From positions 16,317-80,316 of the forward strand of contig NDHY01000002.1 in the NCBI GenBank assembly GCA_003574845.1: a DNA stretch of 64,000 nucleotides. The letters run 5' to 3'. Positions within the stretch are counted from its first letter, which is position 1. Every line of letters starts with the position of its first letter. Of the stretch, positions 1 to 64,000 are shown piece by piece. The notes under the pieces are model-generated. The model had not been told where the DNA came from. It made no database searches and worked only from the letters and a program-made list of their open reading frames with translations. Made by a program: the position numbers and the translations under genes. The stretch comes from a candidate division NPL-UPA2 bacterium Unc8. Its GTDB lineage: Bacteria; NPL-UPA2.

Positions 1-1
1 G

Positions 2-397
2 TCTTCCCTTGTGAGAGTTCCCGGATACAGGCCGGGCAAGGAAGAATCAATGCGCCTTGAAATGCGCAGTCCCGACCCCGCTTGTAATCCCTATCTCACC
101 TTCACGGTAATGCTTGCCGCCGGGCTGGAGGGAATTGAAAAAAATTATAAGCTTCCTCCACCAATAACAAACAACATATTTTCTATGACAGAAGAAGATA
201 GAGAAAAAGCAGGGATAGTATCTCTTCCTGATGACCTCTCGGAAGCAATTAAAATAACTGAGAAAAGCCCTCTGGTGAGAAATGCTCTTGGCGATAAGAT
301 ATTTGATTATTTTATCAAAAATAAGAAGATGGAGTGGGAGGAATACAGGTCACAGGTAACTGAGTATGAATTAAAGAAATACCTTCCGCTGCTATGA
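2..397 (+). CDS. glnA: Glutamine synthetase (type I), C-terminal fragment; 5' end lies upstream of the window
   Basis: ORF 11..397 is open to the window edge in the same frame. Translation (MRSPDPACNPYLTFTVMLAAGLEGI...) matches the conserved C-terminal region of GS-I. Confidence 0.8.
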   Translation, partial: SSLVRVPGYRPGKEESMRLEMRSPDPACNPYLTFTVMLAAGLEGIEKNYKLPPPITNNIFSMTEEDREKAGIVSLPDDLSEAIKITEKSPLVRNALGDKIFDYFIKNKKMEWEEYRSQVTEYELKKYLPLL

Positions 398-1678
398 AGT
401 TGGGAAGAGGTCTTCTATTCGGATCAGTGTTGATTTTTCCCTGATTACTGTTAGCTGGTCAATCAGCTTGAGTGCTCTATGAACATTCTCTTCTTTCGCT
501 TCATCAGTAGTCATAATAATTGGAGTAAAATTATGGTGACTTTCTTCCTTTTGCACTACAGTCTTGATGTTGACCTGATGCTTCCCTAAGAGAGATGCAA
601 TCCGGGCAAGGACACCAGGTTTATTTTCTGCATTAAAACGGATATAGTACTTAAATTTTACCGAATTCATTGGTTTTACTGATAATTTCTCTGAAGCTTC
701 CCGCGGCCAGATAGTGCTTTTCCCTTCAGCAATATCAATAAGGTCAGAAATAACGGCGCTGGCTGCCGGAGCACCTCCCGCCCCTTCAGCAAAAGATGCC
801 ACCTGACCTATTGAGCGGTCATTAATTTGAATGCCATTCTCTACCCCTTTTAAAAGAGATAATGGCGCTTCTTCGGGAAGAAGGCAGGGATGCACTCGCG
901 CTTCAATTTTATTACCATCGCGCCTGGCGATGCCCAGTAACCTTATTCTGTATTCCATCTCTCGTGCAAATTGAATATCCTGAAGTGCTATGCCACTTAT
1001 TCCTTCTATGTAGAGCTCATTCATTCCTAAAGTAGTAGCAAACGCCAGCCTGATAAGGATAATCAGCTTGTGAGCCGCATCTACTCCGCCGATGTCCAGC
1101 GATGGATTTTGCTCTGCGTAGCCATATTTCTGCGCTTTTTTTAAAATTTTCTCCATACTTTCATTAGCTTGCTCCATCCCACTCAGAATATAGTTTGAAG
1201 TGCTATTAAAGATGCCGGTGATTGATTGAATTGTGCTGGTGTGAGCCAGATAGTTTAATGTTTCATGGCAACCAGTAATTGCTGCCCTGAATCCCAGGTG
1301 GCAATTGTTTTTTTCCACTTCTCTTGCAATGCAGTTGCCATCCATAGCTAATAATGCTTTGTTTGCAGTAACTACATTCTTTCCAGCTTTAAGCGCTGTG
1401 AGGATTATTTTTTTTGCAGGGGAAACACTGCCTATAAGTTCAATTACGGTGTCTATTTCCGGGTCATTGAGGATGTCATCAGCTAAGGGTGTGAGTATGC
1501 TCTGCGGAACCATTTTTGCCTTCTCGCTATTCAGGTCTATTTCCACAATTCTTTTTAAGTGAAGTTCTATATTATAGCGCCGCTTAAGCTCTCTTCTCCC
1601 TTTTGCCAGTAACCCGACAACCTCACTTCCGACTGTGCCTAATCCAAACAACCCGATACTAAGTTTTCGTTTCTTCAT
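392..1678 (-). CDS. hom: Homoserine dehydrogenase with C-terminal ACT domain
   Basis: 428 aa. N-terminal Rossmann motif GLGTVGSEVV and the typical Hom catalytic region with a C-terminal ACT-like segment. Confidence 0.85.
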   Translation of the reverse strand: MKKRKLSIGLFGLGTVGSEVVGLLAKGRRELKRRYNIELHLKRIVEIDLNSEKAKMVPQSILTPLADDILNDPEIDTVIELIGSVSPAKKIILTALKAGKNVVTANKALLAMDGNCIAREVEKNNCHLGFRAAITGCHETLNYLAHTSTIQSITGIFNSTSNYILSGMEQANESMEKILKKAQKYGYAEQNPSLDIGGVDAAHKLIILIRLAFATTLGMNELYIEGISGIALQDIQFAREMEYRIRLLGIARRDGNKIEARVHPCLLPEEAPLSLLKGVENGIQINDRSIGQVASFAEGAGGAPAASAVISDLIDIAEGKSTIWPREASEKLSVKPMNSVKFKYYIRFNAENKPGVLARIASLLGKHQVNIKTVVQKEESHHNFTPIIMTTDEAKEENVHRALKLIDQLTVIREKSTLIRIEDLFPTS

Positions 1679-1938
1679 TTTCTATTTTCCCTGATAGATA
1701 CTCGTTATTATCTATCAGACAACAAGCAAATGTCAATAAAATCCTTGATACTAAGTTCATACTGTGTTAGTATACAATTCAGATACAGATAGGCTGAAGG
1801 CTGTAGAGATAAATTCAAAAATCAAAAGTCAAAATTACAATGCAAAATGCTATGGGCGTAGTATGTTAGGTGTTAGGCGGTGCGACCCCGATTTGCATCG
1901 GGGCATGTTTATCGCACATTGTTTCTGAAGGCTGAAGA

Positions 1939-3030
1939 ATGAATGATGAGAGATATATGAAAGCTGCCCTGAGGCTAGCGGTAAAGGGAAGAGGATATGT
2001 ATCTCCTAATCCAATGGTGGGAGCAGTTATTGTCTATGACGGGCAAATTGTGGGAAAGGGCTACCATAAAAAAGCAGGGCTCCCTCATGCCGAGATAAAT
2101 GCCTTAAAAGAGTCTGGTGAAGCTGCAAAGGGAGCTACTCTCTATGTAAATCTTGAGCCATGTAATCACCAGGGGAAGACCCCTCCATGCACAGACAAGA
2201 TTATAGAGGCAGGAATAAGCAAGGTAGTGGTAGCAATGGAGGACCCAAATCCGTTAAACTCAGGAGAAGGATTTCGTCGCCTTAAGTCTGCAGGAATAAA
2301 TGTGAAAACAAGCATTCTTGAAAATGAGGCGCGGCAACTGAATGAAGCCTTCATTAAGTTTATCAAAACAGGAGAGCCATTTATCACAGCGAAGATAGCT
2401 ATGAGTCTTGATGGGAAAATTGCTACCCGTACCGGGGAGTCAAAATGGATCACCGGTATAAAGGCGAGAAAGTATGTCCAGAAGCTCCGCTCAGAGGTAG
2501 ATGCCATCCTTGTTGGCATTAACACTATTATTAAAGATGACCCCGGGCTAAAGGCAGGGAACAGAAAAGAAAAGCCAATCAGGATCATTCTTGACAGCCA
2601 GGCAAGAATTCCCCTTAAAGCCAGAGTCCTTACAGGTAGACCAAAAACGATGATTGCTATCACAAAGTATGCTACAATAAGCAAAATAAATGAGCTAAAA
2701 AAAACAGGCGCTGAAGTCCTTATTACTGGCGAGAAGGGAGGGAAAATAGACCTCAAAGAACTTATGAAAAAGTTAGGAAAATTAGGAGTAACCAGTCTCT
2801 TACTTGAGGGTGGAGGAGAGGTTTTATCTTCAGCACTATCGGCAAGAGTGGTTGACAAGGCTCTCTTTTTTATTGCTCCAAAGATAATTGGTGGCAGGGA
2901 TGCTCCTACCACCGTTGGTGGTGAGGGAATAAAAAGTATCAGCGAGGCAGTATCTCTGAAAAGAATTAAGGTAAGGCGATTTGAGGAAGACGTACTGATT
3001 GAAGGATACTGTGTTTACAGGGTTGATTGA
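1939..3030 (+). CDS. ribD: Bifunctional riboflavin biosynthesis deaminase/reductase RibD
   Basis: 363 aa. CMP/dCMP-type deaminase motifs HAEINAL and LEPCNHQGKTPPC, followed by a RibG reductase domain. First gene of a rib operon. Confidence 0.9.
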   Translation: MNDERYMKAALRLAVKGRGYVSPNPMVGAVIVYDGQIVGKGYHKKAGLPHAEINALKESGEAAKGATLYVNLEPCNHQGKTPPCTDKIIEAGISKVVVAMEDPNPLNSGEGFRRLKSAGINVKTSILENEARQLNEAFIKFIKTGEPFITAKIAMSLDGKIATRTGESKWITGIKARKYVQKLRSEVDAILVGINTIIKDDPGLKAGNRKEKPIRIILDSQARIPLKARVLTGRPKTMIAITKYATISKINELKKTGAEVLITGEKGGKIDLKELMKKLGKLGVTSLLLEGGGEVLSSALSARVVDKALFFIAPKIIGGRDAPTTVGGEGIKSISEAVSLKRIKVRRFEEDVLIEGYCVYRVD

Positions 3031-3667
3031 AGAAGTGGGTAAGATAGGGGAGATAAGAAAGGGAAGTGACTCTACCTTTCTTACAGTCAAGGCGTCAGGA
3101 GTGCTGAAAGACATAAAAGTTGGAGATAGTATCTTGATTAACGGGGTATGCCTCACCGTAAAGGTAGTTAATTTAGATTCATTTTCAGTTGATATTATCT
3201 CAGAAACCCTCAAAAGAACTAACTTAGCTATGCTCTCAACGGGAGAGGCGGTAAATCTGGAGCGGGCGATGAAATTAGGTGAACGGTTGGGAGGGCATCT
3301 CCTCAGCGGGCACATTGATGAGGTTGGCACCATAGAGGAAAAGAGGGGAGTGAAGGATAATTTTATCCTCAGGATTAGTGCTTCACAAAAGATAATCAGG
3401 TATATAATTCCTCAGGGCTCAATTGCCATTGATGGAGTAAGTTTAACGGTAGTTGACTGCGGCTATCACAACTTCACTGTGGCAATCATTCCTCATACTG
3501 CACAAGCTACTACATTAGGAGTAAAAAAAAATGGAGAGGCAGTCAATTTGGAGGCAGACCTCATATCAAAATATGCAGAAAAATTATTGGGAAAACAGGG
3601 TGGTAATATTACAAATGATTTTTTGATTAAGCTTGGATATCAAGCAAACCAATCGGAGACCTTTTAA
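2999..3667 (+). CDS. ribE: Riboflavin synthase alpha subunit (true start may be the GTG near 3011)
   Basis: Translation (V)[14 protein letters not shown]... is the canonical riboflavin synthase N-terminus, with two lumazine-binding repeats. Overlaps the ribD stop at 3030. Confidence 0.85.
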
Positions 3668-3669
3668 CT

Positions 3670-4872
3670 ATGAAATTTAACTCTATTTCTCAAGCTATCA
3701 ACAGTATTCGTCAGGGGAAAATGATCATTATTGTTGATGATGAAAGGCGGGAAGACGAAGGAGACTTGGTTATAGCTGCAGAAAAGGTTACTCCTGAGGT
3801 AATAAATTTTATGGCGAAGCATGGACGGGGGCTTATCTGCCTTCCCATTACAGAGGAGAGATTAAATGAGCTCAGACTTTACCCAATGGTAAGTAATGGC
3901 GGCGATCGCTTTGGAAGTGCCTTCACTGTATCAGTTGATGCAAAAGAAGGGATAACGACAGGCATCTCTGCTTATGACCGGGCATTGACAGTAAAAGCCA
4001 TTGTCAACCCGGAGACAAAGCCGGAGGACCTGGTCAGTCCAGGGCACATTTTCCCCTTAAGAGCTCAGCAAGGAGGAGTGCTCAGGAGAGCCGGGCATAC
4101 TGAAGCCGCTGTTGATTTTGCCTTGCTTGCCGGGTTATATCCTGCCAGTGTGATCTGTGAGATTATGAATGATGATGGTATAATGGCCAGAGGTAAGGAG
4201 CTTATAGAATTTGCCGACAAACATAAACTTCACATTATAACCATTGCTAATATTATTGCCTATCGTCGTCAGACAGAGAAATTGATTAAAAAGGTCCTTA
4301 CTACCGACTTTCCTACAGAGTTTGGTGAATTTAAATTGATTATGTATGAGACAACCATTGACAAAGAACATCACCTTGCTCTTGTCAAAGGAGATGTAAA
4401 TAACAAAAAGGACGTTATGGTCAGGGTTCATTCAGAGTGCCTTACGGGAGACGTTTTTCATTCCAGGAGATGCGACTGTGGAGAGCAATTAACTGAGGCA
4501 TTAAAGAAAATTGCTGATGAGGGGGAAGGAGTTCTAATCTATATGCGGCAGGAAGGTAGAGGAGTTGGACTTCTCAACAAACTGCGCGCCTATGTGCTCC
4601 AGGATGATGGGCTGGATACCGTAGAGGCAAATAAGAAGTTAGGATTTGAGTCTGACTTAAGAGATTATGGAATTGGGGCGCAGATACTGGCTGATATTGG
4701 TCTATCAACAATCAGGCTGCTTACCAATAATCCCAAAAAGATTGTCGGGCTGGAGGGGTATGGACTTAAGGTGGTGAAAAGAATTCCCATTGAAATTCAC
4801 CCTCATGAGTTTAACCGGAAATACCTGATGACAAAGAAAGTAAAATTTGGTCACTTTCTGAAAGTTCATTGA
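3670..4872 (+). CDS. ribBA: Bifunctional 3,4-dihydroxy-2-butanone-4-phosphate synthase / GTP cyclohydrolase II
   Basis: 400 aa. DHBP synthase N-half (RREDEGDLV) and GTP cyclohydrolase II C-half ([20 protein letters not shown]). Confidence 0.9.
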
Positions 4873-4907
4873 AATAAAGGCGCAAAGGCACAAAGGGGAG
4901 GTAAATT

Positions 4908-5375
4908 ATGGTAAAGGTAATGAAAGGGCAGTTAGTTGTCACAGGGAAGAAATTTGGAATAGTGGGAGCAAGGTTTAACGAATTGATTACTGAAAAACTC
5001 ATTGATGGAGCCATTGATACTCTAATGAGACACGGCGCGAAGGAAAAAGAGATAGAAGTGGTCTGGGCTCCTGGCTCATTTGAAATTCCTTATGTAGCGC
5101 AGAAGATGGTGAAAAGCGGCAGGTATGATGCTGTTATCTGTCTCGGGGCAGTTATCAGAGGAGCAACACCACATTTCGAATATATTGCCAGCGAAGTTGC
5201 CAAAGGAATAGCAAATATTTCGCTTGATACCGGTGTCCCGACAATCTTTGGAATTATTACTGCCGATAATTTAGAACAGGCATTAGAAAGGGCAGGAGTA
5301 AAATCAGGGAACAAAGGAAGAGATGCTGCTCTTTCAGCCATTGAAATGGTAAACCTGTTTGAAGAAATGAAATAG
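4908..5375 (+). CDS. ribH: 6,7-dimethyl-8-ribityllumazine synthase
   Basis: 155 aa, GIVGARFNE...[18 protein letters not shown] is a typical RibH. GGGAGGT Shine-Dalgarno sequence upstream. Confidence 0.9.
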
Positions 5376-5377
5376 AG

Positions 5378-5800
5378 ATGGGCAGGCGCAGGCAGGCACG
5401 GGAGCTGGCACTGCAGGCTCTATATGAAATGGAGTTCAATAATATAGAGACAACTGTGGCGTTGACTAATTTCTGGAAGAGTCATCACTGTGGCAATGAA
5501 GTACGGGAGTTTGCAGATAAGCTGATTAATGGAACAAAAGAGAATTTACGCTCCATTGATGCTACTATCTCAAGTTATGCTGACAATTGGGAACTTAAAA
5601 GAATGGCTGTCGTAGATAAGAATATTTTAAGGTATGCCACCTATGAACTTCTTTTTATGGATGACATTCCTCCTGTAGTAACAATAAATGAGGCAGTTGA
5701 GATTGCCAAAAAGTTTTCCACTGAAGACTCTGGTGGATTTATTAATGGAATCCTTGATCGGATAAAAAAGATACATTATAAAGATAAAAATGGCAACTGA
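5378..5800 (+). CDS. nusB: Transcription antitermination factor NusB
   Basis: 140 aa with ARELALQALYEMEF, the NusB family signature. Classic position after ribH. Confidence 0.85.
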   Translation: MGRRRQARELALQALYEMEFNNIETTVALTNFWKSHHCGNEVREFADKLINGTKENLRSIDATISSYADNWELKRMAVVDKNILRYATYELLFMDDIPPVVTINEAVEIAKKFSTEDSGGFINGILDRIKKIHYKDKNGN

Positions 5801-6647
5801 AGCCTACGTTGATCTTCACCTCCACACTAACTTCTCCGATGGAACATTTTCTCCGAAAGAGGTCGTGGAACGCTCCATCAAGTGCGGACTGAGAGCAATC
5901 AGCATTACCGACCACGACAACACTGACGGGATTGCTCCGGCTATATCTGCCGCAAGAGGGTCCGGCCTGGAGATAGTCCCTGGAGTGGAGCTCTCCGCCG
6001 ATGGAAAGAATAATCAGGAAATGCACATTCTTGGTTATTATATCCAGTGGGAAAATAATCGGCTTCAGGATGAGTTAAGAAATCTTCAGGATACAAGGCA
6101 ATTACGCGCTAAAAAAATGCTCGGGCGGCTGGGACAACTAAAAATAAATATTCCTTTCAGGGAGGTGGAAGAACTTGCCGCTGGTGGGGTTCCAGGCAGG
6201 CTTCATATTGCCAGGCTTATGCTTCAACACGGTTATGTTTCCTCTACCGACGAGGCATTTGACAGATACATCGGCAATGGAAAGAGAGCTTACATTAAGA
6301 AGCATCGCCTCTCCTCACAGGAAGCAATAGAGCTCATCAGGGCTGTAGGGGGAATTCCTGTTCTTGCCCATCCACATCTTCTGTCCAATATCTCCAGCAC
6401 GGTCGCCAATCTCCTCGTTGAGGGGCTCATGGGGATAGAAGCATACTGCAATTGCCGCTGCCCTGGACCCTCACAGCAATATCTTAAACTTGCTAAAAAA
6501 CATCATCTGATTTCCACGGGTGGCTCTGATTGCCATGGACTGGCAAAAAATGAAGTTTTAATGGGGAAAACAAAAACACCTTACTCTACACTCAAAGAAT
6601 TAAAGAATGCCCTTAATTCCCACCGCGCTCTCCAGCGGTCCAATTAG
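5790..6647 (+). CDS. PHP-domain (polymerase/histidinol phosphatase) family phosphoesterase, TrpH/YciV-like
   Basis: Begins VDLHLHTNFSDGT, the PHP metal-binding motif. 285 aa. Confidence 0.7.
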   Translation: MATEAYVDLHLHTNFSDGTFSPKEVVERSIKCGLRAISITDHDNTDGIAPAISAARGSGLEIVPGVELSADGKNNQEMHILGYYIQWENNRLQDELRNLQDTRQLRAKKMLGRLGQLKINIPFREVEELAAGGVPGRLHIARLMLQHGYVSSTDEAFDRYIGNGKRAYIKKHRLSSQEAIELIRAVGGIPVLAHPHLLSNISSTVANLLVEGLMGIEAYCNCRCPGPSQQYLKLAKKHHLISTGGSDCHGLAKNEVLMGKTKTPYSTLKELKNALNSHRALQRSN

Positions 6648-7856
6648 AGCTAAATTTAAATTTTCATTCACAAAAACCCTGTTGGCTATTCTCTGCACAT
6701 CCTCTGCTTTTATTCTCTTGATTTTTTCCGTAACCTCAACAGGAGTAAGTGTCTTCTCCAAAAGGAGTTTATTTTCTCCCAGCCAGTGCATGTAAGCAGA
6801 GGTGCTCTCAAGACCAAGGACAATCTGTCCAGTAATAAATTCCTTTGCTCGTTCAAGCTCCTCATGAGAGACCGTCTCTTCTTTAAACCTACGCATCTCC
6901 TTTAAAATTATACTCACAGCTTCAGAGACTTTTCTGTTGTCAACTCCTGCAGAGATAACCAGCACACCAGTATCATAAAACCCGCTAATGCTTGAGTGAA
7001 TCTCATAAGCAAGCCCTCTTTTCTCCCTTACTTCATTAAAGAGTCTTGAACTCATATTCCCACCAAGAATTGTATTAAGCACCATAGCGGCATATTTGTC
7101 TGGATGGTCTCTACGAAGCGCTCTTCCTCCAAGACAGAGGTGCGTCTGCTCAGTATCCTTTGTTTTAACTTTTACCTCAGGCTCCGATTGCTTCTCCACC
7201 ACACTACTGAAGTGGTTACGTTGACCATCGGGAAGAGGTGAAAAAGCACTCTCTACTTTACTAACTATTTCTTCGTGGTTAATGTTTCCAGAAACAGCAA
7301 CCACTATATTAGCCGAATTATAGAGCTTGTTTTTATAGTCAAATATTTCGCCTCTTTTCAGCGAAGTAATCACTTCTTCTCTTCCGACAATCATAAAACC
7401 CAATGGCTGCTCTGGCCAGAGAAGTTCATCAAAAAGAGCATGAACGTATGCGGAAGGAAAGTCACGGTACATTTTAATCTCCTCCAGTATAACCATTCTT
7501 TCCCGTTCAATATGCTCATCCTCTAATAACGGATTAAGAATCATATCGGAGAGGACATTAATGGCTATGGGAAGATGGCGACTCATTACTCGTGCCAGAT
7601 AGCAAGTTGCCTCCTCGGAAGTAAAAGCATTGAGACTCCCACCCCTTCCTTCAATTTCTTCTTTAATTTGATAATGTGTCCTTTTTTGTGTTCCCTTAAA
7701 CAGCAGATGTTCAAGAAAGTGAGAGATGCCATTGTTTTCTCTTGTCTCAAATCTTCCTCCTGCTCTTATCCAGAAACCAATGCTCGCCGATGCGCTTTGC
7801 GGCATTCTATGAGTGATAATTGCAAGCCCACCACTCAAAGTTGTTTCCGAATACAC
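6600..7856 (-). CDS. M16 family (pitrilysin-like) zinc peptidase
   Basis: 418 aa with the inverted zinc motif HFLEHLLFKGT near the N-terminus. Confidence 0.75.
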   Translation of the reverse strand: MYSETTLSGGLAIITHRMPQSASASIGFWIRAGGRFETRENNGISHFLEHLLFKGTQKRTHYQIKEEIEGRGGSLNAFTSEEATCYLARVMSRHLPIAINVLSDMILNPLLEDEHIERERMVILEEIKMYRDFPSAYVHALFDELLWPEQPLGFMIVGREEVITSLKRGEIFDYKNKLYNSANIVVAVSGNINHEEIVSKVESAFSPLPDGQRNHFSSVVEKQSEPEVKVKTKDTEQTHLCLGGRALRRDHPDKYAAMVLNTILGGNMSSRLFNEVREKRGLAYEIHSSISGFYDTGVLVISAGVDNRKVSEAVSIILKEMRRFKEETVSHEELERAKEFITGQIVLGLESTSAYMHWLGENKLLLEKTLTPVEVTEKIKRIKAEDVQRIANRVFVNENLNLALIGPLESAVGIKGIL

Positions 7857-7866
7857 TGGTTCCCTC

Positions 7867-10305
7867 CTAAATCACAATATTTACTAATTTTCCCCGGGCA
7901 ACAATAACTTTTTTCACTTCTTTCCCGGCAAGCCATTTTTGAATGCGCTTATCATTGAGAGCATTTTCTCTTAAAACTTCCTCACTTGAGTTAGCAGGAA
8001 GTGTAATTCTTCCTCTTACTCTGCCATTGACCTGGATGATAACAGTTACTTCCTCTTCCTCAAGCGCCGTTCTGTCATAGGAAAGCCAGCGCTCATCAAA
8101 AACACTTCTCTTATGACCCGCCATTGTCCAGAGCTCCTCTCCAAGATGAGGAGCGAACGGTGCAATAAGAAGAAAAAGAGTTTCCATCTCTTTCTGCCAG
8201 TCGGATAGGACAATCTGCCGGCGCGCCTTTGCCAAATAGTTAACATACTCCATCAAGGCGCTAATTGCCGTATTGAAGTGAAATCTTTCCATCTCAGCGG
8301 TAACTCTTTTTATTGTATGGTGCTTTATCCTTTTTAACTCCTGAGAATTAGCCGTTATCTTCTGATGGTGACAGTCCTCACTTGCCATTTTCCAGATGCG
8401 GGTAAGGAAGCGGGAAATTCCCCTTATTCCATTATCATTCCATTCACCGCCTTCTTCGTATGGTCCCATAAACATAAGATACATCCTGAGGACATCAGAA
8501 CCATACTGATTGATTAGAGCGTCCGGATTGACAACATTTCCCCGCGACTTGGACATCTTTACACCTTTGTTTGTAATCACTCCCTGATGAACCAGTCTCA
8601 TAAAAGGCTCATCAAAATGAATTAACTTGAGGTCATAGAGAGCTCTGGTGATAAAGCGGGCATAGAGAAGGTGGAGTACTGCGTGCTCAGCCCCGCCAAC
8701 ATAGTGGTCTACCGGCAGCCAGTTTTTTACTGCTTTCGGGTCAAATGCCCCCTTTTCATAGTGAGGGCTTGGGAACCTCAGATAATACCAGGATGAACAG
8801 ACAAAAGTGTCCATCGTATCTACTTCGCGACGCGCTTTCTTTCCGCATTGAGGGCAGGGGGTATTGACAAAATCCGGAATGCTTGACAGAGGAGACTCTC
8901 CACTGCCATGTGTTTTTTTTAGGTCAATTTCAGATGGCAGGAGAACAGGAAGGTCATCTTCAGAAACAGGCACTTCTCCACAGGACTTGCAGTAAATTAT
9001 CGGTATTGGAGCGCCCCAATATCTCTGCCGCGAGATAAGCCAGTCACGCAGCCTGTAATTAATCTTCCGTTTCCCTTTTCCTTCTTTCTCCAGGCAATCA
9101 GCAATCCTTTCCCTGCCATCTCTGGATAAGAGTTCATTAAAGGAGCCGGAGTTAACCATTTTTCCTTCTCCAGTATATGCCTGCTCATTATTAGGGGCTT
9201 TCTCTGGAACAATTACCTGTCTGATAGGAAGATTAAATTTTTTAGCGAACTCAAAATCTCGCTGGTCATGGGCGGGAACCGCCATAACTGCCCCGGTACC
9301 ATAAGAGGTGAGGACATAATCAGCTATCCAGATGGGAATTCTCTCTCCACTTAATGGATGAGTAGCATAGCTGCCGGTAAAGATGCCTGTTTTCTCTCTG
9401 ATGATGGAGGCTCTTTCAATCTCAGTTTCCATTTTTGCCTCCTCAACGTATGCAGCAACTTTTTCTTTTCTTGAGTGAACAGTTAACTCATTCACCAGAG
9501 GATACTCAGGGGCAAGCACCAGATAAGTAACACCAAAAAGTGTATCAGCGCGAGTAGTAAAGACATCTATTGTCTTACTGCTTCTCTCAACAAAAAAGCT
9601 CATTTCTACCCCTTCACTCCTACCAATCCAATTTTTTTGCATAAGAACTGTCTTTTCCGGCCAGTCTATTTTCTTATACCCATGGAGGAGAGCGTCAGCA
9701 TACCTGGTGATTTTGAAGAACCACTGCACAAGGTCCTTTTTTGTTACTGCGGAACTGCATCTTTCACATCTTCCATCAATTACCTGTTCGTTAGCAAGGA
9801 CGGTATGGCATTTGGGGCACCAGTTGACCGGAGCTTTCTTGCGATAGGCAAGTCCATTTTTGTAAAGCTTTAAGAAAAGCCATTGTGTCCACCGGTAGTA
9901 CTGTGGAGAGCTGGTATCTATTTCTTTATCCTCAAAGTCATACATTGCCCCAATTGCCTTGAGTTGTTGTCTGATTTGCTTGATGTTTTCTGCTGTTGAA
10001 TGAGCAGGATGGACGCCTTTTTCAATGGCATAATTTTCTGCCGGCAGCCCGAAAGCATCGTATCCCATCGGTTCAAATACCCGGAATCCCTGCATTTTTT
10101 TATATCTTGCCCATGTATCCGTCGGACCATAGTTATACCAGTGCCCAATATGCAATTTATCAGAGGAAGGATAGTTAAACATAACAAGACAGTAGTACTT
10201 GTGCCTCTCCGGATGAGAAGTATCAATCCGGTGCGTGCCGCTTTCTTCCCACCGCCTTTGCCACTTTGCTTCAATCTCTTTAAACGGATACATAACCAGT
10301 CTCAT
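7867..10305 (-). CDS. leuS: Leucyl-tRNA synthetase
   Basis: 812 aa with HIGH-type motif (HIGHWYNY) and KMSKS. The LeuS-like 'MYPFKEIEAKWQRRW' begins at the fifth codon, so the true start may be 10293. Confidence 0.95.
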   Translation of the reverse strand: MRLVMYPFKEIEAKWQRRWEESGTHRIDTSHPERHKYYCLVMFNYPSSDKLHIGHWYNYGPTDTWARYKKMQGFRVFEPMGYDAFGLPAENYAIEKGVHPAHSTAENIKQIRQQLKAIGAMYDFEDKEIDTSSPQYYRWTQWLFLKLYKNGLAYRKKAPVNWCPKCHTVLANEQVIDGRCERCSSAVTKKDLVQWFFKITRYADALLHGYKKIDWPEKTVLMQKNWIGRSEGVEMSFFVERSSKTIDVFTTRADTLFGVTYLVLAPEYPLVNELTVHSRKEKVAAYVEEAKMETEIERASIIREKTGIFTGSYATHPLSGERIPIWIADYVLTSYGTGAVMAVPAHDQRDFEFAKKFNLPIRQVIVPEKAPNNEQAYTGEGKMVNSGSFNELLSRDGRERIADCLEKEGKGKRKINYRLRDWLISRQRYWGAPIPIIYCKSCGEVPVSEDDLPVLLPSEIDLKKTHGSGESPLSSIPDFVNTPCPQCGKKARREVDTMDTFVCSSWYYLRFPSPHYEKGAFDPKAVKNWLPVDHYVGGAEHAVLHLLYARFITRALYDLKLIHFDEPFMRLVHQGVITNKGVKMSKSRGNVVNPDALINQYGSDVLRMYLMFMGPYEEGGEWNDNGIRGISRFLTRIWKMASEDCHHQKITANSQELKRIKHHTIKRVTAEMERFHFNTAISALMEYVNYLAKARRQIVLSDWQKEMETLFLLIAPFAPHLGEELWTMAGHKRSVFDERWLSYDRTALEEEEVTVIIQVNGRVRGRITLPANSSEEVLRENALNDKRIQKWLAGKEVKKVIVARGKLVNIVI

Positions 10306-10306
10306 C

Positions 10307-10365
10307 TCTCTACTCTCTACTTATTTTGCATTTTGCATTTTTGATTTTCTTTGTGCCTCTGTGCC
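10307..10365. repeat. Modular dispersed repeat, copy 1: TCTCTACTCTCTAC + (TTTTGCA)n heptamer array + CTTTGTGCCTCTGTGCC, abutting the leuS start codon
   Basis: Direct reading. Same flanks and architecture as the copies at 46719-46783 (reverse orientation) and 55440-55522. Confidence 0.8.
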
Positions 10366-10400
10366 TTGTTTAAGTTTAATCTCACTTATTTTGATGTGGA

Positions 10401-10796
10401 TTAAAAGGATTTTTCTGCCCGGGGAGGGCCGAGAATCTCAGAGAGGACAATGCCATGACGAATTAAATCAAGATTCATCTCCTCTTTAAGTAACCTTTTC
10501 TTTTCACCAGCAATGATATCCTCTCGTGTTACCACCGGCCGTCGGCGAGGCTGTGGTGGAAAAGGGGGCTGCGGAAGGGGAACCGGCTGTGGTGGACGGG
10601 ATACCTCAGCCTTAGTTGGAGTTGGTATCACCGGTTGGGGTTGTTCCTCATCTGAGAATACTCCAAGGAGCCGTTCCAGTACCTGGTTTTTTTCTTCTCC
10701 CGGCTCTTCTTTCTCAGGTATCTTCTTCTTCGCTATAGAAGAGATTATTGAAAGAAGAATAATTATAACCCAGAAGATTAATACCAAATGTTCCAT
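10401..10796 (-). CDS. Hypothetical membrane-anchored proline-rich protein, last gene of the floA operon
   Basis: 131 aa. N-terminal transmembrane helix followed by PQPVPLPQPPFPPQP. No recognisable family. Confidence 0.4.
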   Translation of the reverse strand: MEHLVLIFWVIIILLSIISSIAKKKIPEKEEPGEEKNQVLERLLGVFSDEEQPQPVIPTPTKAEVSRPPQPVPLPQPPFPPQPRRRPVVTREDIIAGEKKRLLKEEMNLDLIRHGIVLSEILGPPRAEKSF

Positions 10797-10850
10797 TATA
10801 TCTCCTGTCTACTTCAGGTTGTTTTACCTGCAGCCTATTAGCCTAACAGT

Positions 10851-11861
10851 TTATTTACTTTTTTTCTTTTCTTCTGGGGAGATTCCAGCGATTGAGTCGC
10901 GCATTGAAGTATCAGACTGAATATTCTTCATCCGATAGTAATCTATTATTCCAAGATTTCCTTTGCGGAAAGCATCAGCTATTGCCCTGGGAACCTCTGC
11001 CTCTGCCTCAACTACTTTTGCTCTCATTTCCTGCTCTGCAGCAACTGCCATTGCCCGACGTTCTTCAGCCCTCGCCTTGGCAATCTGTAAATCAGCCTCC
11101 GCCTGCTGTTGCTGAAGCCTGGCTCCAATGTTTTCTCCGACATCAATATCGGCAATATCAATAGAGAGAATTTCAAATGCCGTTCCGGCATCAAGCCCCT
11201 TGGCAAGCACTTCTTTGGAAATCATATCAGGATTTTCCAGAATTTTCTTATGCGTCTCAGCAGAGCCAATAGTAGTAACAATCCCTTCACCAACGCGGGC
11301 GATGACTGTCTCGGTCCAGGCGCCTCCTACCAGTCGGTCAAGGTTTGCTCTGACCGTAACCCTTGCTTTTGCTCTTAATTCAATCCCATCCATTGCAATG
11401 GCAGAAACTTTTGCCATTTTCGGGTCGGCGTAGTCTTTTGGGTCCGGCGCATCAATCACCTCAGGTGTAACACTTATTCTTACTGCTTCAAGAATGTTTC
11501 TTCCTGCCAGGTCAATCGCGCAGGCGCGTTGAAATGTAAGCGGAATGTCGGCTTTGCTCGCAGAGATGAGCGCCGGGATAACTCTGAGCACTTCCTTGTG
11601 AACTATTATCTCACGGGAGCCGCCAGCCAGATAATGTGCCTCAAGATCATCGCTGGAAATATCAATTCCTGCCTTGTGAGCCATAATCATTGAATTAATG
11701 ATTACGGGCGGCGGCACACGACGCAACCTCATCGCAATAAGGTTAGTCATCCCCACCTTTACTCCTGCCGCAAGAGCAGAGATCCAGAGTTGCACTGGCA
11801 CCAACCATGTCAGGAGCAGCAAAGCAACAACTATTAAAACCGCAATTATCCACACTGTCAT
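10851..11861 (-). CDS. floA: Flotillin-like protein FloA (SPFH/band-7 domain)
   Basis: 336 aa. Near full-length similarity to Bacillus FloA/YqfA ([11 protein letters not shown]..., [15 protein letters not shown]..., [10 protein letters not shown]..., C-terminal DSIAGIS). Confidence 0.9.
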
Positions 11862-11890
11862 CTCTATCCTCCTTCCTTAAAAATTCCCCC

Positions 11891-12352
11891 CTATGTCTTC
11901 CTGACTACAACCCTATTTCCTGTGACAGCTACCACCTTTATTCGTGTGTGTTCAGGAATAAATACTCCTTCAGTAACTACATCTACTTTTTTTCCATCAA
12001 TCCTTGCTGCTCCTGCCGGGCGGAGCATTGTTATCGTCTCACCTTCTTTGTCTATTAATTCTGGATTAGCAGAGATAATATGGCTCTTATCCTGGGCGCT
12101 AAGACGAAGTTGCTTCCAACTGCTTGTCTTTGGAAAATAGAGGAAAAGAGCAATAATAACAACTATAGTAATGATAAGGGTGACTGCTCCCCATAGTGGG
12201 CTCAATCTTGTCCACGCTAAATAAGTGGCAAGCCCAAGGGTTGCCAACCCGGTAATCTCTGCCACCCCAAAGCCGGGAATGACAAAAAGCCCCACCAGCA
12301 TCAGGATAAAACCAGCAAGAAATAGCAAAATAACAATAAAATGTATTTCCAT
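11891..12352 (-). CDS. NfeD-like protein, short form (TM segments plus C-terminal OB-fold)
   Basis: 153 aa. Two to three transmembrane helices then a beta-rich C-terminus (RPAGAARIDGKKVDVVTEG) typical of YuaF/NfeD short forms. Directly upstream of floA. Confidence 0.75.
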   Translation of the reverse strand: MEIHFIVILLFLAGFILMLVGLFVIPGFGVAEITGLATLGLATYLAWTRLSPLWGAVTLIITIVVIIALFLYFPKTSSWKQLRLSAQDKSHIISANPELIDKEGETITMLRPAGAARIDGKKVDVVTEGVFIPEHTRIKVVAVTGNRVVVRKT

Positions 12353-12518
12353 TCAGGATCCTATCTTTACAAGTTAGATCGCTTCGCTCCTAACTTCCAT
12401 AGGGGCTCTCGCCCCTCTGGCGTTCCAAAAATGCCGTGATGAACATTTTTTCCACTGTCACCCCGCAGGGGAAAGCAGATTCTTTCCCCTACTACCCCTA
12501 ATCATTGTATCGGAATTT

Positions 12519-14033
12519 TTAAAATTCCGATGCAACAACAATAATTCTGTTTCCCACAACATTAATTATCTTTACTTTCTCGCCAACATTGATGAACTCT
12601 CCTTCAGTTACCACATTAAGTATGTCTTTGTCAAACTTCGCTCTTCCTGCCGGTCTGAGAATTGTCTCTGCTACTCCTTCTTTTCCTATGAGCTTCTCTT
12701 GAGTGACAGGAGTAGCGCGGTATCCAAGCTCCGAAGCCTGAGTGGGAACAAGAACAAGCCGATGTCTTACGTGCTTCCAAAGATTTGTCTGTGGTATAAA
12801 CCTTAGTGATAAAACAATGATAACAAAAGCAGCAATAAAAGAGTAGGAAATAATCTGGAGCGCTTCTATGTATTCTCTCCTTATGCCGGGAATTGGGGGA
12901 AGAGGGTCTCCAATAAGAGCAAGAAAGATACTAACAACGATTGCAATTATTCCACTGATGCCAGCGACACCAAAACCGGGAATGACGAAAATCTCAAGAG
13001 TAAGGAGTAATATCCCTCCAACAAAAAGAATAGGAATTAAAATCATTGCCCATTCTGCCATCCCTGCCAAAAACCGTCCTCCGAAGAAAAGGGCAAGGCT
13101 AACGAGTCCAATAGTTCCTCCCACTCCCCAGCCAGGAATTCTTAGCTCAAACACCAATCCTAACATCCCAAGTGTGAGCAAGAGACTACTGACGATGGGG
13201 TGGGTAAGGAAACGAACCAGATTTTCTGACCACGTAATGGTGGCTCTTGTAAGCAGGGCTTTCTCCATTCCAAAAAGTGGGGGAATATTCTCAATCTGTG
13301 CAACTTTATAATGAGCAAGCCCGAATCTGACTGCCTCATCGGCAGTAAGGGTAAGGAGCTTTCCCGCTGAAAAACCCTTTGGGATGCCTACCATTTCAAT
13401 TATTATCTCCTCTTCACCCAGCTTCTCTTTTTTCTCTACAACTTCTTCAGGAGTCAATATATAAAGTCTGCCATCAATAGTTACAGCTTTAAGCTCTATC
13501 CTTGGGTCAACCATTGCTTCAGCTAAATTCTTTGAGTGGTTGCTTTCCTCTGCCGTTGCCCTGAACTCAGCTCTTATAAAAGAGAGTGTTTTCTCATCCA
13601 TTGGTGGAGGCTCTTTTCCCTGCGGCGCAGGAGCAAAGGCAACCGGCGTGGCGGCTCCGATTGTGCTTCCTGGAGCCATCACAATCTCCTGAGTAGCAAG
13701 AGCAATGAGCGCTCCGGCAGAGATTCCACGTCTTATAAAGGCAATTGTTTTGAGTTCTGTCTCAAGGATAATATCTTTAATCTCAATGGCAGCGTCAACG
13801 CGGCCGCCAAATGTCTCAATGTCAAAAATTATTGCCGCTGCTTCTGCCTCTTCTGCCTCTCTTACAGCACGTTCAACGAAACTTGCGAGGCCAAGATCAA
13901 CTACAAAAATATGTCCATCCTGAACGGGAATGATACGGATTTCTTGTTTTTCTTCTTCGGCGGCGACAACTAACCCTGCGCAGGCAATAAGCGCTAATAA
14001 GGCAGAAATTACTTTTTTATTGCCTGACATCAT
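12519..14033 (-). CDS. NfeD family membrane-bound ClpP-class serine protease, long form
   Basis: 504 aa. Signal/transmembrane N-terminus, ClpP-like domain, multi-TM region and a C-terminal OB-fold (RPAGRAKFDKDILNVVTEG) that repeats the motif of the short paralog. Confidence 0.8.
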   Translation of the reverse strand: MMSGNKKVISALLALIACAGLVVAAEEEKQEIRIIPVQDGHIFVVDLGLASFVERAVREAEEAEAAAIIFDIETFGGRVDAAIEIKDIILETELKTIAFIRRGISAGALIALATQEIVMAPGSTIGAATPVAFAPAPQGKEPPPMDEKTLSFIRAEFRATAEESNHSKNLAEAMVDPRIELKAVTIDGRLYILTPEEVVEKKEKLGEEEIIIEMVGIPKGFSAGKLLTLTADEAVRFGLAHYKVAQIENIPPLFGMEKALLTRATITWSENLVRFLTHPIVSSLLLTLGMLGLVFELRIPGWGVGGTIGLVSLALFFGGRFLAGMAEWAMILIPILFVGGILLLTLEIFVIPGFGVAGISGIIAIVVSIFLALIGDPLPPIPGIRREYIEALQIISYSFIAAFVIIVLSLRFIPQTNLWKHVRHRLVLVPTQASELGYRATPVTQEKLIGKEGVAETILRPAGRAKFDKDILNVVTEGEFINVGEKVKIINVVGNRIIVVASEF

Positions 14034-14061
14034 AATTTTCCCTCTATTTATTTCTCTTGAT

Positions 14062-14411
14062 GGAGCTACTCATAAGCCGGGTTCTGTATAGTGGTGACTA
14101 TTTATCTGTTCATCAGATTGCTCTGATGAATCAAGCAGCCTACCCGGGGGTCAGACGGAACGGGCAATTCCTTCCCCCTTATTTGGCCTTGCTCCAGGTG
14201 GGGTTTACCATGCCCTGCCAGATCACTCCGGCAGGCGGTGAGCTCTTACCTCGCCTTTTCACCCTTACCCTTAACATCAGAGATGTCAAGTGCGGTATAT
14301 TTTCTGTGGCACTTTCCGTCAGGTCACCCTGCGTCGCCGTTAGCGACCACCTTGCCCTCTGGAGCCCGGACTTTCCTCCCGCCTAAGGCGAGCAGCCACC
14401 TGAGTAGCTCC
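14062..14411 (-). ncRNA. rnpB: RNase P RNA, bacterial type A
   Basis: Reverse complement contains near-verbatim conserved blocks of E. coli M1 RNA (GGAGGAAAGTCCGGGCTCC, GGTAAGAGCTCACC, GGTAAACCCCACCTGGAGCAAGGCCAAATAGG, CCCGGGTAGGCTGCTTG, ACAGAACCCGGCTTAT). The P1 helix is GGAGCTACTCA/TGAGTAGCTCC. The track's ORF 14057..14386 is spurious. Confidence 0.92.
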
Positions 14412-14413
14412 AA

Positions 14414-14860
14414 TTAAAGGCTTAAATCAATTGCTTTATTTGCTAACCGATCTGCTTCTTTGTTTTTTCCCCTGTCTATGCATTTGACAGTCAGCTTTTC
14501 AAATCCAGTGGAAAGATGCTTTATGAGAAGAAAAAGATTCTTCAAAAAATGATTTTTAATTTGATAGCGACCATCAACTTGCCGCACCAGAAGTTCGCTA
14601 TCGGTGTAAATTGTTAGATTTTTAGCTTTCCTGATAATCCCCTCCTGAAGCCCGTATATTACTGCAATGTACTCGGCAACGTTATTGGTGGCTTTTCCCA
14701 AGTATTGCGCCTCCTCCCATAAAACTTTTCCCTTGCTATCATAAATTATAATTCCAATCCCTGCGTTCCCTGGATTACCACGAGATGCCCCATCAACATA
14801 GATTACCAACTGCTTTTTATCCATTTTCCTTCCAGTATAGCATTCGCGAGCAGCGCTCAC
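14414..14860 (-). CDS. rnhA: Ribonuclease HI
   Basis: 148 aa. LVIYVDGASRGNPGNAGIGI is the RNase H fold DxS/G N-terminal motif. DSELLVRQ and ENKEADRLA are conserved C-terminal motifs. Confidence 0.8.
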   Translation of the reverse strand: MSAARECYTGRKMDKKQLVIYVDGASRGNPGNAGIGIIIYDSKGKVLWEEAQYLGKATNNVAEYIAVIYGLQEGIIRKAKNLTIYTDSELLVRQVDGRYQIKNHFLKNLFLLIKHLSTGFEKLTVKCIDRGKNKEADRLANKAIDLSL

Positions 14861-15527
14861 AGACGATGAGCTTATTACCCTTTATTACTTCATTCACCGT
14901 TTGATAGGGAATTTCAGTAAAGCAACCACAGCAAACGTTGCCTTCCACTGGAGTAAGTGCCATGCCTTTCTTTGCTTTTCGTATTCTCTCATAACTCTCA
15001 AGGAGTGGTTTTTCAATATTTCGGGATAGTCCTTCTCTTTTCTCTATTTCGGGCTCTCGTATTTTTTCTAACTCTTTTATCCGCTGGCAATTCTCTTCCT
15101 CTTTTCTTTTTAACCTTTCCCCATCAGCAGCTAACTTCATTTTCTCATCTTTGATGAGGTGCAGAAGCCCATCTCTTTCCTCCAAAAATGTTAGTATTTT
15201 ATCCTCAAGCTGAGAATTTTCCTGCTGAAGATTGTCTATCTCAATCATCAGAGCAGAATATTCTTTGTTGGTTTTTATTTCATGTATTTGTGAACGATAC
15301 TTGTTCAGGTCATTTTCTTTTGCCCGAAGAATCCGTTCATAATGCCGCTCCTCTTTCTCCGTCTCCTCCAATTTAGCTTCTATGCCGGCAAGGTTTTTTT
15401 TTATTTCTGCTATAATTTTTCTGAACTCCAATATATCCCCGGGAATTAAGGCTATATCTTTCTCTAACTTTTGAATCTTCATATCTATTTCTTGCAATTC
15501 AAGTAAAGACTTTATCTCTTTCTGCAT
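14817..15527 (-). CDS. C4-type zinc-ribbon / coiled-coil protein (COG1579-like)
   Basis: 236 aa. Long coiled-coil followed by CCGCF...CERCSRMLYW zinc ribbon. Overlaps the rnhA start by 44 nt. Confidence 0.65.
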   Translation of the reverse strand: MQKEIKSLLELQEIDMKIQKLEKDIALIPGDILEFRKIIAEIKKNLAGIEAKLEETEKEERHYERILRAKENDLNKYRSQIHEIKTNKEYSALMIEIDNLQQENSQLEDKILTFLEERDGLLHLIKDEKMKLAADGERLKRKEEENCQRIKELEKIREPEIEKREGLSRNIEKPLLESYERIRKAKKGMALTPVEGNVCCGCFTEIPYQTVNEVIKGNKLIVCERCSRMLYWKENG

Positions 15528-15533
15528 CTCTGT

Positions 15534-16409
15534 TCATAATCCAGCAACATCCAATACCCCCGGCACAATTTTCTCCCAGCCAATAGCCATAATATGCACC
15601 CCTTGACAGATGTCCCTCAGCTCCTTGATTAGGTTAGCAGCAATTTCTATCCCTGTCGCCGCTTTATCTTCAGCCTCAGCCATTTTGTTAATCAATTCTT
15701 CAGGGACGAAAACACCAGCCACATTTTTATTCATATATCGTGCCATACCAGCTGATTTCAAGGGTATTATTCCAACCAAGATAGGGATGCCAAATCCTTT
15801 CACCCTTTTCATAAATTTGGCGAAGGCTCCGGGCTCATAGACGGCCTGGGTTTGAAAGAACCTGGCCCCGGTTGCAATCTTTTTCTCCATCTTAATAAGC
15901 TGTAATTCAAAGGCAGCTTCACTACCCATCCCGGGATTTACTACTGCTCCAGGAAAGAAATTTGGCTTACCCTTGAGCTCATTATCAACCATATCGTAAC
16001 CTTCGTTTAACCTTTTTATGACCCACAAGAGCTGCACCGAGTCTAAGTCGAAAACTGGCTTGGCCTGGGGGTGGTCGCCGAGAGAGGGTAAATCGCCGGT
16101 GAGTGCCAGAACATTTTCAATCCCCAGGGCATAGGCACTCAACAGGTCTGATTGTAGCGCCAATCGGTTTCTATCGCGGCAGGTCATCTGTAATATCGGC
16201 TCGAGCCCGCTTTCTTTCAACAGGTGGCAGACAGCCAATGAGCCCATCCTCATCACCGAGCTTTGCTGGTCAGTAACATTGGCAGCATCCACCCTTCCCC
16301 GCAGAAGCTCAGCCACCTCCACAATCTCGGTGGTGTCGGTTCCCTTCAGCGGACCGACCTCAGCCGTCACCACAAACTTTCCTGCCTCAAGAAGTGATTG
16401 CAAACTCAT
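15534..16409 (-). CDS. metF: 5,10-methylenetetrahydrofolate reductase, short acetogen-type MetF
   Basis: 291 aa TIM-barrel MTHFR without a regulatory domain. Adjacent to metV. Confidence 0.85.
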   Translation of the reverse strand: MSLQSLLEAGKFVVTAEVGPLKGTDTTEIVEVAELLRGRVDAANVTDQQSSVMRMGSLAVCHLLKESGLEPILQMTCRDRNRLALQSDLLSAYALGIENVLALTGDLPSLGDHPQAKPVFDLDSVQLLWVIKRLNEGYDMVDNELKGKPNFFPGAVVNPGMGSEAAFELQLIKMEKKIATGARFFQTQAVYEPGAFAKFMKRVKGFGIPILVGIIPLKSAGMARYMNKNVAGVFVPEELINKMAEAEDKAATGIEIAANLIKELRDICQGVHIMAIGWEKIVPGVLDVAGL

Positions 16410-17062
16410 TTTAATCCTTCTCCTACCTTGAATGTGCGCGGTCTTTTCATCTTGGCATAATCCACCGACATAGCCATTTCTTTTAATTTATCCAACTCAC
16501 CCAGTTTCTTTAACCGATCATATATCAGTATCCAGGCACAGTCGTGCTCAGGCTCTTGCTCGCACTTATCTTCCTTAGTGCCTCCACACGGGCCATTTAA
16601 TAGTCCCTTGGAACACTGGGTCATAGGACATATGCCAGCTGTCTGCCCCAGGACACAATTTCCACATTGCATGCATATCTCAGTAAGACAGCCTGGGGTC
16701 TTTTCTTTGGCCATACATAAAGTATTTAATGCTGGATAAATACTCTTATCGGCATAGAGACTGACTGTTTGAACACCGAAGGCACAGGACATCACCAAGA
16801 TAGCGTTAGCTGCCTTGACCTTCCTGGCATTTATCTTCAGGGCATCCCCGGTAAGCTTGTCGCAAGCGGTAGGTATCATCATCCATCCGGTAACTTTTTT
16901 GCCGTCGGCTTCAAGCTTGTTTTTCATCTCCAGGACCTCGGATTTCCCGCCGGTGTGGAGCATGGTGGCACAGGTGCCACAGCCGATGATATACACTCTC
17001 TTACATTTCCCAAGACACTGCATAATTTCATCTAAAGGTTTTTGTTCTGTAATCGTTATCAT
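16406..17062 (-). CDS. metV: MTHFR small subunit MetV (MTHFR_C-type zinc-finger-like domain)
   Basis: 218 aa. Cys-rich C-terminus CTEICMQCGNCVLGQTAGICPMTQCSKGLLNGPCGG matches the MetV/MTHFR C-terminal domain. 4-nt overlap with metF. Confidence 0.8.
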   Translation of the reverse strand: MITITEQKPLDEIMQCLGKCKRVYIIGCGTCATMLHTGGKSEVLEMKNKLEADGKKVTGWMMIPTACDKLTGDALKINARKVKAANAILVMSCAFGVQTVSLYADKSIYPALNTLCMAKEKTPGCLTEICMQCGNCVLGQTAGICPMTQCSKGLLNGPCGGTKEDKCEQEPEHDCAWILIYDRLKKLGELDKLKEMAMSVDYAKMKRPRTFKVGEGLK

Positions 17063-17076
17063 ATCATTACACCACC

Positions 17077-18276
17077 TTAATTCTGTCGGATTCGGTTTTC
17101 ATAGACACTTCTAAAATACTGCAAACTATTTACTACCGGAATAGGAGCAGCTTGCCCCAGACCACATAGAGAAGAAAGCATCATGGCGCTGGCTACTTCC
17201 TCTAAAAGGCTAATGTCTGTCTCCAACCCCCCTCCCCGGGAAAACCTCTCCAGAATTTCAACCATTACTTCGGTCCCTTCTCGGCAGGGAGTGCATTTGC
17301 CGCAACATTCTTCAGCTAAAAACTCCATGACTCTATAGACGATATCTATTATGTCCCTGGTCTCATTAAATACAATGATGGCTCCCGCCCCAAGAATACT
17401 TTCAAAGGCAAGGGGCATATCTATCATCTCATAGGGTATAATTCTTCCCGTGGCACCACCCACCTGAACCATTTTAACCTTCTCGGCTAAGGCTAATCCT
17501 TCGACTAATTCCCTCAGCCGACTCCCCAGGACTAATTCATATACGCCAGGCTTTTTCACATCCCCACTCACCGAGAAAACTTTAGTGCCCTTGCTCTGCT
17601 CTGTTCCCAATTGACTAAACCAGTGACCTCCGTTAAAGATGATCTGAGGTATATTCATCAGGGTTTCTACATTATTGATAATAGTTGGTTTTCCCCACAA
17701 ACCTCTTGATGGCGGGAACGGAGGTCTATACCGAACCTCCCCCCGCTTACCTTCTATAGAATCCATTAGCGCTGACTCCTCACCACATATATAGGCGCCA
17801 GCACCTTCACGAATATCAATGTCAAATTGGTCTAAAAAACCCCCCTCTTTGGCTTGACCAATAGCATTTTTCAACAAATCAAGCAGACAATGATATTCGG
17901 CACGCAGATAGATGTAGCCCCTCTTTGCCCCAATGGCATAGCCAGCAATAGCCATAGCTTCAATCAGAGTGAACGGGTCCCTTTCCAGAATATATCTATC
18001 CTTAAATGTTCCTATCTCCCCTTCATCGGCATTGCAGATAACGTATTTCTCATCCACTTGAGCTTTTCCTGCCAACTCCCATTTCAATCCACAGGGGAAC
18101 CCAGCCCCTCCTCGACCCCGCAGCCCCGATAGCTTTATTTCGTCTATTATTTGTTCCTGAGTCACCCCAGCCAAAGCTTTTTTCAAAGCTTTAAAACCAT
18201 CCCTATCCAAATAAGTGGATATCTGCATCGGGTCGATAACCCCGCAATTTCTTAAGACAATCCGCTGCTGCGCCAT
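17077..18276 (-). CDS. NuoF-like NAD(H)-binding FMN/[4Fe-4S] subunit (51-kDa family), core form
   Basis: 399 aa. GRGGAGFPCGLKWE FMN-binding signature and a C-terminal Cys cluster (CGKCTPCREG). Confidence 0.85.
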   Translation of the reverse strand: MAQQRIVLRNCGVIDPMQISTYLDRDGFKALKKALAGVTQEQIIDEIKLSGLRGRGGAGFPCGLKWELAGKAQVDEKYVICNADEGEIGTFKDRYILERDPFTLIEAMAIAGYAIGAKRGYIYLRAEYHCLLDLLKNAIGQAKEGGFLDQFDIDIREGAGAYICGEESALMDSIEGKRGEVRYRPPFPPSRGLWGKPTIINNVETLMNIPQIIFNGGHWFSQLGTEQSKGTKVFSVSGDVKKPGVYELVLGSRLRELVEGLALAEKVKMVQVGGATGRIIPYEMIDMPLAFESILGAGAIIVFNETRDIIDIVYRVMEFLAEECCGKCTPCREGTEVMVEILERFSRGGGLETDISLLEEVASAMMLSSLCGLGQAAPIPVVNSLQYFRSVYENRIRQN

Positions 18277-18311
18277 CAGATAACCTCCTTGCCAGGGTTG
18301 TAATCAAGTTT

Positions 18312-18758
18312 TTATTTATGTGCCTTCAAAATCTGCGATATTTTGTTCGGGGTTAAATCAATATAAACTTCACTATTAATCATCATTGCCGGAGCTTTAT
18401 CGCAAACACCGATACAGTTAGTTAAATGAAAAGAGAATTTACCATTGGGAGTAGTTTCGCCGGGTTTAATCCCAATTTCTTTTTCAACGGTTTCAATTAT
18501 GACCTGCGAGTTTTTAAGAAAGCAGGGCACGCTTTTGCAAATCCTGATTATGTTCCTACCCTGTGGTCTGATTGAGAAAAAGGAGTAGAATGTGGCTACT
18601 CCATATACATCACTTATAGACATATCCAGGGATTCAGCTAGTTCAATCATAACTTTTTCAGACAGATAACCAAATTTGTTTTGTGCCTCTCCCAGCCGAA
18701 CTAATAGTTCTTTCTGTTCCTTGTTCTGCATATAAATTTCTCCATTGATTTTATTCAT
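18312..18758 (-). CDS. NuoE-like thioredoxin-fold [2Fe-2S] subunit (24-kDa family)
   Basis: 148 aa with conserved NuoE-type Cys spacing (ICKSVPCFL...NCIGVCDKAP). Confidence 0.85.
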   Translation of the reverse strand: MNKINGEIYMQNKEQKELLVRLGEAQNKFGYLSEKVMIELAESLDMSISDVYGVATFYSFFSIRPQGRNIIRICKSVPCFLKNSQVIIETVEKEIGIKPGETTPNGKFSFHLTNCIGVCDKAPAMMINSEVYIDLTPNKISQILKAHK

Positions 18759-18772
18759 TTTTCTTGTCCTGG

Positions 18773-19450
18773 TTAGCCGCTTATAATCAATGGCTCACCT
18801 TTCTTTTCTTCTCCTATTTCCCCGTGCTTGCTTAATGCACCGGTTGGGCAAAAGGAGATGCAGACATCGCAATCTCGGCAAACATCCTTATCTATTGGTT
18901 GGTCGAAATCAACCACAACCTTAGAATCAAAGCCTCGATAAGCTATGCCGAATACTTTCTCCTTTTTTATTTCATTACACGCACTTACGCATCTCCGACA
19001 TAAGATACACTTTGTTAAATCACGGACGATGAACGGACTTGCGTCTTCTACAGGATAATAACGTTTTTTCACCTGAAATCGGGGCAGCCCCACCTCTAAG
19101 TCAGTAGCAATACTGCGTAATTCACATATGTTAGCCTTATCGCACATAAAACAGTTCCCACAGTGACTGGCCAGTAAAAGCTCTACCATTGTCTTGCGGA
19201 CTTGCAAAACCTTCTTTGAATGGGTATGGATAACCATGCCCTGGGCGATTGGAGTATGGCAAGAGCCAACCAAAGTCTCGGACCTCTCTACTTCAACAAC
19301 GCAAATCCGACAAGCTCCAATAGGAGATAGTTCCTGTCTATAGCACAGAGCGGGAATATCTATACTATTTTCTTTGGCAACTTCGAGAATAGTCATCCCG
19401 GAGCTTGCGCTTAATTGACGGTCATTTATAGTTAAAGCTATCTGCTCCAT
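18773..19450 (-). CDS. NuoG N-terminal-like Fe-S protein: plant-type [2Fe-2S] + His-ligated [4Fe-4S] + two ferredoxin-type [4Fe-4S] clusters
   Basis: 225 aa. CYRQELSPIGACRIC, HCGNCFMCDKANIC, CILCRRCVSAC and CRDCDVCISFCP. Paralogous to the first ~220 aa of fdhA. Confidence 0.75.
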   Translation of the reverse strand: MEQIALTINDRQLSASSGMTILEVAKENSIDIPALCYRQELSPIGACRICVVEVERSETLVGSCHTPIAQGMVIHTHSKKVLQVRKTMVELLLASHCGNCFMCDKANICELRSIATDLEVGLPRFQVKKRYYPVEDASPFIVRDLTKCILCRRCVSACNEIKKEKVFGIAYRGFDSKVVVDFDQPIDKDVCRDCDVCISFCPTGALSKHGEIGEEKKGEPLIISG

Positions 19451-19475
19451 CTTTATATTGTACCACTTTCTGCAA

Positions 19476-20108
19476 TCACTCTGACATCTTCTCCTTCATC
19501 TTGTTAATAACATTAAGTAGCTTCCTGAGTTTATCCACCCCAGTATCTTGCAAGGTGATTACGGCATCTACATGGCCCGCGTGTCCGCATAGAGCAATTG
19601 TATAGCAAATAGTGCCATCTCTAACAATCTTCAACGCCACATCAGCATAGGGACAGTCTATTCCCACAAAGACAGAGACATCGTACTTATTGTGCCCGAT
19701 AACTAAATCGCCATGATAGGGATTAATTTCGGTGGCAGATCTCATCTTTGGATACTCGGGACGAATGTCGGTGATGGGAAGTATCTCCGCTCCTATTGCT
19801 TCTGCCAGTTCTCTTAACACCTCGGCTTTTTCTGGTGCTCCTTCTTTCCAGGGCCAGAGAATAATATACGCTGAGGTGAAAATAACGGGATTTTTAGCAT
19901 TTAGCACTTTTTCAGCAATTTTCTCTAAAGCCTCATCCTCAGAAACATCCTTTTCTTCCACCGTAGCTCTGCCTTTTCCGGGATGCGTCATCTTGGACAC
20001 CGCTTCTGGACCAAGAAGCCACCGATACCTGACCTTATCTATTTCTGCAATCACTCTGGCACCTCTTTTCCATTTACATAGGTTAAGCTTTCTCGATCCG
20101 AACGCCAC
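19476..20108 (-). CDS. Hypothetical protein in the FDH/Nuo-like cluster (start uncertain; overlaps fdhA 3' end)
   Basis: 210-aa ORF with no family recognised by eye. Sits between fdhA and the Fe-S subunit gene. Confidence 0.3.
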   Translation of the reverse strand: MAFGSRKLNLCKWKRGARVIAEIDKVRYRWLLGPEAVSKMTHPGKGRATVEEKDVSEDEALEKIAEKVLNAKNPVIFTSAYIILWPWKEGAPEKAEVLRELAEAIGAEILPITDIRPEYPKMRSATEINPYHGDLVIGHNKYDVSVFVGIDCPYADVALKIVRDGTICYTIALCGHAGHVDAVITLQDTGVDKLRKLLNVINKMKEKMSE

Positions 20109-22911
20109 AACTCTTAAGTCCGGAAGCCACCGACATGTTGCACACCGCCGGGTTCATCAGGACGTTAACCGGGGACTCGGCGAAATGGAAGCTCATACAG
20201 ACCAGACCCGGCGGAACGCGGTCGGTAAGATTTATCTTAGATTTAATTGAGCCGCGGCGGGAAGTCACTTTAACGGTATCCTCGGCATCTAACCCCAGTC
20301 CCTCTGCGTCCTGTGGATTTATTTCCATCCGCTCTTCTTTGATGAGGCTGTTCAAGCCATCGGATTTACCCGTCATGGTTCTGGTATGGTAATGGTAGAG
20401 CTTGCGTCCGGTTGTCAGGATGAAGGGATAGTCTTCATCGGTAGCATCAGCGGCCAGTGGTCGGTATTCTACAGTGGAGAACTGGCCTATGCCGCGGGCG
20501 AATTTGCTTTTGTGCAGTATGGGTGTGCCGGGATGGTCGATGGCGGTGCAGGGCCATTGGAGTCCGCCGGCATCAAGTCGCTCATAGCTCATGCCGCCAA
20601 AGTAGTGTGGTGTCAGCTCTCTTACCTCATCCCATATTTCTTCAGCAGAACTATAGTTCCAGTTAAGGCCGAACCTGTTGGCCAGTTCCTGGATGATTTC
20701 CCAGTCAGCTTTGCTGTCGCCGCGCGGTTTGATGGCACGGCGGATGAGCTGTACCCGTCTTTCTGTATTGATGAAGGTACCGTCTTTCTCGGCAAAGGAG
20801 GCTGCCGGCAAGACAACATCGGCGTATTGAGCGGTTTCGTTCAGGAAGATGTCTTGGACTACCACGAAGTCCATATCTTCTAAGGCTTCACGAACAAGTT
20901 CAGCCTGTGGGCTGGTAAGAACAGGGTTTTCTCCCATGATATACATGATGCGACTGCGCCTGTGAGGGAAATAGTGGAACATCTCAGCTATGGTGCGGCC
21001 GGGCACATCGGAGAGCTCCACTCCCCACGCCCTGGAGAACTTGGCGCGTATCGTATCGCTGACACTCATATTGAGTGATATAGGCTCATCAAACTCTATA
21101 CTTTCAATAACCGAGCTATCAGCCCCCGCCTCCTCCCGGCTGACGGCTGACGGCTGACGGCTGACGGCTCCCTTGAGCCGTTGCCAGTAGGTACCCGTGT
21201 CTCTGTCGCTGTGTACTGGCTGGTAACCGGTCAGGACGTTGGGCAGGCAACCCATATCGCAGGCGCCCTGCACGTTGTTTTGGCCGCGCAGCGGGTACAT
21301 GCCGGCATGTGGTTTACCCAGGTTGCCGGTGAGCAGGGAGAGGTTGGTTAGGGCGACGACATTTTCGGTACCGCAGGTATGCTGTGTTACGCCCATGGCG
21401 TAGAAGATGGAGCCGCTGTCAGCTTGAGCAAAGAGCCGGGCGGCGGTGATAATTTTTTCTGCCGCTACTCCGGTTATTTTGGCGACGTAGTCCGGTGTGT
21501 ATTTTTCAACCATTTTTTTTAGGTGTTGGAAATCCTGAGTGCGGGTCTCAATGTATTCCTGGTCTTGAAGCCCTTCTTTTATGATTACGTGCGCCAGAGC
21601 ATTGAAGAGGGCTATGTCTGTCCCGGGCTTGAATTGCAGGTGTACGTCGGCTATTTCTGCCAGCTGTATACGGCGCGGGTCGGCAACGATCAACTTAGCG
21701 CCATTCCTGACAGCCTGGCGTATTCTGTAACCAATAACAGGTTGACTTTCGGTGGGGTTAATGCCGGTTACTAAAATGGCCCCGGCGCCTGCTATCTCGT
21801 CAACAGTATTTGTCATTGCTCCGCTGCCTAATACGGTGGCCAGACCGACCACGGTGGGGGCATGTCAGAGGCGTGCGCAGCAATCAATACTGTTGGTGCC
21901 CAGAGAGCGCAATAACTTCTGGAAGAGGTAGTTTTCCTCGTTGGTTACCCTGGCTGAACTTAACCCGGCCAGGGCTTCGGGACCGTACTTCTCCTGCGCT
22001 TCCTTAAATTTGGCTGTCACCAGGTCGAGGGCTTCATCCCAGGTGGCTTCCACAAAGACACCGTTGCGCTTAATCAGAGGGGTGGTTAAGCGATCAGGAT
22101 GATTGACAAAGTCATAGCTAAAGCGCCCTTTCACGCAGAGCTGCCCTTTATTGACGACACTATCACGGTCGCCGCGGGCAGAGACTATTTTGTCTCCGCG
22201 TATGCCTAGATAAATCCCGCAACCGGTACCGCAGTAGGGACAGATACTCTTCACTTCACGCTCTGGCTTCCGCATATTTTGGGGGACTAAGGCGCCCACC
22301 GGACATCTCACAACACACTCTCCACAGGACTCACATCTGGATTCTACAATGGGTTTGTCCTTGAGGGTGCTGATTCTGGTATCAAGTCCCCGAAAGGCAA
22401 AGTCGATCGCACCGACTCCGTTAATCTCTTCACAGGTCCGCACGCAGATGCCACACAGAACACACTTATTGGGATCACGGATGAAGAAGGGATTTGAGTC
22501 ATCAAGGGGAAGGTCTCGGGCAGTTCGCTTCAAGCGCTGAAGACGTCCTTCCTCGATGCCGATATAGGCGGCGATATCCTGAAGCTTGCAATCCGTGTTC
22601 CGGGCACACTGGAGACACTCGGAGTAATGGTTTACGATGAGCAGTTCAGCGGCGACTCGACGCATCTTATCTATCTCCGGACCTTCCGTCCGCACCGCTA
22701 TCCCCTCCTCAACCGGCGCCTTACAGGAAATGGTGAGACCCCTTCCCTCGATCTCAACGACGCACAGACGGCACCCTCCGAAGGGCTTTAAGTCGGGGTG
22801 ATAGCAGAGATGCGGGATATAGATGCCATGATCGAGTGCCGCTTGAAGTATGGTATCCTCTTTGTTCGCCATAACCTCTAAGTCATCCAGCTTAAGAACA
22901 ACCTTATCCAT
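20083..22911 (-). CDS. fdhA: Formate dehydrogenase catalytic subunit (molybdo/tungstopterin, NuoG-like N-terminus), selenocysteine-containing; TGA at 21865-21867 is read through
   Basis: Track ORFs 21865..22950 and 20083..21852 are in the same frame, separated only by TGA. The junction reads [33 protein letters not shown], the canonical Sec active-site motif of FdhF/FdhA. An fdhF-like SECIS hairpin sits 12 nt downstream. The likely start is the ATG at 22911, overlapping the upstream NuoF-like stop as ATGGATAA. Confidence 0.85.
21138..21165. repeat. (GGCTGAC)x4 heptanucleotide tandem repeat inside the fdhA coding sequence
   Basis: Direct reading. Encodes the low-complexity segment GAVSRQPSAVSREE. 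The unit length is not a multiple of 3. Confidence 0.9.
21836..21852 (-). promoter_or_regulatory. Candidate SECIS element: hairpin GUGGUC-GGUCU-GGCCAC starting 12 nt 3' of the UGA
   Basis: 6-bp stem (one G-U pair) with the apical loop GGUCU, the same loop sequence and spacing as the E. coli fdhF SECIS. Confidence 0.55.
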
Positions 22912-24754
22912 GAATCTTAACCTCCCTTCCTGGAATAATTTCCACCGCACCGAAGCGCTCCGGGCATACGCTCAGACATACCCCGCACCTGGTGCACTTG
23001 TCCTGGTCAATTACATGAACCTCCTTCTTGCCGCCTTTGATTGCTTCGACGGGGCACTTGCGGAGGCAGATCATACAAGCCTTACATTTATCCGACACGA
23101 TAATATAGGAAATAAGCCCCTTGCACACCCTCGCTGGACACTTCTTTTCGAGGATATGGGACTCATATTCCTCGCGAAAATAACGAATGGTACTGAGGAC
23201 CGGGTTCGGTGCGCTCTGTCCCAGACCACAGATCGAGCCTATTTTAACGCTCTCACCCAGTTCAATGAGCAGGTCGATGTCCTCGATCCTGCCGTTCCCT
23301 TCCGTTATAGCGTTAAGGATCTCCAGCATTTGCACGCTTCCCAAGCGGCACAAAGAGCACTGTCCGCATGATTCCTTCTGGGTAAAGTCCAGGAAATAGC
23401 GGGCGAGATCAACCATGCAGGTATCCTCATCCACCACCACCATACCCCCGGAGCCCATCATCGAGCCAGCGGCGGTAAGCGAATCGAAATCAATGGGGGT
23501 ACCGAGCAGGCCTTCAGGCAGAACGCCCCCCGAAGGCCCCCCGGTCTGCACCGCCTTAAAAGTCCTGCCGCCGGGGACCCCTCCCCCGATGTCAAAGATA
23601 ATCTCACGAAGGGTGATTCCCATAGGCACCTCTATAAGCCCGCAGTTTGTTATCTTACCAGTCAGTGAAAAGATGGCCGTTCCTTTGCTCTTCTCAGTGC
23701 CCTGGCTGGCAAACCACTCCGCCCCTTTATTGATAATCCAGCGAATGTTGGCGAAGGTCTTAACGTTATTAAGAAGCGTAGGCCTACCCCACAATCCCAC
23801 CTCGGTGGTGCGGGGACGAGGGAGGGGCTTGGGCATTCCCCTCGCCCCCTCAAGGGAGAGAGTCAAAGCAGTGGACTCACCACAAACAAAAGCCCCTGCA
23901 CCCTGGAAAATCTCAATATCAAAACCGAATCCATTGCCTAAAACATTTTCCCCCAGAAAACCCCGCTCCCGAGCCTCGGCGATGGCAATCCCGAGACGTT
24001 TTACCGCCAGGGGATATTCCGCCCGGACGTAGACATAGCCTTTTGTCGCTCCCACGGCGTAGCCGGCAATGATCATCCCCTCTACGACTGAGTGAGGGTC
24101 GCCTTCCAGGACCGATCGGTCCTGGAAGGCCCCGGGGTCGCCTTCATCGGCATTGCAGACTACATACTTCTCGTCCCCCGGCACGCGGCGACAGGCCTCC
24201 CACTTCCGCCCGGCAGGAAAGCCGCCTCCTCCGAGTCCACGCAGCCCCGAGCGTTTTACCGCCTCGATAACCTGCTCCGGGGTCATCTCAGATAGAACCT
24301 TGCGTAGTGCTTGATAACCGCCGACGGCAAGATAGTCATCAATCTCCTCAGGGTCAATATAGCCGCAATTCTTGAGCACGGTGCGCTGCTGCTTGTTATA
24401 GAAGGTAATGTCGCGGTGATGAGGTATTGCTCTGTCAGTAACCGGATCGCGGTAGAACAGTCGCTCGATCGGCTGTCCCTGCGGCAGAAGCGACCGAGCA
24501 ATCTCCGGTGCATCGTCCACCTTGACCTCTGAGTAGAGAAGGCCCTCGGGCTCGATAATGACAACAGGATCTATTTGGCTGAAGCCACGGCAGCCGGTGT
24601 GCTTCACTTGAACGGTACCTGCCAAATCTAACCGTGCTATCTCCTCCCTCAGCGCGGCTGAAATTTGTTTGGCTCCTGCTGATATGCAGCATGTCCCCTG
24701 ACCGAGCAGGACAGTCCTAACCGGCATCTTGTCCCTCCTTTTTGGTGGAAGCAA
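22904..24754 (-). CDS. HydB/HndC/HylB-type NuoF-like subunit: N-terminal thioredoxin-like [2Fe-2S], FMN/NAD(P)H core, C-terminal 2x[4Fe-4S] ferredoxin
   Basis: 616 aa. N-terminal CxxC pair, GLGGGGFPAGRKWE, CGQCSLCRLG, then CKACMICLRKCP and CTRCGVCLSVCP. Confidence 0.85.
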   Translation of the reverse strand: MLPPKRRDKMPVRTVLLGQGTCCISAGAKQISAALREEIARLDLAGTVQVKHTGCRGFSQIDPVVIIEPEGLLYSEVKVDDAPEIARSLLPQGQPIERLFYRDPVTDRAIPHHRDITFYNKQQRTVLKNCGYIDPEEIDDYLAVGGYQALRKVLSEMTPEQVIEAVKRSGLRGLGGGGFPAGRKWEACRRVPGDEKYVVCNADEGDPGAFQDRSVLEGDPHSVVEGMIIAGYAVGATKGYVYVRAEYPLAVKRLGIAIAEARERGFLGENVLGNGFGFDIEIFQGAGAFVCGESTALTLSLEGARGMPKPLPRPRTTEVGLWGRPTLLNNVKTFANIRWIINKGAEWFASQGTEKSKGTAIFSLTGKITNCGLIEVPMGITLREIIFDIGGGVPGGRTFKAVQTGGPSGGVLPEGLLGTPIDFDSLTAAGSMMGSGGMVVVDEDTCMVDLARYFLDFTQKESCGQCSLCRLGSVQMLEILNAITEGNGRIEDIDLLIELGESVKIGSICGLGQSAPNPVLSTIRYFREEYESHILEKKCPARVCKGLISYIIVSDKCKACMICLRKCPVEAIKGGKKEVHVIDQDKCTRCGVCLSVCPERFGAVEIIPGREVKIHG

Positions 24755-25190
24755 AGATATCCGTCACCTTCTTAGGAGTCAATCGACCATGAACATCCTT
24801 GTTATTAATTATTATACAGGGCGCCAGCGCGCAACAACCAATACAGGCGACGGTTTCCAGGGTGTATTCCAGGTCGGATGTTGTCTCTCCCTCCTCCACA
24901 GCCAGTTGCCTCTTTACCTCATTGAGAATCTGTGGGGCACCTCGAACATGGCAAGCCGTTCCGCGGCAGACCATGACCCGGTTTCTGCCTATGGGGGTGA
25001 AACGAAATTGGGCATAGAAGGATGCTGCACCGAAGACTTTGCTTTCGGTTACTCCGCAAAGCTGGGCGACCTTGACCATCTCCTCTTCGGGAAGATAGCC
25101 GAATCTTTCCTGAATTTGCTGCAGAATCGGTATCAGCTTGCCTCTCCCTCTCTTATAGGATGATAAAATCTCTTTTAGACGGTCTTTCAT
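24717..25190 (-). CDS. NuoE-like [2Fe-2S] subunit (HydC/HylA-type), second copy
   Basis: 157 aa. VCRGTACHVRGA and ACIGCCALAPC are NuoE-family cysteine motifs. Confidence 0.8.
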   Translation of the reverse strand: MKDRLKEILSSYKRGRGKLIPILQQIQERFGYLPEEEMVKVAQLCGVTESKVFGAASFYAQFRFTPIGRNRVMVCRGTACHVRGAPQILNEVKRQLAVEEGETTSDLEYTLETVACIGCCALAPCIIINNKDVHGRLTPKKVTDIFASTKKEGQDAG

Positions 25191-25249
25191 AATCTTACTC
25201 CAGTTTTACCCATTACCTCTTCCTTCCCTCAGCCCGTCTTTTTCTCTTC

Positions 25250-26137
25250 CTAAGCCAGTCCAGCGGACAGCTTAGCGGCTCTTACTGTGTTTAGCATAAG
25301 CATGGTTATGGTCATCGGTCCCACCCCACCAGGTACCGGGCTAATAGCTTTAGCCTTCTCCTTAACCGCATCAAAGTCAACATCCCCAGCCAAAATAGCT
25401 TTGCCTTCCGCTGTTTTTCCAATTCGGTTAACGCCGACATCAATCACCACCACTCCTTCCTTAACCATATCAGCAGTTATCGCTTTAGCTCTACCAGCGG
25501 CTACAATCAGTATATCGGCTCGCCTGGTATGAAAAGCCATGTCCTTGGTTCGGGTGTGGCATATAGTCACCGTAGCATTAGCCCCCTCTTTCTTCTGGAG
25601 AAGGATATTGGCTATAGGTTTGCCCACGATGTTGCTTCTACCCACCACCACTACTTCCGCCCCTTCAATCTTAACCCCGGACCTGATTAGAAGCTCCTGA
25701 ATTCCGTGTGGGGTGCAGGGCAGGTAATCTGGCTCCCCTATCATTAATTTGCCCACATTCACCGGATGAAAGCCATCAACATCCTTTTTAGGGTCAATAG
25801 CGTAAAGAACCCTGTTCTCATTGATATGCTCGGGCAAAGGTAACTGAACCAGAATCCCGTGAATCCTGGGGGCTTTATTTAACTTATTAATTAGAGCCAG
25901 CAATTCTTCTTCACAGGTGTCGACCGAAAGGTCGTGTCTTTCCGAATAAACACCCAGGGCGTCACATGTCTTTCCTTTCGCTCCAACATAAACCTGGGAT
26001 GCCGGGTCTTCACCCACCAGAACGGTAGTTAGTCCTGGTATGAGATTATGCTTTTCCTTGAGTTCAGCGATTTCTTGCTTTAGCTCCTGGCGAATCTTCT
26101 TTGCAATCTCAGTGCCACTAATAATCTGTGCTGACAT
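25250..26137 (-). CDS. folD: Bifunctional methylene-THF dehydrogenase / methenyl-THF cyclohydrolase
   Basis: 295 aa with an FolD-typical N-terminus and NADP-binding region (VVVVGRSNIVGKP). Confidence 0.9.
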   Translation of the reverse strand: MSAQIISGTEIAKKIRQELKQEIAELKEKHNLIPGLTTVLVGEDPASQVYVGAKGKTCDALGVYSERHDLSVDTCEEELLALINKLNKAPRIHGILVQLPLPEHINENRVLYAIDPKKDVDGFHPVNVGKLMIGEPDYLPCTPHGIQELLIRSGVKIEGAEVVVVGRSNIVGKPIANILLQKKEGANATVTICHTRTKDMAFHTRRADILIVAAGRAKAITADMVKEGVVVIDVGVNRIGKTAEGKAILAGDVDFDAVKEKAKAISPVPGGVGPMTITMLMLNTVRAAKLSAGLA

Positions 26138-26170
26138 TTTTACCCCTCTTAAATTTAATCTAAGATTCTT

Positions 26171-26749
26171 TTATTTTGACCCGCTTCTTATGAGAGCAAT
26201 GGCTTCTGCTCTTGTTTTCTCATTCTTCTTAAATATTCCCCTCACAGCCGAAGTTGTAGTGAAAGTGCCTGGTTTTTGGATGCCGCGCATACTCATGCAA
26301 AGGTGCTCAGCTTCAATAATAACTATTACCCCGCGCGGTTTGAGTTTTTCCATAATTACATCAGCAATCTCAGAGGTAAGCCGCTCCTGAACCTGAAGTC
26401 GCCTGGAGAGAATCTCTACCACACGAGCCAATTTACTCAATCCTGTAACTCTTTTGCCTTGTGAAATATAGCCAACGTGTGCTTTTCCATAGAAAGGAAG
26501 AAGGTGATGTTCACAGATAGAATAGAGAGGAATGTCTTTTATTAGGATGATTTCATCATATTCTATTCCTGTGGTAATCTTTATCTCCTTGCCTGCGTCT
26601 CTACCTATGCCCGAGAAAATCTCTTCATACGTTCTGGCAACCCGCGCCGGCGTTTCAGCGAGTGCCAGACTTTTTGGGTCCTCTCCAATTGCCTTGAGGA
26701 TCATCTCAACTGCCTGTTCTATTTTATCTTTATCCATTTTTGCTACCAT
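26171..26749 (-). CDS. folE: GTP cyclohydrolase I
   Basis: 192 aa with the [16 protein letters not shown] active-site signature. Confidence 0.9.
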
Positions 26750-26846
26750 TAAAGCGTCAAATTTTACTGTTCCCCTCCACTATTTTGGCTCTTCCCTAAT
26801 TCTCGCAGCACGAAGCATATAAGTATTCTTTCTCTGCTTCAAGCAA

Positions 26847-26874
26847 GGGGTTCTGGTTTGCAAACCAGAACCCC
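26847..26874 (-). terminator. Perfect 12-bp-stem palindrome GGGGTTCTGGTTTGCAAACCAGAACCCC downstream of dodecin; probable (weak-U) intrinsic terminator
   Basis: Direct reading. Lies 68 nt 3' of the dodecin stop on the minus strand, followed by UUGCUU. Confidence 0.4.
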
Positions 26875-26896
26875 AGTGCTAACAGCCTACCTTTGT

Positions 26897-26932
26897 GTCT
26901 TTGTCTTTGTCTTTGTCTTTGTCTTTGTCTTT
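26897..26932. repeat. (GTCTTT)x6 hexanucleotide microsatellite in the dodecin 3' UTR
   Basis: Direct reading: gtctttgtctttgtctttgtctttgtctttgtcttt. Confidence 0.9.
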
Positions 26933-26941
26933 GACCTTAGA

Positions 26942-27148
26942 TTAAGCTTCTAAAACAAAGATAACCTCTATCCTGACCCTGTATTCCTCTATCTTATTTT
27001 CTTTAACATGAATTCTGGACTCAATAATCCGCAATCCAGTGATTCCTCTAAGGGTCTTAGTAGCTCTTTTAAATCCCGTTTTGATTGCATCATCAAAACT
27101 TACCGGTGACCCCGCGACAATTTCCGTAACCCTTGCTACTCTTCCCAT
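26942..27148 (-). CDS. Dodecin (small flavin-binding protein)
   Basis: 68 aa from the internal Met. RVTEIVAGSPVSFDDAIKTGFKRA...IEEYRVRIEVIFVLE matches the dodecin fold consensus (V.EIVG.S...DAI...R...L...V...V.F.LE). Confidence 0.7.
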   Translation of the reverse strand: MGRVARVTEIVAGSPVSFDDAIKTGFKRATKTLRGITGLRIIESRIHVKENKIEEYRVRIEVIFVLEA

Positions 27149-27219
27149 TTTCTCTTCCCTCCTATTCCTATTTGCCCACAACAACACAAAACATCCTCCT
27201 TCCGCTAAATTTTACTCAC

Positions 27220-27513
27220 TTACTCCAGACTTGCCTCAATATAAGCTATTAATTGCCCGATCTCAATTATTACTTTCTGGATTACTTTCATCTTGTCAGA
27301 TGGGTCAACTGAGGATGTATCCTCAAGCTCGGAGAAGGTAGCAATAAGGACATCATCTTCCTTCTTAAAGATTGTTTTTGCTTTTTCTAATAACCGATTA
27401 TACCTGTTCACGAATGGAGCGGCGCTATAGTATCCCGCTCCACGTTGCTGAATATTTTGCAAATCAGTAGCTAATGCTTTGACCATTCTTAAGAGCACTT
27501 TCTTCTCGTCCAT
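27220..27513 (-). CDS. Hypothetical protein (~97 aa from MDEKK...)
   Basis: ORF only, with a codon-usage-consistent frame. No family recognised. Confidence 0.35.
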   Translation of the reverse strand: MDEKKVLLRMVKALATDLQNIQQRGAGYYSAAPFVNRYNRLLEKAKTIFKKEDDVLIATFSELEDTSSVDPSDKMKVIQKVIIEIGQLIAYIEASLE

Positions 27514-27685
27514 TCCGGTATTCCTCCTTTGAAAGGTATTATAGCATATTTTTTCCGCTCCTGACAATCAAAAAATTATAAGATGGGCGAGTTTTTAATT
27601 TGTAGACCTTATCTTATTTTTGTGATATTATCAAGAAAAATAAACTTATGCGAAATCAAATAAAAGGAGGGGGTGGATTTTATTC

Positions 27686-29032
27686 ATGAAACTCTGGCAG
27701 AAGAATTATAAAATAAATAAAGAGGTAGAAAGATTTACCGTTGGGGAGGATACCATCCTTGATAATGAGCTTATTTTTGCTGACGTCCTGGGAAATATTG
27801 CTCATGCGACAATGCTTTCCAATATAAACATTCTTACCAAAAGTGAACTTAAGAAAATAAAAAAATCTTTACTGAAGATATTGGAACTTGAAAAAAGCGG
27901 CAAGTTTATCATCAGAGATGAGGATGAGGACATTCATACGGCAGTTGAGAACCATCTGACCAAAACGCTCGGAGAAGTAGGGAAAAAGATTCATACTGGC
28001 CGCTCCCGTAACGACCAGATAATGGTTGACCTGAGACTTTACAGCAAGGAAAAGCTGTTGAATATTGAGAAAGAGCTTCTTCTTTTCTGCCAAACTCTCC
28101 TGAAATTCTCTCGCAAAAATGAGAGGGTTGCTATGGCTGGCTATACCCACTCCCGCCATGCGATGCCTTCCTCAGTAGCACTATGGGGAGGCTCATTTAT
28201 GGAGTCCTTACTTGATGACCTCATTCTTCTCAAAGCTGCCTATGAGATAAATGACCAGTCTCCATTAGGGTCGGCTGCCTCATATGGAGTCCCCTTGAAC
28301 ATAGACCGCAAATTTGCCTCAGAGCTGCTTGGTTTTGGCAAAGTCCAGAACAACGTCCTGTATGTCAGTAATAGCAGGGGGAAAATAGAATCCATCATCC
28401 TGGGGACCCTTTCCCAGATAATGCTTGACCTTTCCCGTCTTTGTGAAGACTTGATTCTTTTCACGCGTGAGGAATTTAACTTTTTTTCACTCCCTGATGA
28501 GCTTTGTCCCGGCTCAAGCATAATGCCGCAAAAGAAGAACCCTGCACCTCTTGAAATTGTAAGAGCCAAATCCAGTACAGTTAGCTCTTATTTATTTCAG
28601 ATAACAAACATTGTGCAAAAGCTTCCCTCAGGTTACAGCAGCGATTTGCAACTCACCAAGGGATCGTTGATGAAAGGGATGAGGGATACGGAAGGTTCAA
28701 TAAAAATCTGTAATTTGATTATGTCAAACCTGATAGTGAATAAAGAAAAGCTGACCGCTGGACTCAGTGGAGAGATTTTTGCTACCGATGAGGTATATAA
28801 GCTTGTTAAAGAAGGGGTTCCTTTCCGTGATGCCTACCGCCAGATTGCAAAAAATATTAAGAAATTGAAAGTTAACGACCTTCAGGAAGCTCTTCTTTCC
28901 CGCAAACATATTGGCGGAACAGGAAATCTTGGATTAGCGCTTATTGAAAAAGAAATCAGAAAAAATCTGACACTCCTGACAAAAAGAAAAAACCAGTTTG
29001 AGGCAAAAAAGAAAGAACTACTTAATCTCTGA
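27686..29032 (+). CDS. argH: Argininosuccinate lyase (fumarate-lyase superfamily)
   Basis: 448 aa with HTGRSRNDQ and the lyase signature GSSIMPQKKNPAPLE. Confidence 0.75.
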   Translation: MKLWQKNYKINKEVERFTVGEDTILDNELIFADVLGNIAHATMLSNINILTKSELKKIKKSLLKILELEKSGKFIIRDEDEDIHTAVENHLTKTLGEVGKKIHTGRSRNDQIMVDLRLYSKEKLLNIEKELLLFCQTLLKFSRKNERVAMAGYTHSRHAMPSSVALWGGSFMESLLDDLILLKAAYEINDQSPLGSAASYGVPLNIDRKFASELLGFGKVQNNVLYVSNSRGKIESIILGTLSQIMLDLSRLCEDLILFTREEFNFFSLPDELCPGSSIMPQKKNPAPLEIVRAKSSTVSSYLFQITNIVQKLPSGYSSDLQLTKGSLMKGMRDTEGSIKICNLIMSNLIVNKEKLTAGLSGEIFATDEVYKLVKEGVPFRDAYRQIAKNIKKLKVNDLQEALLSRKHIGGTGNLGLALIEKEIRKNLTLLTKRKNQFEAKKKELLNL

Positions 29033-29036
29033 TTTA

Positions 29037-29849
29037 ATGATAAATCTTCTTCTCTTTGTCATTACTATTGGTTCCACTCTCTTTGTCGGTGCAATAGGTG
29101 CCAATGGTAATCCAATTAGGAATATTGGTGATATTCTCCTGGGAATACCATTTTCTTTTAGCATTATGAGCATCCTCTCCTTCCATGAGCTTGCTCACTA
29201 TGTCGCTGCTCGATTTCATCGGGTAAAAGCAAGTCTTCCTTACTTTATTCCTGCTCCCACACTCATTGGAACACTTGGTGCGGTTATTGTAATGAAATCA
29301 CCTATGCCCAATCGAAGGAGCCTTCTGGATATAGGAATAGCAGGTCCCATAGGAAGCTTTGTTCTTTCAATTATATTTCTGATTATTGGACTTAACCTGT
29401 CAACGGTAAATATTACCGCACCGGAACCAGAAAGAATTGCACTTGGAAGCTCAATTCTTTTCTCATTTATAGCAGATCTGATAAAAGGGCAATTACCCGA
29501 TGGTTATCACATCATGCTTCATCCCATTGCCTTTGCTGGCTGGATTGGGCTGCTGGTAACAGGATTAAATCTTATCCCTGTCGGACAGCTTGACGGAGGG
29601 CACATCGCTTATGCACTGTTAGGTAGATGGCACGCTACAGTTGCTAAGATTGTATTTGTTTCTCTCCTTCTTCTTGGTTTTTTTACATCCCGCATCTGGC
29701 TCTTCTGGGCATTCTTAATATTTTTTATGGGGCTGGAGCATTCTCCACCCATTGATAACATAACATCACTGGACGGAAAAAGAAAAATACTGGCTATCTT
29801 TGGTCTAATAATGCTTATCGTGAGCTTTGTTCCCGCGCCGATAAAATGA
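29037..29849 (+). CDS. Site-2 protease-like M50 family membrane metalloprotease
   Basis: Polytopic membrane protein with HELAHY (HExxH) in a transmembrane helix. Start chosen at the Met just after the argH stop. Confidence 0.7.
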   Translation: MINLLLFVITIGSTLFVGAIGANGNPIRNIGDILLGIPFSFSIMSILSFHELAHYVAARFHRVKASLPYFIPAPTLIGTLGAVIVMKSPMPNRRSLLDIGIAGPIGSFVLSIIFLIIGLNLSTVNITAPEPERIALGSSILFSFIADLIKGQLPDGYHIMLHPIAFAGWIGLLVTGLNLIPVGQLDGGHIAYALLGRWHATVAKIVFVSLLLLGFFTSRIWLFWAFLIFFMGLEHSPPIDNITSLDGKRKILAIFGLIMLIVSFVPAPIK

Positions 29850-31570
29850 AGAATAAAGAAATAGCACAGATTTTCAGTCAGATAGCTGATATTTTAGAAA
29901 TAAATGATGAGAATCCATTTCGGATACGTGCTTATCAGAATGCCGCCCGCATTGTGGAAGGACTCCCTGAAGAAGTGGAAAAGATTGAACAGCGTGGAGG
30001 AATAGGGGAGATATCTGGAATTGGCGCCGGTATTGCTGATAGGATAAGTGAGCTCGTCAGGACAAATCGTCTTTCTTATTATGAAGAGTTAAAAGCAAAG
30101 ACCCCGGAAGGTCTCGTCAGAATGCTTGACATTCCAGACCTTGGCCCCAAAACGGTAGCTCTTCTCAAGCAGAAATTAGGTATTGAAAACATTGAACAGT
30201 TGGAGAAAGCAGCCCGGGAAGGCATCTTGCGAAACCTTCCCGGAATGGGAGAGAAAACTGAGGAGAATATCCTTTCGGGAATAGAGTTTCTCAAGTATCA
30301 CCGTGAAAGAATTCTCCTTGGAAAGGCTTATCCTTTGTCACAATCAATCATTATTCTCTTGAATAAAATTTCTTCAGTTAAGCGGATAAGTGCGGCGGGT
30401 AGTCTGAGGCGAATGCGGGAAACAATTGGCGATATTGACATTCTTGCTACCTCAGAGGAGCCGCAACAGGTAATGAAAGTATTTACTGGTATGCCGTCAG
30501 TAACCAGTGTTCTGGCTATGGGAGAAACGAAGTCCAGCGTTTACATAGAAGAAAATATTCAGATTGACCTGCGCGTGGTGGCGGAGGAAAGCTTTGGAGC
30601 GGCGCTCCAGTACTTTACCGGCTCAAAATCTCACAACATAAAACTGCGGGAACTTGCGCATAAACGTGGATTAAAAATTAACGAGTATGGAGTTTTTAGA
30701 ATAAGCGGAGAGAGGATAGGGGGAAGAGAAGAAGATGATATCTACAAGGTTCTTGCCCTCCATTATATTCCCCCGGAACTCAGGGAGGGTCTGGGTGAGA
30801 TCGAGGCTGCCCAGCAGGGTAGGGGACTGCCCGAGCTGATTACGCATGAAAAAGTAAGAGGAGATTTCCATGTTCACTCTAACTGGAGCGATGGCGCAAA
30901 TAGCATCCCGGAGTTAGCCGCAGCAGCAAGGAGGCTCGGATATGAGTATCTGGCAATCTGCGACCATTCAAAGTCTCTTGGTATTGCCGGGGGCTTAAGT
31001 GAAGAAAGATTACGAAAACAGATTAAAGAAATCAAGGCGCTCAACAAGAGTTTCAGTAATTTTCAGATTCTCTGCGGAACTGAAGTGGATATTGACAGTG
31101 ATGGAGAGCTTGATTTTAGCGATGATTTACTATCCGAGCTGGATATTGTCATCGCCGCTATTCATACAGGATTTAAACAAGAAGGTTCCAGGATTACTGA
31201 GCGTATCATCAGCGCAATGGAAAATAAATTCGTCAACATAATTGCCCATCCAACGGGGAGACTGCTTGGAGAGAGGGAAGGGTATGAGCTTGATATGGAG
31301 AGGTTAATTGGAGAGGCAAAGAGGACGGGAACAGCTCTGGAACTTAATGCCCTTCCACAACGGCTGGACCTGAGCGACGTTCATTGCCACATGGCAGGCA
31401 GCGCAGGAGTGTTAATTGCTCTTGGGACGGATGCCCACAATGCGGCACAATTAGAGGTAATGCAATATGGGGTAGCTACTGCCCGTCGCGGCTGGCTGGA
31501 AGAAAAGAATGTCATCAACACGCTTTCCTTGAGCAAACTATTAAAAAAGCTCAACAATGGAAAAACATAA
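29846..31570 (+). CDS. polX: DNA polymerase X family protein with C-terminal PHP domain
   Basis: 574 aa. N-terminal HhH/Pol-beta region (NPFRIRAYQNAARIV), nucleotidyltransferase core and a PHP domain (GDFHVHSNWSDG). Confidence 0.85.
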   Translation: MKNKEIAQIFSQIADILEINDENPFRIRAYQNAARIVEGLPEEVEKIEQRGGIGEISGIGAGIADRISELVRTNRLSYYEELKAKTPEGLVRMLDIPDLGPKTVALLKQKLGIENIEQLEKAAREGILRNLPGMGEKTEENILSGIEFLKYHRERILLGKAYPLSQSIIILLNKISSVKRISAAGSLRRMRETIGDIDILATSEEPQQVMKVFTGMPSVTSVLAMGETKSSVYIEENIQIDLRVVAEESFGAALQYFTGSKSHNIKLRELAHKRGLKINEYGVFRISGERIGGREEDDIYKVLALHYIPPELREGLGEIEAAQQGRGLPELITHEKVRGDFHVHSNWSDGANSIPELAAAARRLGYEYLAICDHSKSLGIAGGLSEERLRKQIKEIKALNKSFSNFQILCGTEVDIDSDGELDFSDDLLSELDIVIAAIHTGFKQEGSRITERIISAMENKFVNIIAHPTGRLLGEREGYELDMERLIGEAKRTGTALELNALPQRLDLSDVHCHMAGSAGVLIALGTDAHNAAQLEVMQYGVATARRGWLEEKNVINTLSLSKLLKKLNNGKT

Positions 31571-32489
31571 ATTTTTAGTTAAGGACGAATCGGCACGGCT
31601 GGATGTATTCCTGTCTCAGCAAGGTCTTTCCCTTTCTCGCGCGGCAATCCAGAAATTGATTAAAAACAAAAATGTTCTGGTCAATGGATGCCCGCTAAAA
31701 CGCAACCATTTGGTAAAATCAGGAGACGAGATAGCCGTTGAGATACCGAAGACAAATTTTAATATGGCTGAAAATATCCCGCTTGACATTCTATATGAGG
31801 ATGAAAGCATTCTTGTTATCAATAAACCTGCCGGTATGGTCGTGCACCCCGCTGCCGGTCATCACCAGGGAACATTGGTTAATGCCCTCCTGGGCTATAC
31901 CGAGCGCCTCTCTTCCCAGGATTGCCACCGCCCTGGGATTGTTCATCGGCTGGATAAAGACACATCAGGAGCACTGCTCATTGCCAGAACTGACGCTGTT
32001 CACCTTGATTTGACCAGACAAATGAAAGAAAGAAGTATCAAAAAAATTTATATAGCTCTGGTCCATGGAAAGGTTGAACCCGAAAAAGGAGAAATTATTG
32101 CTCCTATTGGAAGGCACTGCCAGCGGCGAGGAAAAATGGCAATACGCTATGCAGGCGGAAGAGAAGCAGTAAGCTATTATCGTGTTTTAGAAAGGCAGAA
32201 GACAACAACTCTTCTTGAGATAACCCTCTCTACAGGCAGGACGCACCAGATAAGAGTGCATTTATCATATATTGGCTATCCGATAGTCGGAGATAAGATT
32301 TATGGGCGTGACAGCGGGCAAAAAAGGAGCAAAGAGCTTTTACTAATTGATTCTTTTCCGCGCCAGGCGCTCCACGCCTACAAGTTAGGATTCATTCATC
32401 CTGCAAAAAAAGAATATGTAGAGTTCACTGCCCCTTTGCCGGAAGATATGAAAATGCTGCTTCTATGTCCCTGCCTCCCAGGAGACTAA
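31557..32489 (+). CDS. rluD: RluA-family 23S rRNA pseudouridine synthase (RluD-like) with N-terminal S4 domain
   Basis: 310 aa. [16 protein letters not shown] catalytic motif. Confidence 0.85.
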
Positions 32490-33719
32490 GTATTTTTTTT
32501 GCTCGGAGGTAAGGTTGTCTATTTCTACTCCCATAGATTTTAATTTTAGTTTGGCTATTTGTTTATCTATTTTTTCCGGAACAGGATATACTTTTTTCTT
32601 CAGTGTTTGACTTTTTTGTACTATAAACTCTGCCGATAAAGCCTGATTGGCAAAACTCATATCCATAACACAAGCCGGATGGCCTTCTGCCGCCGCTAAA
32701 TTTACTAATCGTCCCTGACACAAGATATTAATGCGTGGACCATTTTTAATGGTGTATTCTTCAACAAATTCCCTGACTATTCTTTTTTTAACCGATATCT
32801 TCTCAAGAGCGTCCAGATCAAGTTCAACATTAAAATGACCGCCATTAGCCACAATAGCCCCGTCTTTCATTAGCTTGAAATGCTCTTCCGAGATTACTTT
32901 AGTGTCGCCGGTAAGGGTGATAAACACATTGCCTTTGGGGGCGGCTTCTTTGATGGGCATAACCTCATATCCATCCATAATCGCTTCAAGTGCTTTCAAT
33001 GAGTCCGTCTCAGTTACAATTACCCGAGCGCCCATACCCCGGGCGCGCATAGCCACACCCCTGCCGCACCATCCGTAACCACAGATAACAACATTAGCTC
33101 CGGCAAAAAGTATATTAGTAGCTCTGATAATACCATCAACCGTAGACTGACCGGTCCCATAACGATTATCAAAAAAACATTTGGTTTGTGCATTGTTAAT
33201 TGCTATTATAGGAAAAAGCAAAAGTTCTTTTTGCTCAAGACTCTTCAGTCGGATAACACCAGTTGTGGTTTCTTCAGTTCCGCCTAAAATATCTTTAACC
33301 AAATCTTTTCTTTTCTGATGAATAGCCGAGACTAAGTCCGCACCATCATCCATAGTGATATGAGGATGGACATCAAGAACTTTGTTGATATGCTGATAAT
33401 AGGTGCTGTTATTCTCACCATTAATAGCAAATACAGGTATTTTATGATTTTTAACCAATGAAGCAGCCACATCATCCTGAGTGCTTAAAGGATTAGAGGC
33501 GCATAAATTTACTTTGGCGCCACCTTGCTTTAAAGTAATCATCAGATTGGCTGTCTCAGTAGTTACATGAAGACAGCAACTAATGCAGGTGCTTTTTAAT
33601 GGTTTTTCTTTACTAAATCTATCGCGAATGATTTGCAGAACAGGCATATTCCGAGCTGCCCATTCAATGCGCAATTTACCTTTTTTTGCCAATCCGATAT
33701 TAGCAATGTCGTAATCCAT
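32463..33719 (-). CDS. ahcY: S-adenosyl-L-homocysteine hydrolase
   Basis: 418 aa. AhcY N-terminus ([20 protein letters not shown]) and NAD-binding region [10 protein letters not shown]. Confidence 0.9.
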
Positions 33720-33784
33720 ACTGCCTTCACACTTTTATACCTTTACACCTTGCTGCTGACTGCTGACCGCTGACCGCTTACTTG

Positions 33785-34933
33785 CTACTCCTTTTCAGCT
33801 TCTTTTCTCAGAGTATCTACTTTATCTGTTTTCTCCCATGTAAATCCTTCTTCATCGCGGCCAAAGTGTCCATAGACTGCAGTTTGTTTATAGATAGGGC
33901 GGCGCAGATTAAGATGCTCAATGATTCCCAGAGGTGTAAGATTAAATACGCGCCGAACCACTCTGGTAAGCTTTTCATCAGAAATTTTTTGCGCATCAAA
34001 TGTATCCAGGAAAAAAGAAATCGGCTCAACGATACCAATGGCATAAACAAGTTGTACTTCACACCGCTCGGCAAGTCCGGCAGCAATGATATTTTTGGCA
34101 ATGTACCTTGCCATATATGAAGCTGAGCGGTCTACTTTTGTTGGGTCTTTTCCGGAAAAAGCACCGCCGCCATGACTGCCAACCCCTCCGTATGTATCGG
34201 CAATTATCTTTCTTCCAGTTAATCCCGTATCTCCCTGGGGGCCGCCAATTTCAAATATTCCTGTTGGATTGATAAATATTTTCATCTCCTTACTTATTAA
34301 TTCAGCGGGAAGAGTAGCCATAATTACCTTTTCTCTAATCTCTTCCCGAAGTCTTTCCATCTTGATACCCGAATCATGGTGAGCAGAAACAACAACTGAT
34401 TTTATTTCTATCGGCTTTCCATTATTGTACTGCACGGTAACCTGAGTTTTTCCATCTGGCCTCAGATAGGTTATTTCCTTATTATTTCTTACCTCGGCCA
34501 ACCGACGCGCCAGCTTATGAGCCAATACAATAGGAAGCGGCATCATCTCAGGAGTCTCATTTGTAGCATAACCAAACATCATTCCCTGATCGCCAGCTCC
34601 TCCCTGGTCGACACCAATGGCAATGTCGGGAGATTGCTCTTGAATTGCAGTCATTACGCCACAGGTCTGATAATGAAATCCGTATTCCGGCTTCGTATAT
34701 CCTGCCTCTCTGATTGTTTCACGGGCAATAGTCGGAATATCAATATAACACTTTGTCGTTATTTCTCCAGCGATAAATACAAACCCTGTTGTCACCAGTG
34801 TCTCGCAGGCGACTCTTCCATTCGGGTCCTCCTTCATCACTGCATCCAGAATTGCATCGGATACCTGGTCAGCAATTTTGTCTGGATGTCCTATTCCCAT
34901 GGACTCAGAAGTAGATAGATAACTCTTGCTCAT
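33785..34933 (-). CDS. metK: S-adenosylmethionine synthetase
   Basis: 382 aa with [12 protein letters not shown] and [16 protein letters not shown] signatures. Confidence 0.95.
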
Positions 34934-34969
34934 TTTTTTCCCCTCTACAATCTTTAAGCTGCTTTTTCA

Positions 34970-35713
34970 TTACTGGTCAGACTCACTGTATTTTTTATTT
35001 ACAAACCGATAGAGGTCTGCATCGCCAATATCATACCAGTTTCCTGTAAATGTAAAGCCGTATACCGGCCGATGGCGATGGAGCCAGGCAATATAAAAGC
35101 CCGTTGCGTCAGGATTTCCTCCTTCCTTAATGTAATTTGCAACAAAACCCAGCTCTTTCTCAGGAAAGATATACATACAGATAGCGATAAGGGTCGTTAC
35201 AGGATTCTCCGGCTTTTCTTCAAAACCAACAATTCTTTTCTCACTGTTAAGTGTCACAACACTATATTTTTTGATTTCTTCTCTGTCGTCTACATTGTAA
35301 AGCGCTACCGTTGCTCTTTTTTTTATATTAAAGAAGCGGATAAAATCAGTAAGAGAAAAATCAAAGAGATTGTCTCCGCCAATGATGAGCAGCTCATCAT
35401 TAATTTTTTCCTTATCAATCACGAATTTTATGTCACCAATTGCTCCTAATTTTTCATCATCTGAGAATGTTTCATCGTTTATAATTTTTAGCTGTTTTTT
35501 TCCCTGATAGCCTTCGCCCCACCTGCGAAAGTGCTTAGAAAATTTACCATTTGTTACTATGTAAACTTTGTCTATATCTTCTATCTCCTCAACTCGCTCC
35601 AAAATGTATTCAATCATTGGTTTCTTACCAACAGGGAGAAGAGATTTTGGCCTATCTTTTGTTAGAGGATAGAGGCGCGTGGCATAACCAGCACACAAAA
35701 TAAGAGCTTTCAT
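34970..35713 (-). CDS. Sugar-phosphate nucleotidyltransferase (NTP_transferase family)
   Basis: 247 aa. N-terminus MKALILCAGYATRLYPLTKDRPKSLLPVG is the classical G-x-G-T-R nucleotidyltransferase motif. Confidence 0.7.
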   Translation of the reverse strand: MKALILCAGYATRLYPLTKDRPKSLLPVGKKPMIEYILERVEEIEDIDKVYIVTNGKFSKHFRRWGEGYQGKKQLKIINDETFSDDEKLGAIGDIKFVIDKEKINDELLIIGGDNLFDFSLTDFIRFFNIKKRATVALYNVDDREEIKKYSVVTLNSEKRIVGFEEKPENPVTTLIAICMYIFPEKELGFVANYIKEGGNPDATGFYIAWLHRHRPVYGFTFTGNWYDIGDADLYRFVNKKYSESDQ

Positions 35714-35732
35714 TTTTTATTATCTTTTTTTG

Positions 35733-36113
35733 TCATTCTTGAGTAACGATAAAATTTACAAATCCAACATCAATGCCAAGTGAATCCATAAACCAGTATT
35801 GACCTTCTTCAAAAATAGGAGCGAGTTGAAAAGGAAAGGAGCCATGCCTTCCCCTCGTAGTAAAAAACTCACGCAAATTTCTATGTCTGTCCCGGCATAC
35901 CAACACCACAAAATTGCTGGGAGCATTGAAATTTGTTATTTTATCACCAGGATATTTAATTTTGTCGCGCTGAGAATGTAATTCCAGGCGCCTCTCAAGT
36001 GTGGCAATATTTTCATCTGTTCCTCTTGTAATTATAATTCCATAATCAAGAATCCAGAAAAACACACCCACCGCCCCTAAGATTATTCCTAAAAATAAAC
36101 CAAGCAACTTCAT
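35733..36113 (-). CDS. Hypothetical small membrane/secreted protein
   Basis: 126-aa ORF with an N-terminal hydrophobic segment. No family recognised. Confidence 0.35.
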   Translation of the reverse strand: MKLLGLFLGIILGAVGVFFWILDYGIIITRGTDENIATLERRLELHSQRDKIKYPGDKITNFNAPSNFVVLVCRDRHRNLREFFTTRGRHGSFPFQLAPIFEEGQYWFMDSLGIDVGFVNFIVTQE

Positions 36114-36186
36114 TTTTCCCTCCCTAATGTATACTTATTTAGTAGTTTTGTAATTTTATATCATCAATAATTTTATGACAAGGAAA

Positions 36187-37476
36187 TTAATATTGCAACT
36201 GACTGTTGAAATATTGTTTTGCTTCGCCAACGAGGTAAAGGGACCCTGTAATACAAACTGGAGCCTGAGAAGAAGATTTAGTTAAAGCGTAAGAGATGGC
36301 ATCTCTTGTATTTTCTCTAATAGTGACATTTGAAATGTGTTTTTTTGCCTCATTTGCCAGCTCATGTGGCTTTATCGCTCGTTTTGTCTGTGGCTGAGTT
36401 ACCACAACCTCAGTCGCCAGAGGAGCTAACTTTGCTATTATTCCCGGGGCGTCCTTATCATTAAGAATGCCAATAACCATGATAAAATTGCTCAAGCCAA
36501 GGTCAGCGAGCGTCTTTCTTAAAGCATTAGCAGCAGAGGGGTTATGAGCGCCATCCAGCACAATAAGTGGCTTTTTCCTGATTATCTCAAATCTTCCTTC
36601 CCATTTTGCTCTCTTCAATCCTTCCCTTATACTTGCCGGAGAGATGGGAATACCATAGTTCCTGAGAGCCTCTACTGCGCCAATAGCCGTTGTTGCGTTG
36701 ACAACCTGATGCATTCCTATCAAAGTAGTTTGCAGCCGAGAATATTTTCGGTATGTTCCTTTCACTGTGAAAGTTTCACCTCCAAGATTATACTTAAGTC
36801 GGGTGTATTTCAAATTCTCGCCAACGGCAAGTAAAGTCGCCCCTTTTTTCCGACATATCTCCTTTAGTATTGACAATGCTTTCTGCCGGGAGGCAGTAAC
36901 AAGAATGCTGTCTTTTCTGATTATCCCTATTTGCTCCCGGGCAATTTTAGCAACAGTTTTTCCCAGCTCGTTTGTGTGGTCAAGCTCAACATTGGTAACT
37001 ACCGAGATGATAGACCTCAGGACAACTGTAGCATCAAATTTACCCTCAATACCAACTTCGCATACAAGAAAGTCTACCTTCTGCCGGGCAAAAAAAAGAA
37101 AGGCAATAATGGTAACAGTTTCAAAAAAAGTCAGCCGTTCTGCTTTTGAGAGCAGATGGAGTGCACCTCTAACCTCCGCTACTAATTTAGCAAGCTGTCG
37201 TCTGGAAATAAGAACGCCATTAATGGCAATTCTTTCCCTTAATTTAGTAAGATGAGGAGAGGTGTAGGTTCCAACTTTGTACCCGGCACTACGAAGAATT
37301 GAGGAAATAAAAGATGCTGTGGAGCCTTTTCCATTAGTTCCACTGACGTGAATTGACCTTAACTTGAGGTGTGGATTTCCAAATAGCCCGAGGGCGGTTC
37401 TAATGCTTGTAAGCCGAAACTTTTGATTTCTCCCTCCAAGGCTATAAAGATAGACAATTGCCTCTTCATACTTCAT
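36187..37476 (-). CDS. folC: Folylpolyglutamate synthase / dihydrofolate synthase
   Basis: 429 aa. HVSGTNGKGST P-loop of the Mur-ligase family, with an FolC-like C-terminus. Confidence 0.85.
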   Translation of the reverse strand: MKYEEAIVYLYSLGGRNQKFRLTSIRTALGLFGNPHLKLRSIHVSGTNGKGSTASFISSILRSAGYKVGTYTSPHLTKLRERIAINGVLISRRQLAKLVAEVRGALHLLSKAERLTFFETVTIIAFLFFARQKVDFLVCEVGIEGKFDATVVLRSIISVVTNVELDHTNELGKTVAKIAREQIGIIRKDSILVTASRQKALSILKEICRKKGATLLAVGENLKYTRLKYNLGGETFTVKGTYRKYSRLQTTLIGMHQVVNATTAIGAVEALRNYGIPISPASIREGLKRAKWEGRFEIIRKKPLIVLDGAHNPSAANALRKTLADLGLSNFIMVIGILNDKDAPGIIAKLAPLATEVVVTQPQTKRAIKPHELANEAKKHISNVTIRENTRDAISYALTKSSSQAPVCITGSLYLVGEAKQYFNSQLQY

Positions 37477-37486
37477 GCCAGACTAC

Positions 37487-38296
37487 TCAAAACTTATCCA
37501 GCAGTTCAGAAAGAACTTTCTTTAGCTCTCCGCGAGAGACAATCATATCAATTAACCCTCGCTTGAAGAGAAATTCTGCCCTTTGAAATCCTTGCGGGAG
37601 CTCTCTATGTATTGTTTCCTTGATAACGCGTGGACCGGCGAAGCCAATCAGTGCTCGTGGTTCAGCAATGATAATATCGCCAAGGGAAGCAAAACTGGCA
37701 GCAACCCCTCCCATCGTTGGGTCCGTGAGAATGGAAATAAAGAGAAGCTTCTCTTTATTGAGTTTGGCAATAACTGAGCTGGTTTTTGCCATTTGCATAA
37801 GAGAAAGCATTCCTTCCTGCATGCGAGCGCCACCACCAGAGCCAGATATAGTTAAAAGCGGAAGCCTCTTTTCAATCGCTCTTTCAGCTGCCCGCGTTAT
37901 CTTTTCCCCAACAACTGAGCCCATAGAACCCATCATAAACCGAGAATCGGTAACTGCGATGACAATGGGGTGATTATCCAGATATCCCTCCCCGGTGATA
38001 ACAGCTTCAGTGAGTCCTGTTTTCTTTTGCTCCTCAACTATTTTATCCCGGTACAGTTCTAATCCCTGAAAATTAAGTGGATCGTGGGAAGTCATCTGCG
38101 AATCACATTCCTCAAAAGTGCCGTCTTTAAGTAGTAGACTTATCCTTTCTCTTGCTCCGAGTCGGAAGTGATAATTGCATTTCGGGCAAACCTTTAGCAT
38201 TTTCTCTAATTTTTTGCCAAGTATAAACTCGCCGCAATCATTGCACCTCATCCCGAGACCATTAGTTCTTTCAACTTGCTTGCGTGGCCAGATCAT
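37487..38296 (-). CDS. accD: Acetyl-CoA carboxylase carboxyltransferase beta subunit
   Basis: 269 aa. N-terminal zinc ribbon (CNDCGEF...CPKCNYHFR) and the carboxyltransferase domain. Confidence 0.9.
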   Translation of the reverse strand: MIWPRKQVERTNGLGMRCNDCGEFILGKKLEKMLKVCPKCNYHFRLGARERISLLLKDGTFEECDSQMTSHDPLNFQGLELYRDKIVEEQKKTGLTEAVITGEGYLDNHPIVIAVTDSRFMMGSMGSVVGEKITRAAERAIEKRLPLLTISGSGGGARMQEGMLSLMQMAKTSSVIAKLNKEKLLFISILTDPTMGGVAASFASLGDIIIAEPRALIGFAGPRVIKETIHRELPQGFQRAEFLFKRGLIDMIVSRGELKKVLSELLDKF

Positions 38297-38306
38297 TTTT
38301 TTTGCC

Positions 38307-38927
38307 TCAACTGCCTTCAGCGCGCTTTTTTATTGCCTCAAGAAGTACAAGTGGAGGAGATAAGTTTAATGCAAGGTCTGCTCCTGGTATTATTCTTACC
38401 ATAGCAGCAACTAGCCCTCCCATCTCTTCAAGACAGGGTGCCTGCTCTGAGACAATAAGCAGGGTTTTCTCCCCTACGGAGAGGACGCTATAGAAACCGG
38501 TTTCCTCCGACTTTTCCGGACAACGAATGAATAATTTTGGCTTCTCCGGTCTGAATATAGTAGTATATGAAAAGGAAAATGGAATCATCATAAATCTCAT
38601 TGCAAGGGTAAAATCAACCGTTACTGTGTCTTCTTTTGTTTGAACAATTTTTGATGACCTCATCATTGGCACAAACTCAGACCATCTCTCAAAATCGGTG
38701 AGCACCTCCCAGACTTTCTCGAGGGGAGCATCAATTAGTATTGAGCCTATTCTGTGAACTCTTTCCGGCTCTGCTTTCTCAAGGATCATCATCTGGCCCC
38801 CTCTTTCAAGGCTTTCTCTAAGGAGAATGTTAAACTCTTCTGGAAGAGGTTCTGATGAAAAGGCAGAACCCCCCTGGAGGAGAACAATGCTCAATAACAC
38901 CAATCCTATAACAACCTTCTTCACCAT
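38307..38927 (-). CDS. Secreted SRPBCC (START/Bet v1-like) domain protein
   Basis: Real gene likely starts at MVKKVVIGLVLLSIVLL (signal peptide). The upper 214 codons of track ORF 38307..39569 are antisense to the 39115..39579 gene and probably not coding. Confidence 0.5.
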   Translation of the reverse strand: MVKKVVIGLVLLSIVLLQGGSAFSSEPLPEEFNILLRESLERGGQMMILEKAEPERVHRIGSILIDAPLEKVWEVLTDFERWSEFVPMMRSSKIVQTKEDTVTVDFTLAMRFMMIPFSFSYTTIFRPEKPKLFIRCPEKSEETGFYSVLSVGEKTLLIVSEQAPCLEEMGGLVAAMVRIIPGADLALNLSPPLVLLEAIKKRAEGS

Positions 38928-39114
38928 TATCAATTTCCTCCTTTCACCAATCACCAATTTTAGAATATCACATTGCGCAGAATTTGCGCAACAAATTTCT
39001 TCATGTCTGTCAAAATTAACAAGGCACAGAGGCACATATAATAAAAACTTTGTTGACTTGATTCGAGAGTTTTCAGTAGAATAAGAGTATGTGCAAAGAT
39101 CAGGAGTAATCAGC

Positions 39115-39579
39115 ATGCAAATCGGGGTTATTGGTTCTAACAGATGTTCAGAAGAGATAGTTAAGATTGCTACCGATGTTGGCAGGGAGATTGCCAGGAG
39201 CGGAGCAACTCTGGTCTGTGGTGGTATGGAAGGAGTTATGGAGGCAGCCGCCAGAGGAGCGAAAGAGGAAGGCGGAAGGACAATCGGAATTCTCCCGGGA
39301 TTTAACAAGAAACAGGCAAATAAATACATAGACTTTTTTATCGTTACGGGAATGGGAGAAGGAAGAAATGTCATTGTCGTCAAATCTTCAGATGCGATAA
39401 TTGCCATTGCAGGCGGCTCCGGAACGCTCTCTGAGATTGCTTTTGCCCTAAATGCTTCCATTCCTGTAGTTGGACTAAACACCTGGGATTTAAGAATTTC
39501 GGGCAGGAAACCGGAAGGGATAATCAGGGCAAGAAGTGCAAAAGATGCTGTGAAAAAGGCACTCACCATGATTAAATAG
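39115..39579 (+). CDS. TIGR00725/LOG-like (SLOG) Rossmann-fold protein
   Basis: MQIGVIGS...LVCGGMEGVMEAAARGA...GGRTIGILPG are characteristic of the TIGR00725 / YvdD-LOG family. Confidence 0.7.
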   Translation: MQIGVIGSNRCSEEIVKIATDVGREIARSGATLVCGGMEGVMEAAARGAKEEGGRTIGILPGFNKKQANKYIDFFIVTGMGEGRNVIVVKSSDAIIAIAGGSGTLSEIAFALNASIPVVGLNTWDLRISGRKPEGIIRARSAKDAVKKALTMIK

Positions 39580-39657
39580 GAAATACTTTGCTTTTCTTCA
39601 ACAGCTTATGATAAAATTATTATCGTAAGGAAAGGATTCAAGAGGTAAGGAGGGACA

Positions 39658-40818
39658 ATGGGAGGAGCTGAACTGATTGGCGGAGAAGAAAAAGATGCTA
39701 TAGCTGAAGTTATTGACCGCGGGGCGGTTCTTTTTCGATATGGATTTGATAAGCAGCGCCACAGCATCTACAAAGTAAGTGAGTTTGAAAAGAAGTTTGC
39801 CGAATACTCAGGGGTAAGATATGCTCTTGGAGCCTCTTCAGGAACAGCGGCATTAAGGATAGCATTGGCTGCTCTGGGCATCAGGCGCGGGGATGAAGTG
39901 ATTATGCCGGCATTTACTTTTGTTGCCACTGCGGAGGCGATAATTGAAAGCGGAGCAACACCGGTTATTGCCGAGATTGATAGTTCGCTAAACCTGAACC
40001 CTGATGATTTTGAGAATAAGATTACAGAGAAAACAAAGGCAGTCGTTCCTGTGCATATGCTCGGCGTCGCAGCAAAAATGGATCGGGTGATGGAGATAGC
40101 AAAAAAACACCGACTCCGGGTCTTAGAAGACGCAGCTCAAGCTTGTGGTTCAAGTTTTAGGGGAAAAAAGGTAGGAACAATCGGAGACATTGGCATTTAT
40201 AGTTTTGACTATGTCAAGACAATAACTACCGGAGAAGGTGGAATGCTTGTTACCAACGATGAGGATTTATATTTGAAAGCGAGTTCCTTTCACGACCACG
40301 GGCACGAGCACCAAACGGACGTTCCGCGAGGAAAGGACTTAAGGAGAGAACATGGGTTTAACTTTCGCATGTCAGAATTGCAAGGAGCAATGGGAATCGT
40401 TCAGTTAGGACGGCTTGATTATGTCATCTCCGAGCAAATAAAAAACAAAGAATCAATAAAAGAAGCTATTAAAGAAATAAGAGCTATCAGGTTCCGGGAA
40501 CTCCCTGATGCGGCGGGGGACGGAGGAGATACGCTTGTCTTCTTTCTTCCCAATAAAGGAATGGCAAGTAATTTTGAAGAAGGATTGACACAAGAGGGAA
40601 TAGGAACAAAAATCCTTCCATCCGCACTTAACTGGCACTATGTTGCCTACTGGGACCATATCCGATTAAAGATAAAAAACCCCAACGCTACCTGGCCATC
40701 TACCGACAGCATCCTCCGCCAGGCAATTGCCATTCCTATCTCAGTAAAGATGGCTGAGGCGGAGATAGAAAAAATAATATCCGCGGTCAAAAGAGTGGCA
40801 GGAGATGTCCTTTTATAG
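39658..40818 (+). CDS. DegT/DnrJ/EryC1/StrS family PLP-dependent aminotransferase
   Basis: 386 aa. ALGASSGTAALRIAL...DEVIMPAFTFVAT is the family-typical N-terminus. Confidence 0.8.
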   Translation: MGGAELIGGEEKDAIAEVIDRGAVLFRYGFDKQRHSIYKVSEFEKKFAEYSGVRYALGASSGTAALRIALAALGIRRGDEVIMPAFTFVATAEAIIESGATPVIAEIDSSLNLNPDDFENKITEKTKAVVPVHMLGVAAKMDRVMEIAKKHRLRVLEDAAQACGSSFRGKKVGTIGDIGIYSFDYVKTITTGEGGMLVTNDEDLYLKASSFHDHGHEHQTDVPRGKDLRREHGFNFRMSELQGAMGIVQLGRLDYVISEQIKNKESIKEAIKEIRAIRFRELPDAAGDGGDTLVFFLPNKGMASNFEEGLTQEGIGTKILPSALNWHYVAYWDHIRLKIKNPNATWPSTDSILRQAIAIPISVKMAEAEIEKIISAVKRVAGDVLL

Positions 40819-40836
40819 GCCCTATACTCCGGAGGT

Positions 40837-41115
40837 TTATTCCCAGCCGCGAATGGAGAAGGAATTAAACGTTCCCTGATGGGGGAGCCATTCTACCTCC
40901 ACGTTATGAACAACTGCCCCCGGAGGACCCTGATGACACCAGGAGATAAGCCTTTTTACCGACTCTTCTTTTCCTTCAAGAAGAGCTTCAACCTTTCCAT
41001 CCAATCTATTCCTCACCCAGCCACCAATTCCTTCTTTCTCCGCCTCTCTTGACATCATAAAACGAAAGAATACTCCTTGCACTCTTCCTGAGACGAGAAC
41101 CCTTGCTCCTACCAT
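40837..41115 (-). CDS. acyP: Acylphosphatase
   Basis: 92 aa with VSGRVQGVFFR and GWVRNRLDGKVE signatures. Confidence 0.85.
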   Translation of the reverse strand: MVGARVLVSGRVQGVFFRFMMSREAEKEGIGGWVRNRLDGKVEALLEGKEESVKRLISWCHQGPPGAVVHNVEVEWLPHQGTFNSFSIRGWE

Positions 41116-41195
41116 TTACTTTAGTATCTCCAGTGTTAGCGTTTGGATATCAACGATTAACCTTTATTGCACAGCTTTTTTATCTATTCCACAAC

Positions 41196-41204
41196 TTATC
41201 CACA
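41196..41204 (+). promoter_or_regulatory. Perfect DnaA-box TTATCCACA in the tyrS upstream region
   Basis: Direct reading. Confidence 0.35.
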
Positions 41205-41300
41205 GGAAGAAAGGGCTTGTTTAACTGCGGTAATTTTAGCCATGAAATACAGGATAACGATGGGTAGCCGTCATTTTTATCAGAGAAGCTCATCCTGCAT

Positions 41301-41319
41301 TTATCCCGATTTATCCACA
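41301..41319 (+). promoter_or_regulatory. Tandem DnaA-box-like pair TTATCCCGA-T-TTATCCACA
   Basis: Direct reading: second perfect TTATCCACA preceded by a 7/9 match. Confidence 0.35.
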
Positions 41320-41480
41320 GGGTCTTCAAATATCTCCTAATACCACTAATATCTGAGGTAGGTGACTACATATTTATTTTGTCAAATAATTCATCATCAG
41401 GCAACAATTTCTTTAATATGCATAAATTGACAAGTTATGAGTAATTATGTCATTATTGTATTGAAAAGTAAGGAGAGAAT

Positions 41481-42686
41481 ATGAAGCCTGAAAAACAATT
41501 AGAGATTTTCAGAAGAGGAGCGGTTGAAGTTATCCCGGAGGAAGAGCTCCTCGCCAAAATTGAGAACGCTCGCAGAAAGAAACGAGGGCTACGGATAAAG
41601 TTTGGCGCTGACCCATCAGCGCCTGATATTCATCTTGGGCATACCGTCTGCCTGCACAAGCTGAAAGAACTGCAGGACCTCAAGCATGAGATAATTTTTG
41701 TGATTGGGGACTTTACCGCCACAATTGGCGACCCCAGCGGACAGACAAAGACAAGGAAGCCGCTCAGCAGAGAGGAAATAATGAAGAACGCAGAGACCTA
41801 CCAGAACCAGGCCTTTAAGATACTCAGTCCCTCTCAGACAAAGGTTGTCTATAATAGCCAGTGGTGTGATAGATTAGCGCTTGCTGAGGTGTGTGAGTTG
41901 GCTTCTAAATATACCGTTGCCAGAATGATAGAAAGGAACGACTTCCAAAAACGTTATCAAAGTGGGCAGGAGATAGGCATCCATGAGTTTTTGTATCCTC
42001 TCATTCAAGCGTATGACTCCATTGCCCTGAAGTCAGATGTGGAGGTTGGCGGGACAGACCAGAAATTTAATTTTCTTGTTGCCAGGGAGCTCCAGCATCG
42101 CTATGGGCAGGAGCCGCAGGTAGTACTTACTCTGCCCATTCTTCCAGGAACAGACGGAGTGCGGAAGATGAGCAAAAGCATGGGAAACTACATTGGTATA
42201 ACCGAGCCGCCGCAGGAAATATTTGGCAAAATTATGTCCATCTCAGATGAACTGATGTTCACATATTATGAGCTGCTCACATCCATATCTTCTGCCGGAT
42301 TGAAGAGGATGAGGAAAGGAAGTTCTCACCCTCGTGATTTGAAAAAGAGTCTGGCAAAAGAGATTGTGGCGCTTTATTATGGAAATAAGCTGTCATTACG
42401 AGCCGAGGAGGAATTTGAAAATGTTTTTAAGAAAGGAAGAGCGCCGGAAGAGATTCCATCTTTAATGCTATCAAAAAGTGAACTGAAAGATGGGAAAATG
42501 GAACTTGTAAAAATTTTACTTCTATCGTCTATGGCGAAGAGCAAAAGCGAGGCAAAGCGACTCATTCAAGCAGGAGCAGTCAAGATAAACAATGAAAAGT
42601 GCAGCAATTCAGAGATAGAAATAAGGAAAGGAATGGTTATCAGAACAGGCAAGCGAAAATTTGCGGTGATTGATATCTCGGATTGA
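41481..42686 (+). CDS. tyrS: Tyrosyl-tRNA synthetase (with C-terminal S4 domain)
   Basis: 401 aa with HLGH and KMSKS motifs and a TyrS-specific core. Confidence 0.95.
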
Positions 42687-42704
42687 ACAAAAATCAAAAC
42701 AAAA

Positions 42705-43424
42705 ATGAGTAAGTTAGATAGTTTTAAAATAGGAGGAGAGCCGGCGCTGGTAGCAGTTATCTGGGGTGAGAACATAGGGGAGTTAGGAGCAAAAGCAAAA
42801 GAAGAAGGAGCCGACATTTTAGAGCTCAGGCTTGATAAATTCAGGCAGCTAAACCAGTCATTACTTTTGGAGTCCATCGGAGAAATAAAAAAACTCGGCT
42901 TACCTCTCATTGCCACCGTAAGACGCATAGATGAGGGAGGAGAAAGAGAGATTAAAGAAGAAGAAAGGCTTCGTCTTTTGCAGTCTATTTTCCCATATGT
43001 AGATGCCATAGATATAGAGCTAAGGTCATCATCTATTATTAATGAGATTGTCTCTCGTGGGCAGGAGTTAGAAAAAACAATAATTGTATCCTACCATAAT
43101 CTAAAGGAAACCACGACGGAGAAAGAGCTTCATAAGATAGCTGAGAAGGCAAAAGCGACTGGAGCTGATATTGTCAAGATTGCCGCCTTTGCCAGAGAGG
43201 CAGACGATATTGCCCGCCTGATGAATTTTACCTACCACTCTTCCATTAAACCAATTGCCTCTATTTCAATGGGAGTAATTGGCACTATTTCCCGGATTAT
43301 TGCCCCTTTATTTGGCTCCTGTTTTGGCTATGCTTACCTGCATCAGAGCGCTGCTTCCGGCCAGCTCAGCGTTTCTAAGTTAAGAAGCGAGTGGAGAAAG
43401 TATAAGATTTCTTATAGGCCTTAA
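42705..43424 (+). CDS. aroD: 3-dehydroquinate dehydratase, type I
   Basis: 239 aa. ELRLD and TVRR...EGG motifs typical of type I DHQase. Confidence 0.7.
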   Translation: MSKLDSFKIGGEPALVAVIWGENIGELGAKAKEEGADILELRLDKFRQLNQSLLLESIGEIKKLGLPLIATVRRIDEGGEREIKEEERLRLLQSIFPYVDAIDIELRSSSIINEIVSRGQELEKTIIVSYHNLKETTTEKELHKIAEKAKATGADIVKIAAFAREADDIARLMNFTYHSSIKPIASISMGVIGTISRIIAPLFGSCFGYAYLHQSAASGQLSVSKLRSEWRKYKISYRP

Positions 43425-43463
43425 CGAAGAAAACAGGGCAGACCATATTCGCGGCCGTTCGCA

Positions 43464-44522
43464 TTATTGAAAGGTATGGATTGCGGTGGACTTGAAAGCG
43501 AGGTAGATGGAGGCTCCCTCCCTTAAGTCTAACTCAGAGAGAGCATTCCCGGTTATCAATACCTTGAATATAACCCAGCCCACTTTTACCTGAACTTCAT
43601 AATAGAATCCCTCTCTGATGATTTTAGAAATCACGCCTCTGAAGTTGTTACGCATACTTGAGGAGAGTCTCTCCCTGCTTATCACTATATCCTCTGGTCT
43701 AATAGCCAGATACCCTTGAGCATCCTTCATCTCCCTTCCCAGTTCCACCTCCAAATTCTGAAGCCATGCCTTGCTACCCTTAAATTCCACCAAAAAGATG
43801 TTCTTCATACCCACGAACTCCGCCACCTCTCTATCTCTGGGGAAAGCAAATACCTCACTCCGCTCCCCGACCTGATGGACCTCACCATTTATGAGCACAA
43901 CTATCCTATCCGCCAGGCGCTGGCCCTGGGCCATATCATGCGTCGTCATTACTATCGTGGTGCCATACCGATGGATAATATTTGTTATGAGTTCTTCAAT
44001 TCTTGATGTTGAAATCGGATCAAGGTTTGCCGTAGGTTCATCCAGTAGTAATACCTCTGGCTCAACCGCTATCGCTCTGGCTATTGCCACCCTTTGTGCT
44101 TCGCCACCAGACAGTGTTCCGGCATTTCTATTCTTATGGTCTGAGAGATTAACCATCTCCAGAATATTATCAACTTTTTGGCGAATACTACTTTTCCCCA
44201 CCCCTCGCCATTTCAGCCCATAGGCAATATTATTATAGACAGTAGTGTTAAATACCACTGGTTTCTGACTTACAAACGCCATTCGTCGCCGTGTCTCTAA
44301 TCCAACCTTCCCAAGCTGGGTAACATCGGTGTCATCAAAATATATCCTCCCCGATGTAGGCATATCAAGCAGGTCAATCAGGCGTAAAAGCGTAGTTTTA
44401 CCAGCACCAGTGGGACCAATCAGGGCAAGAACCTCACCACTTTCCACCTTGATATTGATATTTTTCAGGGATTCTTTCTCGCCAAATCTCTTAGATAGGT
44501 TTCTCACTTCTACTATGACCAT
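43464..44522 (-). CDS. tupC: ABC transporter ATP-binding protein with C-terminal TOBE domain (tungstate/molybdate type)
   Basis: 352 aa. Walker A GPTGAGKTT, LSGGEAQRVAIARA, and a TOBE-like C-terminus. Confidence 0.8.
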   Translation of the reverse strand: MVIVEVRNLSKRFGEKESLKNINIKVESGEVLALIGPTGAGKTTLLRLIDLLDMPTSGRIYFDDTDVTQLGKVGLETRRRMAFVSQKPVVFNTTVYNNIAYGLKWRGVGKSSIRQKVDNILEMVNLSDHKNRNAGTLSGGEAQRVAIARAIAVEPEVLLLDEPTANLDPISTSRIEELITNIIHRYGTTIVMTTHDMAQGQRLADRIVVLINGEVHQVGERSEVFAFPRDREVAEFVGMKNIFLVEFKGSKAWLQNLEVELGREMKDAQGYLAIRPEDIVISRERLSSSMRNNFRGVISKIIREGFYYEVQVKVGWVIFKVLITGNALSELDLREGASIYLAFKSTAIHTFQ

Positions 44523-44524
44523 TA

Positions 44525-45211
44525 TTACCTCTGCTGTATTCTATTCAGGACTACGTTGACTATGAAAGATAGCGACAGGAGAATAATCCCCAGAGCTATT
44601 GCCATCTCTAACTCACCCTTTTGTGATTCCAGCGCTATCGCCGAAGTAAGCACTCTGGTGAACCCCCTTATATTCCCACCGACCATAAGAGCGATTCCCA
44701 ACTCTGAGACGGCTCGTCCGAAACCCATTATGATAGCGGCGACAATGGCGAACCTTGCCTCTTTTGAGATAATTATAACAGCCTGAAAGTCGCTGGCGCC
44801 AAGCGATAGCGCCGTATCCTTAATCGCTTTATCTACACCACTGAGAGCCGAAATGGTTAGACCGAGCAATATCGGTGTGATTAACATCATGTGCCCGATG
44901 ACCATAGTAGTTGGCGTGAAGAGTAGATTTAAGCCACCGATCGGACCGGCCCGAGAAAAGAGGACAAAGACAAGTAAGCCAATACAGACCGAGGGGATAC
45001 TGAATAATGTCTGGATGACATTTATCAAAACTCTCTTGCCCGGGAAACGGTAAAAGTGGATGAGACCGCCAAGCGGTAGGCAAATAAGAGAGGCGAGGAT
45101 AACGGAGGTCGCTGAAATCCCCAGCGACCTCCCGGCTATCTCCATAACCTCTGGGTCAAGCGAGACGATAAGCTCGATAGCTTTGATAAAGGCGTGCCAT
45201 ACTTCAATCAA
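44525..45211 (-). CDS. tupB: ABC transporter permease (tungstate/molybdate type)
   Basis: 228-aa polytopic membrane protein with an EAA-like loop, located between the binding-protein and ATPase genes. Confidence 0.8.
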   Translation of the reverse strand: MIEVWHAFIKAIELIVSLDPEVMEIAGRSLGISATSVILASLICLPLGGLIHFYRFPGKRVLINVIQTLFSIPSVCIGLLVFVLFSRAGPIGGLNLLFTPTTMVIGHMMLITPILLGLTISALSGVDKAIKDTALSLGASDFQAVIIISKEARFAIVAAIIMGFGRAVSELGIALMVGGNIRGFTRVLTSAIALESQKGELEMAIALGIILLSLSFIVNVVLNRIQQR

Positions 45212-45223
45212 TGGATCTTACTC

Positions 45224-46153
45224 CTATTCTTTAGGTTCTGCCCCGGCACAAGGGATGAATAGCGGCATCCCAAACTCCTCAACGCCGTAATTGCCGATGA
45301 GTTCCTGTATTTCAGGTGAGGTGAGGAATTCTATGAGGTTATTGGCCATCTCAATATTGGTTTTGGGATGCCTTTCTGGATTTATGGCAATGGCGGAGTA
45401 AACATTGAGCAATATAGCTCCTTCATCCACGAGCGGCACCAAATCCACTTCACCCCCGAAAGCGAGAAAAGTCCCCATATCAACCAGAGTATAGGCCTGC
45501 TTCTCACTGGCCATAAGGAGGGTTGGACCCATTCCTCTTCCCGCTTCTATATACCACTTCCCGGCTCTTCGAACTGCTTCATAATCATAGCCCGCTCCTC
45601 TCCAGATTGCCTTCTCCTTGCCATGGGTCCCAGAAGCATCTCCTCTGGAAACAAAGCGCCCGAGGCCGGTTTCCATCAATCTCTTGAAAGCTGCCTCTGG
45701 GCTTAGACCTTTAATGCCTGCCGGGTCATCTGGTGGTCCCACAATGAGGAAATAGTTGTAAGCAAAGACAACTCGCTGGACACCATAACCCTCGGCGACG
45801 AATTTCTTCTCATAGGCTTTGGCATGAGTAGCGATAACATCTACATCTCCTCTCCTTCCCCACGCCAAGGCTATCCCGGTTCCGGCATAAATGATATCTA
45901 ACTCTACATTGAATTCCTTCTCAAACATCGGTTCCAGGTGCCCCCACAGACCGGTGTCATAAAGGCTGGTGGTAGTAGCTACTCTCATTCTTTCCACGGG
46001 CCGCAGTGCCTCAACCGTTGGTGGTGCGGGAGGCAGTACCTCAACCGGTGGTGGTACAGGAGCACGTCCCACCCTACCTATAAACAGGCCAAGGAGTACT
46101 ATTACTACCAGTCCTCCTATCATCTTACCTATTCTTTTACCTCTTTTACCCAT
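45224..46153 (-). CDS. tupA: Periplasmic tungstate-binding protein, TupA family (start taken at the internal Met MGKRGKRIG...)
   Basis: The TTTSLYDTGLW motif (TTTS..D[T/S]GL) is the TupA/WtpA-type oxyanion-binding signature. A signal/transmembrane segment precedes it. Confidence 0.75.
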   Translation of the reverse strand: MGKRGKRIGKMIGGLVVIVLLGLFIGRVGRAPVPPPVEVLPPAPPTVEALRPVERMRVATTTSLYDTGLWGHLEPMFEKEFNVELDIIYAGTGIALAWGRRGDVDVIATHAKAYEKKFVAEGYGVQRVVFAYNYFLIVGPPDDPAGIKGLSPEAAFKRLMETGLGRFVSRGDASGTHGKEKAIWRGAGYDYEAVRRAGKWYIEAGRGMGPTLLMASEKQAYTLVDMGTFLAFGGEVDLVPLVDEGAILLNVYSAIAINPERHPKTNIEMANNLIEFLTSPEIQELIGNYGVEEFGMPLFIPCAGAEPKE

Positions 46154-46301
46154 TATTTTTCTCCTTATTTTTTCATTTACCCTCATTTTTCCCGCTGAAC
46201 AACAGTCCCTTAATGACTTTGAAATTTTAACATTTTCCCCAACATTTTCCCCTCCTTGTCTTTTTTTATTTACCCTCATTTTTACGGTCTGCTTTCACAA
46301 C

Positions 46302-46339
46302 ATAAAAAAACCAGCTCCCATGAATTTAGAGAGCTGGTT
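46302..46339 (-). terminator. Intrinsic terminator/attenuator: 9-bp stem AACCAGCTC / GAGCTGGTT with a 13-nt loop, followed by UUUUUUUAUG, about 150 nt upstream of the tupA start
   Basis: Direct reading of the minus strand: GGCGAUAACCAGCUCUCUAAAUUCAUGGGAGCUGGUUUUUUUAUG. Confidence 0.7.
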
Positions 46340-46608
46340 ATCGCCGAGACGCCAAAGCCTGCTGAGACGCTGAATTATTTCCTGCGTTTCTGCGGCCAAA
46401 GGGTTCTGCGTTTGCTCCTTTCCAAACACGGGAGGTATCCCGATTTCTCAAAATGCCCTATCGCTCCGATGCCATATCTCATTATTAAGACTTAGGCGCC
46501 CGGAGTCGGAGCCATATTTAATTGTTAAAGCATATCATGCCACAATATTAGGGGATGTCAAGAAAAATCTTAGGAAGAGAAAACATGGTCAGACCTCAAC
46601 AAAATGAG

Positions 46609-47024
46609 TGGGTAGTAGGTAGTAGGTAGTGAGCAGGTAACAAGTCATTAGCTAAAGTAAAGTATGAGCAAAGTAATGTTAACATATTGAATTTCAATCT
46701 CCTACATTAGTAAATAAAGGCACAAAGAATTAAGTTGTAAGTTGTAAGTTGTAAGTCGTAAGTTGTAAGTAGAGAGTAGAGAGAAAAGAGAGATGAAATT
46801 GGAAATTAGAAATTGGAAATTGGGTGTAGTGTAGCCCTTTATGGGCGTAGAGAGTAGAGAGAAGAGAGTAGAGAGAGATGAAAATGGAAATTGGAAATTG
46901 GAAATTAGTAAGTGGTGGGTAGTAGGTAGTAAGTAGTTTAGGGTTTAGGGTTTAGGGTTTAGGGTTTAGGATTTGTAATTGATAACTGGTGTTCTGGTGC
47001 TCTGGTGATCTGGTGATCTGGTAA
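46609..47024. repeat. Repeat island of consecutive different short tandem arrays: (GGTAGTA)n, GGCACAAAG, (TTGTAAG)x5, GTAGAGAGTAGAGAG, (GAAATTG)x3-4 (twice), (TTTAGGG)x4.7, (CTGGTGNT)x4
   Basis: Direct reading. It includes two tandem copies of the modular element at 46719-46783 and 46841-46935 and two mini-ORFs at 46793-46834 and 46878-46922. Confidence 0.9.
46719..46783. repeat. Modular dispersed repeat, copy 2 (reverse orientation): GGCACAAAG-AATTAAG-(TTGTAAG)n-TAGAGAGTAGAGAG
   Basis: Its reverse complement, CTCTCTACTCTCTAC-(TTACAAC)n-TTAATTCTTTGTGCC, has the same architecture as 55440-55496. Confidence 0.85.
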
Positions 47025-47125
47025 GTTATTTTTTGTGTTCCCTACTAAGGATACATAATATATCTTATGTCAAGTAAGCAAAAAAACTAAAGAGGATAAC
47101 ACCAAAATACAAAACAAACCTCCCA

Positions 47126-47479
47126 TTAACCAATTTTACCATCAAAAACTTCCTGAAAATCATATCTACTTTTAAAGTCATCCTTACTATCCTGATCAGT
47201 CTTACTCATAAGTCCCATTTCAATCATGTTGAATACAATCTCTCCAAAGTCCTCTGTTTTCCTTATTCCCCAATGTTCAAAAACAGTTCGGGTCATCAAG
47301 CCAAACTGCTGCAAGCCATATTCCCTGATTCCATCCAGAAGTTCCTGTCCACTTACATGCAGCTTCTTCAGCCTGCTTTGGGTAAAATTAAGAGCATCCA
47401 TTGTAAAGCTATATGCATCAGGATGATAGCGATTATCTTTTTCAGCAAGTTCTTCTATTTTTCTGAAAAAATCAACCAT
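47126..47479 (-). CDS. Hypothetical conserved small protein downstream of ilvD
   Basis: 117-aa ORF with no recognised family. Tightly linked to the ilvD stop. Confidence 0.4.
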   Translation of the reverse strand: MVDFFRKIEELAEKDNRYHPDAYSFTMDALNFTQSRLKKLHVSGQELLDGIREYGLQQFGLMTRTVFEHWGIRKTEDFGEIVFNMIEMGLMSKTDQDSKDDFKSRYDFQEVFDGKIG

Positions 47480-47487
47480 TTTAAACT

Positions 47488-49137
47488 TTATCTCATTGCT
47501 GCTCCATGACTTGCATCAAGACAACCTTGTTCATACCAGCTCAAACACCCCTTAATGTCTCTTTCCCGTGGTTGCCATTTTTTTATCCGTGTTTCAAGTT
47601 CATCCCTGCTAATATCCAGGTTAAGTTTTCTATTGGGAATATCTATTGAAATATAATCTCCCTCGCAAACAACTGCTATTGGGCCTCCAACCGCTGCCTC
47701 CGGCACTATATGACCAATACAAGGCCCTCGCGTACCTCCAGAGAATCGCCCATCGGTAATCAGCGCTACTGAATCTGACAAACCCCGCCCGCAGATAGCG
47801 GCAGTCGGAGCAAGCATCTCACGCATTCCAGGGCCACCCCTTGGCCCTTCATATCTGATGACTACCACATCTCCTTCTTTTATTTTATCTGAGGTAATTG
47901 CTTCATAAGCATCCTCTTCACATTCAAAGACGCGCGCCGGCCCACGTACTTTGAGCATTACATCTGCTACTGCAATTTGTTTTACCACTGCTCCATCAGG
48001 AGCCAGTGACCCTTTTAGTATGGCAATGCCGCCTTCCTTGTGCACAGGATTGGCGAGAGGACGAATTACATCTTCATTTGATACAGAAACATCAAAAATA
48101 TTGTCCACTACCCTCTTTCCGTTGACAGTGAGGCAATTTAAGTTAAGCAATGTTTGTAATTGCTTCATTACTGCAGGCACCCCGCCAGCATTTTCCATAT
48201 CAATCATAAAGTATTTGCCACCTGGCCTCATATCACAAAGATGAGGAGTATCCCGACTTAACTCATCAAAGGTTTCAAGGGGAATATCAATCCCTGCCTC
48301 GCGGGCAATCGCCAGCACCTCGAGCGTATCATTGGTAGAGCCTCCTATTGAAAGAGACACTCTTATCCAGTTCAGGAATGCCTTTTTAGTCATTATTTTC
48401 CTTGCATTAATGTCATTCTTAATAAGATTGACGACTTGCCTGCCACTCATCTCTGCTAAATGCACCTTTCTCTCGCTAGCAGCATGAGAAGTAGCGCATC
48501 CCGGGAGAGATAATCCCAGTGCCTCTGTTCCACAAGCTAAGGTATTGGCGCTGAACATCCCGGCACAGCTTCCTGCCCCGGGACAAGCACACTCCTCCAG
48601 TTCGCGGAGCTCATCCTCCCTCATCTCGCCGCCAGATGCCTTACCTACTGCCTCAAAGACACTGATTATATCTACCCTATCTCCCTGAAAATTTCCAGGA
48701 AACATAGGGCCACCCGTAACGACAATAGTTGGAATGTCCAATCGACCAGCCGCCATCAGGTGACCGGGAACGACCTCATCACATGCAGCGATAAGAACCA
48801 TTCCATCAAGAGCATGCGCCTCAATCATTATTTCAATAGAGTTAGCAATTACATCTCGGGATGGCAAAGAATACTTCATTCCCTTATGTCCTATTGCCAG
48901 CCCATCGCAGACGGCAATAGTACTGAATTCAAATGGCATTCCACCGGATTTCCTTATTCCCTTTTTCACCGCATCTGAGAGTTCTCTCAGGTGAATATGA
49001 CCAGGCACAATCTCCGTCCAGGAATTAACCACTGCAATGAACGGCTTGGTCATATCCTTTCTTGTTACTCCACACGCCTTTAAGAGAGAGCGGTGAGGTG
49101 CTCGTTCCAACCCATCCTTAATTAAATTGCTTCTCAT
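47488..49137 (-). CDS. ilvD: Dihydroxy-acid dehydratase
   Basis: 549 aa with IlvD/EDD family motifs ([15 protein letters not shown], Cys ligands for the Fe-S cluster). Confidence 0.95.
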
Positions 49138-49344
49138 TTTTACTCCTATTTTCTATTTAGCATCTAACATTTCCCTTTGGTAAATAGTAAATATTGCCTT
49201 GTGGCATCCTTTCAGCAATCATAGCACCGTATTTGGGTGACTGACAAGGGAAAGCTATCAAAAGGTTGACTTATTTTTCCAATTTTGTTAGAAGCATACA
49301 ATAAGTGAACGAGTAAACTCCGCCAGAAGAGGCATGAGTTTCTA

Positions 49345-49409
49345 GCTGTAGTCACGCTAATCCGCTGACAATTATATCTGACAGAGAAAGGAAGATAGGT
49401 ATTGCAAAG
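49345..49409 (+). repeat. 65-bp direct repeat, left copy (GCTGTAGTCACGCTAATCCGCTGACAATTATATCTGACAGAGAAAGGAAGATAGGTATTGCAAAG)
   Basis: 64/65 identical to 50438..50502. Confidence 0.9.
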
Positions 49410-49416
49410 GGGTCAT

Positions 49417-50336
49417 GGGGTCAGGTCTTGCAATATAACAAAAGATATGCTATATTGGCAACATGACCAGACCATTACGGATAGAATTTAACGGAGCAGT
49501 TTATCATATCACTTCCAGAGGAAATGCTAAGCAGACGATCTTCCTTGATGAGAAAGACTTTGCTGATTTCCTTGGAGTCTTATGTCAGGTGGTAAAAAGA
49601 TATCACCTCATATTACATGCCTTCTGTCTGATGAATAACCATTATCATCTGCTTATTGAAACCCCTGAAGGTAACTTATCAAGAGGGATGAGACAATTAA
49701 ATGGTCTATATACCCAACGATTCAACCAAAGACATCAGAGAGTTGGGCATCTTTTACAGGGCAGGTACAAAGCGATTCTGGTAGATAAAGATAATTATTT
49801 ACTGGAACTTTGTCGCTATGTGGTGTTAAATCCGGTAAGGGCAAAAATAGTAAAAGACCCCAAAGACTGGAAATGGAGTGCTTATCGGGCAACTATAGGC
49901 TATAAAGGAATTCCCTGTTTAACGACAGATTGGATACTTTCTCAATTTGGCAACGAGAAAAAAGCAGCCTCCAGACAATATCAAGAATTTGTCTACTCCG
50001 GGATAAAAGCAGAATCACCCTTAAAAGTGGTAAAGGGGCAATTGTTTCTTGGCCAGGATAATTTTATGGATAAGATGAAATCCTTGATTGCAGGCAAAGA
50101 AAAATTAAAAGAGATACCGAGAGAGCAGCGCTATATAACCAGGCCACCCTTAAAGGAAATTTTTGATTATAAGGACAAGGAGTCAAAAGATCAAGCAATG
50201 TATGAGGCTTGCTTACAGTATGGCTATACCTTAAAAGATATAGCAGAATATATTGATGTGCATTATACTACAGTGAGCAGAGTGATTAAAAAAATTGAGG
50301 GGGAAAATGAAAAGTGATATTGCAAGACCTGACCCC
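49417..50336 (+). mobile_element. Candidate minimal insertion element: Y1/HUH transposase-like gene bounded by 20-bp perfect inverted repeats (49417-49436 GGGGTCAGGTCTTGCAATAT; 50317-50336 ATATTGCAAGACCTGACCCC)
   Basis: Inverted repeats read directly. A sigma70-like promoter (TTGCAA-17-TATATT, 49428-49456) lies in the left end and predicts a leaderless transcript starting at the ATG at 49463. Confidence 0.45.
49463..50317 (+). CDS. IS200-like (Y1 HUH) transposase-family protein with C-terminal DnaA-C-like HTH (COG1943-type, 'transposase and inactivated derivatives')
   Basis: N-terminus MTRPLRIEFNGAVYHITSRGN...HAFCLMNNHYHLLIE has the HUH-type HxH and YH motifs. The C-terminus YTLKDIAEYIDVHYTTVSRVIKKIE is an HTH. 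Confidence 0.7.
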   Translation: MTRPLRIEFNGAVYHITSRGNAKQTIFLDEKDFADFLGVLCQVVKRYHLILHAFCLMNNHYHLLIETPEGNLSRGMRQLNGLYTQRFNQRHQRVGHLLQGRYKAILVDKDNYLLELCRYVVLNPVRAKIVKDPKDWKWSAYRATIGYKGIPCLTTDWILSQFGNEKKAASRQYQEFVYSGIKAESPLKVVKGQLFLGQDNFMDKMKSLIAGKEKLKEIPREQRYITRPPLKEIFDYKDKESKDQAMYEACLQYGYTLKDIAEYIDVHYTTVSRVIKKIEGENEK

Positions 50337-50437
50337 TTCACAACACAAGGTAAAAAAAGGAAATAAAAAGATAAGTCTTATGATTTGGAGTAATAAAACC
50401 AAAAGATTATTTAGACTAAAAATGCTAACTCAGAGTG

Positions 50438-50502
50438 GCTGTAGTTACGCTAATCCGCTGACAATTATATCTGACAGAGAAAGGAAGATAGGTATTGCAA
50501 AG
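50438..50502 (+). repeat. 65-bp direct repeat, right copy; immediately upstream of the methyltransferase RBS/ATG
   Basis: 64/65 identical to 49345..49409. Confidence 0.9.
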
Positions 50503-50514
50503 AAGGAAAGGCTT

Positions 50515-51036
50515 ATGGCTACATTGGCATTATTAGAGGGAAAAACCTTAGATGTGGGCTGCGGGAAGAACGAGTTAATTAATATCTATAGACAACAAGG
50601 GGGAAATGGGATAGGGGTTGATATCTTTCCATTTGAAGGCGTTGACCAGGTCCTTGACACTGCAAACCTGCCATTTAGAGACGAGGAGTTTGATACTGTT
50701 ACTATGATTGCCTGCCTTAATCATATTCCTATCAGGAAAAGAGATAAAGTTTTATCTGAGGCTAACAGGGTTTTAAGTAAGAGAGGAAGATTGATATTGA
50801 CAATGGTCGGTGGTTTCTCCGGCTGGCTCTGCCACAAGCTCTGTCTGCAAGATTTTGACCAGGATGAACGAGGAATGGACCTCCAGGAAGAACATTATGG
50901 GTTGCCGAGGAAATATGTTATTGAAATAGCAAGTAAAAATGGATTTACAATGGTCCACCACAGACGATTCTGTTATGGTTTAAATAATTTATTTATCTTT
51001 AAAAAAAATCTTAATAAGAAGTCGTCCAGAACGTGA
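50515..51036 (+). CDS. Class I SAM-dependent methyltransferase (Methyltransf_11-like)
   Basis: Start at MATLALLEG after an AAGGAAAGG RBS. LDVGCGKNE is motif I (GxGxG). Confidence 0.7.
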   Translation: MATLALLEGKTLDVGCGKNELINIYRQQGGNGIGVDIFPFEGVDQVLDTANLPFRDEEFDTVTMIACLNHIPIRKRDKVLSEANRVLSKRGRLILTMVGGFSGWLCHKLCLQDFDQDERGMDLQEEHYGLPRKYVIEIASKNGFTMVHHRRFCYGLNNLFIFKKNLNKKSSRT

Positions 51037-51081
51037 TGCCCTTATCTATAAGAGATTACGAAAGAACAGGTTTCATAAAAA

Positions 51082-52449
51082 ATGAAGTATAAGAATATTA
51101 AGAATGCCTTGTGTATCTATCCCTACAGAATAGAACTTGGTAGACAGGGATGGGGATTCTGCCCTCCGTTAGGGTTAGAGTGCATCGCTGCCTCTATAAA
51201 AGAAATAGTAAGTAAAATAACAATCGTTGATATGAGATTTGAAGATACCGTCGCAGAATTTATCAATGATGAAATTGACCTTGTTTGCATCAGTAAGAAT
51301 TGGGATTTTGAAGAGGACCTTTTCTGTGAGATTTTGAGTAAGATTCCCGAGTATATCATGACTATTGTTGGAGGAAGAAATGCCACGGAAAATGTCATTG
51401 AGTTATTTAATAATCATACAAATATAGATGTAATTATAAGGGGAGATGGCGAAGAGACAATCAGGGAATTATTTGAGAGTGGCTCACCTCGCAACATAGG
51501 AGGGCTCTCTTACCGAGAAAACGGAAAAATTATTCACAATCAGAACAGATTATCTTCCTCAATTAGTGATACAATTTATCCAGACAGGAAGCTACGTCGT
51601 TATAAATATAAAATTAAGGGAATTGGGACAGAGTTTGACACCATCTCTGGTTCTCGGGGATGCCCCTTCAACTGTAAATTCTGCACCTTAAAGCTAAATC
51701 CCTATGGGACGAGGAGAGAATGGTCGGGACGCAGCCCGGAATCTGTAGTAACAGAAATAAAAACTATTAATGCAGACTTAATCGGTTTTACTGATGAAAA
51801 TCTCACCCATGACATGGATAGGATGGGTAAGATCTGTGACCTGATATTGAAAGAAAAGATAAAAAAGAAGTTTATTGCCAACGCAAGAATAGACATTGCC
51901 AGACGACCTGATGTGCTTTTCAAGATGTATAGGGCGGGATTCAGAGTTCTCTTATTGGGGATTGAGTCAACTTGCGATGAGACATTGAGATTCTTGAACA
52001 AGGGATTCACTACATCTCAGATTAAAGAAGCTTTCCGAACTCTAAGAAAATTTGGCATTTTCTACCATGGTTATTTCATTATCGGAAACATTGGCGAGGA
52101 TGAAAAAGACATGCTCCGCATTTCAGAATTTGCCAGGGAGATAGGATTGGATTCAATAGCTTTGTGTCGACTGAGAGTTGACAAATACTCACCATTGCGT
52201 GAGACAATTAAAGAAAGAAATGGCTATCACATTGGAGAGGATACCAGGGTTTATTCAGATAGATACAGCGTAGAAAAATTAGGAAAGATTACCAGCCAGA
52301 TTAACTACCGCTTTTATAGTTTTTTTCATATATTAAAAATCTCAAGAAAATTAATCGCCGGAAGAATAGTTACGGCAAACACAATTTGTCGTCTGGTATG
52401 GCATTCTATTGCATCTGCTGGTAAGCGACGCTTAAGGCGACGGCTGTAG
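51082..52449 (+). CDS. B12-binding-domain radical SAM protein
   Basis: 455 aa. N-terminal cobalamin-binding-like domain and a radical SAM CxxxCxxC motif (GCPFNCKFC). Confidence 0.85.
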   Translation: MKYKNIKNALCIYPYRIELGRQGWGFCPPLGLECIAASIKEIVSKITIVDMRFEDTVAEFINDEIDLVCISKNWDFEEDLFCEILSKIPEYIMTIVGGRNATENVIELFNNHTNIDVIIRGDGEETIRELFESGSPRNIGGLSYRENGKIIHNQNRLSSSISDTIYPDRKLRRYKYKIKGIGTEFDTISGSRGCPFNCKFCTLKLNPYGTRREWSGRSPESVVTEIKTINADLIGFTDENLTHDMDRMGKICDLILKEKIKKKFIANARIDIARRPDVLFKMYRAGFRVLLLGIESTCDETLRFLNKGFTTSQIKEAFRTLRKFGIFYHGYFIIGNIGEDEKDMLRISEFAREIGLDSIALCRLRVDKYSPLRETIKERNGYHIGEDTRVYSDRYSVEKLGKITSQINYRFYSFFHILKISRKLIAGRIVTANTICRLVWHSIASAGKRRLRRRL

Positions 52450-52469
52450 TGGGTTACGCACATCACTAA

Positions 52470-53759
52470 TTATTTTTTAAATGGATATTTAAGGAATATA
52501 ATAAGCCCGATAAAAGTTATGATTCCTGCTATTGGTCCAACTATTATGATTCCAAGTGGCTCTTCTATGGTTTTTCCAAAATGATGCAGAAGTTGAGTAA
52601 GAGCAAACATAGAGATACCAATCGCTATCTTGGTTATTAATCCATTGGCGCCAAAATAGATTGCTTCTCTTCTAAATCCTGTTAAAGTTTCATCGTAGTC
52701 AATCACATCAGCAATTATCGCATTTTGTAAAACCAACAGCCCGGAAACCGGTATTCCGAGCATAGCAACAATAAACAACCCATAATAAAAAGGTGAAAAC
52801 GGCAGTTTCCCAATAGTTGCCAGTAAAAACAAGAAAAAGATAAAAAGACCAAAAACAGTTATATAGACTACTCGCTTACCAAACCTCTTTGCAGAATAAT
52901 TAATCAAAGGAAAGGACAGAGCAGCTACTGCCATCATTATTCCTAATGCATATCCTGCCCACCCTGCAGTCGCCCCCATTAATACCGTTACCATAAAAGG
53001 GACAACCCCAGTCACCATGCCAAACCCTAAGAAGAAAATGCCAGTTGCAGAGACATAATAAAGGAACGGCTTGTTCTTGAAACACTGTGTCAGTGCTTTG
53101 AACGGGGACAAGGTTACTTCCTTTGCGGAAGACCAGGAAGTTTCCCTGATAAATATTACCGGAAAACAAAAACTAACAAGAGTAATGCCCCCCATAACAA
53201 TAGCCATCACTCTGAAGCCAAACTGGTCTATCAGATAACCCGAGCCCAAAAAAGCAATAAAAAGCCCTAAAATACCAAAACTGGCAAGATAGGTTGATAA
53301 GTTTATTCGCTGGCGGTGAGTAGAAGTAATTTCAGGGAGAAGCGCTAAATACGGGGCAACTGTAACAGTAAAGAAAAACCAGAAAAAACCCAATACTACT
53401 GCCAAATATAAAGCATTACCCATTACTTTATCGGCAACAGGTGGATAAAAAAGAAGGGTCCATGCTACAACTAAAAAGGGAGCCCCCAGTGCAATAAATG
53501 GAATTCTTCTCCCAAAACGGCTTCTATGTTTATCACTAAAATATCCGATCAACGGATCGGCAATGGCATCTACGATCCTGCCAAAAAGCATGGCATATCC
53601 TACAAATATGATAGGAGCATAAATTATTCCTTTTCCTTCTGGTGGCGCATAGAAAAAAACTATCCACATTGGAATAAGCTGACTAACGAGCAATGAACCT
53701 AGATTGCCACTACTGTAAGCAAGGCTCTTAAACAAACCCAGATTTTTCTCTTTATCCAT
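52470..53759 (-). CDS. MFS transporter, GPH (glycoside-pentoside-hexuronide:cation symporter) / MFS_2 family
   Basis: 429 aa, 12 predicted transmembrane segments. N-terminus GRIVDAIADPLIGYFSDKHRSRFGRRIPF is the GPH-family signature loop. Confidence 0.75.
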   Translation of the reverse strand: MDKEKNLGLFKSLAYSSGNLGSLLVSQLIPMWIVFFYAPPEGKGIIYAPIIFVGYAMLFGRIVDAIADPLIGYFSDKHRSRFGRRIPFIALGAPFLVVAWTLLFYPPVADKVMGNALYLAVVLGFFWFFFTVTVAPYLALLPEITSTHRQRINLSTYLASFGILGLFIAFLGSGYLIDQFGFRVMAIVMGGITLVSFCFPVIFIRETSWSSAKEVTLSPFKALTQCFKNKPFLYYVSATGIFFLGFGMVTGVVPFMVTVLMGATAGWAGYALGIMMAVAALSFPLINYSAKRFGKRVVYITVFGLFIFFLFLLATIGKLPFSPFYYGLFIVAMLGIPVSGLLVLQNAIIADVIDYDETLTGFRREAIYFGANGLITKIAIGISMFALTQLLHHFGKTIEEPLGIIIVGPIAGIITFIGLIIFLKYPFKK

Positions 53760-53824
53760 TCCCGATTCTCTTCCCGATTCTTCTTTTTTGCTTTTTTCCT
53801 TTCTTGATAGAATTTATTCCACCA

Positions 53825-55423
53825 TTACGTATGACATACCCTGTTTCGTCCTTCATATTTGGCTTTATACAATTGTTTATCTGCTTGAGATATTAAGCTA
53901 TCTTCATCTGTTACTTCTTGAGATGGGAATGTTGCCACACCCAAACTGATAGTTACTTTAAGCGGACTGTCCTGTCCGGGAAAAGGATGTTTTTCCACTA
54001 AAGTGCGCAATCGCTCAGCAGCAACAGCAGCCAGTTCAGTATCAGTATAAGGATATATCACTACGAACTCCTCACCGCCATAGCGTGCCGCTACATCTCC
54101 TGCCCGCAGGCCTTTCTTTAGTAATTCAGCTATCTCCTTCAGTACAATATCTCCCTGAGGATGACCATAGGTATCGTTGACTTTTTTGAAATGGTCTATA
54201 TCAATCATAATTAGAGACAGTAGATAGTCATATCGTCTGGCACGACTTATATCTTCAGTTAACTTTGTCCCGAAATGACGACGATTAAACAGCCCGGTTA
54301 GTCCATCAGTTATGGAAAGAAGTTCAATTTTTTCATATAACTGAGCACTTTCCAGTACTGCAGCAATCTGATGAGTCAGAGTTTCCAGAGTACGTATCAT
54401 AGAGGGCTCTGGCTGACCAACTGTATCCGTTCCCACTGCAACCACTCCTTCAAGTTTATCCTTGACTATCAGTGGACTAAAAAGGTGAACGCTGTAGCGG
54501 TCTTTTCTTCTGAGGATCTTCTTCTGCAAAAAGTTCTTTTTATTTGATAAGGGACGGATAGCTAATTGAGGATTTTTCTCCTGAATCACCTTGTTGAGCG
54601 CTTTCTCATCTACCTGCCAGTCGGTTCTGTCCTCATTAGAAGGATAGGTCTTTTCCTGAAGCTTTCCACCCATAGCAAGAAAAAGCTTTAATCTGGAATA
54701 TCCAAGTTTATTAGCAATACCCTCCAGCATTGAGTTTAATATCTCATCTATTTTCAGAAAGCCAGAAACCTTCGTGCCTATCTCGTACAGAGCAAGGAGG
54801 TCCACATTGAGCTTCTCAAGTTCCTTCTCTTTTATCTTTATCTTGCTGGCTACCTGGCCGGTAGAATATGTGATTAAACTCAGAAACCCCGACAATGCAA
54901 CAATGCTCATCACAATGTGAGGAACACTCTGAAAAATAGGTAAATCTCCTACCATTATTTCCGGCCCAAGATAGGGAATTACCTCAAAGTATGTCCACCC
55001 AAGAAGGGTACTGTAAAGCATTATTGACAACATACTCATTATTACGCTCAGCCTGTAATTAGCATGAAGAGCGGTCCCGGAGGCTTGAAGTATATAGCCA
55101 ATGATGATTGGACTGAGCAATCCACCTGTGAGGTAGATTATGATGGTTAAGACAATAATATCTATCGTAATGATAATATTGGTAACGAGGTCAAGATGCA
55201 ATCCTTTTCTGAAAAAGTAATATGCCCCACAGTTAGCTAAAAGATACAGGAGAATTACTACAGAAGCCACCCGCGGATAAAAGAGCAGACCAAAGTAAAA
55301 GAATAGAACTATCGCAAAAAGTGTCAGGAAAGTTGCTACAAAGCGGAATATTGCAGCCCAGACGAGCTTCTGTTGTTTTTCAGCAAATTCTATGTCCATC
55401 GCTTTATCCATCGTCTTCCCCAT
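53825..55423 (-). CDS. Membrane-anchored diguanylate cyclase (multi-TM sensor + GAF-like + GGDEF)
   Basis: GGDEF domain with RYGGEEFVVIY. Five to six N-terminal transmembrane helices. First ATG (MGKTMD) is preceded by GGAGGTG. Confidence 0.85.
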   Translation of the reverse strand: MGKTMDKAMDIEFAEKQQKLVWAAIFRFVATFLTLFAIVLFFYFGLLFYPRVASVVILLYLLANCGAYYFFRKGLHLDLVTNIIITIDIIVLTIIIYLTGGLLSPIIIGYILQASGTALHANYRLSVIMSMLSIMLYSTLLGWTYFEVIPYLGPEIMVGDLPIFQSVPHIVMSIVALSGFLSLITYSTGQVASKIKIKEKELEKLNVDLLALYEIGTKVSGFLKIDEILNSMLEGIANKLGYSRLKLFLAMGGKLQEKTYPSNEDRTDWQVDEKALNKVIQEKNPQLAIRPLSNKKNFLQKKILRRKDRYSVHLFSPLIVKDKLEGVVAVGTDTVGQPEPSMIRTLETLTHQIAAVLESAQLYEKIELLSITDGLTGLFNRRHFGTKLTEDISRARRYDYLLSLIMIDIDHFKKVNDTYGHPQGDIVLKEIAELLKKGLRAGDVAARYGGEEFVVIYPYTDTELAAVAAERLRTLVEKHPFPGQDSPLKVTISLGVATFPSQEVTDEDSLISQADKQLYKAKYEGRNRVCHT

Positions 55424-55439
55424 CTTATTAATCACCTCC

Positions 55440-55570
55440 TCTCTACTCTCTACTTACCACTTACCACTTACGACTTACGACTTAATTCTTTGTGCCTTTG
55501 TGCCTTTGTGCCTTTGTGCCTCTCTCTACTCTCTACTTACCACTTACTACTTACTACCTACTATCTACTC
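55440..55570. repeat. Modular dispersed repeat, copies 3 and 4 in tandem: [TCTCTACTCTCTAC-(TTACCAC/TTACGAC)n-TTAATTCTTTGTGCC(TTTGTGCC)3][CTCTCTACTCTCTAC-(TTACTAC)n], abutting the GGDEF gene RBS
   Basis: Direct reading. Reverse complement of motif blocks in 46719-46935. Same flanks as 10307-10365. Confidence 0.85.
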
Positions 55571-55681
55571 ATTTTACCTCTATTCATACCAGCTAAGTCA
55601 GTTGGTGTCAAACTTTTATGAAGCGAGAATCACTTAATTGTGATATAAATAAAAAAGCATTCAGTATTTGACCGGGGTTTA

Positions 55682-56440
55682 ATGCATAATATTAAGTTGA
55701 TAATTGAATATGATGGAACGGATTATCACGGCTGGCAGCTTCAGACAGAGTTACCCACAGTACAAGGAGAGTTGGAAAAGGCACTGAAGAGCATTCTCCA
55801 GGAAAAAGTAAAACTTATCTCAGCCAGCAGAACAGATGCCGGCGTTCATGCCAGAGGACAGGTCGCCAACTTCAAAACCAGGACCACCATTCCCACCAAT
55901 GGCTTAATGTCAGGACTTAACAGTGCTCTTCCTTGCAGTATAGCAATAAAGAGTTGTGTAAGAGTGAAGAGCTCTTTTCAGGCGCGCCGCTCGGCAAAGC
56001 AAAAACTATACCGCTACACAATTTTAAATAGTCCTTGCCCTTCACCACTACTGAGGAATTATGCCTATTTCTTCCCGCGTCATCTTGACTTAATAAAGAT
56101 GAGAGAAGGAGCAATAATACTCACTGGAAGGCACAATTTTTCCTCATTTTGTGCCTCTGCCGAGACAAGAGAGAAACGAATATGCCACCTATTGAGCCTT
56201 CAGGTAAAAAGAAGAGGAGCCCTTATTTATATTGACATAGAAGCCGATTATTTTCTCCACAATATGGCACGAATCGTTAGTGGAACGCTCCTTGACATTG
56301 GCAGAGGAAAAATTTCTCCTCAGGAACTACAGAAGATACTGCTCGCTCGTGACCGCCGTCAGGCCGGGCCTACCCTGCCACCACACGGTCTCTGCCTGAT
56401 AAAAGTAAAATATCCCTCACTTCGTTCGGGAAAGGCCTGA
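55682..56440 (+). CDS. truA: tRNA pseudouridine(38-40) synthase
   Basis: 252 aa beginning MHNIKLIIEYDGTDYHGWQLQ, with the RTDAGVHA catalytic motif. Confidence 0.9.
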   Translation: MHNIKLIIEYDGTDYHGWQLQTELPTVQGELEKALKSILQEKVKLISASRTDAGVHARGQVANFKTRTTIPTNGLMSGLNSALPCSIAIKSCVRVKSSFQARRSAKQKLYRYTILNSPCPSPLLRNYAYFFPRHLDLIKMREGAIILTGRHNFSSFCASAETREKRICHLLSLQVKRRGALIYIDIEADYFLHNMARIVSGTLLDIGRGKISPQELQKILLARDRRQAGPTLPPHGLCLIKVKYPSLRSGKA

Positions 56441-56452
56441 GGGTGAAAGGTA

Positions 56453-58024
56453 TCAAGCTACTTCTTTAAGACTCAGCCCGATCTTTCTCTCTTCCAGGCT
56501 CACCTTCAAAACTCTGGTTTTTATCACATTGCCAACGGAAACTGCATTAGAAGATGAGACGTTCTCAGCAGGCAGTTCTGAATTATGAGCTAATCCCTCA
56601 ATACCATCCTCCAGTTTAATGAATATCCCAAAGTCAGTGATTTTGGTAACCTCCCCCGAGACAACATCGTCTATCTTATATCTTTCATCAACGGTCAGCC
56701 ACGGGTCAGGAGTAAGCTGCTTCAGTCCAAGAGAAATCTTCTTTCGTTCAGAGCTAACTTCAAGCACTATAGCCTTTACATTCTTGCCCTTTTCTACAAT
56801 CTCAGATGGATGCTGTATCTTTTTACTCCAGGAAAGATCCGAGATATGAATCAGCCCATCAAGTCCTCCCTCAAGTTCAATAAAGGCTCCATAATCTGTA
56901 AGATTGCGAATTTTCCCTTCAAGTATAGTTCCTACTGGATACTTCTCCTCTATGGTTTTCCATGGGTTAGATTCTAATTGCTTTATCCCCAGAGAGATTT
57001 TTTTCTCTTCTTTATTGATGTTTAAAATCACAACAGCCACTGTCTCTTCCATTGCCAGTGTTTCTGAAGGATGATTGATCCGTTTTGTCCAGGACATCTC
57101 TGATATATGTAGTAGCCCCTCTATTCCCTCCTCAAGCTTAATAAAACTTCCATATGGAGTAATGTTGACAACCTTGCCCTTTGCTGTTGATCCGATAGGG
57201 TATTTCCCCTCTATCTTGTCCCATGGATCCTCCGTCTTTTGTTTCAACCCCAAGGAGACCCTCTTTTTTTCTTTGTCAAAGTCAAGAACTACTACTTCTA
57301 TTTCATCTCCAACGGCAACTATTTCTGATGGGTGAGAAGTACGATCCCATGACATGTCTGTTATATGTAAGAGCCCATCAAGTCCTCCCAGATCAATAAA
57401 AGCACCAAAGTTAGTAATGCCTCTTACCTTGCCGCGACGCAGTTGACCCACCTCCAACTCAGCAAGGAGCTTATCCCTTGCTTTTCTCTCTGTCTCTTCC
57501 TTAACTATCCTGGAAGAAACAATGACATTTCGCTGAGCCCTGTTAAGATTGATAATCTTAAATGAAAGTTCCTTTCCAACGAGCCGGTTGAGATCTGATG
57601 ATGGACGGGATTGCACCTGGGAAGACGGAAGAAATGCTTCAACTCCAATATCTACATTAAACCCTCCTTTAATTTGCCTACTCACGGTCCCTTTAACAAC
57701 CTCGCCTTTTTCAAAAGATTGAGTTACATGCTCCCATCCTTCAAGCTGGTCAGCCTTCCACTTTGAAAGAATGACACAACCGTTCTGGTCCTCTATTTTC
57801 TCAATTAAAACGTTGACCTCGTCCCCAACTTTTATCTCCGGCTTATTGCCAAATTCTCTGATGGGAACAGCTCCTTCTGATTTGAAACCGATATCAATAA
57901 GAACATCCGCACTGCTTATTTTGACCACTTTTCCTTTAAGAATTTCTCCTTCAGCAATACTTCCGAGCGTCTTTTCATAAAGACTTGCCATTTCTACTTT
58001 ATCCAATTTAACCTCTTCCACCAT
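56453..58024 (-). CDS. rpsA: 30S ribosomal protein S1 (multiple S1 domains)
   Basis: 523 aa. Repeated S1-domain pattern (G.V..I..FGAFI.L...GL.HISE.SW). Confidence 0.9.
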   Translation of the reverse strand: MVEEVKLDKVEMASLYEKTLGSIAEGEILKGKVVKISSADVLIDIGFKSEGAVPIREFGNKPEIKVGDEVNVLIEKIEDQNGCVILSKWKADQLEGWEHVTQSFEKGEVVKGTVSRQIKGGFNVDIGVEAFLPSSQVQSRPSSDLNRLVGKELSFKIINLNRAQRNVIVSSRIVKEETERKARDKLLAELEVGQLRRGKVRGITNFGAFIDLGGLDGLLHITDMSWDRTSHPSEIVAVGDEIEVVVLDFDKEKKRVSLGLKQKTEDPWDKIEGKYPIGSTAKGKVVNITPYGSFIKLEEGIEGLLHISEMSWTKRINHPSETLAMEETVAVVILNINKEEKKISLGIKQLESNPWKTIEEKYPVGTILEGKIRNLTDYGAFIELEGGLDGLIHISDLSWSKKIQHPSEIVEKGKNVKAIVLEVSSERKKISLGLKQLTPDPWLTVDERYKIDDVVSGEVTKITDFGIFIKLEDGIEGLAHNSELPAENVSSSNAVSVGNVIKTRVLKVSLEERKIGLSLKEVA

Positions 58025-58049
58025 GATAAAAAAATCTTTCTCTTCTTAT

Positions 58050-58874
58050 TCAGTGTCTTAATTTATCTAAGACCTCTTCAATTATCCAGTCGGGGGTTGA
58101 CGCTCCTGCGCTTACCCCTATTCTTTTCTTTCCATTAAGCCAATTATACTCAATCTCAGCAGCTTCTTCTATCTGATAGGTTTGGCAGCCTGTTTCCTGG
58201 CTAATCCGGGAAAGTCTTTGCGTGTTGGCGCTCTCCAATCCACCGACAACGAACATAAGATCAGCTTTCCGAGATAGTGCGGCAGTCTCCTCCTGCCGAG
58301 ATTGCATTGCCTCACATATCGTATTAAAAGCCCTTACCTCTTCGGCTATTGCTACTGCCCTGCTAACAACTCTGCAAAAATTATCTACCGACTGTGTCGT
58401 CTGAGAGAGAATGCCAAGTTTTTTTTCTCCTATCTTCCTCAGTCCTTCCGGACTTTTAACCACCCTTGCGCCCTTACCGGCAAATCCAAGAATAGATTTT
58501 ACTTCATAATGATTGCGATCTCCAACAATAATAACTACATAGCCATCACTATGGAGGAGTTGTGCCACGTTCTGCGCTCTTTTCACGATTGGACAAGTGG
58601 CATCAATCACGTTTAACCGTCTCTTCTGCGCCTGCAGAATAACAGATGGAGGCACACCGTGGGAGCGAATAATAACTGTTCCCTTATTAATCTGATCCAG
58701 GCGATGCACTACCTCTACTCCTTCTTGATGCAGTCTCTCTATCACCTGCGAATTATGGATAATGGGTCCCAGGGAGTAAACTTTCCCATTTTCCCTTGCT
58801 GCTTGTGAGGCGAGTTCAACTGCCCTTTTCACACCAGAGCAGAACCCTGCATGAGGAATAAGCATAATCTCCAT
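58050..58874 (-). CDS. ispH: 4-hydroxy-3-methylbut-2-enyl diphosphate reductase
   Basis: 274 aa. N-terminus GFCSGVKRAVE and conserved Cys ligands. Confidence 0.9.
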   Translation of the reverse strand: MEIMLIPHAGFCSGVKRAVELASQAARENGKVYSLGPIIHNSQVIERLHQEGVEVVHRLDQINKGTVIIRSHGVPPSVILQAQKRRLNVIDATCPIVKRAQNVAQLLHSDGYVVIIVGDRNHYEVKSILGFAGKGARVVKSPEGLRKIGEKKLGILSQTTQSVDNFCRVVSRAVAIAEEVRAFNTICEAMQSRQEETAALSRKADLMFVVGGLESANTQRLSRISQETGCQTYQIEEAAEIEYNWLNGKKRIGVSAGASTPDWIIEEVLDKLRH

Positions 58875-58913
58875 TTTCGTATCATATCATTCATTACTTG
58901 ATACGTCATCATT

Positions 58914-59579
58914 TTAACGACTAACATTTTCAAGCACTGCTTTTACTACCTCTTTAATGCTCATCATAGTAGTATCAATAATAGTGGCTCCCTGAGCTAT
59001 CTTCAAAGGAGCAATTTTTCTTCCCCTATCCAAGCTATTTCTGAGATGCATCTCATCAGCAATTTCTCCTAATACTACTTTATGCCCTTTGGCAACTAAT
59101 TCTTCGTAGCGCCGCTGTGCTCTTTCTTCAAGTGAGGCATCTAAATAAAATTTATAATCAGCGTCAGGAAAGACCACTGTCCCAATATCTCTTCCCTCAG
59201 CAACAACTCCACTATTTCTACCCATCTCTCTTTGTAGGTTTGTCATTAGCTCTCTCACACCAGATAAAGCAGCAAGGTATGAAACATTTCTGGTTACTTC
59301 AGGTGTCCTGATCTTTTCACTAACATCCTTACCATCAAGATAAACGTTTGACCCACGACGGTCACCCCTAAACCAAATCCTTGCTCCATTAGCAAGCCTG
59401 ACCAGTGCTGCTTCATCTTCAAAGTTAACTCCATCCTGCATTGCCTTATATGTAATGGCGCGGTAGATAGCACCTGTATCAATATAAGTGTAATTTAGTT
59501 TCTGTGCCACCAGCCGCGCAATTGTGCTTTTCCCGGAGCCAGATGGCCCATCAATGGCAATAACTAATTTCTTATTCAC
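58914..59579 (-). CDS. cmk: Cytidylate kinase
   Basis: 221 aa with P-loop IAIDGPSGSGKST. Confidence 0.9.
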   Translation of the reverse strand: MNKKLVIAIDGPSGSGKSTIARLVAQKLNYTYIDTGAIYRAITYKAMQDGVNFEDEAALVRLANGARIWFRGDRRGSNVYLDGKDVSEKIRTPEVTRNVSYLAALSGVRELMTNLQREMGRNSGVVAEGRDIGTVVFPDADYKFYLDASLEERAQRRYEELVAKGHKVVLGEIADEMHLRNSLDRGRKIAPLKIAQGATIIDTTMMSIKEVVKAVLENVSR

Positions 59580-61638
59580 CTTTGCCTATTCCAAGTACCC
59601 TGCGCGGTTTATTCCCATCAAGAGGCCCAATCATTTTTTCTTCCTCCATGCGATCAATGAGACGGGCAGCACGATTATATCCTATTCGGAATCTTCTCTG
59701 AAGGGTAGATGCTGAAGCAATGCCTGTCTCCATCACAAAATGCACCGCTTTCTCAAACAGTTCATCGCTTTCCTCTGATTCAGGAGAAGGATAAATGTCT
59801 TCCCTGAATACTTCCCTGTGACACTCCGATTTTCCCCATCGCATCTTTAAAAAGCTAACTGTTCTTTCCACTTCTTGATCGGTAACTAATGGGCATTGAC
59901 ACCTGATTGGCCGTGCCAGCCCAGCAGGAAGAAAAAGCATGTCTCCTTTCCCTAATAGCCTCTCTGCTCCTATTGCATCAAGCACAGTACGAGAATCAAC
60001 TCTGGATGCAACCTGGAATGAGATACGGCAAGGAAGATTGGCTTTAATTACCCCGGTAACTACATCTACCGACGGGCGCTGAGTAGCTAAGATAAGATGG
60101 ATGCCAACCGCCCGTGAGAGTTGAGCAAGCCTGGTTACTGCATCTTCAACGGACACCCGCGCCACCGCCATCAAATCAGCTAATTCATCAATAACTACAA
60201 TTACATATGGAAAAGGGGTTTCCTCGCTTAACTGATTGTACCTTTCAATATTTTTTACTCCAACGCTGGCAAGCTGGCGATACCTCTCCTCCGTCTCATC
60301 AATGACCCATCTAAGAGCTGTAGCAACCTTCTTCGGATCAGTGATTACATCACTAATTAGATGCGGCAGGGCATTGTAGCAGGAAAGTTCCACCATTTTA
60401 GGGTCTATCATTAAAAATTTTACTTCAAACGGAGTCGCTTTATACAAAATACTAAGAATAAGAGAGTTAAGACAGACGCTTTTCCCGGACCCCGTTGTTC
60501 CGGCTATGAGTAGATGAGGCATGTCCCTGAGATCGCCAATAATGGGATTCCCTTTGATATCCTTTCCAATTGCTATGGTTAACTTTGAAGCCGCCTTATG
60601 AAATTCATTACTACTGAGCAGCTCACGCAGATAGACAAGGCGAGGCTTCTTATTGACAATTTCTATTCCGACTGCCGCCTTTCCAGGAACAGGAGCCTCA
60701 ATGCGCACACTCGGACTCTTCAGAGCAAGAGAAATATCATCAGCAAGAGAAACTATGCTATGCACCCTTACTCCACTTGCCGGCTGCACCTCATAACTGG
60801 TAATTATAGGTCCTTCATTTACTTCAACTACCCTTGTTTCTAACCCAAAATTCTTAAGCGTCCGTTCAAGGAGCTCTGCATTACCTGCTATATCTTCTTT
60901 CTCCGATTCTATTGCGGGAGTTGGATCAAGCAGAGAAAGCGGTGGAAGTTGAACCTTGCTTTCTTCCTCACTTTGCATCGCTATCCTTTCTTGTATCCTA
61001 ACTCTTTTCTTTTCTTTCTTTCTAAACAGTGAGATAGCCACTCGTAGAATTTTCATCAAAAGGATACCAAGCAACTTTACTGCTCTCAAAATGTATTTCG
61101 GAAGCGAGGTAAGAGAAAAATCCATCATCAATCCTAAGCCAATGACAAGAAGAAATGCTATGACAAGATATGTTCCAGTTGCCCCAAAGAGATGAGAGAT
61201 GCCCGTTGCAAGAAAATATCCCACCCCACCCCCTGTTATTCCTGGATGAGATTTCAAAAAGGAAAATTCCCGAAAGGCGAGGAGCACGGAAAATCCTACC
61301 AGCAAAGCAAAGAGACCACCCGACTTAAGCAGCGACTTCTGGAGAGGTGCTCCCGCAAACTTACCAGTTGACCAGACCAGGACCAACGCGGGGATAAAAT
61401 AACCTGCCCAGCCAAAGACACGGTAAATGCCTTCTGCTAAGGAGTATCCGACCGGGCCGGTGAGCATAGTCGGAGGGTCCATGAAAAAAGAGACAAGGCT
61501 CAGGATAGCAAAAAAAGTAACAACAAGGAGAGATAAGCCCCACATCTCATTCTTTTTTTTCTGACTGATGAATGAGAAGCGCCTCCCCTTACTGTCCTGT
61601 GTAGCCAAATCCTCTCTTATTACGCTCGGTTTCTTCAA
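59572..61638 (-). CDS. ftsK: DNA translocase FtsK/SpoIIIE (with C-terminal gamma domain)
   Basis: 688 aa. N-terminal transmembrane helices, motor domain with Walker A GTTGSGKSV, and a C-terminal winged-helix gamma domain. Confidence 0.9.
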   Translation of the reverse strand: MKKPSVIREDLATQDSKGRRFSFISQKKKNEMWGLSLLVVTFFAILSLVSFFMDPPTMLTGPVGYSLAEGIYRVFGWAGYFIPALVLVWSTGKFAGAPLQKSLLKSGGLFALLVGFSVLLAFREFSFLKSHPGITGGGVGYFLATGISHLFGATGTYLVIAFLLVIGLGLMMDFSLTSLPKYILRAVKLLGILLMKILRVAISLFRKKEKKRVRIQERIAMQSEEESKVQLPPLSLLDPTPAIESEKEDIAGNAELLERTLKNFGLETRVVEVNEGPIITSYEVQPASGVRVHSIVSLADDISLALKSPSVRIEAPVPGKAAVGIEIVNKKPRLVYLRELLSSNEFHKAASKLTIAIGKDIKGNPIIGDLRDMPHLLIAGTTGSGKSVCLNSLILSILYKATPFEVKFLMIDPKMVELSCYNALPHLISDVITDPKKVATALRWVIDETEERYRQLASVGVKNIERYNQLSEETPFPYVIVVIDELADLMAVARVSVEDAVTRLAQLSRAVGIHLILATQRPSVDVVTGVIKANLPCRISFQVASRVDSRTVLDAIGAERLLGKGDMLFLPAGLARPIRCQCPLVTDQEVERTVSFLKMRWGKSECHREVFREDIYPSPESEESDELFEKAVHFVMETGIASASTLQRRFRIGYNRAARLIDRMEEEKMIGPLDGNKPRRVLGIGKGE

Positions 61639-62029
61639 GACTATCTACCATTTCCAGCTTGGCTCTCGCAACGGGTGAGATAACAAGCTGCGCTATCCTA
61701 TCTTTTCTTCTTATGATAAATGGCTTTGACCCATGATTAACAAGAATTATTCCTACCTCTCCGCGGTAATCAGAATCAATCGTCCCCGGACTATTAACAA
61801 TACTAATTCCATTTTTTAAAGCAAGTCCACTGCGCGGACGAATCTGACCTTCAAAGCCGGAAGGAATAGCTAATCGGATAGCGGTAGGAATTAGCCTTAC
61901 CTCCCCTACTCCAAGGGTAACTTCGCCTTCTACGGCAGCATAAAGGTCAACTCCACTTGCCCCTGCACTCATATATTCAGGGAGAGGAAGATCGCTATTT
62001 CCCGGAATCCTGGCAACTTTTACCTTCAT
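61589..62029 (-). CDS. dut: dUTP diphosphatase
   Basis: 146 aa with conserved dUTPase motifs (AGASGVDLYA, GTIDSDYRGE). Confidence 0.85.
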   Translation of the reverse strand: MKVKVARIPGNSDLPLPEYMSAGASGVDLYAAVEGEVTLGVGEVRLIPTAIRLAIPSGFEGQIRPRSGLALKNGISIVNSPGTIDSDYRGEVGIILVNHGSKPFIIRRKDRIAQLVISPVARAKLEMVDSLEETERNKRGFGYTGQ

Positions 62030-64000
62030 TCTTTCCTACTGCTTTGCGACTCAGGCTGATTTTACCATCTGCATCTATCCTGATTACCTTAACCGGAAAC
62101 TCATCATGCACTTTTACCTCATCTTCAACTCTTTTTACATGATAATCAGCCAACTGCGAAATATGAAGCAAGCCTTCCTGCTTTGGCAGAATCTCAACAA
62201 AGGCACCAAAGTCCATTATCTTTTTCACCTTCCCGGGGTAGACCACGCCAACCTCTGCACTACTGGTAAGAGCTTTGACCATCTCTAATGTCTGCTGCGC
62301 TCGCTCGCTATCCGGTGCCGAGATGGAGACCTCCCCGCTATCATCAACATTTATCTCGGAATCTGTCCGCGCCATTATTTCCCTGATATTTTTTCCTCCA
62401 GGACCAATTAAATCTCCAATCCTATTCTTGTCAATACAGGTGAGTACTATCGTGGGGGCAAACTGAGAAACAGACGACCTGGGAGAAGAAATTGCCTCAT
62501 CCATTTTATCAAGAATTGACATTCTGGCAGATTGCGCTCGCGAGAGTACCTCCTTCATAATTTTAGCATCTACTCCATCAACTTTTAGGTCCATCTGGAT
62601 TGCCGTAATTCCATTTCGCGTACCAGCTATCTTGCAATCCATATCACCAAAATAGTCTTCGGCTCCACTAATATCAGTAAGGATTTTAAAATCATTACCC
62701 TCTTTGATAAGCCCCATCGCTACCCCGGCGACAGCAGACTTTACTAATACCCCAGCATCCATCAAGGATAACGATCCACCGCAGACAGTCGCCATTGACG
62801 ATGAGCCATTAGATTCTAAAATATCGGAGACGATGCGAATCGTATAAGGGAAATCCTTCCCTGAAGGAATAACCGCTCTGAGTGCCCGCTCTGCCAATGC
62901 TCCATGCCCGATCTCTCTTCTTCCAGGACCTCTCATTGGCTTGACCTCACCAGTACTAAAAGGAGGAAAATTATAATGGAGCATAAAAGCTTTTTTGTAC
63001 TCTCCTGCTAATTCATCCATTCTTTGCTCATCACGAGAGGTGCCAAGAGTGGTGATAACAAGACTTTGTGTCTGCCCGCGAGTAAAGAGCGCGGAACCAT
63101 GGGTGCGAGGTAAAACTCCCACCTCGCAACTTATTGGCCTGATTTCCTCAATACTTCTTCCATCAATCCTTTTGCTCTCTGCCAGCACCTGCTGACGTAT
63201 GCTGCGCTTTTCTACCTGCTCAATAGCAGCCATAATTTCTGCTTTTTTCCCAGGATACAGGGCTATGCAACAATTTAGTATATCACCATTGAGTATACGT
63301 CTTTTTTCTTGCCTTTTCTGCCGCTCAGTAATAGCAACAATTTCAGTCATTTTTCCATTAGTAAGTTCTTCTACTTTGAGTTTGATTTCCTCACCAATTT
63401 CAAATATGTTCAATCTACGCTTCTCTTTGGAACCAGCTTGTTCAATCAACGTTTCAATAAGCGAAATAATACCTTTCAGCGCTTCATGTCCAAAAAGGAG
63501 CGCATCCAAAACAATCTCTTCGCTTACCTCTCCAATGGCTCCCTCAACCATATTGATTCCATCAACTGTTCCTGCAACAACAAGGTCCATATTCCCTTCA
63601 GCAATCTGGAGGTTAGTCGGATTAACAATAAAATTGCCATCCTTTGATGCACTTAAACGACCAATCCGCACTGCTCCCATTAACTTCTGATATGGAGCGC
63701 CCGAGAGTCCCATAGCGGCAGAAGCACCAATAACGGCTAAAATATCAGAGTCGTTCTCGGCATCTGCAGAGAGAACAGTAGATATTATTTGAATATCATT
63801 TCTCATTCCAGATGGCAATAGTGGACGTATTGGTCTATCAATAAGCCGCGATGTTAAAATTTCTTTTTCAGTCGGCCTGCCTTCTCTTCTAAAGAATCCA
63901 CCAGGAATTCTCCCCGCTGCATAAGTCCTCTCCCGATAGTCAACAGAAAGAGGAAGATGGTCTATATCACTCCCTGCAGATGCCCCGGTAACAACAGTTG
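61995..64000 (-). CDS. pnp: Polyribonucleotide nucleotidyltransferase (PNPase), 5' end beyond window
   Basis: RNase PH domains, KH and C-terminal S1 domain. The track ORF starts at an internal Met and the frame stays open to the window edge. Confidence 0.9.
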   Translation of the reverse strand, partial: TVVTGASAGSDIDHLPLSVDYRERTYAAGRIPGGFFRREGRPTEKEILTSRLIDRPIRPLLPSGMRNDIQIISTVLSADAENDSDILAVIGASAAMGLSGAPYQKLMGAVRIGRLSASKDGNFIVNPTNLQIAEGNMDLVVAGTVDGINMVEGAIGEVSEEIVLDALLFGHEALKGIISLIETLIEQAGSKEKRRLNIFEIGEEIKLKVEELTNGKMTEIVAITERQKRQEKRRILNGDILNCCIALYPGKKAEIMAAIEQVEKRSIRQQVLAESKRIDGRSIEEIRPISCEVGVLPRTHGSALFTRGQTQSLVITTLGTSRDEQRMDELAGEYKKAFMLHYNFPPFSTGEVKPMRGPGRREIGHGALAERALRAVIPSGKDFPYTIRIVSDILESNGSSSMATVCGGSLSLMDAGVLVKSAVAGVAMGLIKEGNDFKILTDISGAEDYFGDMDCKIAGTRNGITAIQMDLKVDGVDAKIMKEVLSRAQSARMSILDKMDEAISSPRSSVSQFAPTIVLTCIDKNRIGDLIGPGGKNIREIMARTDSEINVDDSGEVSISAPDSERAQQTLEMVKALTSSAEVGVVYPGKVKKIMDFGAFVEILPKQEGLLHISQLADYHVKRVEDEVKVHDEFPVKVIRIDADGKISLSRKAVGKNEGKSCQDSGK

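What the first reader, a model, noticed from the sequence alone, without database searches (positions are those of the whole stretch)
15534..26137. Single minus-strand cluster joining a HylABC-like Sec-FDH, a second NuoEF(G-N) module, MetFV and FolD: candidate formate-to-methyl-branch redox supercomplex
The gene order is folD, then NuoE-like(2), then the HydB/HylB-type NuoF with extra 2Fe-2S and 2x4Fe-4S domains, then fdhA(Sec), a 210-aa unknown, a NuoG-N-like Fe-S protein, NuoE-like(1), core NuoF-like(1), metV and metF. The first trio (NuoE2, NuoF2, FdhA) resembles flavin-based electron-bifurcating Hyl-Fdh-type formate dehydrogenases. The second NADH-dehydrogenase-like module sits directly against MetV-MetF, where known acetogen MTHFRs instead use RnfC2 or HdrABC-MvhD. 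Two distinct NuoEF modules in one apparent operon, bracketed by Wood-Ljungdahl methyl-branch enzymes, is unusual. It suggests either an NADH-dependent MetFV-NuoEF MTHFR variant or one larger complex. No hydrogenase or CODH/ACS genes lie in the window.
Basis: inference. Interest (0 to 1): 0.65.

Follow-up and report, generated by a model that had tools for sequence, protein, structure and literature searches.

The report
Formate dehydrogenase and methylene-folate reductase operon
One operon of an uncultured spring bacterium encodes two separate NADH-linked enzymes of the carbon-fixing Wood-Ljungdahl pathway, both of kinds already predicted, but the formate dehydrogenase carries an extra small subunit not described before for this enzyme.

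Summary
The gene order is real. The window is Contig_2 of candidate division NPL-UPA2 bacterium Unc8, whose authors had already noted nuoEF and nuoEGF beside fdh and folD.

I read the cluster as two separable enzymes in one apparent operon.

**Module A, formate dehydrogenase.** It comprises NuoE2, NuoF2, selenocysteine FdhA and the "210-aa unknown".
- NuoF2 is a full-length bifurcating-type (Bfu/HydB) flavoprotein.
- FdhA has an in-frame UGA and a conserved SECIS hairpin.
- The "unknown" is a CdhB-like (PF02552) protein. Its close homologs sit beside FdhA in 28 genome loci from many phyla.
- FdhAs that have this partner carry an insertion (53 aa in the window) that partner-less FdhAs lack.

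**Module B, methylene-THF reductase.** It comprises NuoG-N, NuoE1, NuoF1, MetV and MetF.
- MetV directly follows NuoF1-like genes in 53 of 55 testable contigs.
- This is the uncharacterised "X-type" MTHFR named by Yi et al. in 2021.
- NuoF1 lacks every bifurcation-specific ligand, so a plain NADH-dependent enzyme is most likely.

**One supercomplex is not favoured.** The modules usually occur apart, each has its own NAD(H) flavoprotein, and the FDH trio is a GC3 outlier. They are, however, repeatedly juxtaposed elsewhere. The new element is the CdhB-like FDH partner.

The parts
25250..26137 (-). folD, methylene-THF dehydrogenase / methenyl-THF cyclohydrolase; first Wood-Ljungdahl gene of the apparent operon
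   Evidence: PF00763 and PF02882, E 1.6e-42 and 3.3e-66. It lies 33 nt downstream of folE (26171-26749) and 59 nt upstream of nuoE2.
24717..25190 (-). NuoE2, a HydC/BfuC-type thioredoxin-like [2Fe-2S] subunit of the FDH module
   Evidence: PF01257, E 2.7e-48. Overlaps nuoF2. Co-occurs with HydB-type NuoF and FdhA in 20 genome loci.
22904..24727 (-). NuoF2, a HydB/BfuB-type NAD(P)H/FMN subunit with a C-terminal 2x[4Fe-4S] domain and an atypical N-terminal 2Fe-2S site
   Evidence: Full-length match to bifurcating HydB/NfnB/Stn chains 7t2r_B, 7q4v_B, 9n5u_B and 8oh5_B. Ligands of clusters B1, B2 (C446, T484, H533, C539, C544), B3 and B4 are present. The B5 site is G18/C22-C23/C55/S59. GC3 is 0.62.
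20083..22911 (-). fdhA, a selenocysteine formate dehydrogenase catalytic subunit with a NuoG-like N-terminal Fe-S domain (942 aa including Sec)
   Evidence: Pfam Fer2_4, NADH-G_4Fe-4S_3, Fer4, Molybdop_Fe4S4, Molybdopterin and Molydop_binding. Best solved relatives are FdsA 9wxb_B/6tg9_A and the HDCR FdhF 7qv7_S. GC3 is 0.60.
21865..21867 (-). In-frame TGA read as selenocysteine (CCARL-U-HAPTV)
   Evidence: The homologous codon is TGA in 27 unique relatives and TGT/TGC in 11.
21836..21852 (-). SECIS hairpin core GUGGUC-GGUCU-GGCCAC, starting 15 nt after the first base of the UGA codon (12-nt spacer)
   Evidence: Exact in 24 of 27 unique Sec homologs. The three variants keep the pairing, one through compensatory changes. 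It is absent in 0 of 11 Cys homologs, three of which encode the same VVGLAT peptide with other codons. The hairpin is part of the minimum-free-energy fold.
21055..21213 (-). 53-aa insertion in FdhA (residues 567-619, HSDRDTGTYWQRL...SIEFD...SVSD); proposed docking site for the CdhB-like protein
   Evidence: Present in all 14 CdhB-linked FdhAs aligned, shorter in two of them. Absent in 6 FdhAs without a CdhB-like neighbour. Solved FDHs align in two stretches that break at about residue 569.
19476..20054 (-).
   Evidence: Pfam E 2.6e-26. The AlphaFold2 model (pLDDT 82) best matches CODH epsilon subunits 3cf4_G and 9c0s_C, TM about 0.56. Homologs sit beside FdhA in 28 genome loci. The conserved N-terminus lies upstream of the start annotated by NCBI.
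18773..19450 (-). NuoG-N-like / HoxU-like Fe-S protein (one 2Fe-2S, one His-ligated 4Fe-4S, two further 4Fe-4S) of the MTHFR module
   Evidence: Pfam Fer2_4, NADH-G_4Fe-4S_3 and Fer4_Nqo3. Best solved matches are the N-termini of HydA1 8a6t_A and 7q4v_A. Found upstream of NuoE-NuoF1-like genes in 45 of 46 testable loci.
18312..18758 (-). NuoE1, the [2Fe-2S] subunit of the MTHFR module
   Evidence: PF01257, E 1.2e-47. Upstream of NuoF1-like genes in 64 of 64 testable loci.
17077..18276 (-). NuoF1, a core-only NADH/FMN/[4Fe-4S] flavoprotein of the non-bifurcating type
   Evidence: Pfam Complex1_51K, SLBB and NADH_4Fe-4S only. The B2 ligands are replaced (D308, S346, R395) and the chain ends before C531/C536. 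There are no B3-B5 clusters. A202 is T and M204 is K. More than 120 protein clusters are 79-100% identical.
16406..17062 (-). metV, the Fe-S subunit of MetVF-type methylene-THF reductase
   Evidence: PF12225, E 1.2e-31. Lies 14 nt after nuoF1 and overlaps metF by 4 nt. Directly follows NuoF1-like genes in 53 of 55 testable loci.
15534..16409 (-). metF, the catalytic flavoprotein of methylene-THF reductase
   Evidence: PF02219, E 2.6e-42. Found downstream of NuoF1-MetV in 27 of 27 testable loci.

Best explanation
The stretch is one co-transcribed Wood-Ljungdahl methyl-branch operon (folE?-folD...metF). It encodes two separate soluble redox enzymes that communicate through the NAD(H) and ferredoxin pools, not through a shared iron-sulfur wire.

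**Enzyme A, a four-subunit formate dehydrogenase.**
- Subunits (shown): selenocysteine FdhA with a tungsten or molybdenum pterin and a NuoG-like Fe-S N-terminus; NuoF2, a BfuB/HydB-type subunit carrying FMN and an NAD(P)H site; NuoE2, a BfuC/HydC-type subunit; and a CdhB-like protein.
- Reaction (inferred): by homology with Bfu enzymes, it oxidises formate and splits the electrons between NAD(P)+ and ferredoxin, reversibly.
- CdhB-like role (inferred): it docks on a 53-aa FdhA insertion found only in FdhAs that have this partner. By analogy with the archaeal CODH epsilon subunit, which buries an exposed cluster, it caps or insulates part of FdhA.

**Enzyme B, a five-subunit methylene-THF reductase.**
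- Subunits (shown): NuoF1, NuoE1, NuoG-N, MetV and MetF.
- Electron path (inferred): NADH reduces the FMN of NuoF1. Electrons then pass through the Fe-S clusters of NuoE1 and NuoG-N to MetV, and on to the flavin of MetF. MetF reduces methylene-THF.
- It works on the same principle as the A. woodii MetVF-RnfC2 enzyme.
- NuoF1 lacks all Bfu-specific clusters, so this step is most likely not bifurcating (inferred).

**Physiology (inferred).** In Unc8, which is reported to have no hydrogenase, formate oxidised by A supplies the NADH used by B and FolD, and the reduced ferredoxin used by CODH/ACS and Rnf.

**Basis of each step.**
- Shown: gene content, residue patterns, synteny and sequence composition.
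- Inferred: subunit contacts, cofactor specificity and reaction directions.
For: **Operon**
- Gene gaps run from -47 to +59 nt. No intergenic terminator or promoter signal rises above shuffled controls.
- All genes are expressed in situ within about 2.6-fold of one another (supplement of PMC6305446).

**Module A**
- NuoF2 aligns over its full length with bifurcating HydB/NfnB/Stn chains.
- It keeps the ligands of clusters B1, B2 (including the Bfu-specific His533), B3 and B4, as defined by Schut et al. 2022.
- UGA plus a SECIS hairpin is conserved at synonymous sites in 24 of 27 Sec homologs and in 0 of 11 Cys homologs.
- CdhB-like homologs of 55% identity or more are adjacent to FdhA in 28 of 29 testable genome loci, and the 29th has FdhA about 1 kb away. 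The loci span Acetothermia, Dehalococcoidia, Bacillota and Desulfobacterota, in five gene orders.
- The FdhA insertion co-varies with the presence of a CdhB-like gene.
- The fold of the CdhB-like model matches the CODH epsilon subunit.

**Module B**
- Synteny counts are 64/64, 45/46, 53/55 and 27/27. Three further neighbourhoods agree.
- The arrangement was already proposed as the X-type MTHFR.
- NuoF1 has only cluster B1 and complex-I-like residues at positions 202 and 204.

**Separateness**
- The modules occur independently.
- The FDH trio has GC3 of 0.53-0.62 against a background of 0.34-0.48 for most other long ORFs. It matches the 53-55% GC of its nearest relatives, two Dehalococcoidia single-cell genomes.

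**Physiology**
- Unc8 is reported to lack hydrogenases and was proposed to live on formate (PMC9751293).
Against: - No protein-level data exist for any subunit contact.
- FDH and the NuoG-N/E/F-MetV module are juxtaposed again in independent lineages, with 0-25 nt between fdhA and nuoG-N (L116, L125, L139, L150, L151, L167). MetVF abuts CdhB-FdhA in two Dehalococcoidia single-cell genomes (L015, L017). This would also fit a physical super-assembly.
- The N-terminal B5 site of NuoF2 has three Cys plus a Ser, and M204 is replaced by Gln, whereas Schut et al. describe all five BfuB clusters as conserved. Bifurcation by module A is therefore not assured.
- Organisms that run the pathway oxidatively also carry NuoEFG-MetFV. 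That is easier to explain if module B couples to ferredoxin.
- No FdhA::CdhB fusion protein was found.
- In L015 and L017 the cdhB-like gene is also lower in GC than its neighbours, so the edge of the transferred block is uncertain.
Confidence: 0.6

Rival explanations
1. One supercomplex. FDH (A) and NuoG-N/E/F-MetVF (B) assemble into a single formate:methylene-THF oxidoreductase. It would pass electrons internally and perhaps bifurcate to ferredoxin.
For: - The two modules are adjacent here, with overlaps or short gaps.
- They are adjacent again in at least 8 of about 25 metagenome loci that have enough upstream sequence, sometimes with fdhA abutting nuoG-N.
- MetVF-CdhB-FdhA-NuoEF adjacency occurs in L015 and L017.
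Against: - About two thirds of NuoG-N/E/F-MetV loci lack an upstream FDH, and most CdhB-FdhA loci lack MetVF.
- Two complete NAD(H)/FMN subunits would be redundant in a single wired complex (inference).
- The FDH trio is a compositional outlier, so the pairing here is evolutionarily recent.
- The stnABC genes next to metVF in Sporomusa ovata show that adjacency of NuoEF-like genes to metVF need not mean one complex (PMC7483475).
Confidence: 0.1
2. Module B is electron-bifurcating. NuoG-N/E/F-MetVF would couple NADH oxidation to methylene-THF reduction and ferredoxin reduction together, as Yi et al. speculated for the X-type enzyme.
For: - Yi et al. 2021 proposed it.
- The core of NuoF1 is closer to bifurcating HydBs (439 bits) than to Nqo1 (360 bits), and NuoG-N is closest to the N-termini of bifurcating HydA.
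- The module occurs in sulfate reducers, which need to oxidise methyl-THF against NAD+ (plus thermodynamic reasoning).
Against: - NuoF1 lacks clusters B2-B5, the Bfu-specific His and the A202/M204 signature. Schut et al. find all of these in true bifurcating BfuB and not in non-bifurcating homologs.
- No second flavoprotein is encoded apart from MetF.
Confidence: 0.2
3. The CdhB-like protein is not a structural FDH subunit. It would instead be a maturation or cofactor-insertion factor, or a regulator, that merely travels with fdhA.
For: - Its position relative to fdhA varies (upstream, downstream, or separated by nuoEF).
- FdhD and MobA-like genes precede it in L007.
- Family members are also fused to a periplasmic-binding-protein-like domain or to lipoate-ligase domains.
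- No FdhA::CdhB fusion was found.
Against: - In the two systems where the family has been studied at protein level, it is a stoichiometric subunit: archaeal CODH alpha2-epsilon2 (PMC11474084) and the five-subunit PFOR/OGOR of Aquifex (PMC10052474).
- A POR-gamma::CdhB-like fusion exists (P0233).
- The FdhA insertion co-varies with its presence.
Confidence: 0.25
4. NuoG-N/E1/F1 is a free-standing diaphorase or transhydrogenase-like enzyme that is only co-transcribed with metVF. MetVF itself would be ferredoxin-dependent, as in Clostridium ljungdahlii.
For: - The S. ovata precedent of stnABC next to metVF.
- The heterodimeric MetFV of C. ljungdahlii works with reduced ferredoxin (PMC8515935).
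Against: - The order NuoG-N, NuoE, NuoF, MetV is fixed, with 12-30 nt gaps, across NuoF1 relatives of 63-93% identity (53 of 55 loci).
- The trimer has no catalytic domain or second substrate site of its own.
Confidence: 0.1

Closest known systems
Bfu family of electron-bifurcating enzymes, Type 1 Fdh-Bfu (Schut et al. 2022); solved members include HydABC (7q4v, 8a6t, 7p5h), NiFe-HydABCSL (7t2r), NfnABC (9n5u) and Stn (8oh5)
   Same: - NuoF2 aligns end to end with BfuB chains and keeps the ligands of B1, B2 (with the signature His), B3 and B4.
- NuoE2 corresponds to BfuC.
- FdhA carries the BfuA-like Fe-S N-terminus fused to the pterin domain, as in the predicted Carboxydothermus-type Fdh-Bfu.
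   Different: - The B5 site has three Cys plus a Ser instead of four Cys, and M204 is Gln.
- There is a fourth, CdhB-like protein and a 53-aa FdhA insertion, neither described for Bfu enzymes.
- No Type 1 Fdh-Bfu has been characterised biochemically.
Hyl-Fdh of Gottschalkia (Clostridium) acidurici and Hyt-Fdh of C. autoethanogenum (bifurcating FDH complexes)
   Same: Selenium-containing, tungsten- or molybdenum-dependent FDH working with HydB/HydC-type NuoF/NuoE subunits, with NAD(P)+ and ferredoxin as acceptors.
   Different: - There the pterin subunit (FdhF2) is separate from a HydA-like HylA/HytA. Here the NuoG-like domain is fused to FdhA, as in FdsA.
- Neither complex has a CdhB-like partner.
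FdsABG(D) NAD+-dependent formate dehydrogenase (Rhodobacter capsulatus 6tg9; Cupriavidus necator 6vw7)
   Same: The best solved match for FdhA (about 720 bits, same domain order), and the same alpha/NuoF/NuoE subunit logic.
   Different: - FdsB lacks clusters B2-B5 and is non-bifurcating; NuoF2 has B2-B4.
- FdsA uses Cys and molybdenum and lacks the insertion.
- There is no FdsD here.
'X-type' NuoEFG-MetFV methylene-THF reductase predicted by Yi et al. 2021 (Dethiosulfatarculus sandiegensis, Desulfobacterales, Chloroflexi)
   Same: NuoE/F/G-homolog genes directly upstream of metV-metF. The window's module B is a member by gene content and synteny.
   Different: - Nothing of substance differs. 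The class itself is uncharacterised.
- Residue analysis here argues against the bifurcation that Yi et al. speculated.
MetVF-RnfC2 NADH-dependent MTHFR of Acetobacterium woodii (type III)
   Same: MetF and MetV plus a subunit with a PF01512-type NADH/FMN domain that feeds electrons through Fe-S clusters. This is the likely functional equivalent.
   Different: The NADH entry module is a NuoF/NuoE/NuoG-N trimer instead of a single RnfC-like protein.
CdhB, the epsilon subunit of archaeal CODH/ACS, and the CdhB-like delta subunit of five-subunit PFOR/OGOR in Aquificaceae
   Same: PF02552 membership and the same single-Rossmann fold. A small accessory subunit of a low-potential, CO2-converting Fe-S enzyme, with its function unresolved in all cases.
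   Different: - Here the partner is a formate dehydrogenase.
- Sequence identity to CdhB is only about 14% in structural alignment.
- Unc8 has a separate genuine cdhABC cluster elsewhere.

Membership tests
Bfu (BfuABC) electron-bifurcating family: NuoF2/NuoE2/FdhA | BfuB has the NuoF-type [4Fe-4S] cluster B1 and an FMN/NAD(H) domain | tested here: met
   C463, C466, C469 and C509 align to C455, C458, C461 and C501 of 7t2r_B. PF01512 and PF10589 are present.
Bfu (BfuABC) electron-bifurcating family: NuoF2/NuoE2/FdhA | The B2 [2Fe-2S] ligands, including the His present in virtually all BfuB and absent in non-bifurcating homologs (C438, C476 or T, H525, C531, C536) | tested here: met
   The aligned residues are C446, T484, H533, C539 and C544. 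Thr at the second position is the common variant.
Bfu (BfuABC) electron-bifurcating family: NuoF2/NuoE2/FdhA | C-terminal clusters B3 and B4 (2x[4Fe-4S]) leading to ferredoxin | tested here: met
   All eight Cys are aligned (C557...C597). Pfam Fer4 hits cover residues 551-600.
Bfu (BfuABC) electron-bifurcating family: NuoF2/NuoE2/FdhA | N-terminal B5 [2Fe-2S] with four Cys, stated to be conserved in all Bfu enzymes | tested here: inconclusive
   The site reads G18 / C22-C23 / C55 / S59, that is three Cys plus a Ser. The same variant occurs in L033 and L052. The closest relative, L014, has four Cys.
Bfu (BfuABC) electron-bifurcating family: NuoF2/NuoE2/FdhA | Bfu-specific residues in the FMN/NADH domain (A202 and M204 of the A. 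mobile enzyme) | tested here: inconclusive
   A209 is conserved, but M204 is replaced by Q211. F182 could not be located in my numbering.
Bfu (BfuABC) electron-bifurcating family: NuoF2/NuoE2/FdhA | Formate-dependent simultaneous reduction of NAD(P)+ and ferredoxin | not testable with these tools
   Requires an enzyme assay.
Bfu family: NuoF1 (module B) | Clusters B2-B5 and the Bfu-specific His and A202/M204 residues | tested here: not met
   The aligned residues are D308, S346 and R395. The chain ends before C531/C536. There are no N- or C-terminal extension domains. A202 is T90 and M204 is K92.
X-type NuoEFG-MetFV MTHFR (Yi et al. 2021) | NuoE, NuoF and NuoG-homolog genes immediately upstream of metV-metF, conserved across genomes | tested here: met
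   Window order and gaps. Synteny counts are 64/64, 45/46, 53/55 and 27/27. Three further neighbourhoods agree.
X-type NuoEFG-MetFV MTHFR (Yi et al. 2021) | The five proteins form one enzyme with NADH:methylene-THF activity | not testable with these tools
   No member has been purified.
MetVF-HdrABC-MvhD MTHFR (Moorella type) | hdrA/B/C and mvhD genes next to metVF | tested here: not met
   No PF02662 or CCG-domain gene lies in 14.4-27.7 kb of the window. Compare L019, where HdrA and MvhD do precede MetV.
MetVF-RnfC2 MTHFR (Acetobacterium woodii type) | An RnfC-like subunit encoded with metVF | tested here: not met
   The adjacent flavoprotein is a NuoF with the PF10589 domain and NuoE/NuoG-N partners. 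It has no RnfC-type Fer4 architecture.
Selenocysteine formate dehydrogenase (FdhA/FdhF) | In-frame UGA at the active-site position followed by His, a downstream SECIS hairpin with a GGUC-type loop, and the Mo/W-bisPGD domains | tested here: met
   The SECIS core is conserved in 24 of 27 Sec homologs and 0 of 11 Cys homologs.
CdhB / PF02552 (CO_dh) | Sequence above Pfam's gathering score, and the epsilon-subunit fold | tested here: met
   92.8 bits against a cutoff of 21. The top Foldseek hits are 3cf4_G, 9c0s_C and 9c0r_C.
CdhB / PF02552 (CO_dh) | Encoded with, and bound to, CODH alpha (CdhA) | tested here: not met
   The neighbours are fdhA and nuoG-N. The genuine cdhABC cluster of Unc8 lies elsewhere. 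Close homologs pair with FdhA; more distant ones pair with 2-oxoacid:ferredoxin oxidoreductase genes.
FdsABG-type non-bifurcating NAD+-FDH | A NuoF-like beta subunit with only the B1-type cluster set, and an FdsD chaperone-like subunit | tested here: not met
   NuoF2 carries B2-B4. No FdsD-like ORF lies in the cluster.

The most novel reading that the evidence does not exclude
The FDH module and the NuoG-N/E/F-MetVF module dock into one formate:methylene-THF oxidoreductase. The CdhB-like protein would act as the adaptor or insulating cap. Such a complex would use the large potential gap between formate and methylene-THF to drive ferredoxin reduction. That would be a new energy-coupling site in the Wood-Ljungdahl pathway, suited to life on formate at pH 11 or above.

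A weaker version is much more likely, about 0.4: CdhB-like proteins are a shared accessory subunit of three CO2-converting Fe-S enzymes (archaeal CODH, five-subunit OFOR and this FDH clade).
Probability: 0.1. Interest if true: 0.8.

Novelty: new variant of a known kind. Interest (0 to 1): 0.45.

Why it matters
**The open question about MTHFR.** The electron donor, and any energy coupling, of methylene-THF reductase is a long-standing gap in acetogen bioenergetics.
- This window belongs to the large, uncharacterised NuoEFG-MetFV class.
- Its NuoF is more than 75% identical across many metagenome contigs and Chloroflexota/Dehalococcoidia genomes.
- The residue-level result gives a clear, testable prediction: the class should be a plain NADH-dependent enzyme, because its NuoF is of the non-bifurcating type.

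**The CdhB-like partner of FDH.**
- A CdhB-like protein consistently accompanies a selenocysteine FDH clade that has a matching insertion in FdhA.
- The loci come from genomes of Acetothermia, Dehalococcoidia, Bacillota (including Dethiobacter and Desulforudis) and Desulfobacterota, several from serpentinizing springs (CROMO, Hakuba, Samail).
- This ties together three CO2-converting enzymes (archaeal CODH, five-subunit PFOR/OGOR and FDH) through one accessory fold whose role is unknown in every case.
- It also corrects annotations that call the gene 'carbon monoxide dehydrogenase'.

**Limits.** None of this changes the pathway map, and both enzyme kinds were already predicted, so the advance is incremental.

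Tried and rejected
- **Solved-structure searches with no result.** phmmer of the CdhB-like protein and of MetV against solved structures found nothing usable. A profile of the CdhB-like family gave only weak hints, to the EtfA C-terminal domain and to ThDP-enzyme middle domains.
- **Promoter and terminator scan.** Counts equalled those in shuffled sequence, so the scan cannot prove or disprove internal transcription starts.
- **In-situ expression table of the Unc8 paper.** All cluster genes and their unrelated neighbours lie within the same roughly 2.6-fold range, so it does not discriminate operon structure.
- **Thermodynamic test of the SECIS hairpin.** The z-score was only -0.58. The support comes from conservation at synonymous sites instead.
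- **Search for an FdhA::CdhB fusion ('Rosetta stone').** None was found. Only POR-gamma, periplasmic-binding-protein-like and lipoate-ligase fusions appeared, and one 139-aa Molybdopterin+CO_dh fragment that looks like a gene-call artefact.
- **Literature searches.** Searches for CdhB together with FDH, for PF02552 and for 'CdhB-like' found no description of an FDH-associated CdhB-like subunit. The library is open-access only, so absence is not proof.
- **A retracted early note.** I first wrote that the FdhAs upstream of NuoG-N in metagenome loci were Sec enzymes. That was an artefact of splitting the query at the Sec codon; they are Cys enzymes.
- **A softened claim.** I first took cdhB-like to be 'native' and only the trio to be transferred. 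In L015 and L017 the cdhB-like gene is also lower in GC than its neighbours, so the claim is weakened.
- **Plus-strand ORFs inside 19.7-25.2 kb.** These are antisense shadows of the GC-rich genes and were not pursued.

Full report
**1. Source and observation**

The 210-aa ORF is 100% identical to a protein of candidate division NPL-UPA2 bacterium Unc8. The supplementary gene table of Suzuki et al. 2018 (PMC6305446) places the window on Unc8 Contig_2 at an offset of +16316. The locus tags run from B9J77_01205 (metF) to B9J77_01255 (folD).

- folD
- NuoE2
- NuoF2, which has the Complex1_51K, SLBB, NADH_4Fe-4S and C-terminal 2x[4Fe-4S] domains and a weak N-terminal thioredoxin-like hit
- FdhA
- the 210-aa ORF
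- a 225-aa NuoG-N-like Fe-S protein
- NuoE1
- a core-only NuoF1
- MetV
- MetF

FdhA is one reading frame interrupted by a single TGA, in the motif CCARL-U-HAPTV. Gaps between neighbouring genes run from -47 to +59 nt. The promoter and terminator scan finds nothing above shuffled expectation, and nothing in an intergenic gap.

**2. The '210-aa unknown'**

It is a PF02552 (CO_dh; CdhB / ACS-epsilon) protein, with 92.8 bits against a cutoff of 21.
- An alignment of 30 homologs shows a conserved N-terminal segment (YRWLxGPE...HPEK) upstream of the Met that NCBI uses as the start.
- The likely start is the GTG at 20054, behind an AGAGGTG ribosome-binding site.
- An AlphaFold2 model (pLDDT 82) matches the epsilon subunits of archaeal CODH best (3cf4_G, 9c0s_C, 9c0r_C, 8riu_C; TM about 0.56). 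The next matches are the middle domains of ThDP enzymes.

I then scanned one genome per species, which returned 80 loci, and ran tblastn with the window's proteins.
- Homologs of about 55-71% identity lie next to an FdhA in 28 loci.
- They occur in five gene orders: CdhB-FdhA; FdhA-CdhB; CdhB-NuoE-NuoF-FdhA; NuoE-NuoF-FdhA-CdhB, as in the window; and FdhA-CdhB-NuoE-NuoF.
- The genomes are labelled Acetothermia, Dehalococcoidia, Dethiobacter and other Bacillota, Desulfocapsaceae, Limnocylindrales and others. Several come from serpentinizing sites.
- Three independent neighbourhood look-ups agree.
- Homologs below about 55% identity instead precede the alpha, beta and gamma genes of 2-oxoacid:ferredoxin oxidoreductase. 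This is the five-subunit type, whose CdhB-like subunit is of unknown function in Aquifex (PMC10052474).

CdhB-linked FdhAs carry an insertion after GYQPV, 53 aa in the window (residues 567-619). It is shorter in two Cys-type members. It is absent from six FdhAs that have no CdhB-like neighbour. Solved FDHs also lack it, since their alignments break at about residue 569.

From this I infer that the CdhB-like protein is an FDH partner that docks on the insertion. [quoted passage not shown] That role is not shown.

My literature searches found no description of such an FDH subunit. The Unc8 authors labelled the gene 'nuo/cdhB' without comment.

**3. Selenocysteine**

Fifteen nucleotides after the first base of the UGA codon lies GUGGUC-GGUCU-GGCCAC. 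This is a 6-bp hairpin with a GGUC-type loop like that of E. coli fdhF (the comparison is from my own knowledge). It is part of the minimum-free-energy fold.

The 17-nt core is identical in 24 of 27 unique Sec-type homologs. The other three keep the pairing, one through compensatory changes. It appears in none of 11 Cys-type homologs; three of these encode the same VVGLAT peptide with different codons. That is good evidence for a functional SECIS.

**4. NuoF2 against the Bfu definition**

NuoF2 aligns end to end with BfuB subunits of structurally characterised bifurcating enzymes. It scores 793 bits against 7t2r_B and 762 bits against 7q4v_B, and also matches 9n5u NfnB, 8oh5 Stn, 8a6t and 7p5h. 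Non-bifurcating FdsB and Nqo1 score about 380 bits.

Schut et al. 2022 (PMC9304861) define the family by a BfuBC core with five BfuB clusters (B1-B5) and one BfuC cluster. The B2 ligands are C438, C476 (or T), H525, C531 and C536. The His is near-universal in BfuB and absent from non-bifurcating homologs.

Mapping those positions onto NuoF2 gives:
- B1: conserved.
- B2: conserved (C446, T484, H533, C539, C544).
- B3 and B4: all eight Cys conserved.
- A202: conserved. M204: replaced by Gln.
- B5 (the N-terminal site): reads G/CC/C/S, that is three Cys plus a Ser. Two relatives share this variant, while the closest relative (L014) keeps four Cys.

NuoF2 is therefore a Bfu-type subunit with one atypical site. 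Bifurcation is likely but not assured.

**5. Module B**

NuoF1 has more than 120 protein clusters at 79-100% identity. Three sampled neighbourhoods all show the same order, NuoG-N, NuoE, NuoF, MetV, then MetF, often with a sensor kinase between MetV and MetF. One of them is labelled Dehalococcoidia; the other two are unlabelled.

A metagenome scan gave 77 loci carrying NuoF1 relatives of 63-93% identity. Among loci with enough flanking sequence to test:
- NuoE lies upstream in 64 of 64.
- NuoG-N lies upstream in 45 of 46.
- MetV lies directly downstream in 53 of 55.
- MetF lies downstream in 27 of 27.

This linkage is far beyond chance. It matches the 'X-type' NuoEFG-MetFV MTHFR that Yi et al. 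2021 noted in Dethiosulfatarculus, Desulfobacterales and Chloroflexi, and speculated to be bifurcating (PMC8515935).

Measured against the same Bfu criteria, NuoF1 fails on every point:
- D308, S346 and R395 replace the B2 ligands.
- The protein ends before C531/C536.
- There are no terminal extension domains.
- Positions 202 and 204 are T and K, as in complex I.

NuoG-N resembles the Fe-S N-terminus of HydA. The simplest mechanism is NADH to FMN, then through the Fe-S chain to MetV, and on to MetF. That is the same logic as MetVF-RnfC2 in A. woodii (from my own knowledge).

**6. One complex or two?**

*Evidence for separateness:*
- About two thirds of module-B loci with upstream sequence have no FDH.
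- Most CdhB-FdhA loci have no MetVF.
- Each module has its own NAD(H) flavoprotein.
- GC3 is 0.60-0.62 for fdhA and nuoF2 and 0.53 for nuoE2. Most other long ORFs in the window lie at 0.34-0.48, and nuoG-N, nuoE1 and nuoF1 at 0.37-0.44.
- The trio's GC matches that of its closest relatives, which are 74-80% identical and come from Dehalococcoidia and Acetothermia genomes of 50-55% GC. This points to a recent horizontal insertion or replacement.

*Evidence for a closer link:*
- A Cys-type FdhA, with NuoE plus NuoF (HydB-type or a NuoF::GltD fusion), sits directly upstream of NuoG-N/E/F-MetV in L116, L118, L125, L137, L139, L150, L151 and L167.
- In the Dehalococcoidia single-cell genomes L015 and L017 the order is NuoE-NuoF::GltD-MetV-MetF-CdhB-FdhA-NuoE-NuoF.

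*Caution.* In S. ovata the stnABC genes lie next to metVF yet encode a separate transhydrogenase (PMC7483475), so adjacency alone does not show one complex.

*Conclusion.* I take the two to be co-regulated but separate enzymes, with a residual 10% for a physical super-assembly.

**7. Physiology**

Unc8 is reported to lack hydrogenases and was proposed to disproportionate formate to acetate (PMC9751293). Under that reading, the operon holds the three redox enzymes of the methyl branch:
- FDH, which supplies NADH and reduced ferredoxin;
- FolD;
- an NADH-dependent MTHFR.

All are expressed in situ.

**8. Verdict**

Both enzyme kinds were already predicted in the literature. The element I could not find described is the CdhB-like partner of a selenocysteine FDH clade, together with the matching FdhA insertion. 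I rate this a new variant of a known kind, of moderate interest.

Noticed in passing
window 14058-14411 (-): Bacterial RNase P RNA (class A, 302 bits). It lies directly downstream of the RNase HI and Zn-ribbon (COG1579) genes that follow metF, all on the same strand.
   Followed up: no
window 46399-46523 (-) and 43464-46279 (-): A Moco/Wco riboswitch (72 bits) sits upstream of three ABC-transporter genes. Their best NCBIfam matches, all below the curated cutoffs, are TupA, TupB and WtpC (tungstate type). This suggests the selenocysteine FDH is a tungsten enzyme with cofactor-sensed metal uptake.
   Followed up: partly
window 20083-25190 (-): The nuoE2-nuoF2-fdhA block has 50-56% GC and GC3 of 0.53-0.62, against GC3 of 0.34-0.48 for most other long ORFs in the window. 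It is probably a recent horizontal acquisition from a Dehalococcoidia- or Acetothermia-like donor. The edge on the cdhB side is uncertain. metV and metF are mildly elevated too (GC3 0.50 and 0.53).
   Followed up: partly
window 19476-20108 and 20083-22911 (-): The public annotation of Unc8 starts the CdhB-like protein at an internal Met (171 aa), which cuts off a conserved N-terminal segment. It also splits FdhA into two CDS (348 and 577 aa) at the Sec codon.
   Followed up: yes
P0103: A protein 100% identical to NuoF1 is deposited under a 'Syntrophomonadaceae bacterium' MAG. Either the same population was binned under another name or there has been a very recent transfer.
   Followed up: no
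L009, L011, L013, L116 and many loci in L094-L159: In Chloroflexota-type loci a sensor histidine kinase lies between metV and a 305-aa MetF that is only about 46% identical to the window's. Two response-regulator genes follow. The window-type loci (L094, L098, L111, L123, L134) have metV directly followed by a 291-aa MetF that is 75-89% identical.
   Followed up: partly
L044-L093; P0233, P0225, P0243, P0277: A sister group of CdhB-like proteins (45-55% identity) precedes 2-oxoacid:ferredoxin oxidoreductase genes in many Bacillota and other genomes. Fusions exist with POR gamma, with a periplasmic-binding-protein-like domain and with lipoate-protein-ligase domains. At 50% clustering the whole family collapses to only 87 representatives.
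   Followed up: partly
L015:884-3943, L116:1015-4074: NuoF fused to a GltD/NfnB-like FAD-NADPH domain (1019 aa), encoded with NuoE next to MetVF or FdhA. It is reminiscent of Stn/NfnABC and suggests NADPH-linked variants of the same superclusters.
   Followed up: partly
L116:133-576, L167:862-1641: A DUF3786 gene precedes the NuoE-NuoF-FdhA(Cys)-NuoG-N-NuoE-NuoF-MetV clusters.
   Followed up: no
window 26942-27148 (-) and 27220-27513 (-): According to the Unc8 supplementary table, a dodecin (flavin-storage) gene lies just upstream of folE. So does a 97-aa hypothetical gene ranked 18th in in-situ expression. The strongest promoter-like hexamers in the scanned region (27567-27538 and 27266-27238) also lie here.
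   Followed up: no
window 1939-5375 (+), 26171-26749 (-), 36187-37476 (-): Riboflavin (ribD, ribE, ribBA, ribH) and folate (folE, folC) cofactor genes lie in the same 64-kb window as the flavin- and folate-dependent operon.
   Followed up: no
L009:285-6690: In a Dehalococcoidia contig, the NuoG-N/E/F-MetV module is directly preceded by HdrC/B/A-like genes, NuoE, a 640-aa HydB-type NuoF, and a 592-aa NuoG-N/polyferredoxin protein with no catalytic domain. This is another 'donor module plus MTHFR module' pairing.
   Followed up: partly

Follow-up and report, generated by a model that had tools for sequence, protein, structure and literature searches.

The fdhA locus of the Unc8 contig

The window, that is, the whole 64 kb stretch of DNA analyzed here, is from Contig_2 of the NPL-UPA2 metagenome-assembled genome (MAG) Unc8. 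It contains a formate dehydrogenase cassette with the following features:

19476..19991, minus strand: small CdhB-like protein (PF02552), which goes with this kind of cassette
20083..22911, minus strand: fdhA reading frame, 942 codons plus stop, with the TGA read through
21805..21870, minus strand: whole SECIS match (UGA, spacer, hairpin and lower stem), 74.7 bits with covariance model R1 and 34 bits with RF01989 (21812-21870)
21836..21852, minus strand: apical SECIS hairpin with a 6-bp stem and a GGUCU loop, placing G22, G23, U24 and C25 as counted from the U of the UGA
21865..21867, minus strand: in-frame TGA, codon 349, in the catalytic Sec/Cys column and followed by His
22904..24727, minus strand: NuoF/HydB-like flavoprotein that has two additional Fe-S domains, [2Fe-2S] at the N-terminus and 2x[4Fe-4S] at the C-terminus
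24717..25190, minus strand: NuoE/HydC-like [2Fe-2S] subunit by domain matches, with a sequence that alternates between the Unc8-scaffold type and the Dehalococcoidia type

An earlier note on this DNA had described fdhA as a gene of about 942 aa, divided into two ORFs of one frame by a TGA at the Sec site of FdhF/FdhA, and coordinates, frame and alignment all bear this out. The ORFs 21865..22950 and 20083..21852 (minus strand) share one frame and are separated only by the TGA at 21865-21867 and four sense codons. The frame is free of other stops or frameshifts, and the joined product from the ATG at 22911 comprises 942 aa. This start codon is preceded by GGGAGG and overlaps the stop codon of the upstream NuoF-like gene as ATGGATAA, again as had been described. 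The protein begins with a NuoG-like Fe-S N-terminal region, followed by the Mo/W-bisPGD domains; Pfam and NCBIfam matches in the two halves comprise Molybdop_Fe4S4, Molybdopterin and Molydop_binding. Either half alone falls short of the TIGR01591 cut-off of 666 (163.8 bits for the N-terminal and 644.8 bits for the C-terminal half), which the joined FdhA would pass.

When the joined product was aligned at the TGA, a check proposed in the earlier note, the UGA fell in the conserved Cys/Sec column of the CAR[LT]-[U/C]-H motif that is common to 120 proteins and 72 loci. Farther downstream, at residues 540-549, is the catalytic Arg motif PLRGQNNVQG. Among the 72 scorable genomic homologues, the codon in the Sec/Cys column is TGA in 47 and TGC or TGT in 25. 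L003 and L004, as the two nearest genomic relatives, likewise carry TGA, and the closest full-length database proteins have Cys in all cases. The closest solved structures are FdsA of R. capsulatus (6tg9_A, 1e-214) and FDH-H of E. coli (1aa6_A, 1e-175). Exact-protein look-ups with the C-terminal FdhA ORF (577 and 589 aa) and NuoF1 returned no record. By its domains and its active-site column, the product is a predicted Sec-containing formate dehydrogenase alpha subunit.

The selenocysteine signal

The hairpin GUGGUC-GGUCU-GGCCAC, which the earlier note had placed 12 nt downstream of the UGA and likened to the fdhF element of E. coli in its loop and in its distance from the UGA, is indeed present at 21852-21836, with a 12-nt spacer and the GGUCU loop at +22 to +26; it covaries, and the distance is the same. 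By the general rule for bacterial SECIS elements (PMC4605307), the stem has 6-8 bp and starts ~11-12 nt after the UGA, and a loop G some 20 nt downstream is conserved. Across the 47 TGA-type homologous loci, 281 of the 282 cells of the 6-bp stem are paired, and the GGUCU loop is kept in 45 loci. All six pairs are formed in 46 of the 47 TGA loci, whereas this is the case for only one of the 25 Cys-type loci. Compensatory changes were found at three stem pairs (21-33, 24-30 and 22-32; both sides change), and the observed covariation was reached by none of 500 shuffles.

Two further checks suggested in the earlier note gave mixed results. The folding energy is unremarkable (z = -1.39) and, not being significant on its own, was dropped as evidence for a SECIS. 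Of the model scans, the one with R1, which was built from 44 other TGA loci with the clade of the window left out, gave a single match in the 64 kb window (74.7 bits, E = 1.9e-14); the other Cys loci scored 22-54 bits. The Rfam model SECIS_3 (RF01989) matches exactly at the UGA and the hairpin (21812-21870, E = 5.9e-6, full length over model positions 1-59), but its 34 bits remain below the gathering score of 63. Four other TGA-type fdhA loci also stay under this score with 39-50 bits, and therefore the threshold is strict for the fdhA family; a Cys locus reached 23 bits.

Taken together, the geometry, the covariation and the restriction to TGA loci are those of a bacterial fdh-type SECIS, and the comparative evidence, which is far beyond chance, confirms that the TGA and the hairpin form a genuine fdh-type selenocysteine signal, as predicted from the sequence. 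The gene in the window is an ordinary Sec-type fdhA, cut into two ORFs by the gene caller and furnished with a standard fdh SECIS. According to the mechanism inferred from the fdhF system of E. coli, SelB with Sec-tRNASec would, in the true host, bind the GGUCU loop about 20 nt past the UGA, and Sec349 would be inserted as a metal ligand beside His350.

Partner subunits

The best PDB matches of the NuoF-like subunit are bifurcating HydB and NfnB-type chains, including the B subunits of electron-bifurcating hydrogenases (7t2r_B, 2e-237; 7q4v_B), with values of only 1e-106 to 1e-113 for FdsB. FdsABG of Rhodobacter capsulatus (6tg9) has an alpha subunit of the same architecture over nearly the full length, with NuoF-like beta and NuoE-like gamma partners as in the window. 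However, the NuoF-like subunit of the window is nearer to the bifurcating HydB type (2e-237 versus 1e-106) and has extra Fe-S domains, and the R. capsulatus enzyme uses Cys, not Sec. The subunit make-up, with a HydB-like FMN/NADH module and a HydC-like partner, points to the HydABC/Bfu type, and the enzyme is best explained as a predicted cytoplasmic, NuoEF-linked (HydABC/Bfu-like) Mo/W formate dehydrogenase. Nobu et al. termed the NPL-UPA2 enzyme 'putative electron-confurcating'. The CdhB-like gene adjoins the cassette also in L004 and L092.

Selenocysteine machinery of the host

The earlier note had further claimed that the organism must carry selABCD. This was not borne out: the published Unc8 table (24 contigs, 985 CDS) contains no 'selen*' term, K01042, K03833 and K01008 are absent, and none of the 43 tRNAs of Unc8 has a Sec anticodon. 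The note itself had named the absence of sel genes and tRNA-Sec elsewhere in the genome as a finding that would speak against its reading. Within the window, no sel family was found among the 57 scanned ORFs and no tRNA in the 64 kb; beside the cassette in L003 and L004 there are likewise no sel genes, the neighbours being PmbA/TldD, PhoU and enoyl-CoA hydratase. The supplement of Nobu et al. holds nothing on sel genes in NPL-UPA2. The MAG is incomplete, with a CheckM completeness of 87.6% and without rpoB, tRNA-Gly(UCC) and tRNA-Pro(UGG), so that its unrecovered portion could contain sel genes. A genome-wide reassignment of UGA was ruled out because TGA is the ordinary stop codon of 17 of the 57 other genes of the window. 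Further apparent splits by in-frame TGA codons in the window turned out to be merely adjacent genes that by chance share a frame.

A mosaic of two gene types

Comparison with other assemblies revealed that the cassette alternates between sequence of Dehalococcoidia (D-type) and the allele of the NPL-UPA2 backbone (B-type). The tracts, given without regard to strand, are as follows:

21808..24690: D-type tract, about 99.5-100% identical to Dehalococcoidia contigs
21064..21807: B-type tract, the first ~25 nt being a B-like variant
20791..21054: second D-type tract, with 36 informative sites
20390..20782: interleaved stretch, in which D-type, B-type and unique sites switch every one to three sites
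19992..20389: B-type tract that runs on into the NPL-UPA2 backbone, with 158 informative sites, all but one of them B-type

Within the first D-type tract lie nuoF and the start of fdhA (~368 codons), together with the TGA and the SECIS. Over 24617-22024 the window differs from the Dehalococcoidia contig L092 by 0-5 mismatches per 150 nt, and at about 175 informative sites across 22976-21808 it is D-type; in the second D-type tract, 20993-20844 has no mismatch to L092 in 150 nt. The first B-type tract includes a short mixed patch at 21358-21214. The interleaved stretch (20782-20390) resembles a third allele more than a join of two contigs, a point against a simple join.

The D-type cassette adjoins secE-nusG-rplK-rplA in four assemblies (QLUN01000029, BBPD01001704, BBPE01002765 and BBPF01001667), and the adjacent L1 protein has 100% identity to a protein of a Chloroflexi MAG. 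Five further assemblies (L083, L092, L094, L095 and L096) have the identical TGA and hairpin. The locus does not agree with a single organism: contigs linked to the backbone bear another allele, and the TGA tract is that of Dehalococcoidia contigs. D-type sequence joined to NPL-UPA2 flanks was found in no independent assembly; every de novo contig breaks within the cassette.

The last D-type site is 21808 and contig BBPF01002517.1 ends at window position 21809; the join between D-type and B-type sequence sits just 3' of a 41-nt SECIS stretch common to both gene types. The switches in nuoE1 coincide with N-gaps in BBPG01000467, the original scaffold, and the 5' end of nuoF on that scaffold is unlike the window. 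According to the methods of the Unc8 paper, gaps were cleaved, contigs extended and joined manually, and read mapping at 95% similarity supplied the consensus. Identical tracts would also be expected after a very recent natural recombination, a point against an assembly chimera.

The Cys allele on the NPL-UPA2 backbone

QLUG01000019, a contig of an independent MAG on the same NPL-UPA2 backbone, matches the window without a difference over 8772-20220. Its fdhA is about 10% diverged from that of the window, has TGC in place of the TGA and forms a single ORF of 943 aa; the Cys codon on this backbone is known from this one contig, and its 3' haplotype is common to seven assemblies. The Cys form, which is B-type, retains a perfect SECIS hairpin. 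These sequences suggest that the fdhA of NPL-UPA2 itself is probably of the Cys type and keeps a fossil SECIS, in agreement with the absence of annotated Sec machinery from the MAG.

For the window gene versus the Cys allele, dN/dS is 0.11 upstream and 0.175 downstream of the TGA, and for D-type versus B-type genes the value downstream of the UGA is 0.16. Relaxed selection on the window allele relative to the Cys allele was not seen, the derived amino-acid changes being balanced (18 versus 21 in the N-terminal and 19 versus 16 in the C-terminal part); the mosaic nature of the window gene, once recognized, deprived this test of its meaning.

Origin of the TGA-bearing segment

We consider it likely that the Sec-FdhA segment was put into the Unc8 contig by assembly and that the native fdhA is Cys-type with a fossil SECIS. 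The DNA that bears the signal (window ~24690-21808) would then come from Dehalococcoidia that co-occur at The Cedars spring, and the D-type segment most likely entered the contig in gap filling and manual contig joining. The earlier interpretation as a whole is partly supported, right for the gene and not supported for the host. That UGA349 encodes Sec in NPL-UPA2 itself, with selA, selB, selC and selD in the unassembled ~5-12% of the genome, appears quite improbable: the intact frame of 942 codons, the full-quality SECIS, the dN/dS values, the balanced derived changes and the demonstrable incompleteness of the MAG would fit, but 985 CDS and 43 tRNAs lack a sel gene or tRNA-Sec, the TGA tract is ~99.5-100% identical to a Dehalococcoidia gene and halts at a contig end, TGC is found elsewhere on the same backbone, and the dN/dS values mostly reflect the history of D-type versus B-type rather than evolution within NPL-UPA2. 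The least credible reading is that the TGA arose in a Cys-type gene by nonsense mutation or by an error of sequencing, and that the gene is a pseudogene with a chance hairpin. Only one base change leads from TGC to TGA and, among database proteins of full length, the closest all have Cys, but this reading is already contradicted by the recurrence of the identical TGA and hairpin in the five independent assemblies, as well as by the TGA of the closest genomic relatives, the specificity of the hairpin for TGA loci and the frame without further stops or frameshifts.

The mosaic may also be natural, an NPL-UPA2 strain having exchanged part of nuoE-nuoF-fdhA with Dehalococcoidia DNA by homologous recombination, although we regard this as unlikely. 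The cassette is a hot spot of diversity, with variants of 84-95% identity on otherwise identical backbones and a GC content of 0.54-0.56 versus 0.36-0.49 in its neighbours; donor and recipient share one spring, and the interleaved stretch hints at extra alleles. However, the switch points match contig ends and scaffold gaps, the several alternating tracts would need several recombination events, and the D-type sequence is linked to NPL-UPA2 flanks in none of the independent assemblies. Were this cross-phylum recombination in a strain of the serpentinite spring real, for which we see little chance, a Sec codon with a perfect SECIS would have been brought into a genome of ~1 Mb without Sec machinery, and FdhA would be truncated or dependent on read-through. 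The only formate dehydrogenase of the organism would be dead or made by another reading of UGA, and the recently converted Cys allele of sister strains would indicate that selenium dependence is still being lost in a habitat poor in selenium.

Under the preferred reading of an assembly chimera, the signal was likely spliced in from Dehalococcoidia and therefore says little about the NPL-UPA2 organism. The NPL-UPA2 reference genome appears to hold ~3 kb of Dehalococcoidia sequence in its only formate dehydrogenase operon, and in two published metabolic reconstructions formate and CO2 enter the organism's metabolism through this enzyme. NPL-UPA2 probably still has a formate dehydrogenase, but one of the Cys type, and therefore no selenium requirement should be inferred. 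The practical worth of the analysis is a warning about the Unc8 reference genome, the element itself being of an ordinary kind.

Comparison with known systems

FdhA of the window resembles E. coli FdhF (FDH-H) in the Sec-His motif and the downstream Arg (RGQNNVQG), and in both genes a hairpin lies directly 3' of the UGA with a GGUC(U) loop at 22-25, counted from the U of the UGA; a search of PMC3834832 for SECIS numbering had no matches. FdhA differs from FdhF by a NuoG-like Fe-S N-terminal extension of ~215 aa and a clade-specific insertion of ~52-58 aa, and its gene is found with NuoE- and NuoF-like partners, whereas E. coli FdhF goes with hydrogenase 3. As in HydABC/Bfu-type complexes, HydB- and HydC-like subunits are encoded directly upstream of the Sec-type FdhA. 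HylABC-FdhF2 of Gottschalkia acidurici, an electron-bifurcating complex of this type, has a separate FdhF2, whereas the predicted FdhA of the window is fused to a HydA-like Fe-S N-terminus.

The fdhF-Sec and fdhF-Cys pair of Treponema primitia is similar in that closely related Sec and Cys forms occur in one habitat. Here, in contrast, the two forms belong to different organisms (Dehalococcoidia and NPL-UPA2) or are alleles on one backbone, rather than regulated paralogues of one genome, and the Cys form keeps a perfect SECIS hairpin. With its hairpin still intact, this Cys allele neatly illustrates, on a small scale, a recent switch from Sec to Cys.

The fdhA reading frame and its in-frame TGA

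The two track ORFs 21865..22950 and 20083..21852 of the minus strand lie in one frame, as confirmed by translation, and the single internal stop in the continuous translation of 20083–22950 (minus) is the TGA at 21865–21867. The start codon, ATG 22911, is preceded by GGGAGG and shares nucleotides with the stop codon of the NuoF-like gene before it (ATGGATAA); counted from this ATG, the product has 942 aa and the TGA is codon 349. The hairpin GUGGUC-GGUCU-GGCCAC at 21852–21836, 12 nt past the TGA, formed a 6-bp stem on folding. Every statement about the sequence in the earlier note, which had proposed a selenocysteine (Sec) formate dehydrogenase with a SECIS element, was thus correct.

Both halves of fdhA matched TIGR01591 (formate dehydrogenase alpha subunit family), with the 2Fe-2S, NuoG-type 4Fe-4S and Molybdop_Fe4S4 domains 5′ of the TGA and the Molybdopterin and Molydop_binding domains 3′ of it. 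The closest solved structures are R. capsulatus FdsA (6tg9_A, 1e-214), the HDCR FdhF subunit (7qv7_S) and E. coli FDH-H (1aa6_A, 1e-175). The element is an ordinary Sec-FdhA with an fdh-type SECIS, a well-known class, split by the gene caller; the published annotation of the Unc8 metagenome-assembled genome (MAG) annotates the halves as two distinct fdhA CDS, with no mention of selenocysteine. Genome-wide reassignment of UGA was ruled out, because TGA terminates 17 of 57 other genes in the window.

Comparative evidence for the Sec codon and the SECIS element

All full-length database protein homologues have Cys at the Sec/Cys column, which is expected because gene callers split Sec forms. At the level of genomic DNA, alignment placed the TGA at this conserved column, as the earlier note had anticipated, and TGA occupies it in 47 of 72 scorable homologous loci, including the two closest relatives, from Dehalococcoidia CedChl2 (L003, 75% aa identity) and Limnocylindrales (L004, 63%). 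Base pairing at the six apical pairs of the hairpin is intact in 281 of 282 cells over the 47 TGA loci, with both-sided changes at three pairs (GC/CG/UA/AU at one, CG/AU at another), a covariation that was reached by none of 500 shuffles. GGUCU is the loop sequence in 45 of the 47; that of the window fits the G22-G23-U24-C25 loop of the E. coli fdhF SECIS. Among the 25 Cys loci the hairpin columns pair fully in only one, and GGUCU is found in six. Conservation of the peptide therefore does not account for the hairpin.

Model R1, a covariance model trained on 44 TGA loci that exclude the window's own clade, scored the window hairpin at 74.7 bits, the sole match in 64 kb, compared to 22–54 bits for other Cys-type sites. 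Rfam SECIS_3 matches the exact position at 34 bits, below its gathering score of 63, as do other clear TGA loci (39–50 bits). The geometry agrees with the published rule of a 6–8 bp stem and a conserved loop G about 20 nt past the UGA (PMC4605307).

A second strong match to the SECIS model (67.4 bits) lies at 13354–13419 (minus) of locus L007, on the opposite strand from the matched Cys-type fdhA, and probably belongs to a neighboring Sec-type paralogue of the same Dehalococcoidia genome. FdhA also carries an insertion of about 52–58 aa between GYQP and IRAKFS (HSDRDTGTYWQRLK...NMSVS; residues ~567–618, window 21058–21213, minus), which is limited to the Sec and Cys forms of the closest clade (L003, L004, P0001–P0009) and missing from the ~890-aa homologues.

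Two alleles of fdhA

A pattern search recovered the window's TGA and SECIS sequence on a second contig, BBPD01001704.1 (GC 0.52–0.59), which carries hypD, hypF, a cdhB-like gene, nuoE, nuoF, fdhA (TGA), rplA and nusG. The L1 protein encoded there shares 100% identity with a protein of a Chloroflexi MAG and 90–93% with Dehalococcoidia proteins, and the arrangement with the same TGA recurs on QLUN01000029.1, BBPE01002765.1 and, in part, BBPF01001667.1. Between this Dehalococcoidia-type sequence (D-type) and the allele on the NPL-UPA2 backbone (B-type), fdhA dN/dS is 0.11 before the UGA and 0.16 after it, which indicates purifying selection on D-type fdhA on both sides, the pattern expected with read-through. 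Dehalococcoidia of The Cedars have been reported to possess glycine reductase, another selenoprotein.

The B-type allele is represented by QLUG01000019.1, which is nearly identical to window 8772–20220 (~8 mismatches in 11.4 kb) and about 10% diverged within fdhA, where codon 349 is TGC (Cys) within a single 943-aa ORF. Its 3′ part is common to seven independent assemblies, all of which run on into the NPL-UPA2 backbone. At 1151–1216 of this contig (homologous to window 21805–21870), the 41 nt after the codon are identical to the Sec-type gene, and the region just upstream is 15–20% diverged. The hairpin kept there is perfect and, at 60.8 bits, outscores all other Cys loci under R1; it represents a fossil SECIS that follows a TGC codon. 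This suggests that the Sec-to-Cys change on the backbone was recent, in agreement with a genome lacking Sec machinery.

A mosaic within the cassette

Nucleotides 24617–22024 of the window show 0–5 mismatches per 150 nt to the D-type. Judged by informative sites, the fdhA region of the window is a mosaic of both types:

22976–21808, D-type tract (~175 informative sites)
21802–21064, B-type tract
21054–20791, second D-type tract
20782–20390, finely mixed D/B stretch
20389–19992, B-type tract

The last D-type site of the first tract, 21808, lies just 3′ of the 41-nt SECIS stretch shared by both genes, an obvious overlap for contig joining, and the D-type contig BBPF01002517.1 (99.8% identical to the window) terminates at 21809. 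The switches in nuoE1 coincide with runs of N in BBPG01000467.1, the original scaffold of Unc8; the nuoF 5′ end of this scaffold is unlike that of the window, and no de novo assembly of the backbone passes through the cassette unbroken. According to the methods of the Unc8 MAG paper, scaffolds were cleaved at gaps, contig ends were extended, contigs were joined manually, and the consensus was derived from reads mapped at 95% similarity.

No de novo assembly runs through the nuoE1/nuoF 5′ region, a hot spot of micro-diversity with at least three variants (84–95% identity) on otherwise identical backbones:

24541–25200, window variant
11087–11919, variant on locus L001
10938–11168, variant on locus L002
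1–1200, variant on locus L083

A GC island (0.52–0.59; background 0.44) spans window 19900–24900 and takes in nuoF and fdhA, which have a GC content of 0.54–0.56 (GC3 0.60–0.62), their neighbors 0.36–0.49. Because the Cys allele linked to the backbone has just as high a GC content (0.536), the cassette must have been foreign to NPL-UPA2 even before any problem of assembly.

Origin of the TGA segment

The window belongs to Contig_2 of a MAG obtained from the serpentinizing springs of The Cedars, "candidate division NPL-UPA2 bacterium Unc8" (window coordinate = contig coordinate − 16316). The Sec codon and its SECIS are a real signal. From these sequence comparisons, we consider it probable that they are a property of a Dehalococcoidia fdhA, that the TGA segment most probably entered the NPL-UPA2 contig by joining during refinement, and that the native NPL-UPA2 fdhA would be the Cys allele. 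Alternatively, the segment could be a natural inter-phylum recombinant, with a Sec codon stranded in a genome without Sec machinery, which we regard as unlikely; the interleaving at 20782–20390 and the diverged nuoE/nuoF variants show that allelic diversity at the locus is real.

Slightly less likely still is a real NPL-UPA2 selenoprotein with sel genes in the unassembled fraction. The claim that the organism must carry selABCD was not borne out by the published tables: the Unc8 supplementary table (Suzuki 2018), covering all 24 contigs, contains no term starting with "selen", no K01042, K03833 or K01008, and, among 43 tRNAs, none with a Sec anticodon. However, the MAG is incomplete (CheckM completeness 87.6%), lacking rpoB, tRNA-Gly(UCC) and tRNA-Pro(UGG), so that this absence alone is not decisive and any absence there calls for caution. 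A nonsense mutation or sequencing error is very improbable, given the same TGA in five other assemblies. With joining during refinement as the preferred explanation, three results are of use: the sole formate dehydrogenase operon of this candidate-phylum reference MAG is probably a chimera, selenium dependence should not be inferred for NPL-UPA2, and the NPL-UPA2 backbone carries a Cys allele in which a fossil SECIS persists.

Operon partners and neighborhood

The two genes upstream of fdhA resemble nuoE and nuoF. The product of the latter is far closer to B subunits of electron-bifurcating hydrogenases in the PDB (7t2r_B, 2e-237) than to non-bifurcating FdsB (~1e-106 to 1e-113), which places the complex in the HydABC/Bfu type; the NPL-UPA2 enzyme was likewise named a putative electron-confurcating formate dehydrogenase by Nobu et al. 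The operon sits amid Wood-Ljungdahl genes, with folE and folD upstream and a second nuoG-N/nuoE/nuoF set, metV and metF downstream. This second set (15534–19450, minus; NuoG-N-terminal-like, NuoE-like, NuoF-like) immediately precedes metV and metF and resembles a flavin/Fe-S module for electron input to methylene-THF reductase.

A small PF02552 protein (CO dehydrogenase beta/ACS epsilon fold) is encoded beside the nuoE-nuoF-fdhA cassette in three phyla and may be an unrecognized accessory subunit:

19476–19991 (minus), window, NPL-UPA2, downstream of the cassette
8855–9451, L004, Limnocylindrales, downstream
2822–3394, BBPD01001704.1, Dehalococcoidia contig, upstream

A Moco/tungsten riboswitch (RF01055, 72 bits; 46399–46523, minus) lies ahead of ABC transporter genes (43464–46279, minus) for a periplasmic binding protein, a permease and an ATPase with TOBE domains, presumably for uptake of tungstate/molybdate for the formate dehydrogenase cofactor. 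Elsewhere in the window, a 284-aa ORF (49463–50317, plus), whose end is overlapped by the methyltransferase gene that comes next, contains an IS200-like Y1 transposase domain, and a bacterial class A RNase P RNA (302 bits; 14058–14411, minus) follows immediately 3′ of an RNase H-like gene that closes the operon.

Follow-up and report, generated by a model that had tools for sequence, protein, structure and literature searches.

The 5′ leader of the tupABC operon, located on the minus strand of a 64,000-nucleotide stretch of contig NDHY01000002.1 (hereafter the window), is very probably a cis-acting RF01055 riboswitch of the P3-lacking subclass assigned to the tungsten cofactor (Tuco/WCo), which controls tupABC by transcription termination. 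A Moco- or tungsten-responsive riboswitch before tupABC had been put forward as a candidate in the first-pass annotation of this DNA, which regarded the absence of any covariance-model hit as an argument against it. Scanning of the leader with the Rfam Moco model was positive and revealed a full-length element of the tungsten-associated, P3-less form. The leader is an ordinary member of a known riboswitch family, the Moco class described in 2008, and is not new: the standard Rfam model recognises the element.

The match to RF01055 (Moco RNA motif) was obtained with Rfam on the whole window. It covers positions 46399-46523 of the minus strand with a score of 72.2 bits, as against a gathering cut-off of 36, and an E value of 1.8e-15. 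Only two Rfam matches in the window reached the gathering threshold, RF01055 and an RNase P RNA. The cmscan alignment spans the positions 1-135 of the RF01055 model, and the P3 positions (around 63-77) alone are deleted. Furthermore, the covariance model that we built from tupA-linked relatives gave 91.3 bits for the same element, which was its single match in the window. The aptamer is composed of the following elements.

46399-46523, minus strand: Moco-motif aptamer of the P3-less (Tuco/WCo) type, recognised by RF01055, invariant columns and covariation
46512-46508 with 46418-46414, minus strand: stem P1, GCUCC paired with GGAGC
46505-46495 with 46473-46464, minus strand: stem P2, CUCCGG.GCC / GGC.UCGGAG
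46496-46491 and 46476-46472, minus strand: receptor strands of P2, CCUAAG / UAUGG
46458-46448 with 46443-46433, minus strand: stem P4, capped by a GAAA tetraloop (46447-46444)
46432-46431 with 46423-46422, minus strand: stem P5 of 2 bp, CC paired with GG
46423-46415, minus strand: conserved core GGAAAGGAG, at the junction into the 3′ strand of P1; the other conserved core is CCUCCC

The paired CUCCG/CGGAG segments noticed in the first reading of the leader are present and correspond to the stem P2 (46505-46500 with 46469-46464). In the same way, the CCUCCCG tract (46435-46429) and the GGAAAGGAG element coincide with the invariant cores of the Moco motif. The sequences CUCCGA, CCUCCC and GGAAAGGAG form invariant columns in the 19 aligned tupA-linked aptamers, and the window carries all of them. 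The CCUAAG and UAUGG strands presumably constitute the canonical 11-nt tetraloop receptor. A GNRA tetraloop on P4 and a receptor in P2 are described features of the Moco motif (PMC2408646). The aptamer of the window is 125 nt long, compared with 133-152 nt in P3-bearing relatives. These data directly show that the element belongs to the family and that P3 is missing. A permissive Rfam scan (E ≤1) of the region 46100-47200, which includes the linker, the repeat mosaic and the leader past the terminator, detected no RNA family besides the Moco motif.

On the minus strand, the region extending from the Minf_1886-family gene (47479-47126) to tupA opens with 430 nt of short tandem repeats arranged as a mosaic and continues with a promoter-like site and a structured segment of higher GC content; then come a hairpin with a U run behind it and an A-rich stretch with two copies of the RBS and start.

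46534-46561, minus strand: sigma-70-like promoter with −35 TTGACA (46561-46556), a 16-nt spacer and the TG-extended −10 CATGAT (46539-46534), 10 of 12 matches

The −35 element had been recognised before, and the TG-extended CATGAT is now added to it. The promoter sequence is identical in four same-species genomes. Because the scan found no more promoter-like sites in the region than in shuffled sequences (2 versus 3.9 expected), the match alone is weak evidence; the promoter is plausible because it is positioned around 10 nt 5′ of P1, and it is from this position alone that we infer its function. Transcription is predicted to start around 46527, a few nucleotides 5′ of P1. The leader would thus measure about 225 nt from the likely start to the end of the terminator, close to the 250 nt previously estimated.

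The second key element of the leader is an intrinsic terminator, which is separated from the aptamer by a linker.

46302-46339, minus strand: intrinsic terminator, an 11-bp stem (46339-46329 with 46319-46309, AACCAGCUCUC/GGGAGCUGGUU) with a 9-nt loop, seven U at 46310-46304, then AU
46342-46410, minus strand: linker hairpin between aptamer and terminator with internal repeats (CGCAGRA three times, GCGUCUC twice), lineage-specific

The clean terminator described earlier at 46309-46339 is real, its stem comprising in fact 11 bp and being followed by the U7 tract; the distance of about 150 nt to the tupA ATG (46153) was also correctly given. The hairpin 46339-46309 folds with −17.8 kcal/mol (z −4.86), and none of 200 shuffled sequences folded as well. 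It was present in every full-length fold, also when the aptamer structure was enforced. A pattern scan for terminators in 45900-47600, in which loops of at most 8 nt were allowed, gave nothing; it missed the hairpin because the 9-nt loop exceeds this limit, and direct folding reveals the structure. The terminator is a direct observation, as is the family membership of the aptamer.

The linker (46410-46342, around 65 nt) was folded in the same manner and gave −23.5 kcal/mol with z −1.55, not better than shuffles, so that the linker hairpin is unsupported as a significant structure. In the lineage of the window, the terminator begins 75 nt past the core, as compared with 20-36 nt in the relatives outside the species, which are devoid of the linker hairpin. 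This hairpin may act as a spacer between the two elements, or it may give more time for ligand binding. We consider it unlikely that the linker is a functional addition to the platform, either as a timing or pausing module for a scarce and labile cofactor or as a second sensor creating a variant architecture, with the duplicated start and a short upstream ORF possibly adding a translational layer. The linker hairpin, like the duplicated start region, is a detail specific to this lineage.

The genes located downstream of the leader encode an ABC transporter.

45224-46153, minus strand: tupA, tungstate-binding periplasmic protein (NF041772, 3LR1)
44525-45211, minus strand: tupB, ABC permease (NF041773 TupB, 170 bits; NF038017, 225 bits)
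43464-44522, minus strand: tupC-like ABC ATPase with a C-terminal TOBE domain (ABC_tran and TOBE; best NCBIfam match WtpC, 302 bits, below its cut-off)

NF041772 is the sole NCBIfam match of TupA, with 174.5 bits, which is under the equivalog cut-off of 400. The protein contains a PBP_like_2 domain, its best solved relative is the Geobacter tungstate-binding protein 3LR1 (E 4e-63), and the members of its 90% cluster are named TupA or tungsten ABC transporter substrate-binding protein in the sources. Because the cut-off of NF041772 was missed, the protein is best called TupA-like, even though this family is its only match and its structural relatives bind tungstate. The tupA gene also contains a 30-nt tandem duplication (46003-46062) in two copies with 86% match, which encodes PVPPPVEVLP/PAPPTVEALR, a proline-rich segment that follows the signal peptide and precedes the mature binding domain.

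The linkage between aptamer and transporter was then evaluated in other genomes. A TupA scan of species-representative genomes yielded 80 loci, mostly from Dehalococcoidia MAGs, encoding proteins with 55-78% identity. Among the first 20 loci, 18 had an Rfam match to the aptamer immediately 5′ of tupA. The covariance model made from the tupA-linked aptamers was run on the 80 tupA loci and on the same-species genomes. The aptamer was found in 51 of the 80 loci of other lineages, always on the strand of tupA, as well as in all three same-species genomes; within this survey, it was not found in archaeal or Aegiribacteria/Fermentibacteria tupA loci. P3 was missing in 18 of the 19 aligned tupA-linked aptamers. 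Compensatory changes were observed in 14 of 24 base pairs among these 19 sequences. With 53 distinct sequences, 94.1% of the cells were paired versus 44-54% in slid controls, and the covariation score reached 0.438 as compared with at most 0.115; the structure tested for covariation excluded the 2-bp P5.

The gene tupB follows in 49 of the 51 aptamer-bearing loci. Concomitantly, the upstream genes of the window (ilvD and the Minf_1886-family gene) occur in the same-species genomes only, and the 51 other loci have different upstream neighbours. Because the linkage of the aptamer to tupB persists while the upstream genes change, both aptamer and terminator are to be assigned to the tup operon rather than to the preceding gene; that the linkage with tupABC is conserved is here observed directly. 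A terminator-like hairpin with a U run was detected 20-36 nt past the GGAAAGGAG core in about 38 of the roughly 50 loci examined. The dominant type of terminator in the relatives is GCACCUCC(UU)...GAGGUGC-U4-7, with a 5′ arm, CCUCCUU, that is complementary to AAGGAG on the 3′ side of P1. The terminator of the window (AACCAGCUCUC...) differs in sequence from the dominant GCACCUCC... type. In one Chloroflexota MAG (L080), the region upstream of tupA contains two aptamer matches in the same orientation (1-106 and 186-318), separated by around 80 nt. They may represent a tandem arrangement, and the contig end truncates the first of them.

We then analyzed whether the leader offers a fold alternative to the terminator, as the first-pass annotation had recommended, with the lack of any such antiterminator counting against a riboswitch. 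A pairing of this type is predicted, as the minimum-energy fold of transcripts ending at 46329 and 46320.

46324-46334, minus strand: predicted 3′ strand of the antiterminator, GCUC-UCUAAAU, formed by the 5′ arm and loop of the terminator (nascent-transcript folds)

This segment is predicted to pair with GUUUGGA (46427-46421) and GAGC (46417-46414) of the aptamer core. In the folding of a nascent transcript ending at 46340, P1 is formed. When the 3′ end is moved to 46329 or 46320, P1 is replaced by a pairing of GGAGC/GAGC (46418/7-46414) with GCUC(U) of the terminator 5′ arm. The transcript with its 3′ end at 46320 adds the pairing of GUUUGGA (46427-46421) with UCUAAAU (46330-46324), and the resulting helix encloses the linker hairpin. 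When the 3′ arm of the terminator is complete, P1 together with the terminator becomes the preferred fold. Since the nascent folds move from P1 to the antiterminator and then to P1 plus terminator, the strand exchange of an OFF switch is available.

The antiterminator duplex has a calculated energy of −11.1 kcal/mol, a value that was reached by 5% of the shuffled arms and by 8% of genomic 22-mers. In the nascent folds, a pairing between the core and the terminator arm was predicted in 32 of 36 terminator-bearing loci; for the window, 14 of 100 shuffled arms did equally well. Hence the antiterminator predicted in the window is marginally better than chance (p around 0.05-0.14), and its recurrence in 32 of 36 modeled loci is stronger support for the switching logic than an individual case can be. 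Any switching would have to be kinetic, since the terminator is by far the more stable of the two structures.

From these folds we infer an antiterminator and an OFF logic, which could operate as follows. Transcription would start from the promoter 46561-46534, and the first 125 nt or so of the RNA would fold as the aptamer, with P1, P2 and its tetraloop receptor, P4 with its GAAA loop, and P5. If the cofactor is plentiful, it would bind and lock P1 and the GGAAAGGAG core; the hairpin 46339-46309 and the U tract would then form, and the RNA polymerase would halt before tupA. Under cofactor shortage, the segment 46427-46414, comprising the 3′ side of P1 and adjacent core bases, would pair with the 5′ arm and loop of the terminator (46334-46324). 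This pairing would delay the terminator, tupABC would be transcribed and more tungstate would be imported.

The region downstream of the terminator was examined in three same-species records, GCA_018725305.1 (L081), the Logan assembly of SRR8194967 (L082) and GCA_002581605.1 (L083). Exact-sequence look-ups returned loci from P0121 and P0123 only, and no contig for TupA (with both starts), TupB, P0001 or P0122. The three records have the same gene order as the window, and their IlvD and Minf_1886 proteins are 100% identical to those of the window. Throughout the promoter-to-terminator segment, only positions 46529 and 46360 distinguish them from the window, 46360 being an unpaired base of the linker. 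The linker and the terminator are identical in these sequences except for this one SNP, and hence yield no covariation. The start region of tupA contains three elements.

46210-46283, minus strand: first, vestigial tupA initiation copy, with the repeat AAAAATGAGGGTAAAT (46283-46268) and the RBS AAGGAGG (46257-46251)
46245-46210, minus strand: short ORF of 11 codons, MLGKMLKFQSH*, headed by the first start copy
46151-46190, minus strand: second, active copy, with the repeat (46190-46175), the RBS AAGGAG (46166-46161) and the tupA ATG (46153-46151)

A direct repeat of about 20 bp had been reported to flank the RBS. The repeat ATTTACCCTCATTTTT indeed exists in two exact copies and is not random, since none of 100 shuffles gave two matches. 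One copy was correctly located at 46268-46283; the other lies at 46175-46190 and not at 46183-46200. The repeated unit in fact measures around 38-42 nt, with RBS and start codon both inside it; it does not flank the RBS but is a duplication of the RBS/start region itself. This duplication accounts for the 150 nt that separate terminator and ATG. The tupA start is to be annotated at 46153 and not at 46279, the longer ORF from 46279 being unlikely as the real tupA start.

A 12-nt tandem duplication, GGGGAAAATGTT (46252-46229), was found in the window only among the same-species genomes. In L083 (2960-3040), the repeat, RBS and start occur only once, and the real tupA start of this genome is the counterpart of the first copy of the window. 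L081 and L082 lack 20 nt just past the U run of the terminator. The post-terminator region is therefore evolutionarily unstable, because the second copy is missing in L083 and these 20 nt in L081 and L082. The N-terminus of TupA differs as well, the signal peptide being MLKLKVTGLLFSGLLVV... in L083 versus MGKRGKRIGKMIGGLVV... in the window; the N-terminus of the transporter thus turns over rapidly within one species.

The nature of the ligand was considered in the light of published work. Regulski et al. 2008 divided the Moco RNAs according to P3, the P3-bearing forms accompanying the synthesis or use of Moco (PMC2408646). The P3-lacking RNAs co-occur with tungsten genes (tupA/tupB or wtpA homology) in 17 of 19 organisms, the exceptions being listed (PMC2408646), and it was proposed that they sense the tungsten cofactor, named Tuco and later WCo (PMC2408646). 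As judged from these papers, this assignment is based on gene association and not on a binding assay (PMC2408646, PMC9971707). A review of 2022 mentions that MoCo and WCo riboswitches often accompany molybdate or tungstate transporter genes (PMC9971707). A 2024 study of Eubacterium limosum described five RF01055 RNAs without P3, of which one immediately precedes tupABC (PMC11725836). Within the searchable literature, we found neither a solved structure of a Moco riboswitch nor a direct binding study. The element of the window fits the P3-lacking Tuco/WCo subclass, its putative ligand being the tungsten cofactor.

The window also encodes a plausible user of a tungsten- or molybdenum-bis-pterin cofactor. 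It is the alpha subunit of a formate dehydrogenase (22950-20083, minus strand) and has a NuoG-like N-terminus. An in-frame TGA (21865-21867) in the context CARL-U-HAPTV splits its gene into two ORFs, and because of this TGA the protein is probably a selenocysteine enzyme. Its neighbours are NuoF-like subunits (22904-24754 and 17077-18276), a HoxU/NuoG-like Fe-S protein (18773-19450) and a methylenetetrahydrofolate reductase (15534-16409).

The tungsten cofactor is not the only ligand that such an RNA could report. The same aptamer might sense the molybdenum cofactor, or a metal-free or either-metal pterin, with the transporter following the total status of the pterin cofactor. This reading could draw on the correlative nature of the Tuco assignment with its exceptions (PMC2408646), on an Rfam model that does not separate the two types, on the TupA score of 174.5 bits against an equivalog cut-off of 400, and on a formate dehydrogenase that may carry either metal. 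We regard it as quite improbable because P3 is missing both here and in 18 of the 19 tupA-linked aptamers, in agreement with the published correlation with tungsten genes (PMC2408646, PMC11725836), and because the binding protein has the tungstate-binding 3LR1 (E 4e-63) as its nearest relative of solved structure. A second reading accepts the aptamer and places the control mainly at the level of translation, or after the terminator, through the duplicated RBS and the short ORF (46245-46210), the hairpin being a leaky constitutive attenuator. An RBS sequestor has indeed been proposed for tupABC of E. limosum (PMC11725836), 150 nt with a second RBS and an 11-codon ORF separate the terminator from tupA, and the antiterminator statistics are weak. 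The tupA RBS is, however, at least 240 nt away from the aptamer, the post-terminator region is unstable in L081/L082/L083 and not conserved, and terminators directly past the aptamer are the rule in the relatives, all of which makes mainly translational control very unlikely.

The hairpin 46339-46309 could finally be unrelated to the aptamer, and serve to end the upstream Minf_1886-family gene or form part of a peptide attenuator operating through a 44-codon GTG ORF (46429-46295). It is the first strong terminator past the gene ending at 47126, and the ORF does span the region. The distance from the stop codon is, however, 790 nt, beyond the 430-nt repeat mosaic and the promoter-like site, and the upstream gene is absent from the 51 other aptamer/tupABC loci, most of which possess a terminator. 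The idea that the hairpin merely ends the gene 47126-47479, which the first-pass annotation had kept as a counter-argument, does not hold since the aptamer is retained in 51 loci without that gene; with about 38 of roughly 50 such loci bearing a terminator behind other upstream neighbours, this role of the hairpin was rejected on comparative grounds. The GTG ORF was rejected too: its start lies inside the invariant aptamer core and is not preceded by a Shine-Dalgarno sequence. The protein- or peptide-dependent attenuators first considered as equals are not needed, and a hairpin without relation to the aptamer is hardly credible.

The riboswitch with transcription termination, which we retain, resembles the P3-less subclass of RF01055 in its P1, P2, P4 and P5 stems, its cores, its GAAA loop and receptor, its location 5′ of a tungstate transporter and its intrinsic terminator (PMC2408646). 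It differs from this subclass by the additional hairpin of around 65 nt between P1 and the terminator, by a terminator at 75 nt instead of 20-36 nt past the core, and by its host, an uncultured lineage labelled candidate division NPL-UPA2. The Tuco riboswitches of E. limosum precede tupABC, wor1, fetABC and focA (PMC11725836); they share with the window the P3-less RF01055 type and, in one case, the position directly upstream of tupABC. The focA and fetABC1 aptamers are, like that of the window, followed by terminator hairpins with poly-U (PMC11725836). For tupABC of E. limosum, however, sequestration of the RBS was proposed, whereas the window has a terminator platform with a distant RBS (PMC11725836). 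A translational action was put forward there, and tungsten limitation left the tupA mRNA unchanged (PMC11725836); since the E. limosum switch is proposed to be translational, the behaviour may differ between species. The Moco riboswitch of E. coli moaA shares the RNA family and the general OFF logic proposed here, by which the cofactor represses. Unlike the window element, the moaA RNA contains P3, acts at the ribosome-binding site and controls the synthesis of the cofactor and not the uptake of metal (PMC2408646). It responds to Moco and not to the tungsten form (PMC2408646).

The tupABC genetic context is documented and the platform is of a standard type; no new question is opened by this locus. 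For annotation, the tupABC 5′ leader of this uncultured bacterium should carry the label RF01055 riboswitch, P3-less (tungsten cofactor) type. The survey adds tupA-linked P3-less aptamers, mostly from Dehalococcoidia, supports the association of P3 loss with tungsten metabolism reported in the literature, and reveals the dominant shared terminator design GCACCUCC...GAGGUGC. Compact natural P3-less examples with a clean terminator read-out, such as this element and its shorter relatives, would be handy templates for in vitro termination assays.

The origin of the locus was also considered. NPL-UPA2 is a candidate phylum, and the sources label the same-species cluster members both as "candidate division NPL-UPA2 bacterium" and as "Syntrophomonadaceae/Bacillota bacterium", so that genomes of what seems to be a single species bear conflicting labels. 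The nearest TupA proteins outside the species are at most 84% identical and mostly from Dehalococcoidia, which hints at a lateral transfer of the riboswitch-tupABC cassette, as judged from protein identities. The upstream Minf_1886-family gene corresponds to TIGR04138, a family named for Planctomycetes and Verrucomicrobia.

Several observations concern the intergenic regions of the window. Between the Minf_1886-family gene and the tup promoter, the segment 46600-47025 is a mosaic of around ten heptanucleotide tandem arrays placed back to back. Its units are AGTAGGT, TAAGTTG, AGTAGAG, GAAATTG (twice), GTAGAGA, TAGTAAG, GTTTAGG (5.6 copies) and the 8-mer CTGGTGAT; the GTTTAGG array is equivalent to the telomere-like unit TTTAGGG. 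The plus strand of the mosaic is almost devoid of C, with a GC skew of up to +0.93. The mosaic is hypervariable, because its length and content differ among same-species genomes in which the flanking proteins are 100% identical. Two other arrays were found, at 55452-55521 (ACTTACC in 4.7 copies and CTTTGTGC in 4.2 copies), directly upstream of a GGDEF-domain gene, and at 26896-26933 (TGTCTT in 6.3 copies), in an intergenic position. Short tandem arrays may thus be a general trait of the intergenic regions of this genome. The RNase P RNA detected by Rfam is of the bacterial class A and lies at 14058-14411 on the minus strand, with a score of 302 bits.
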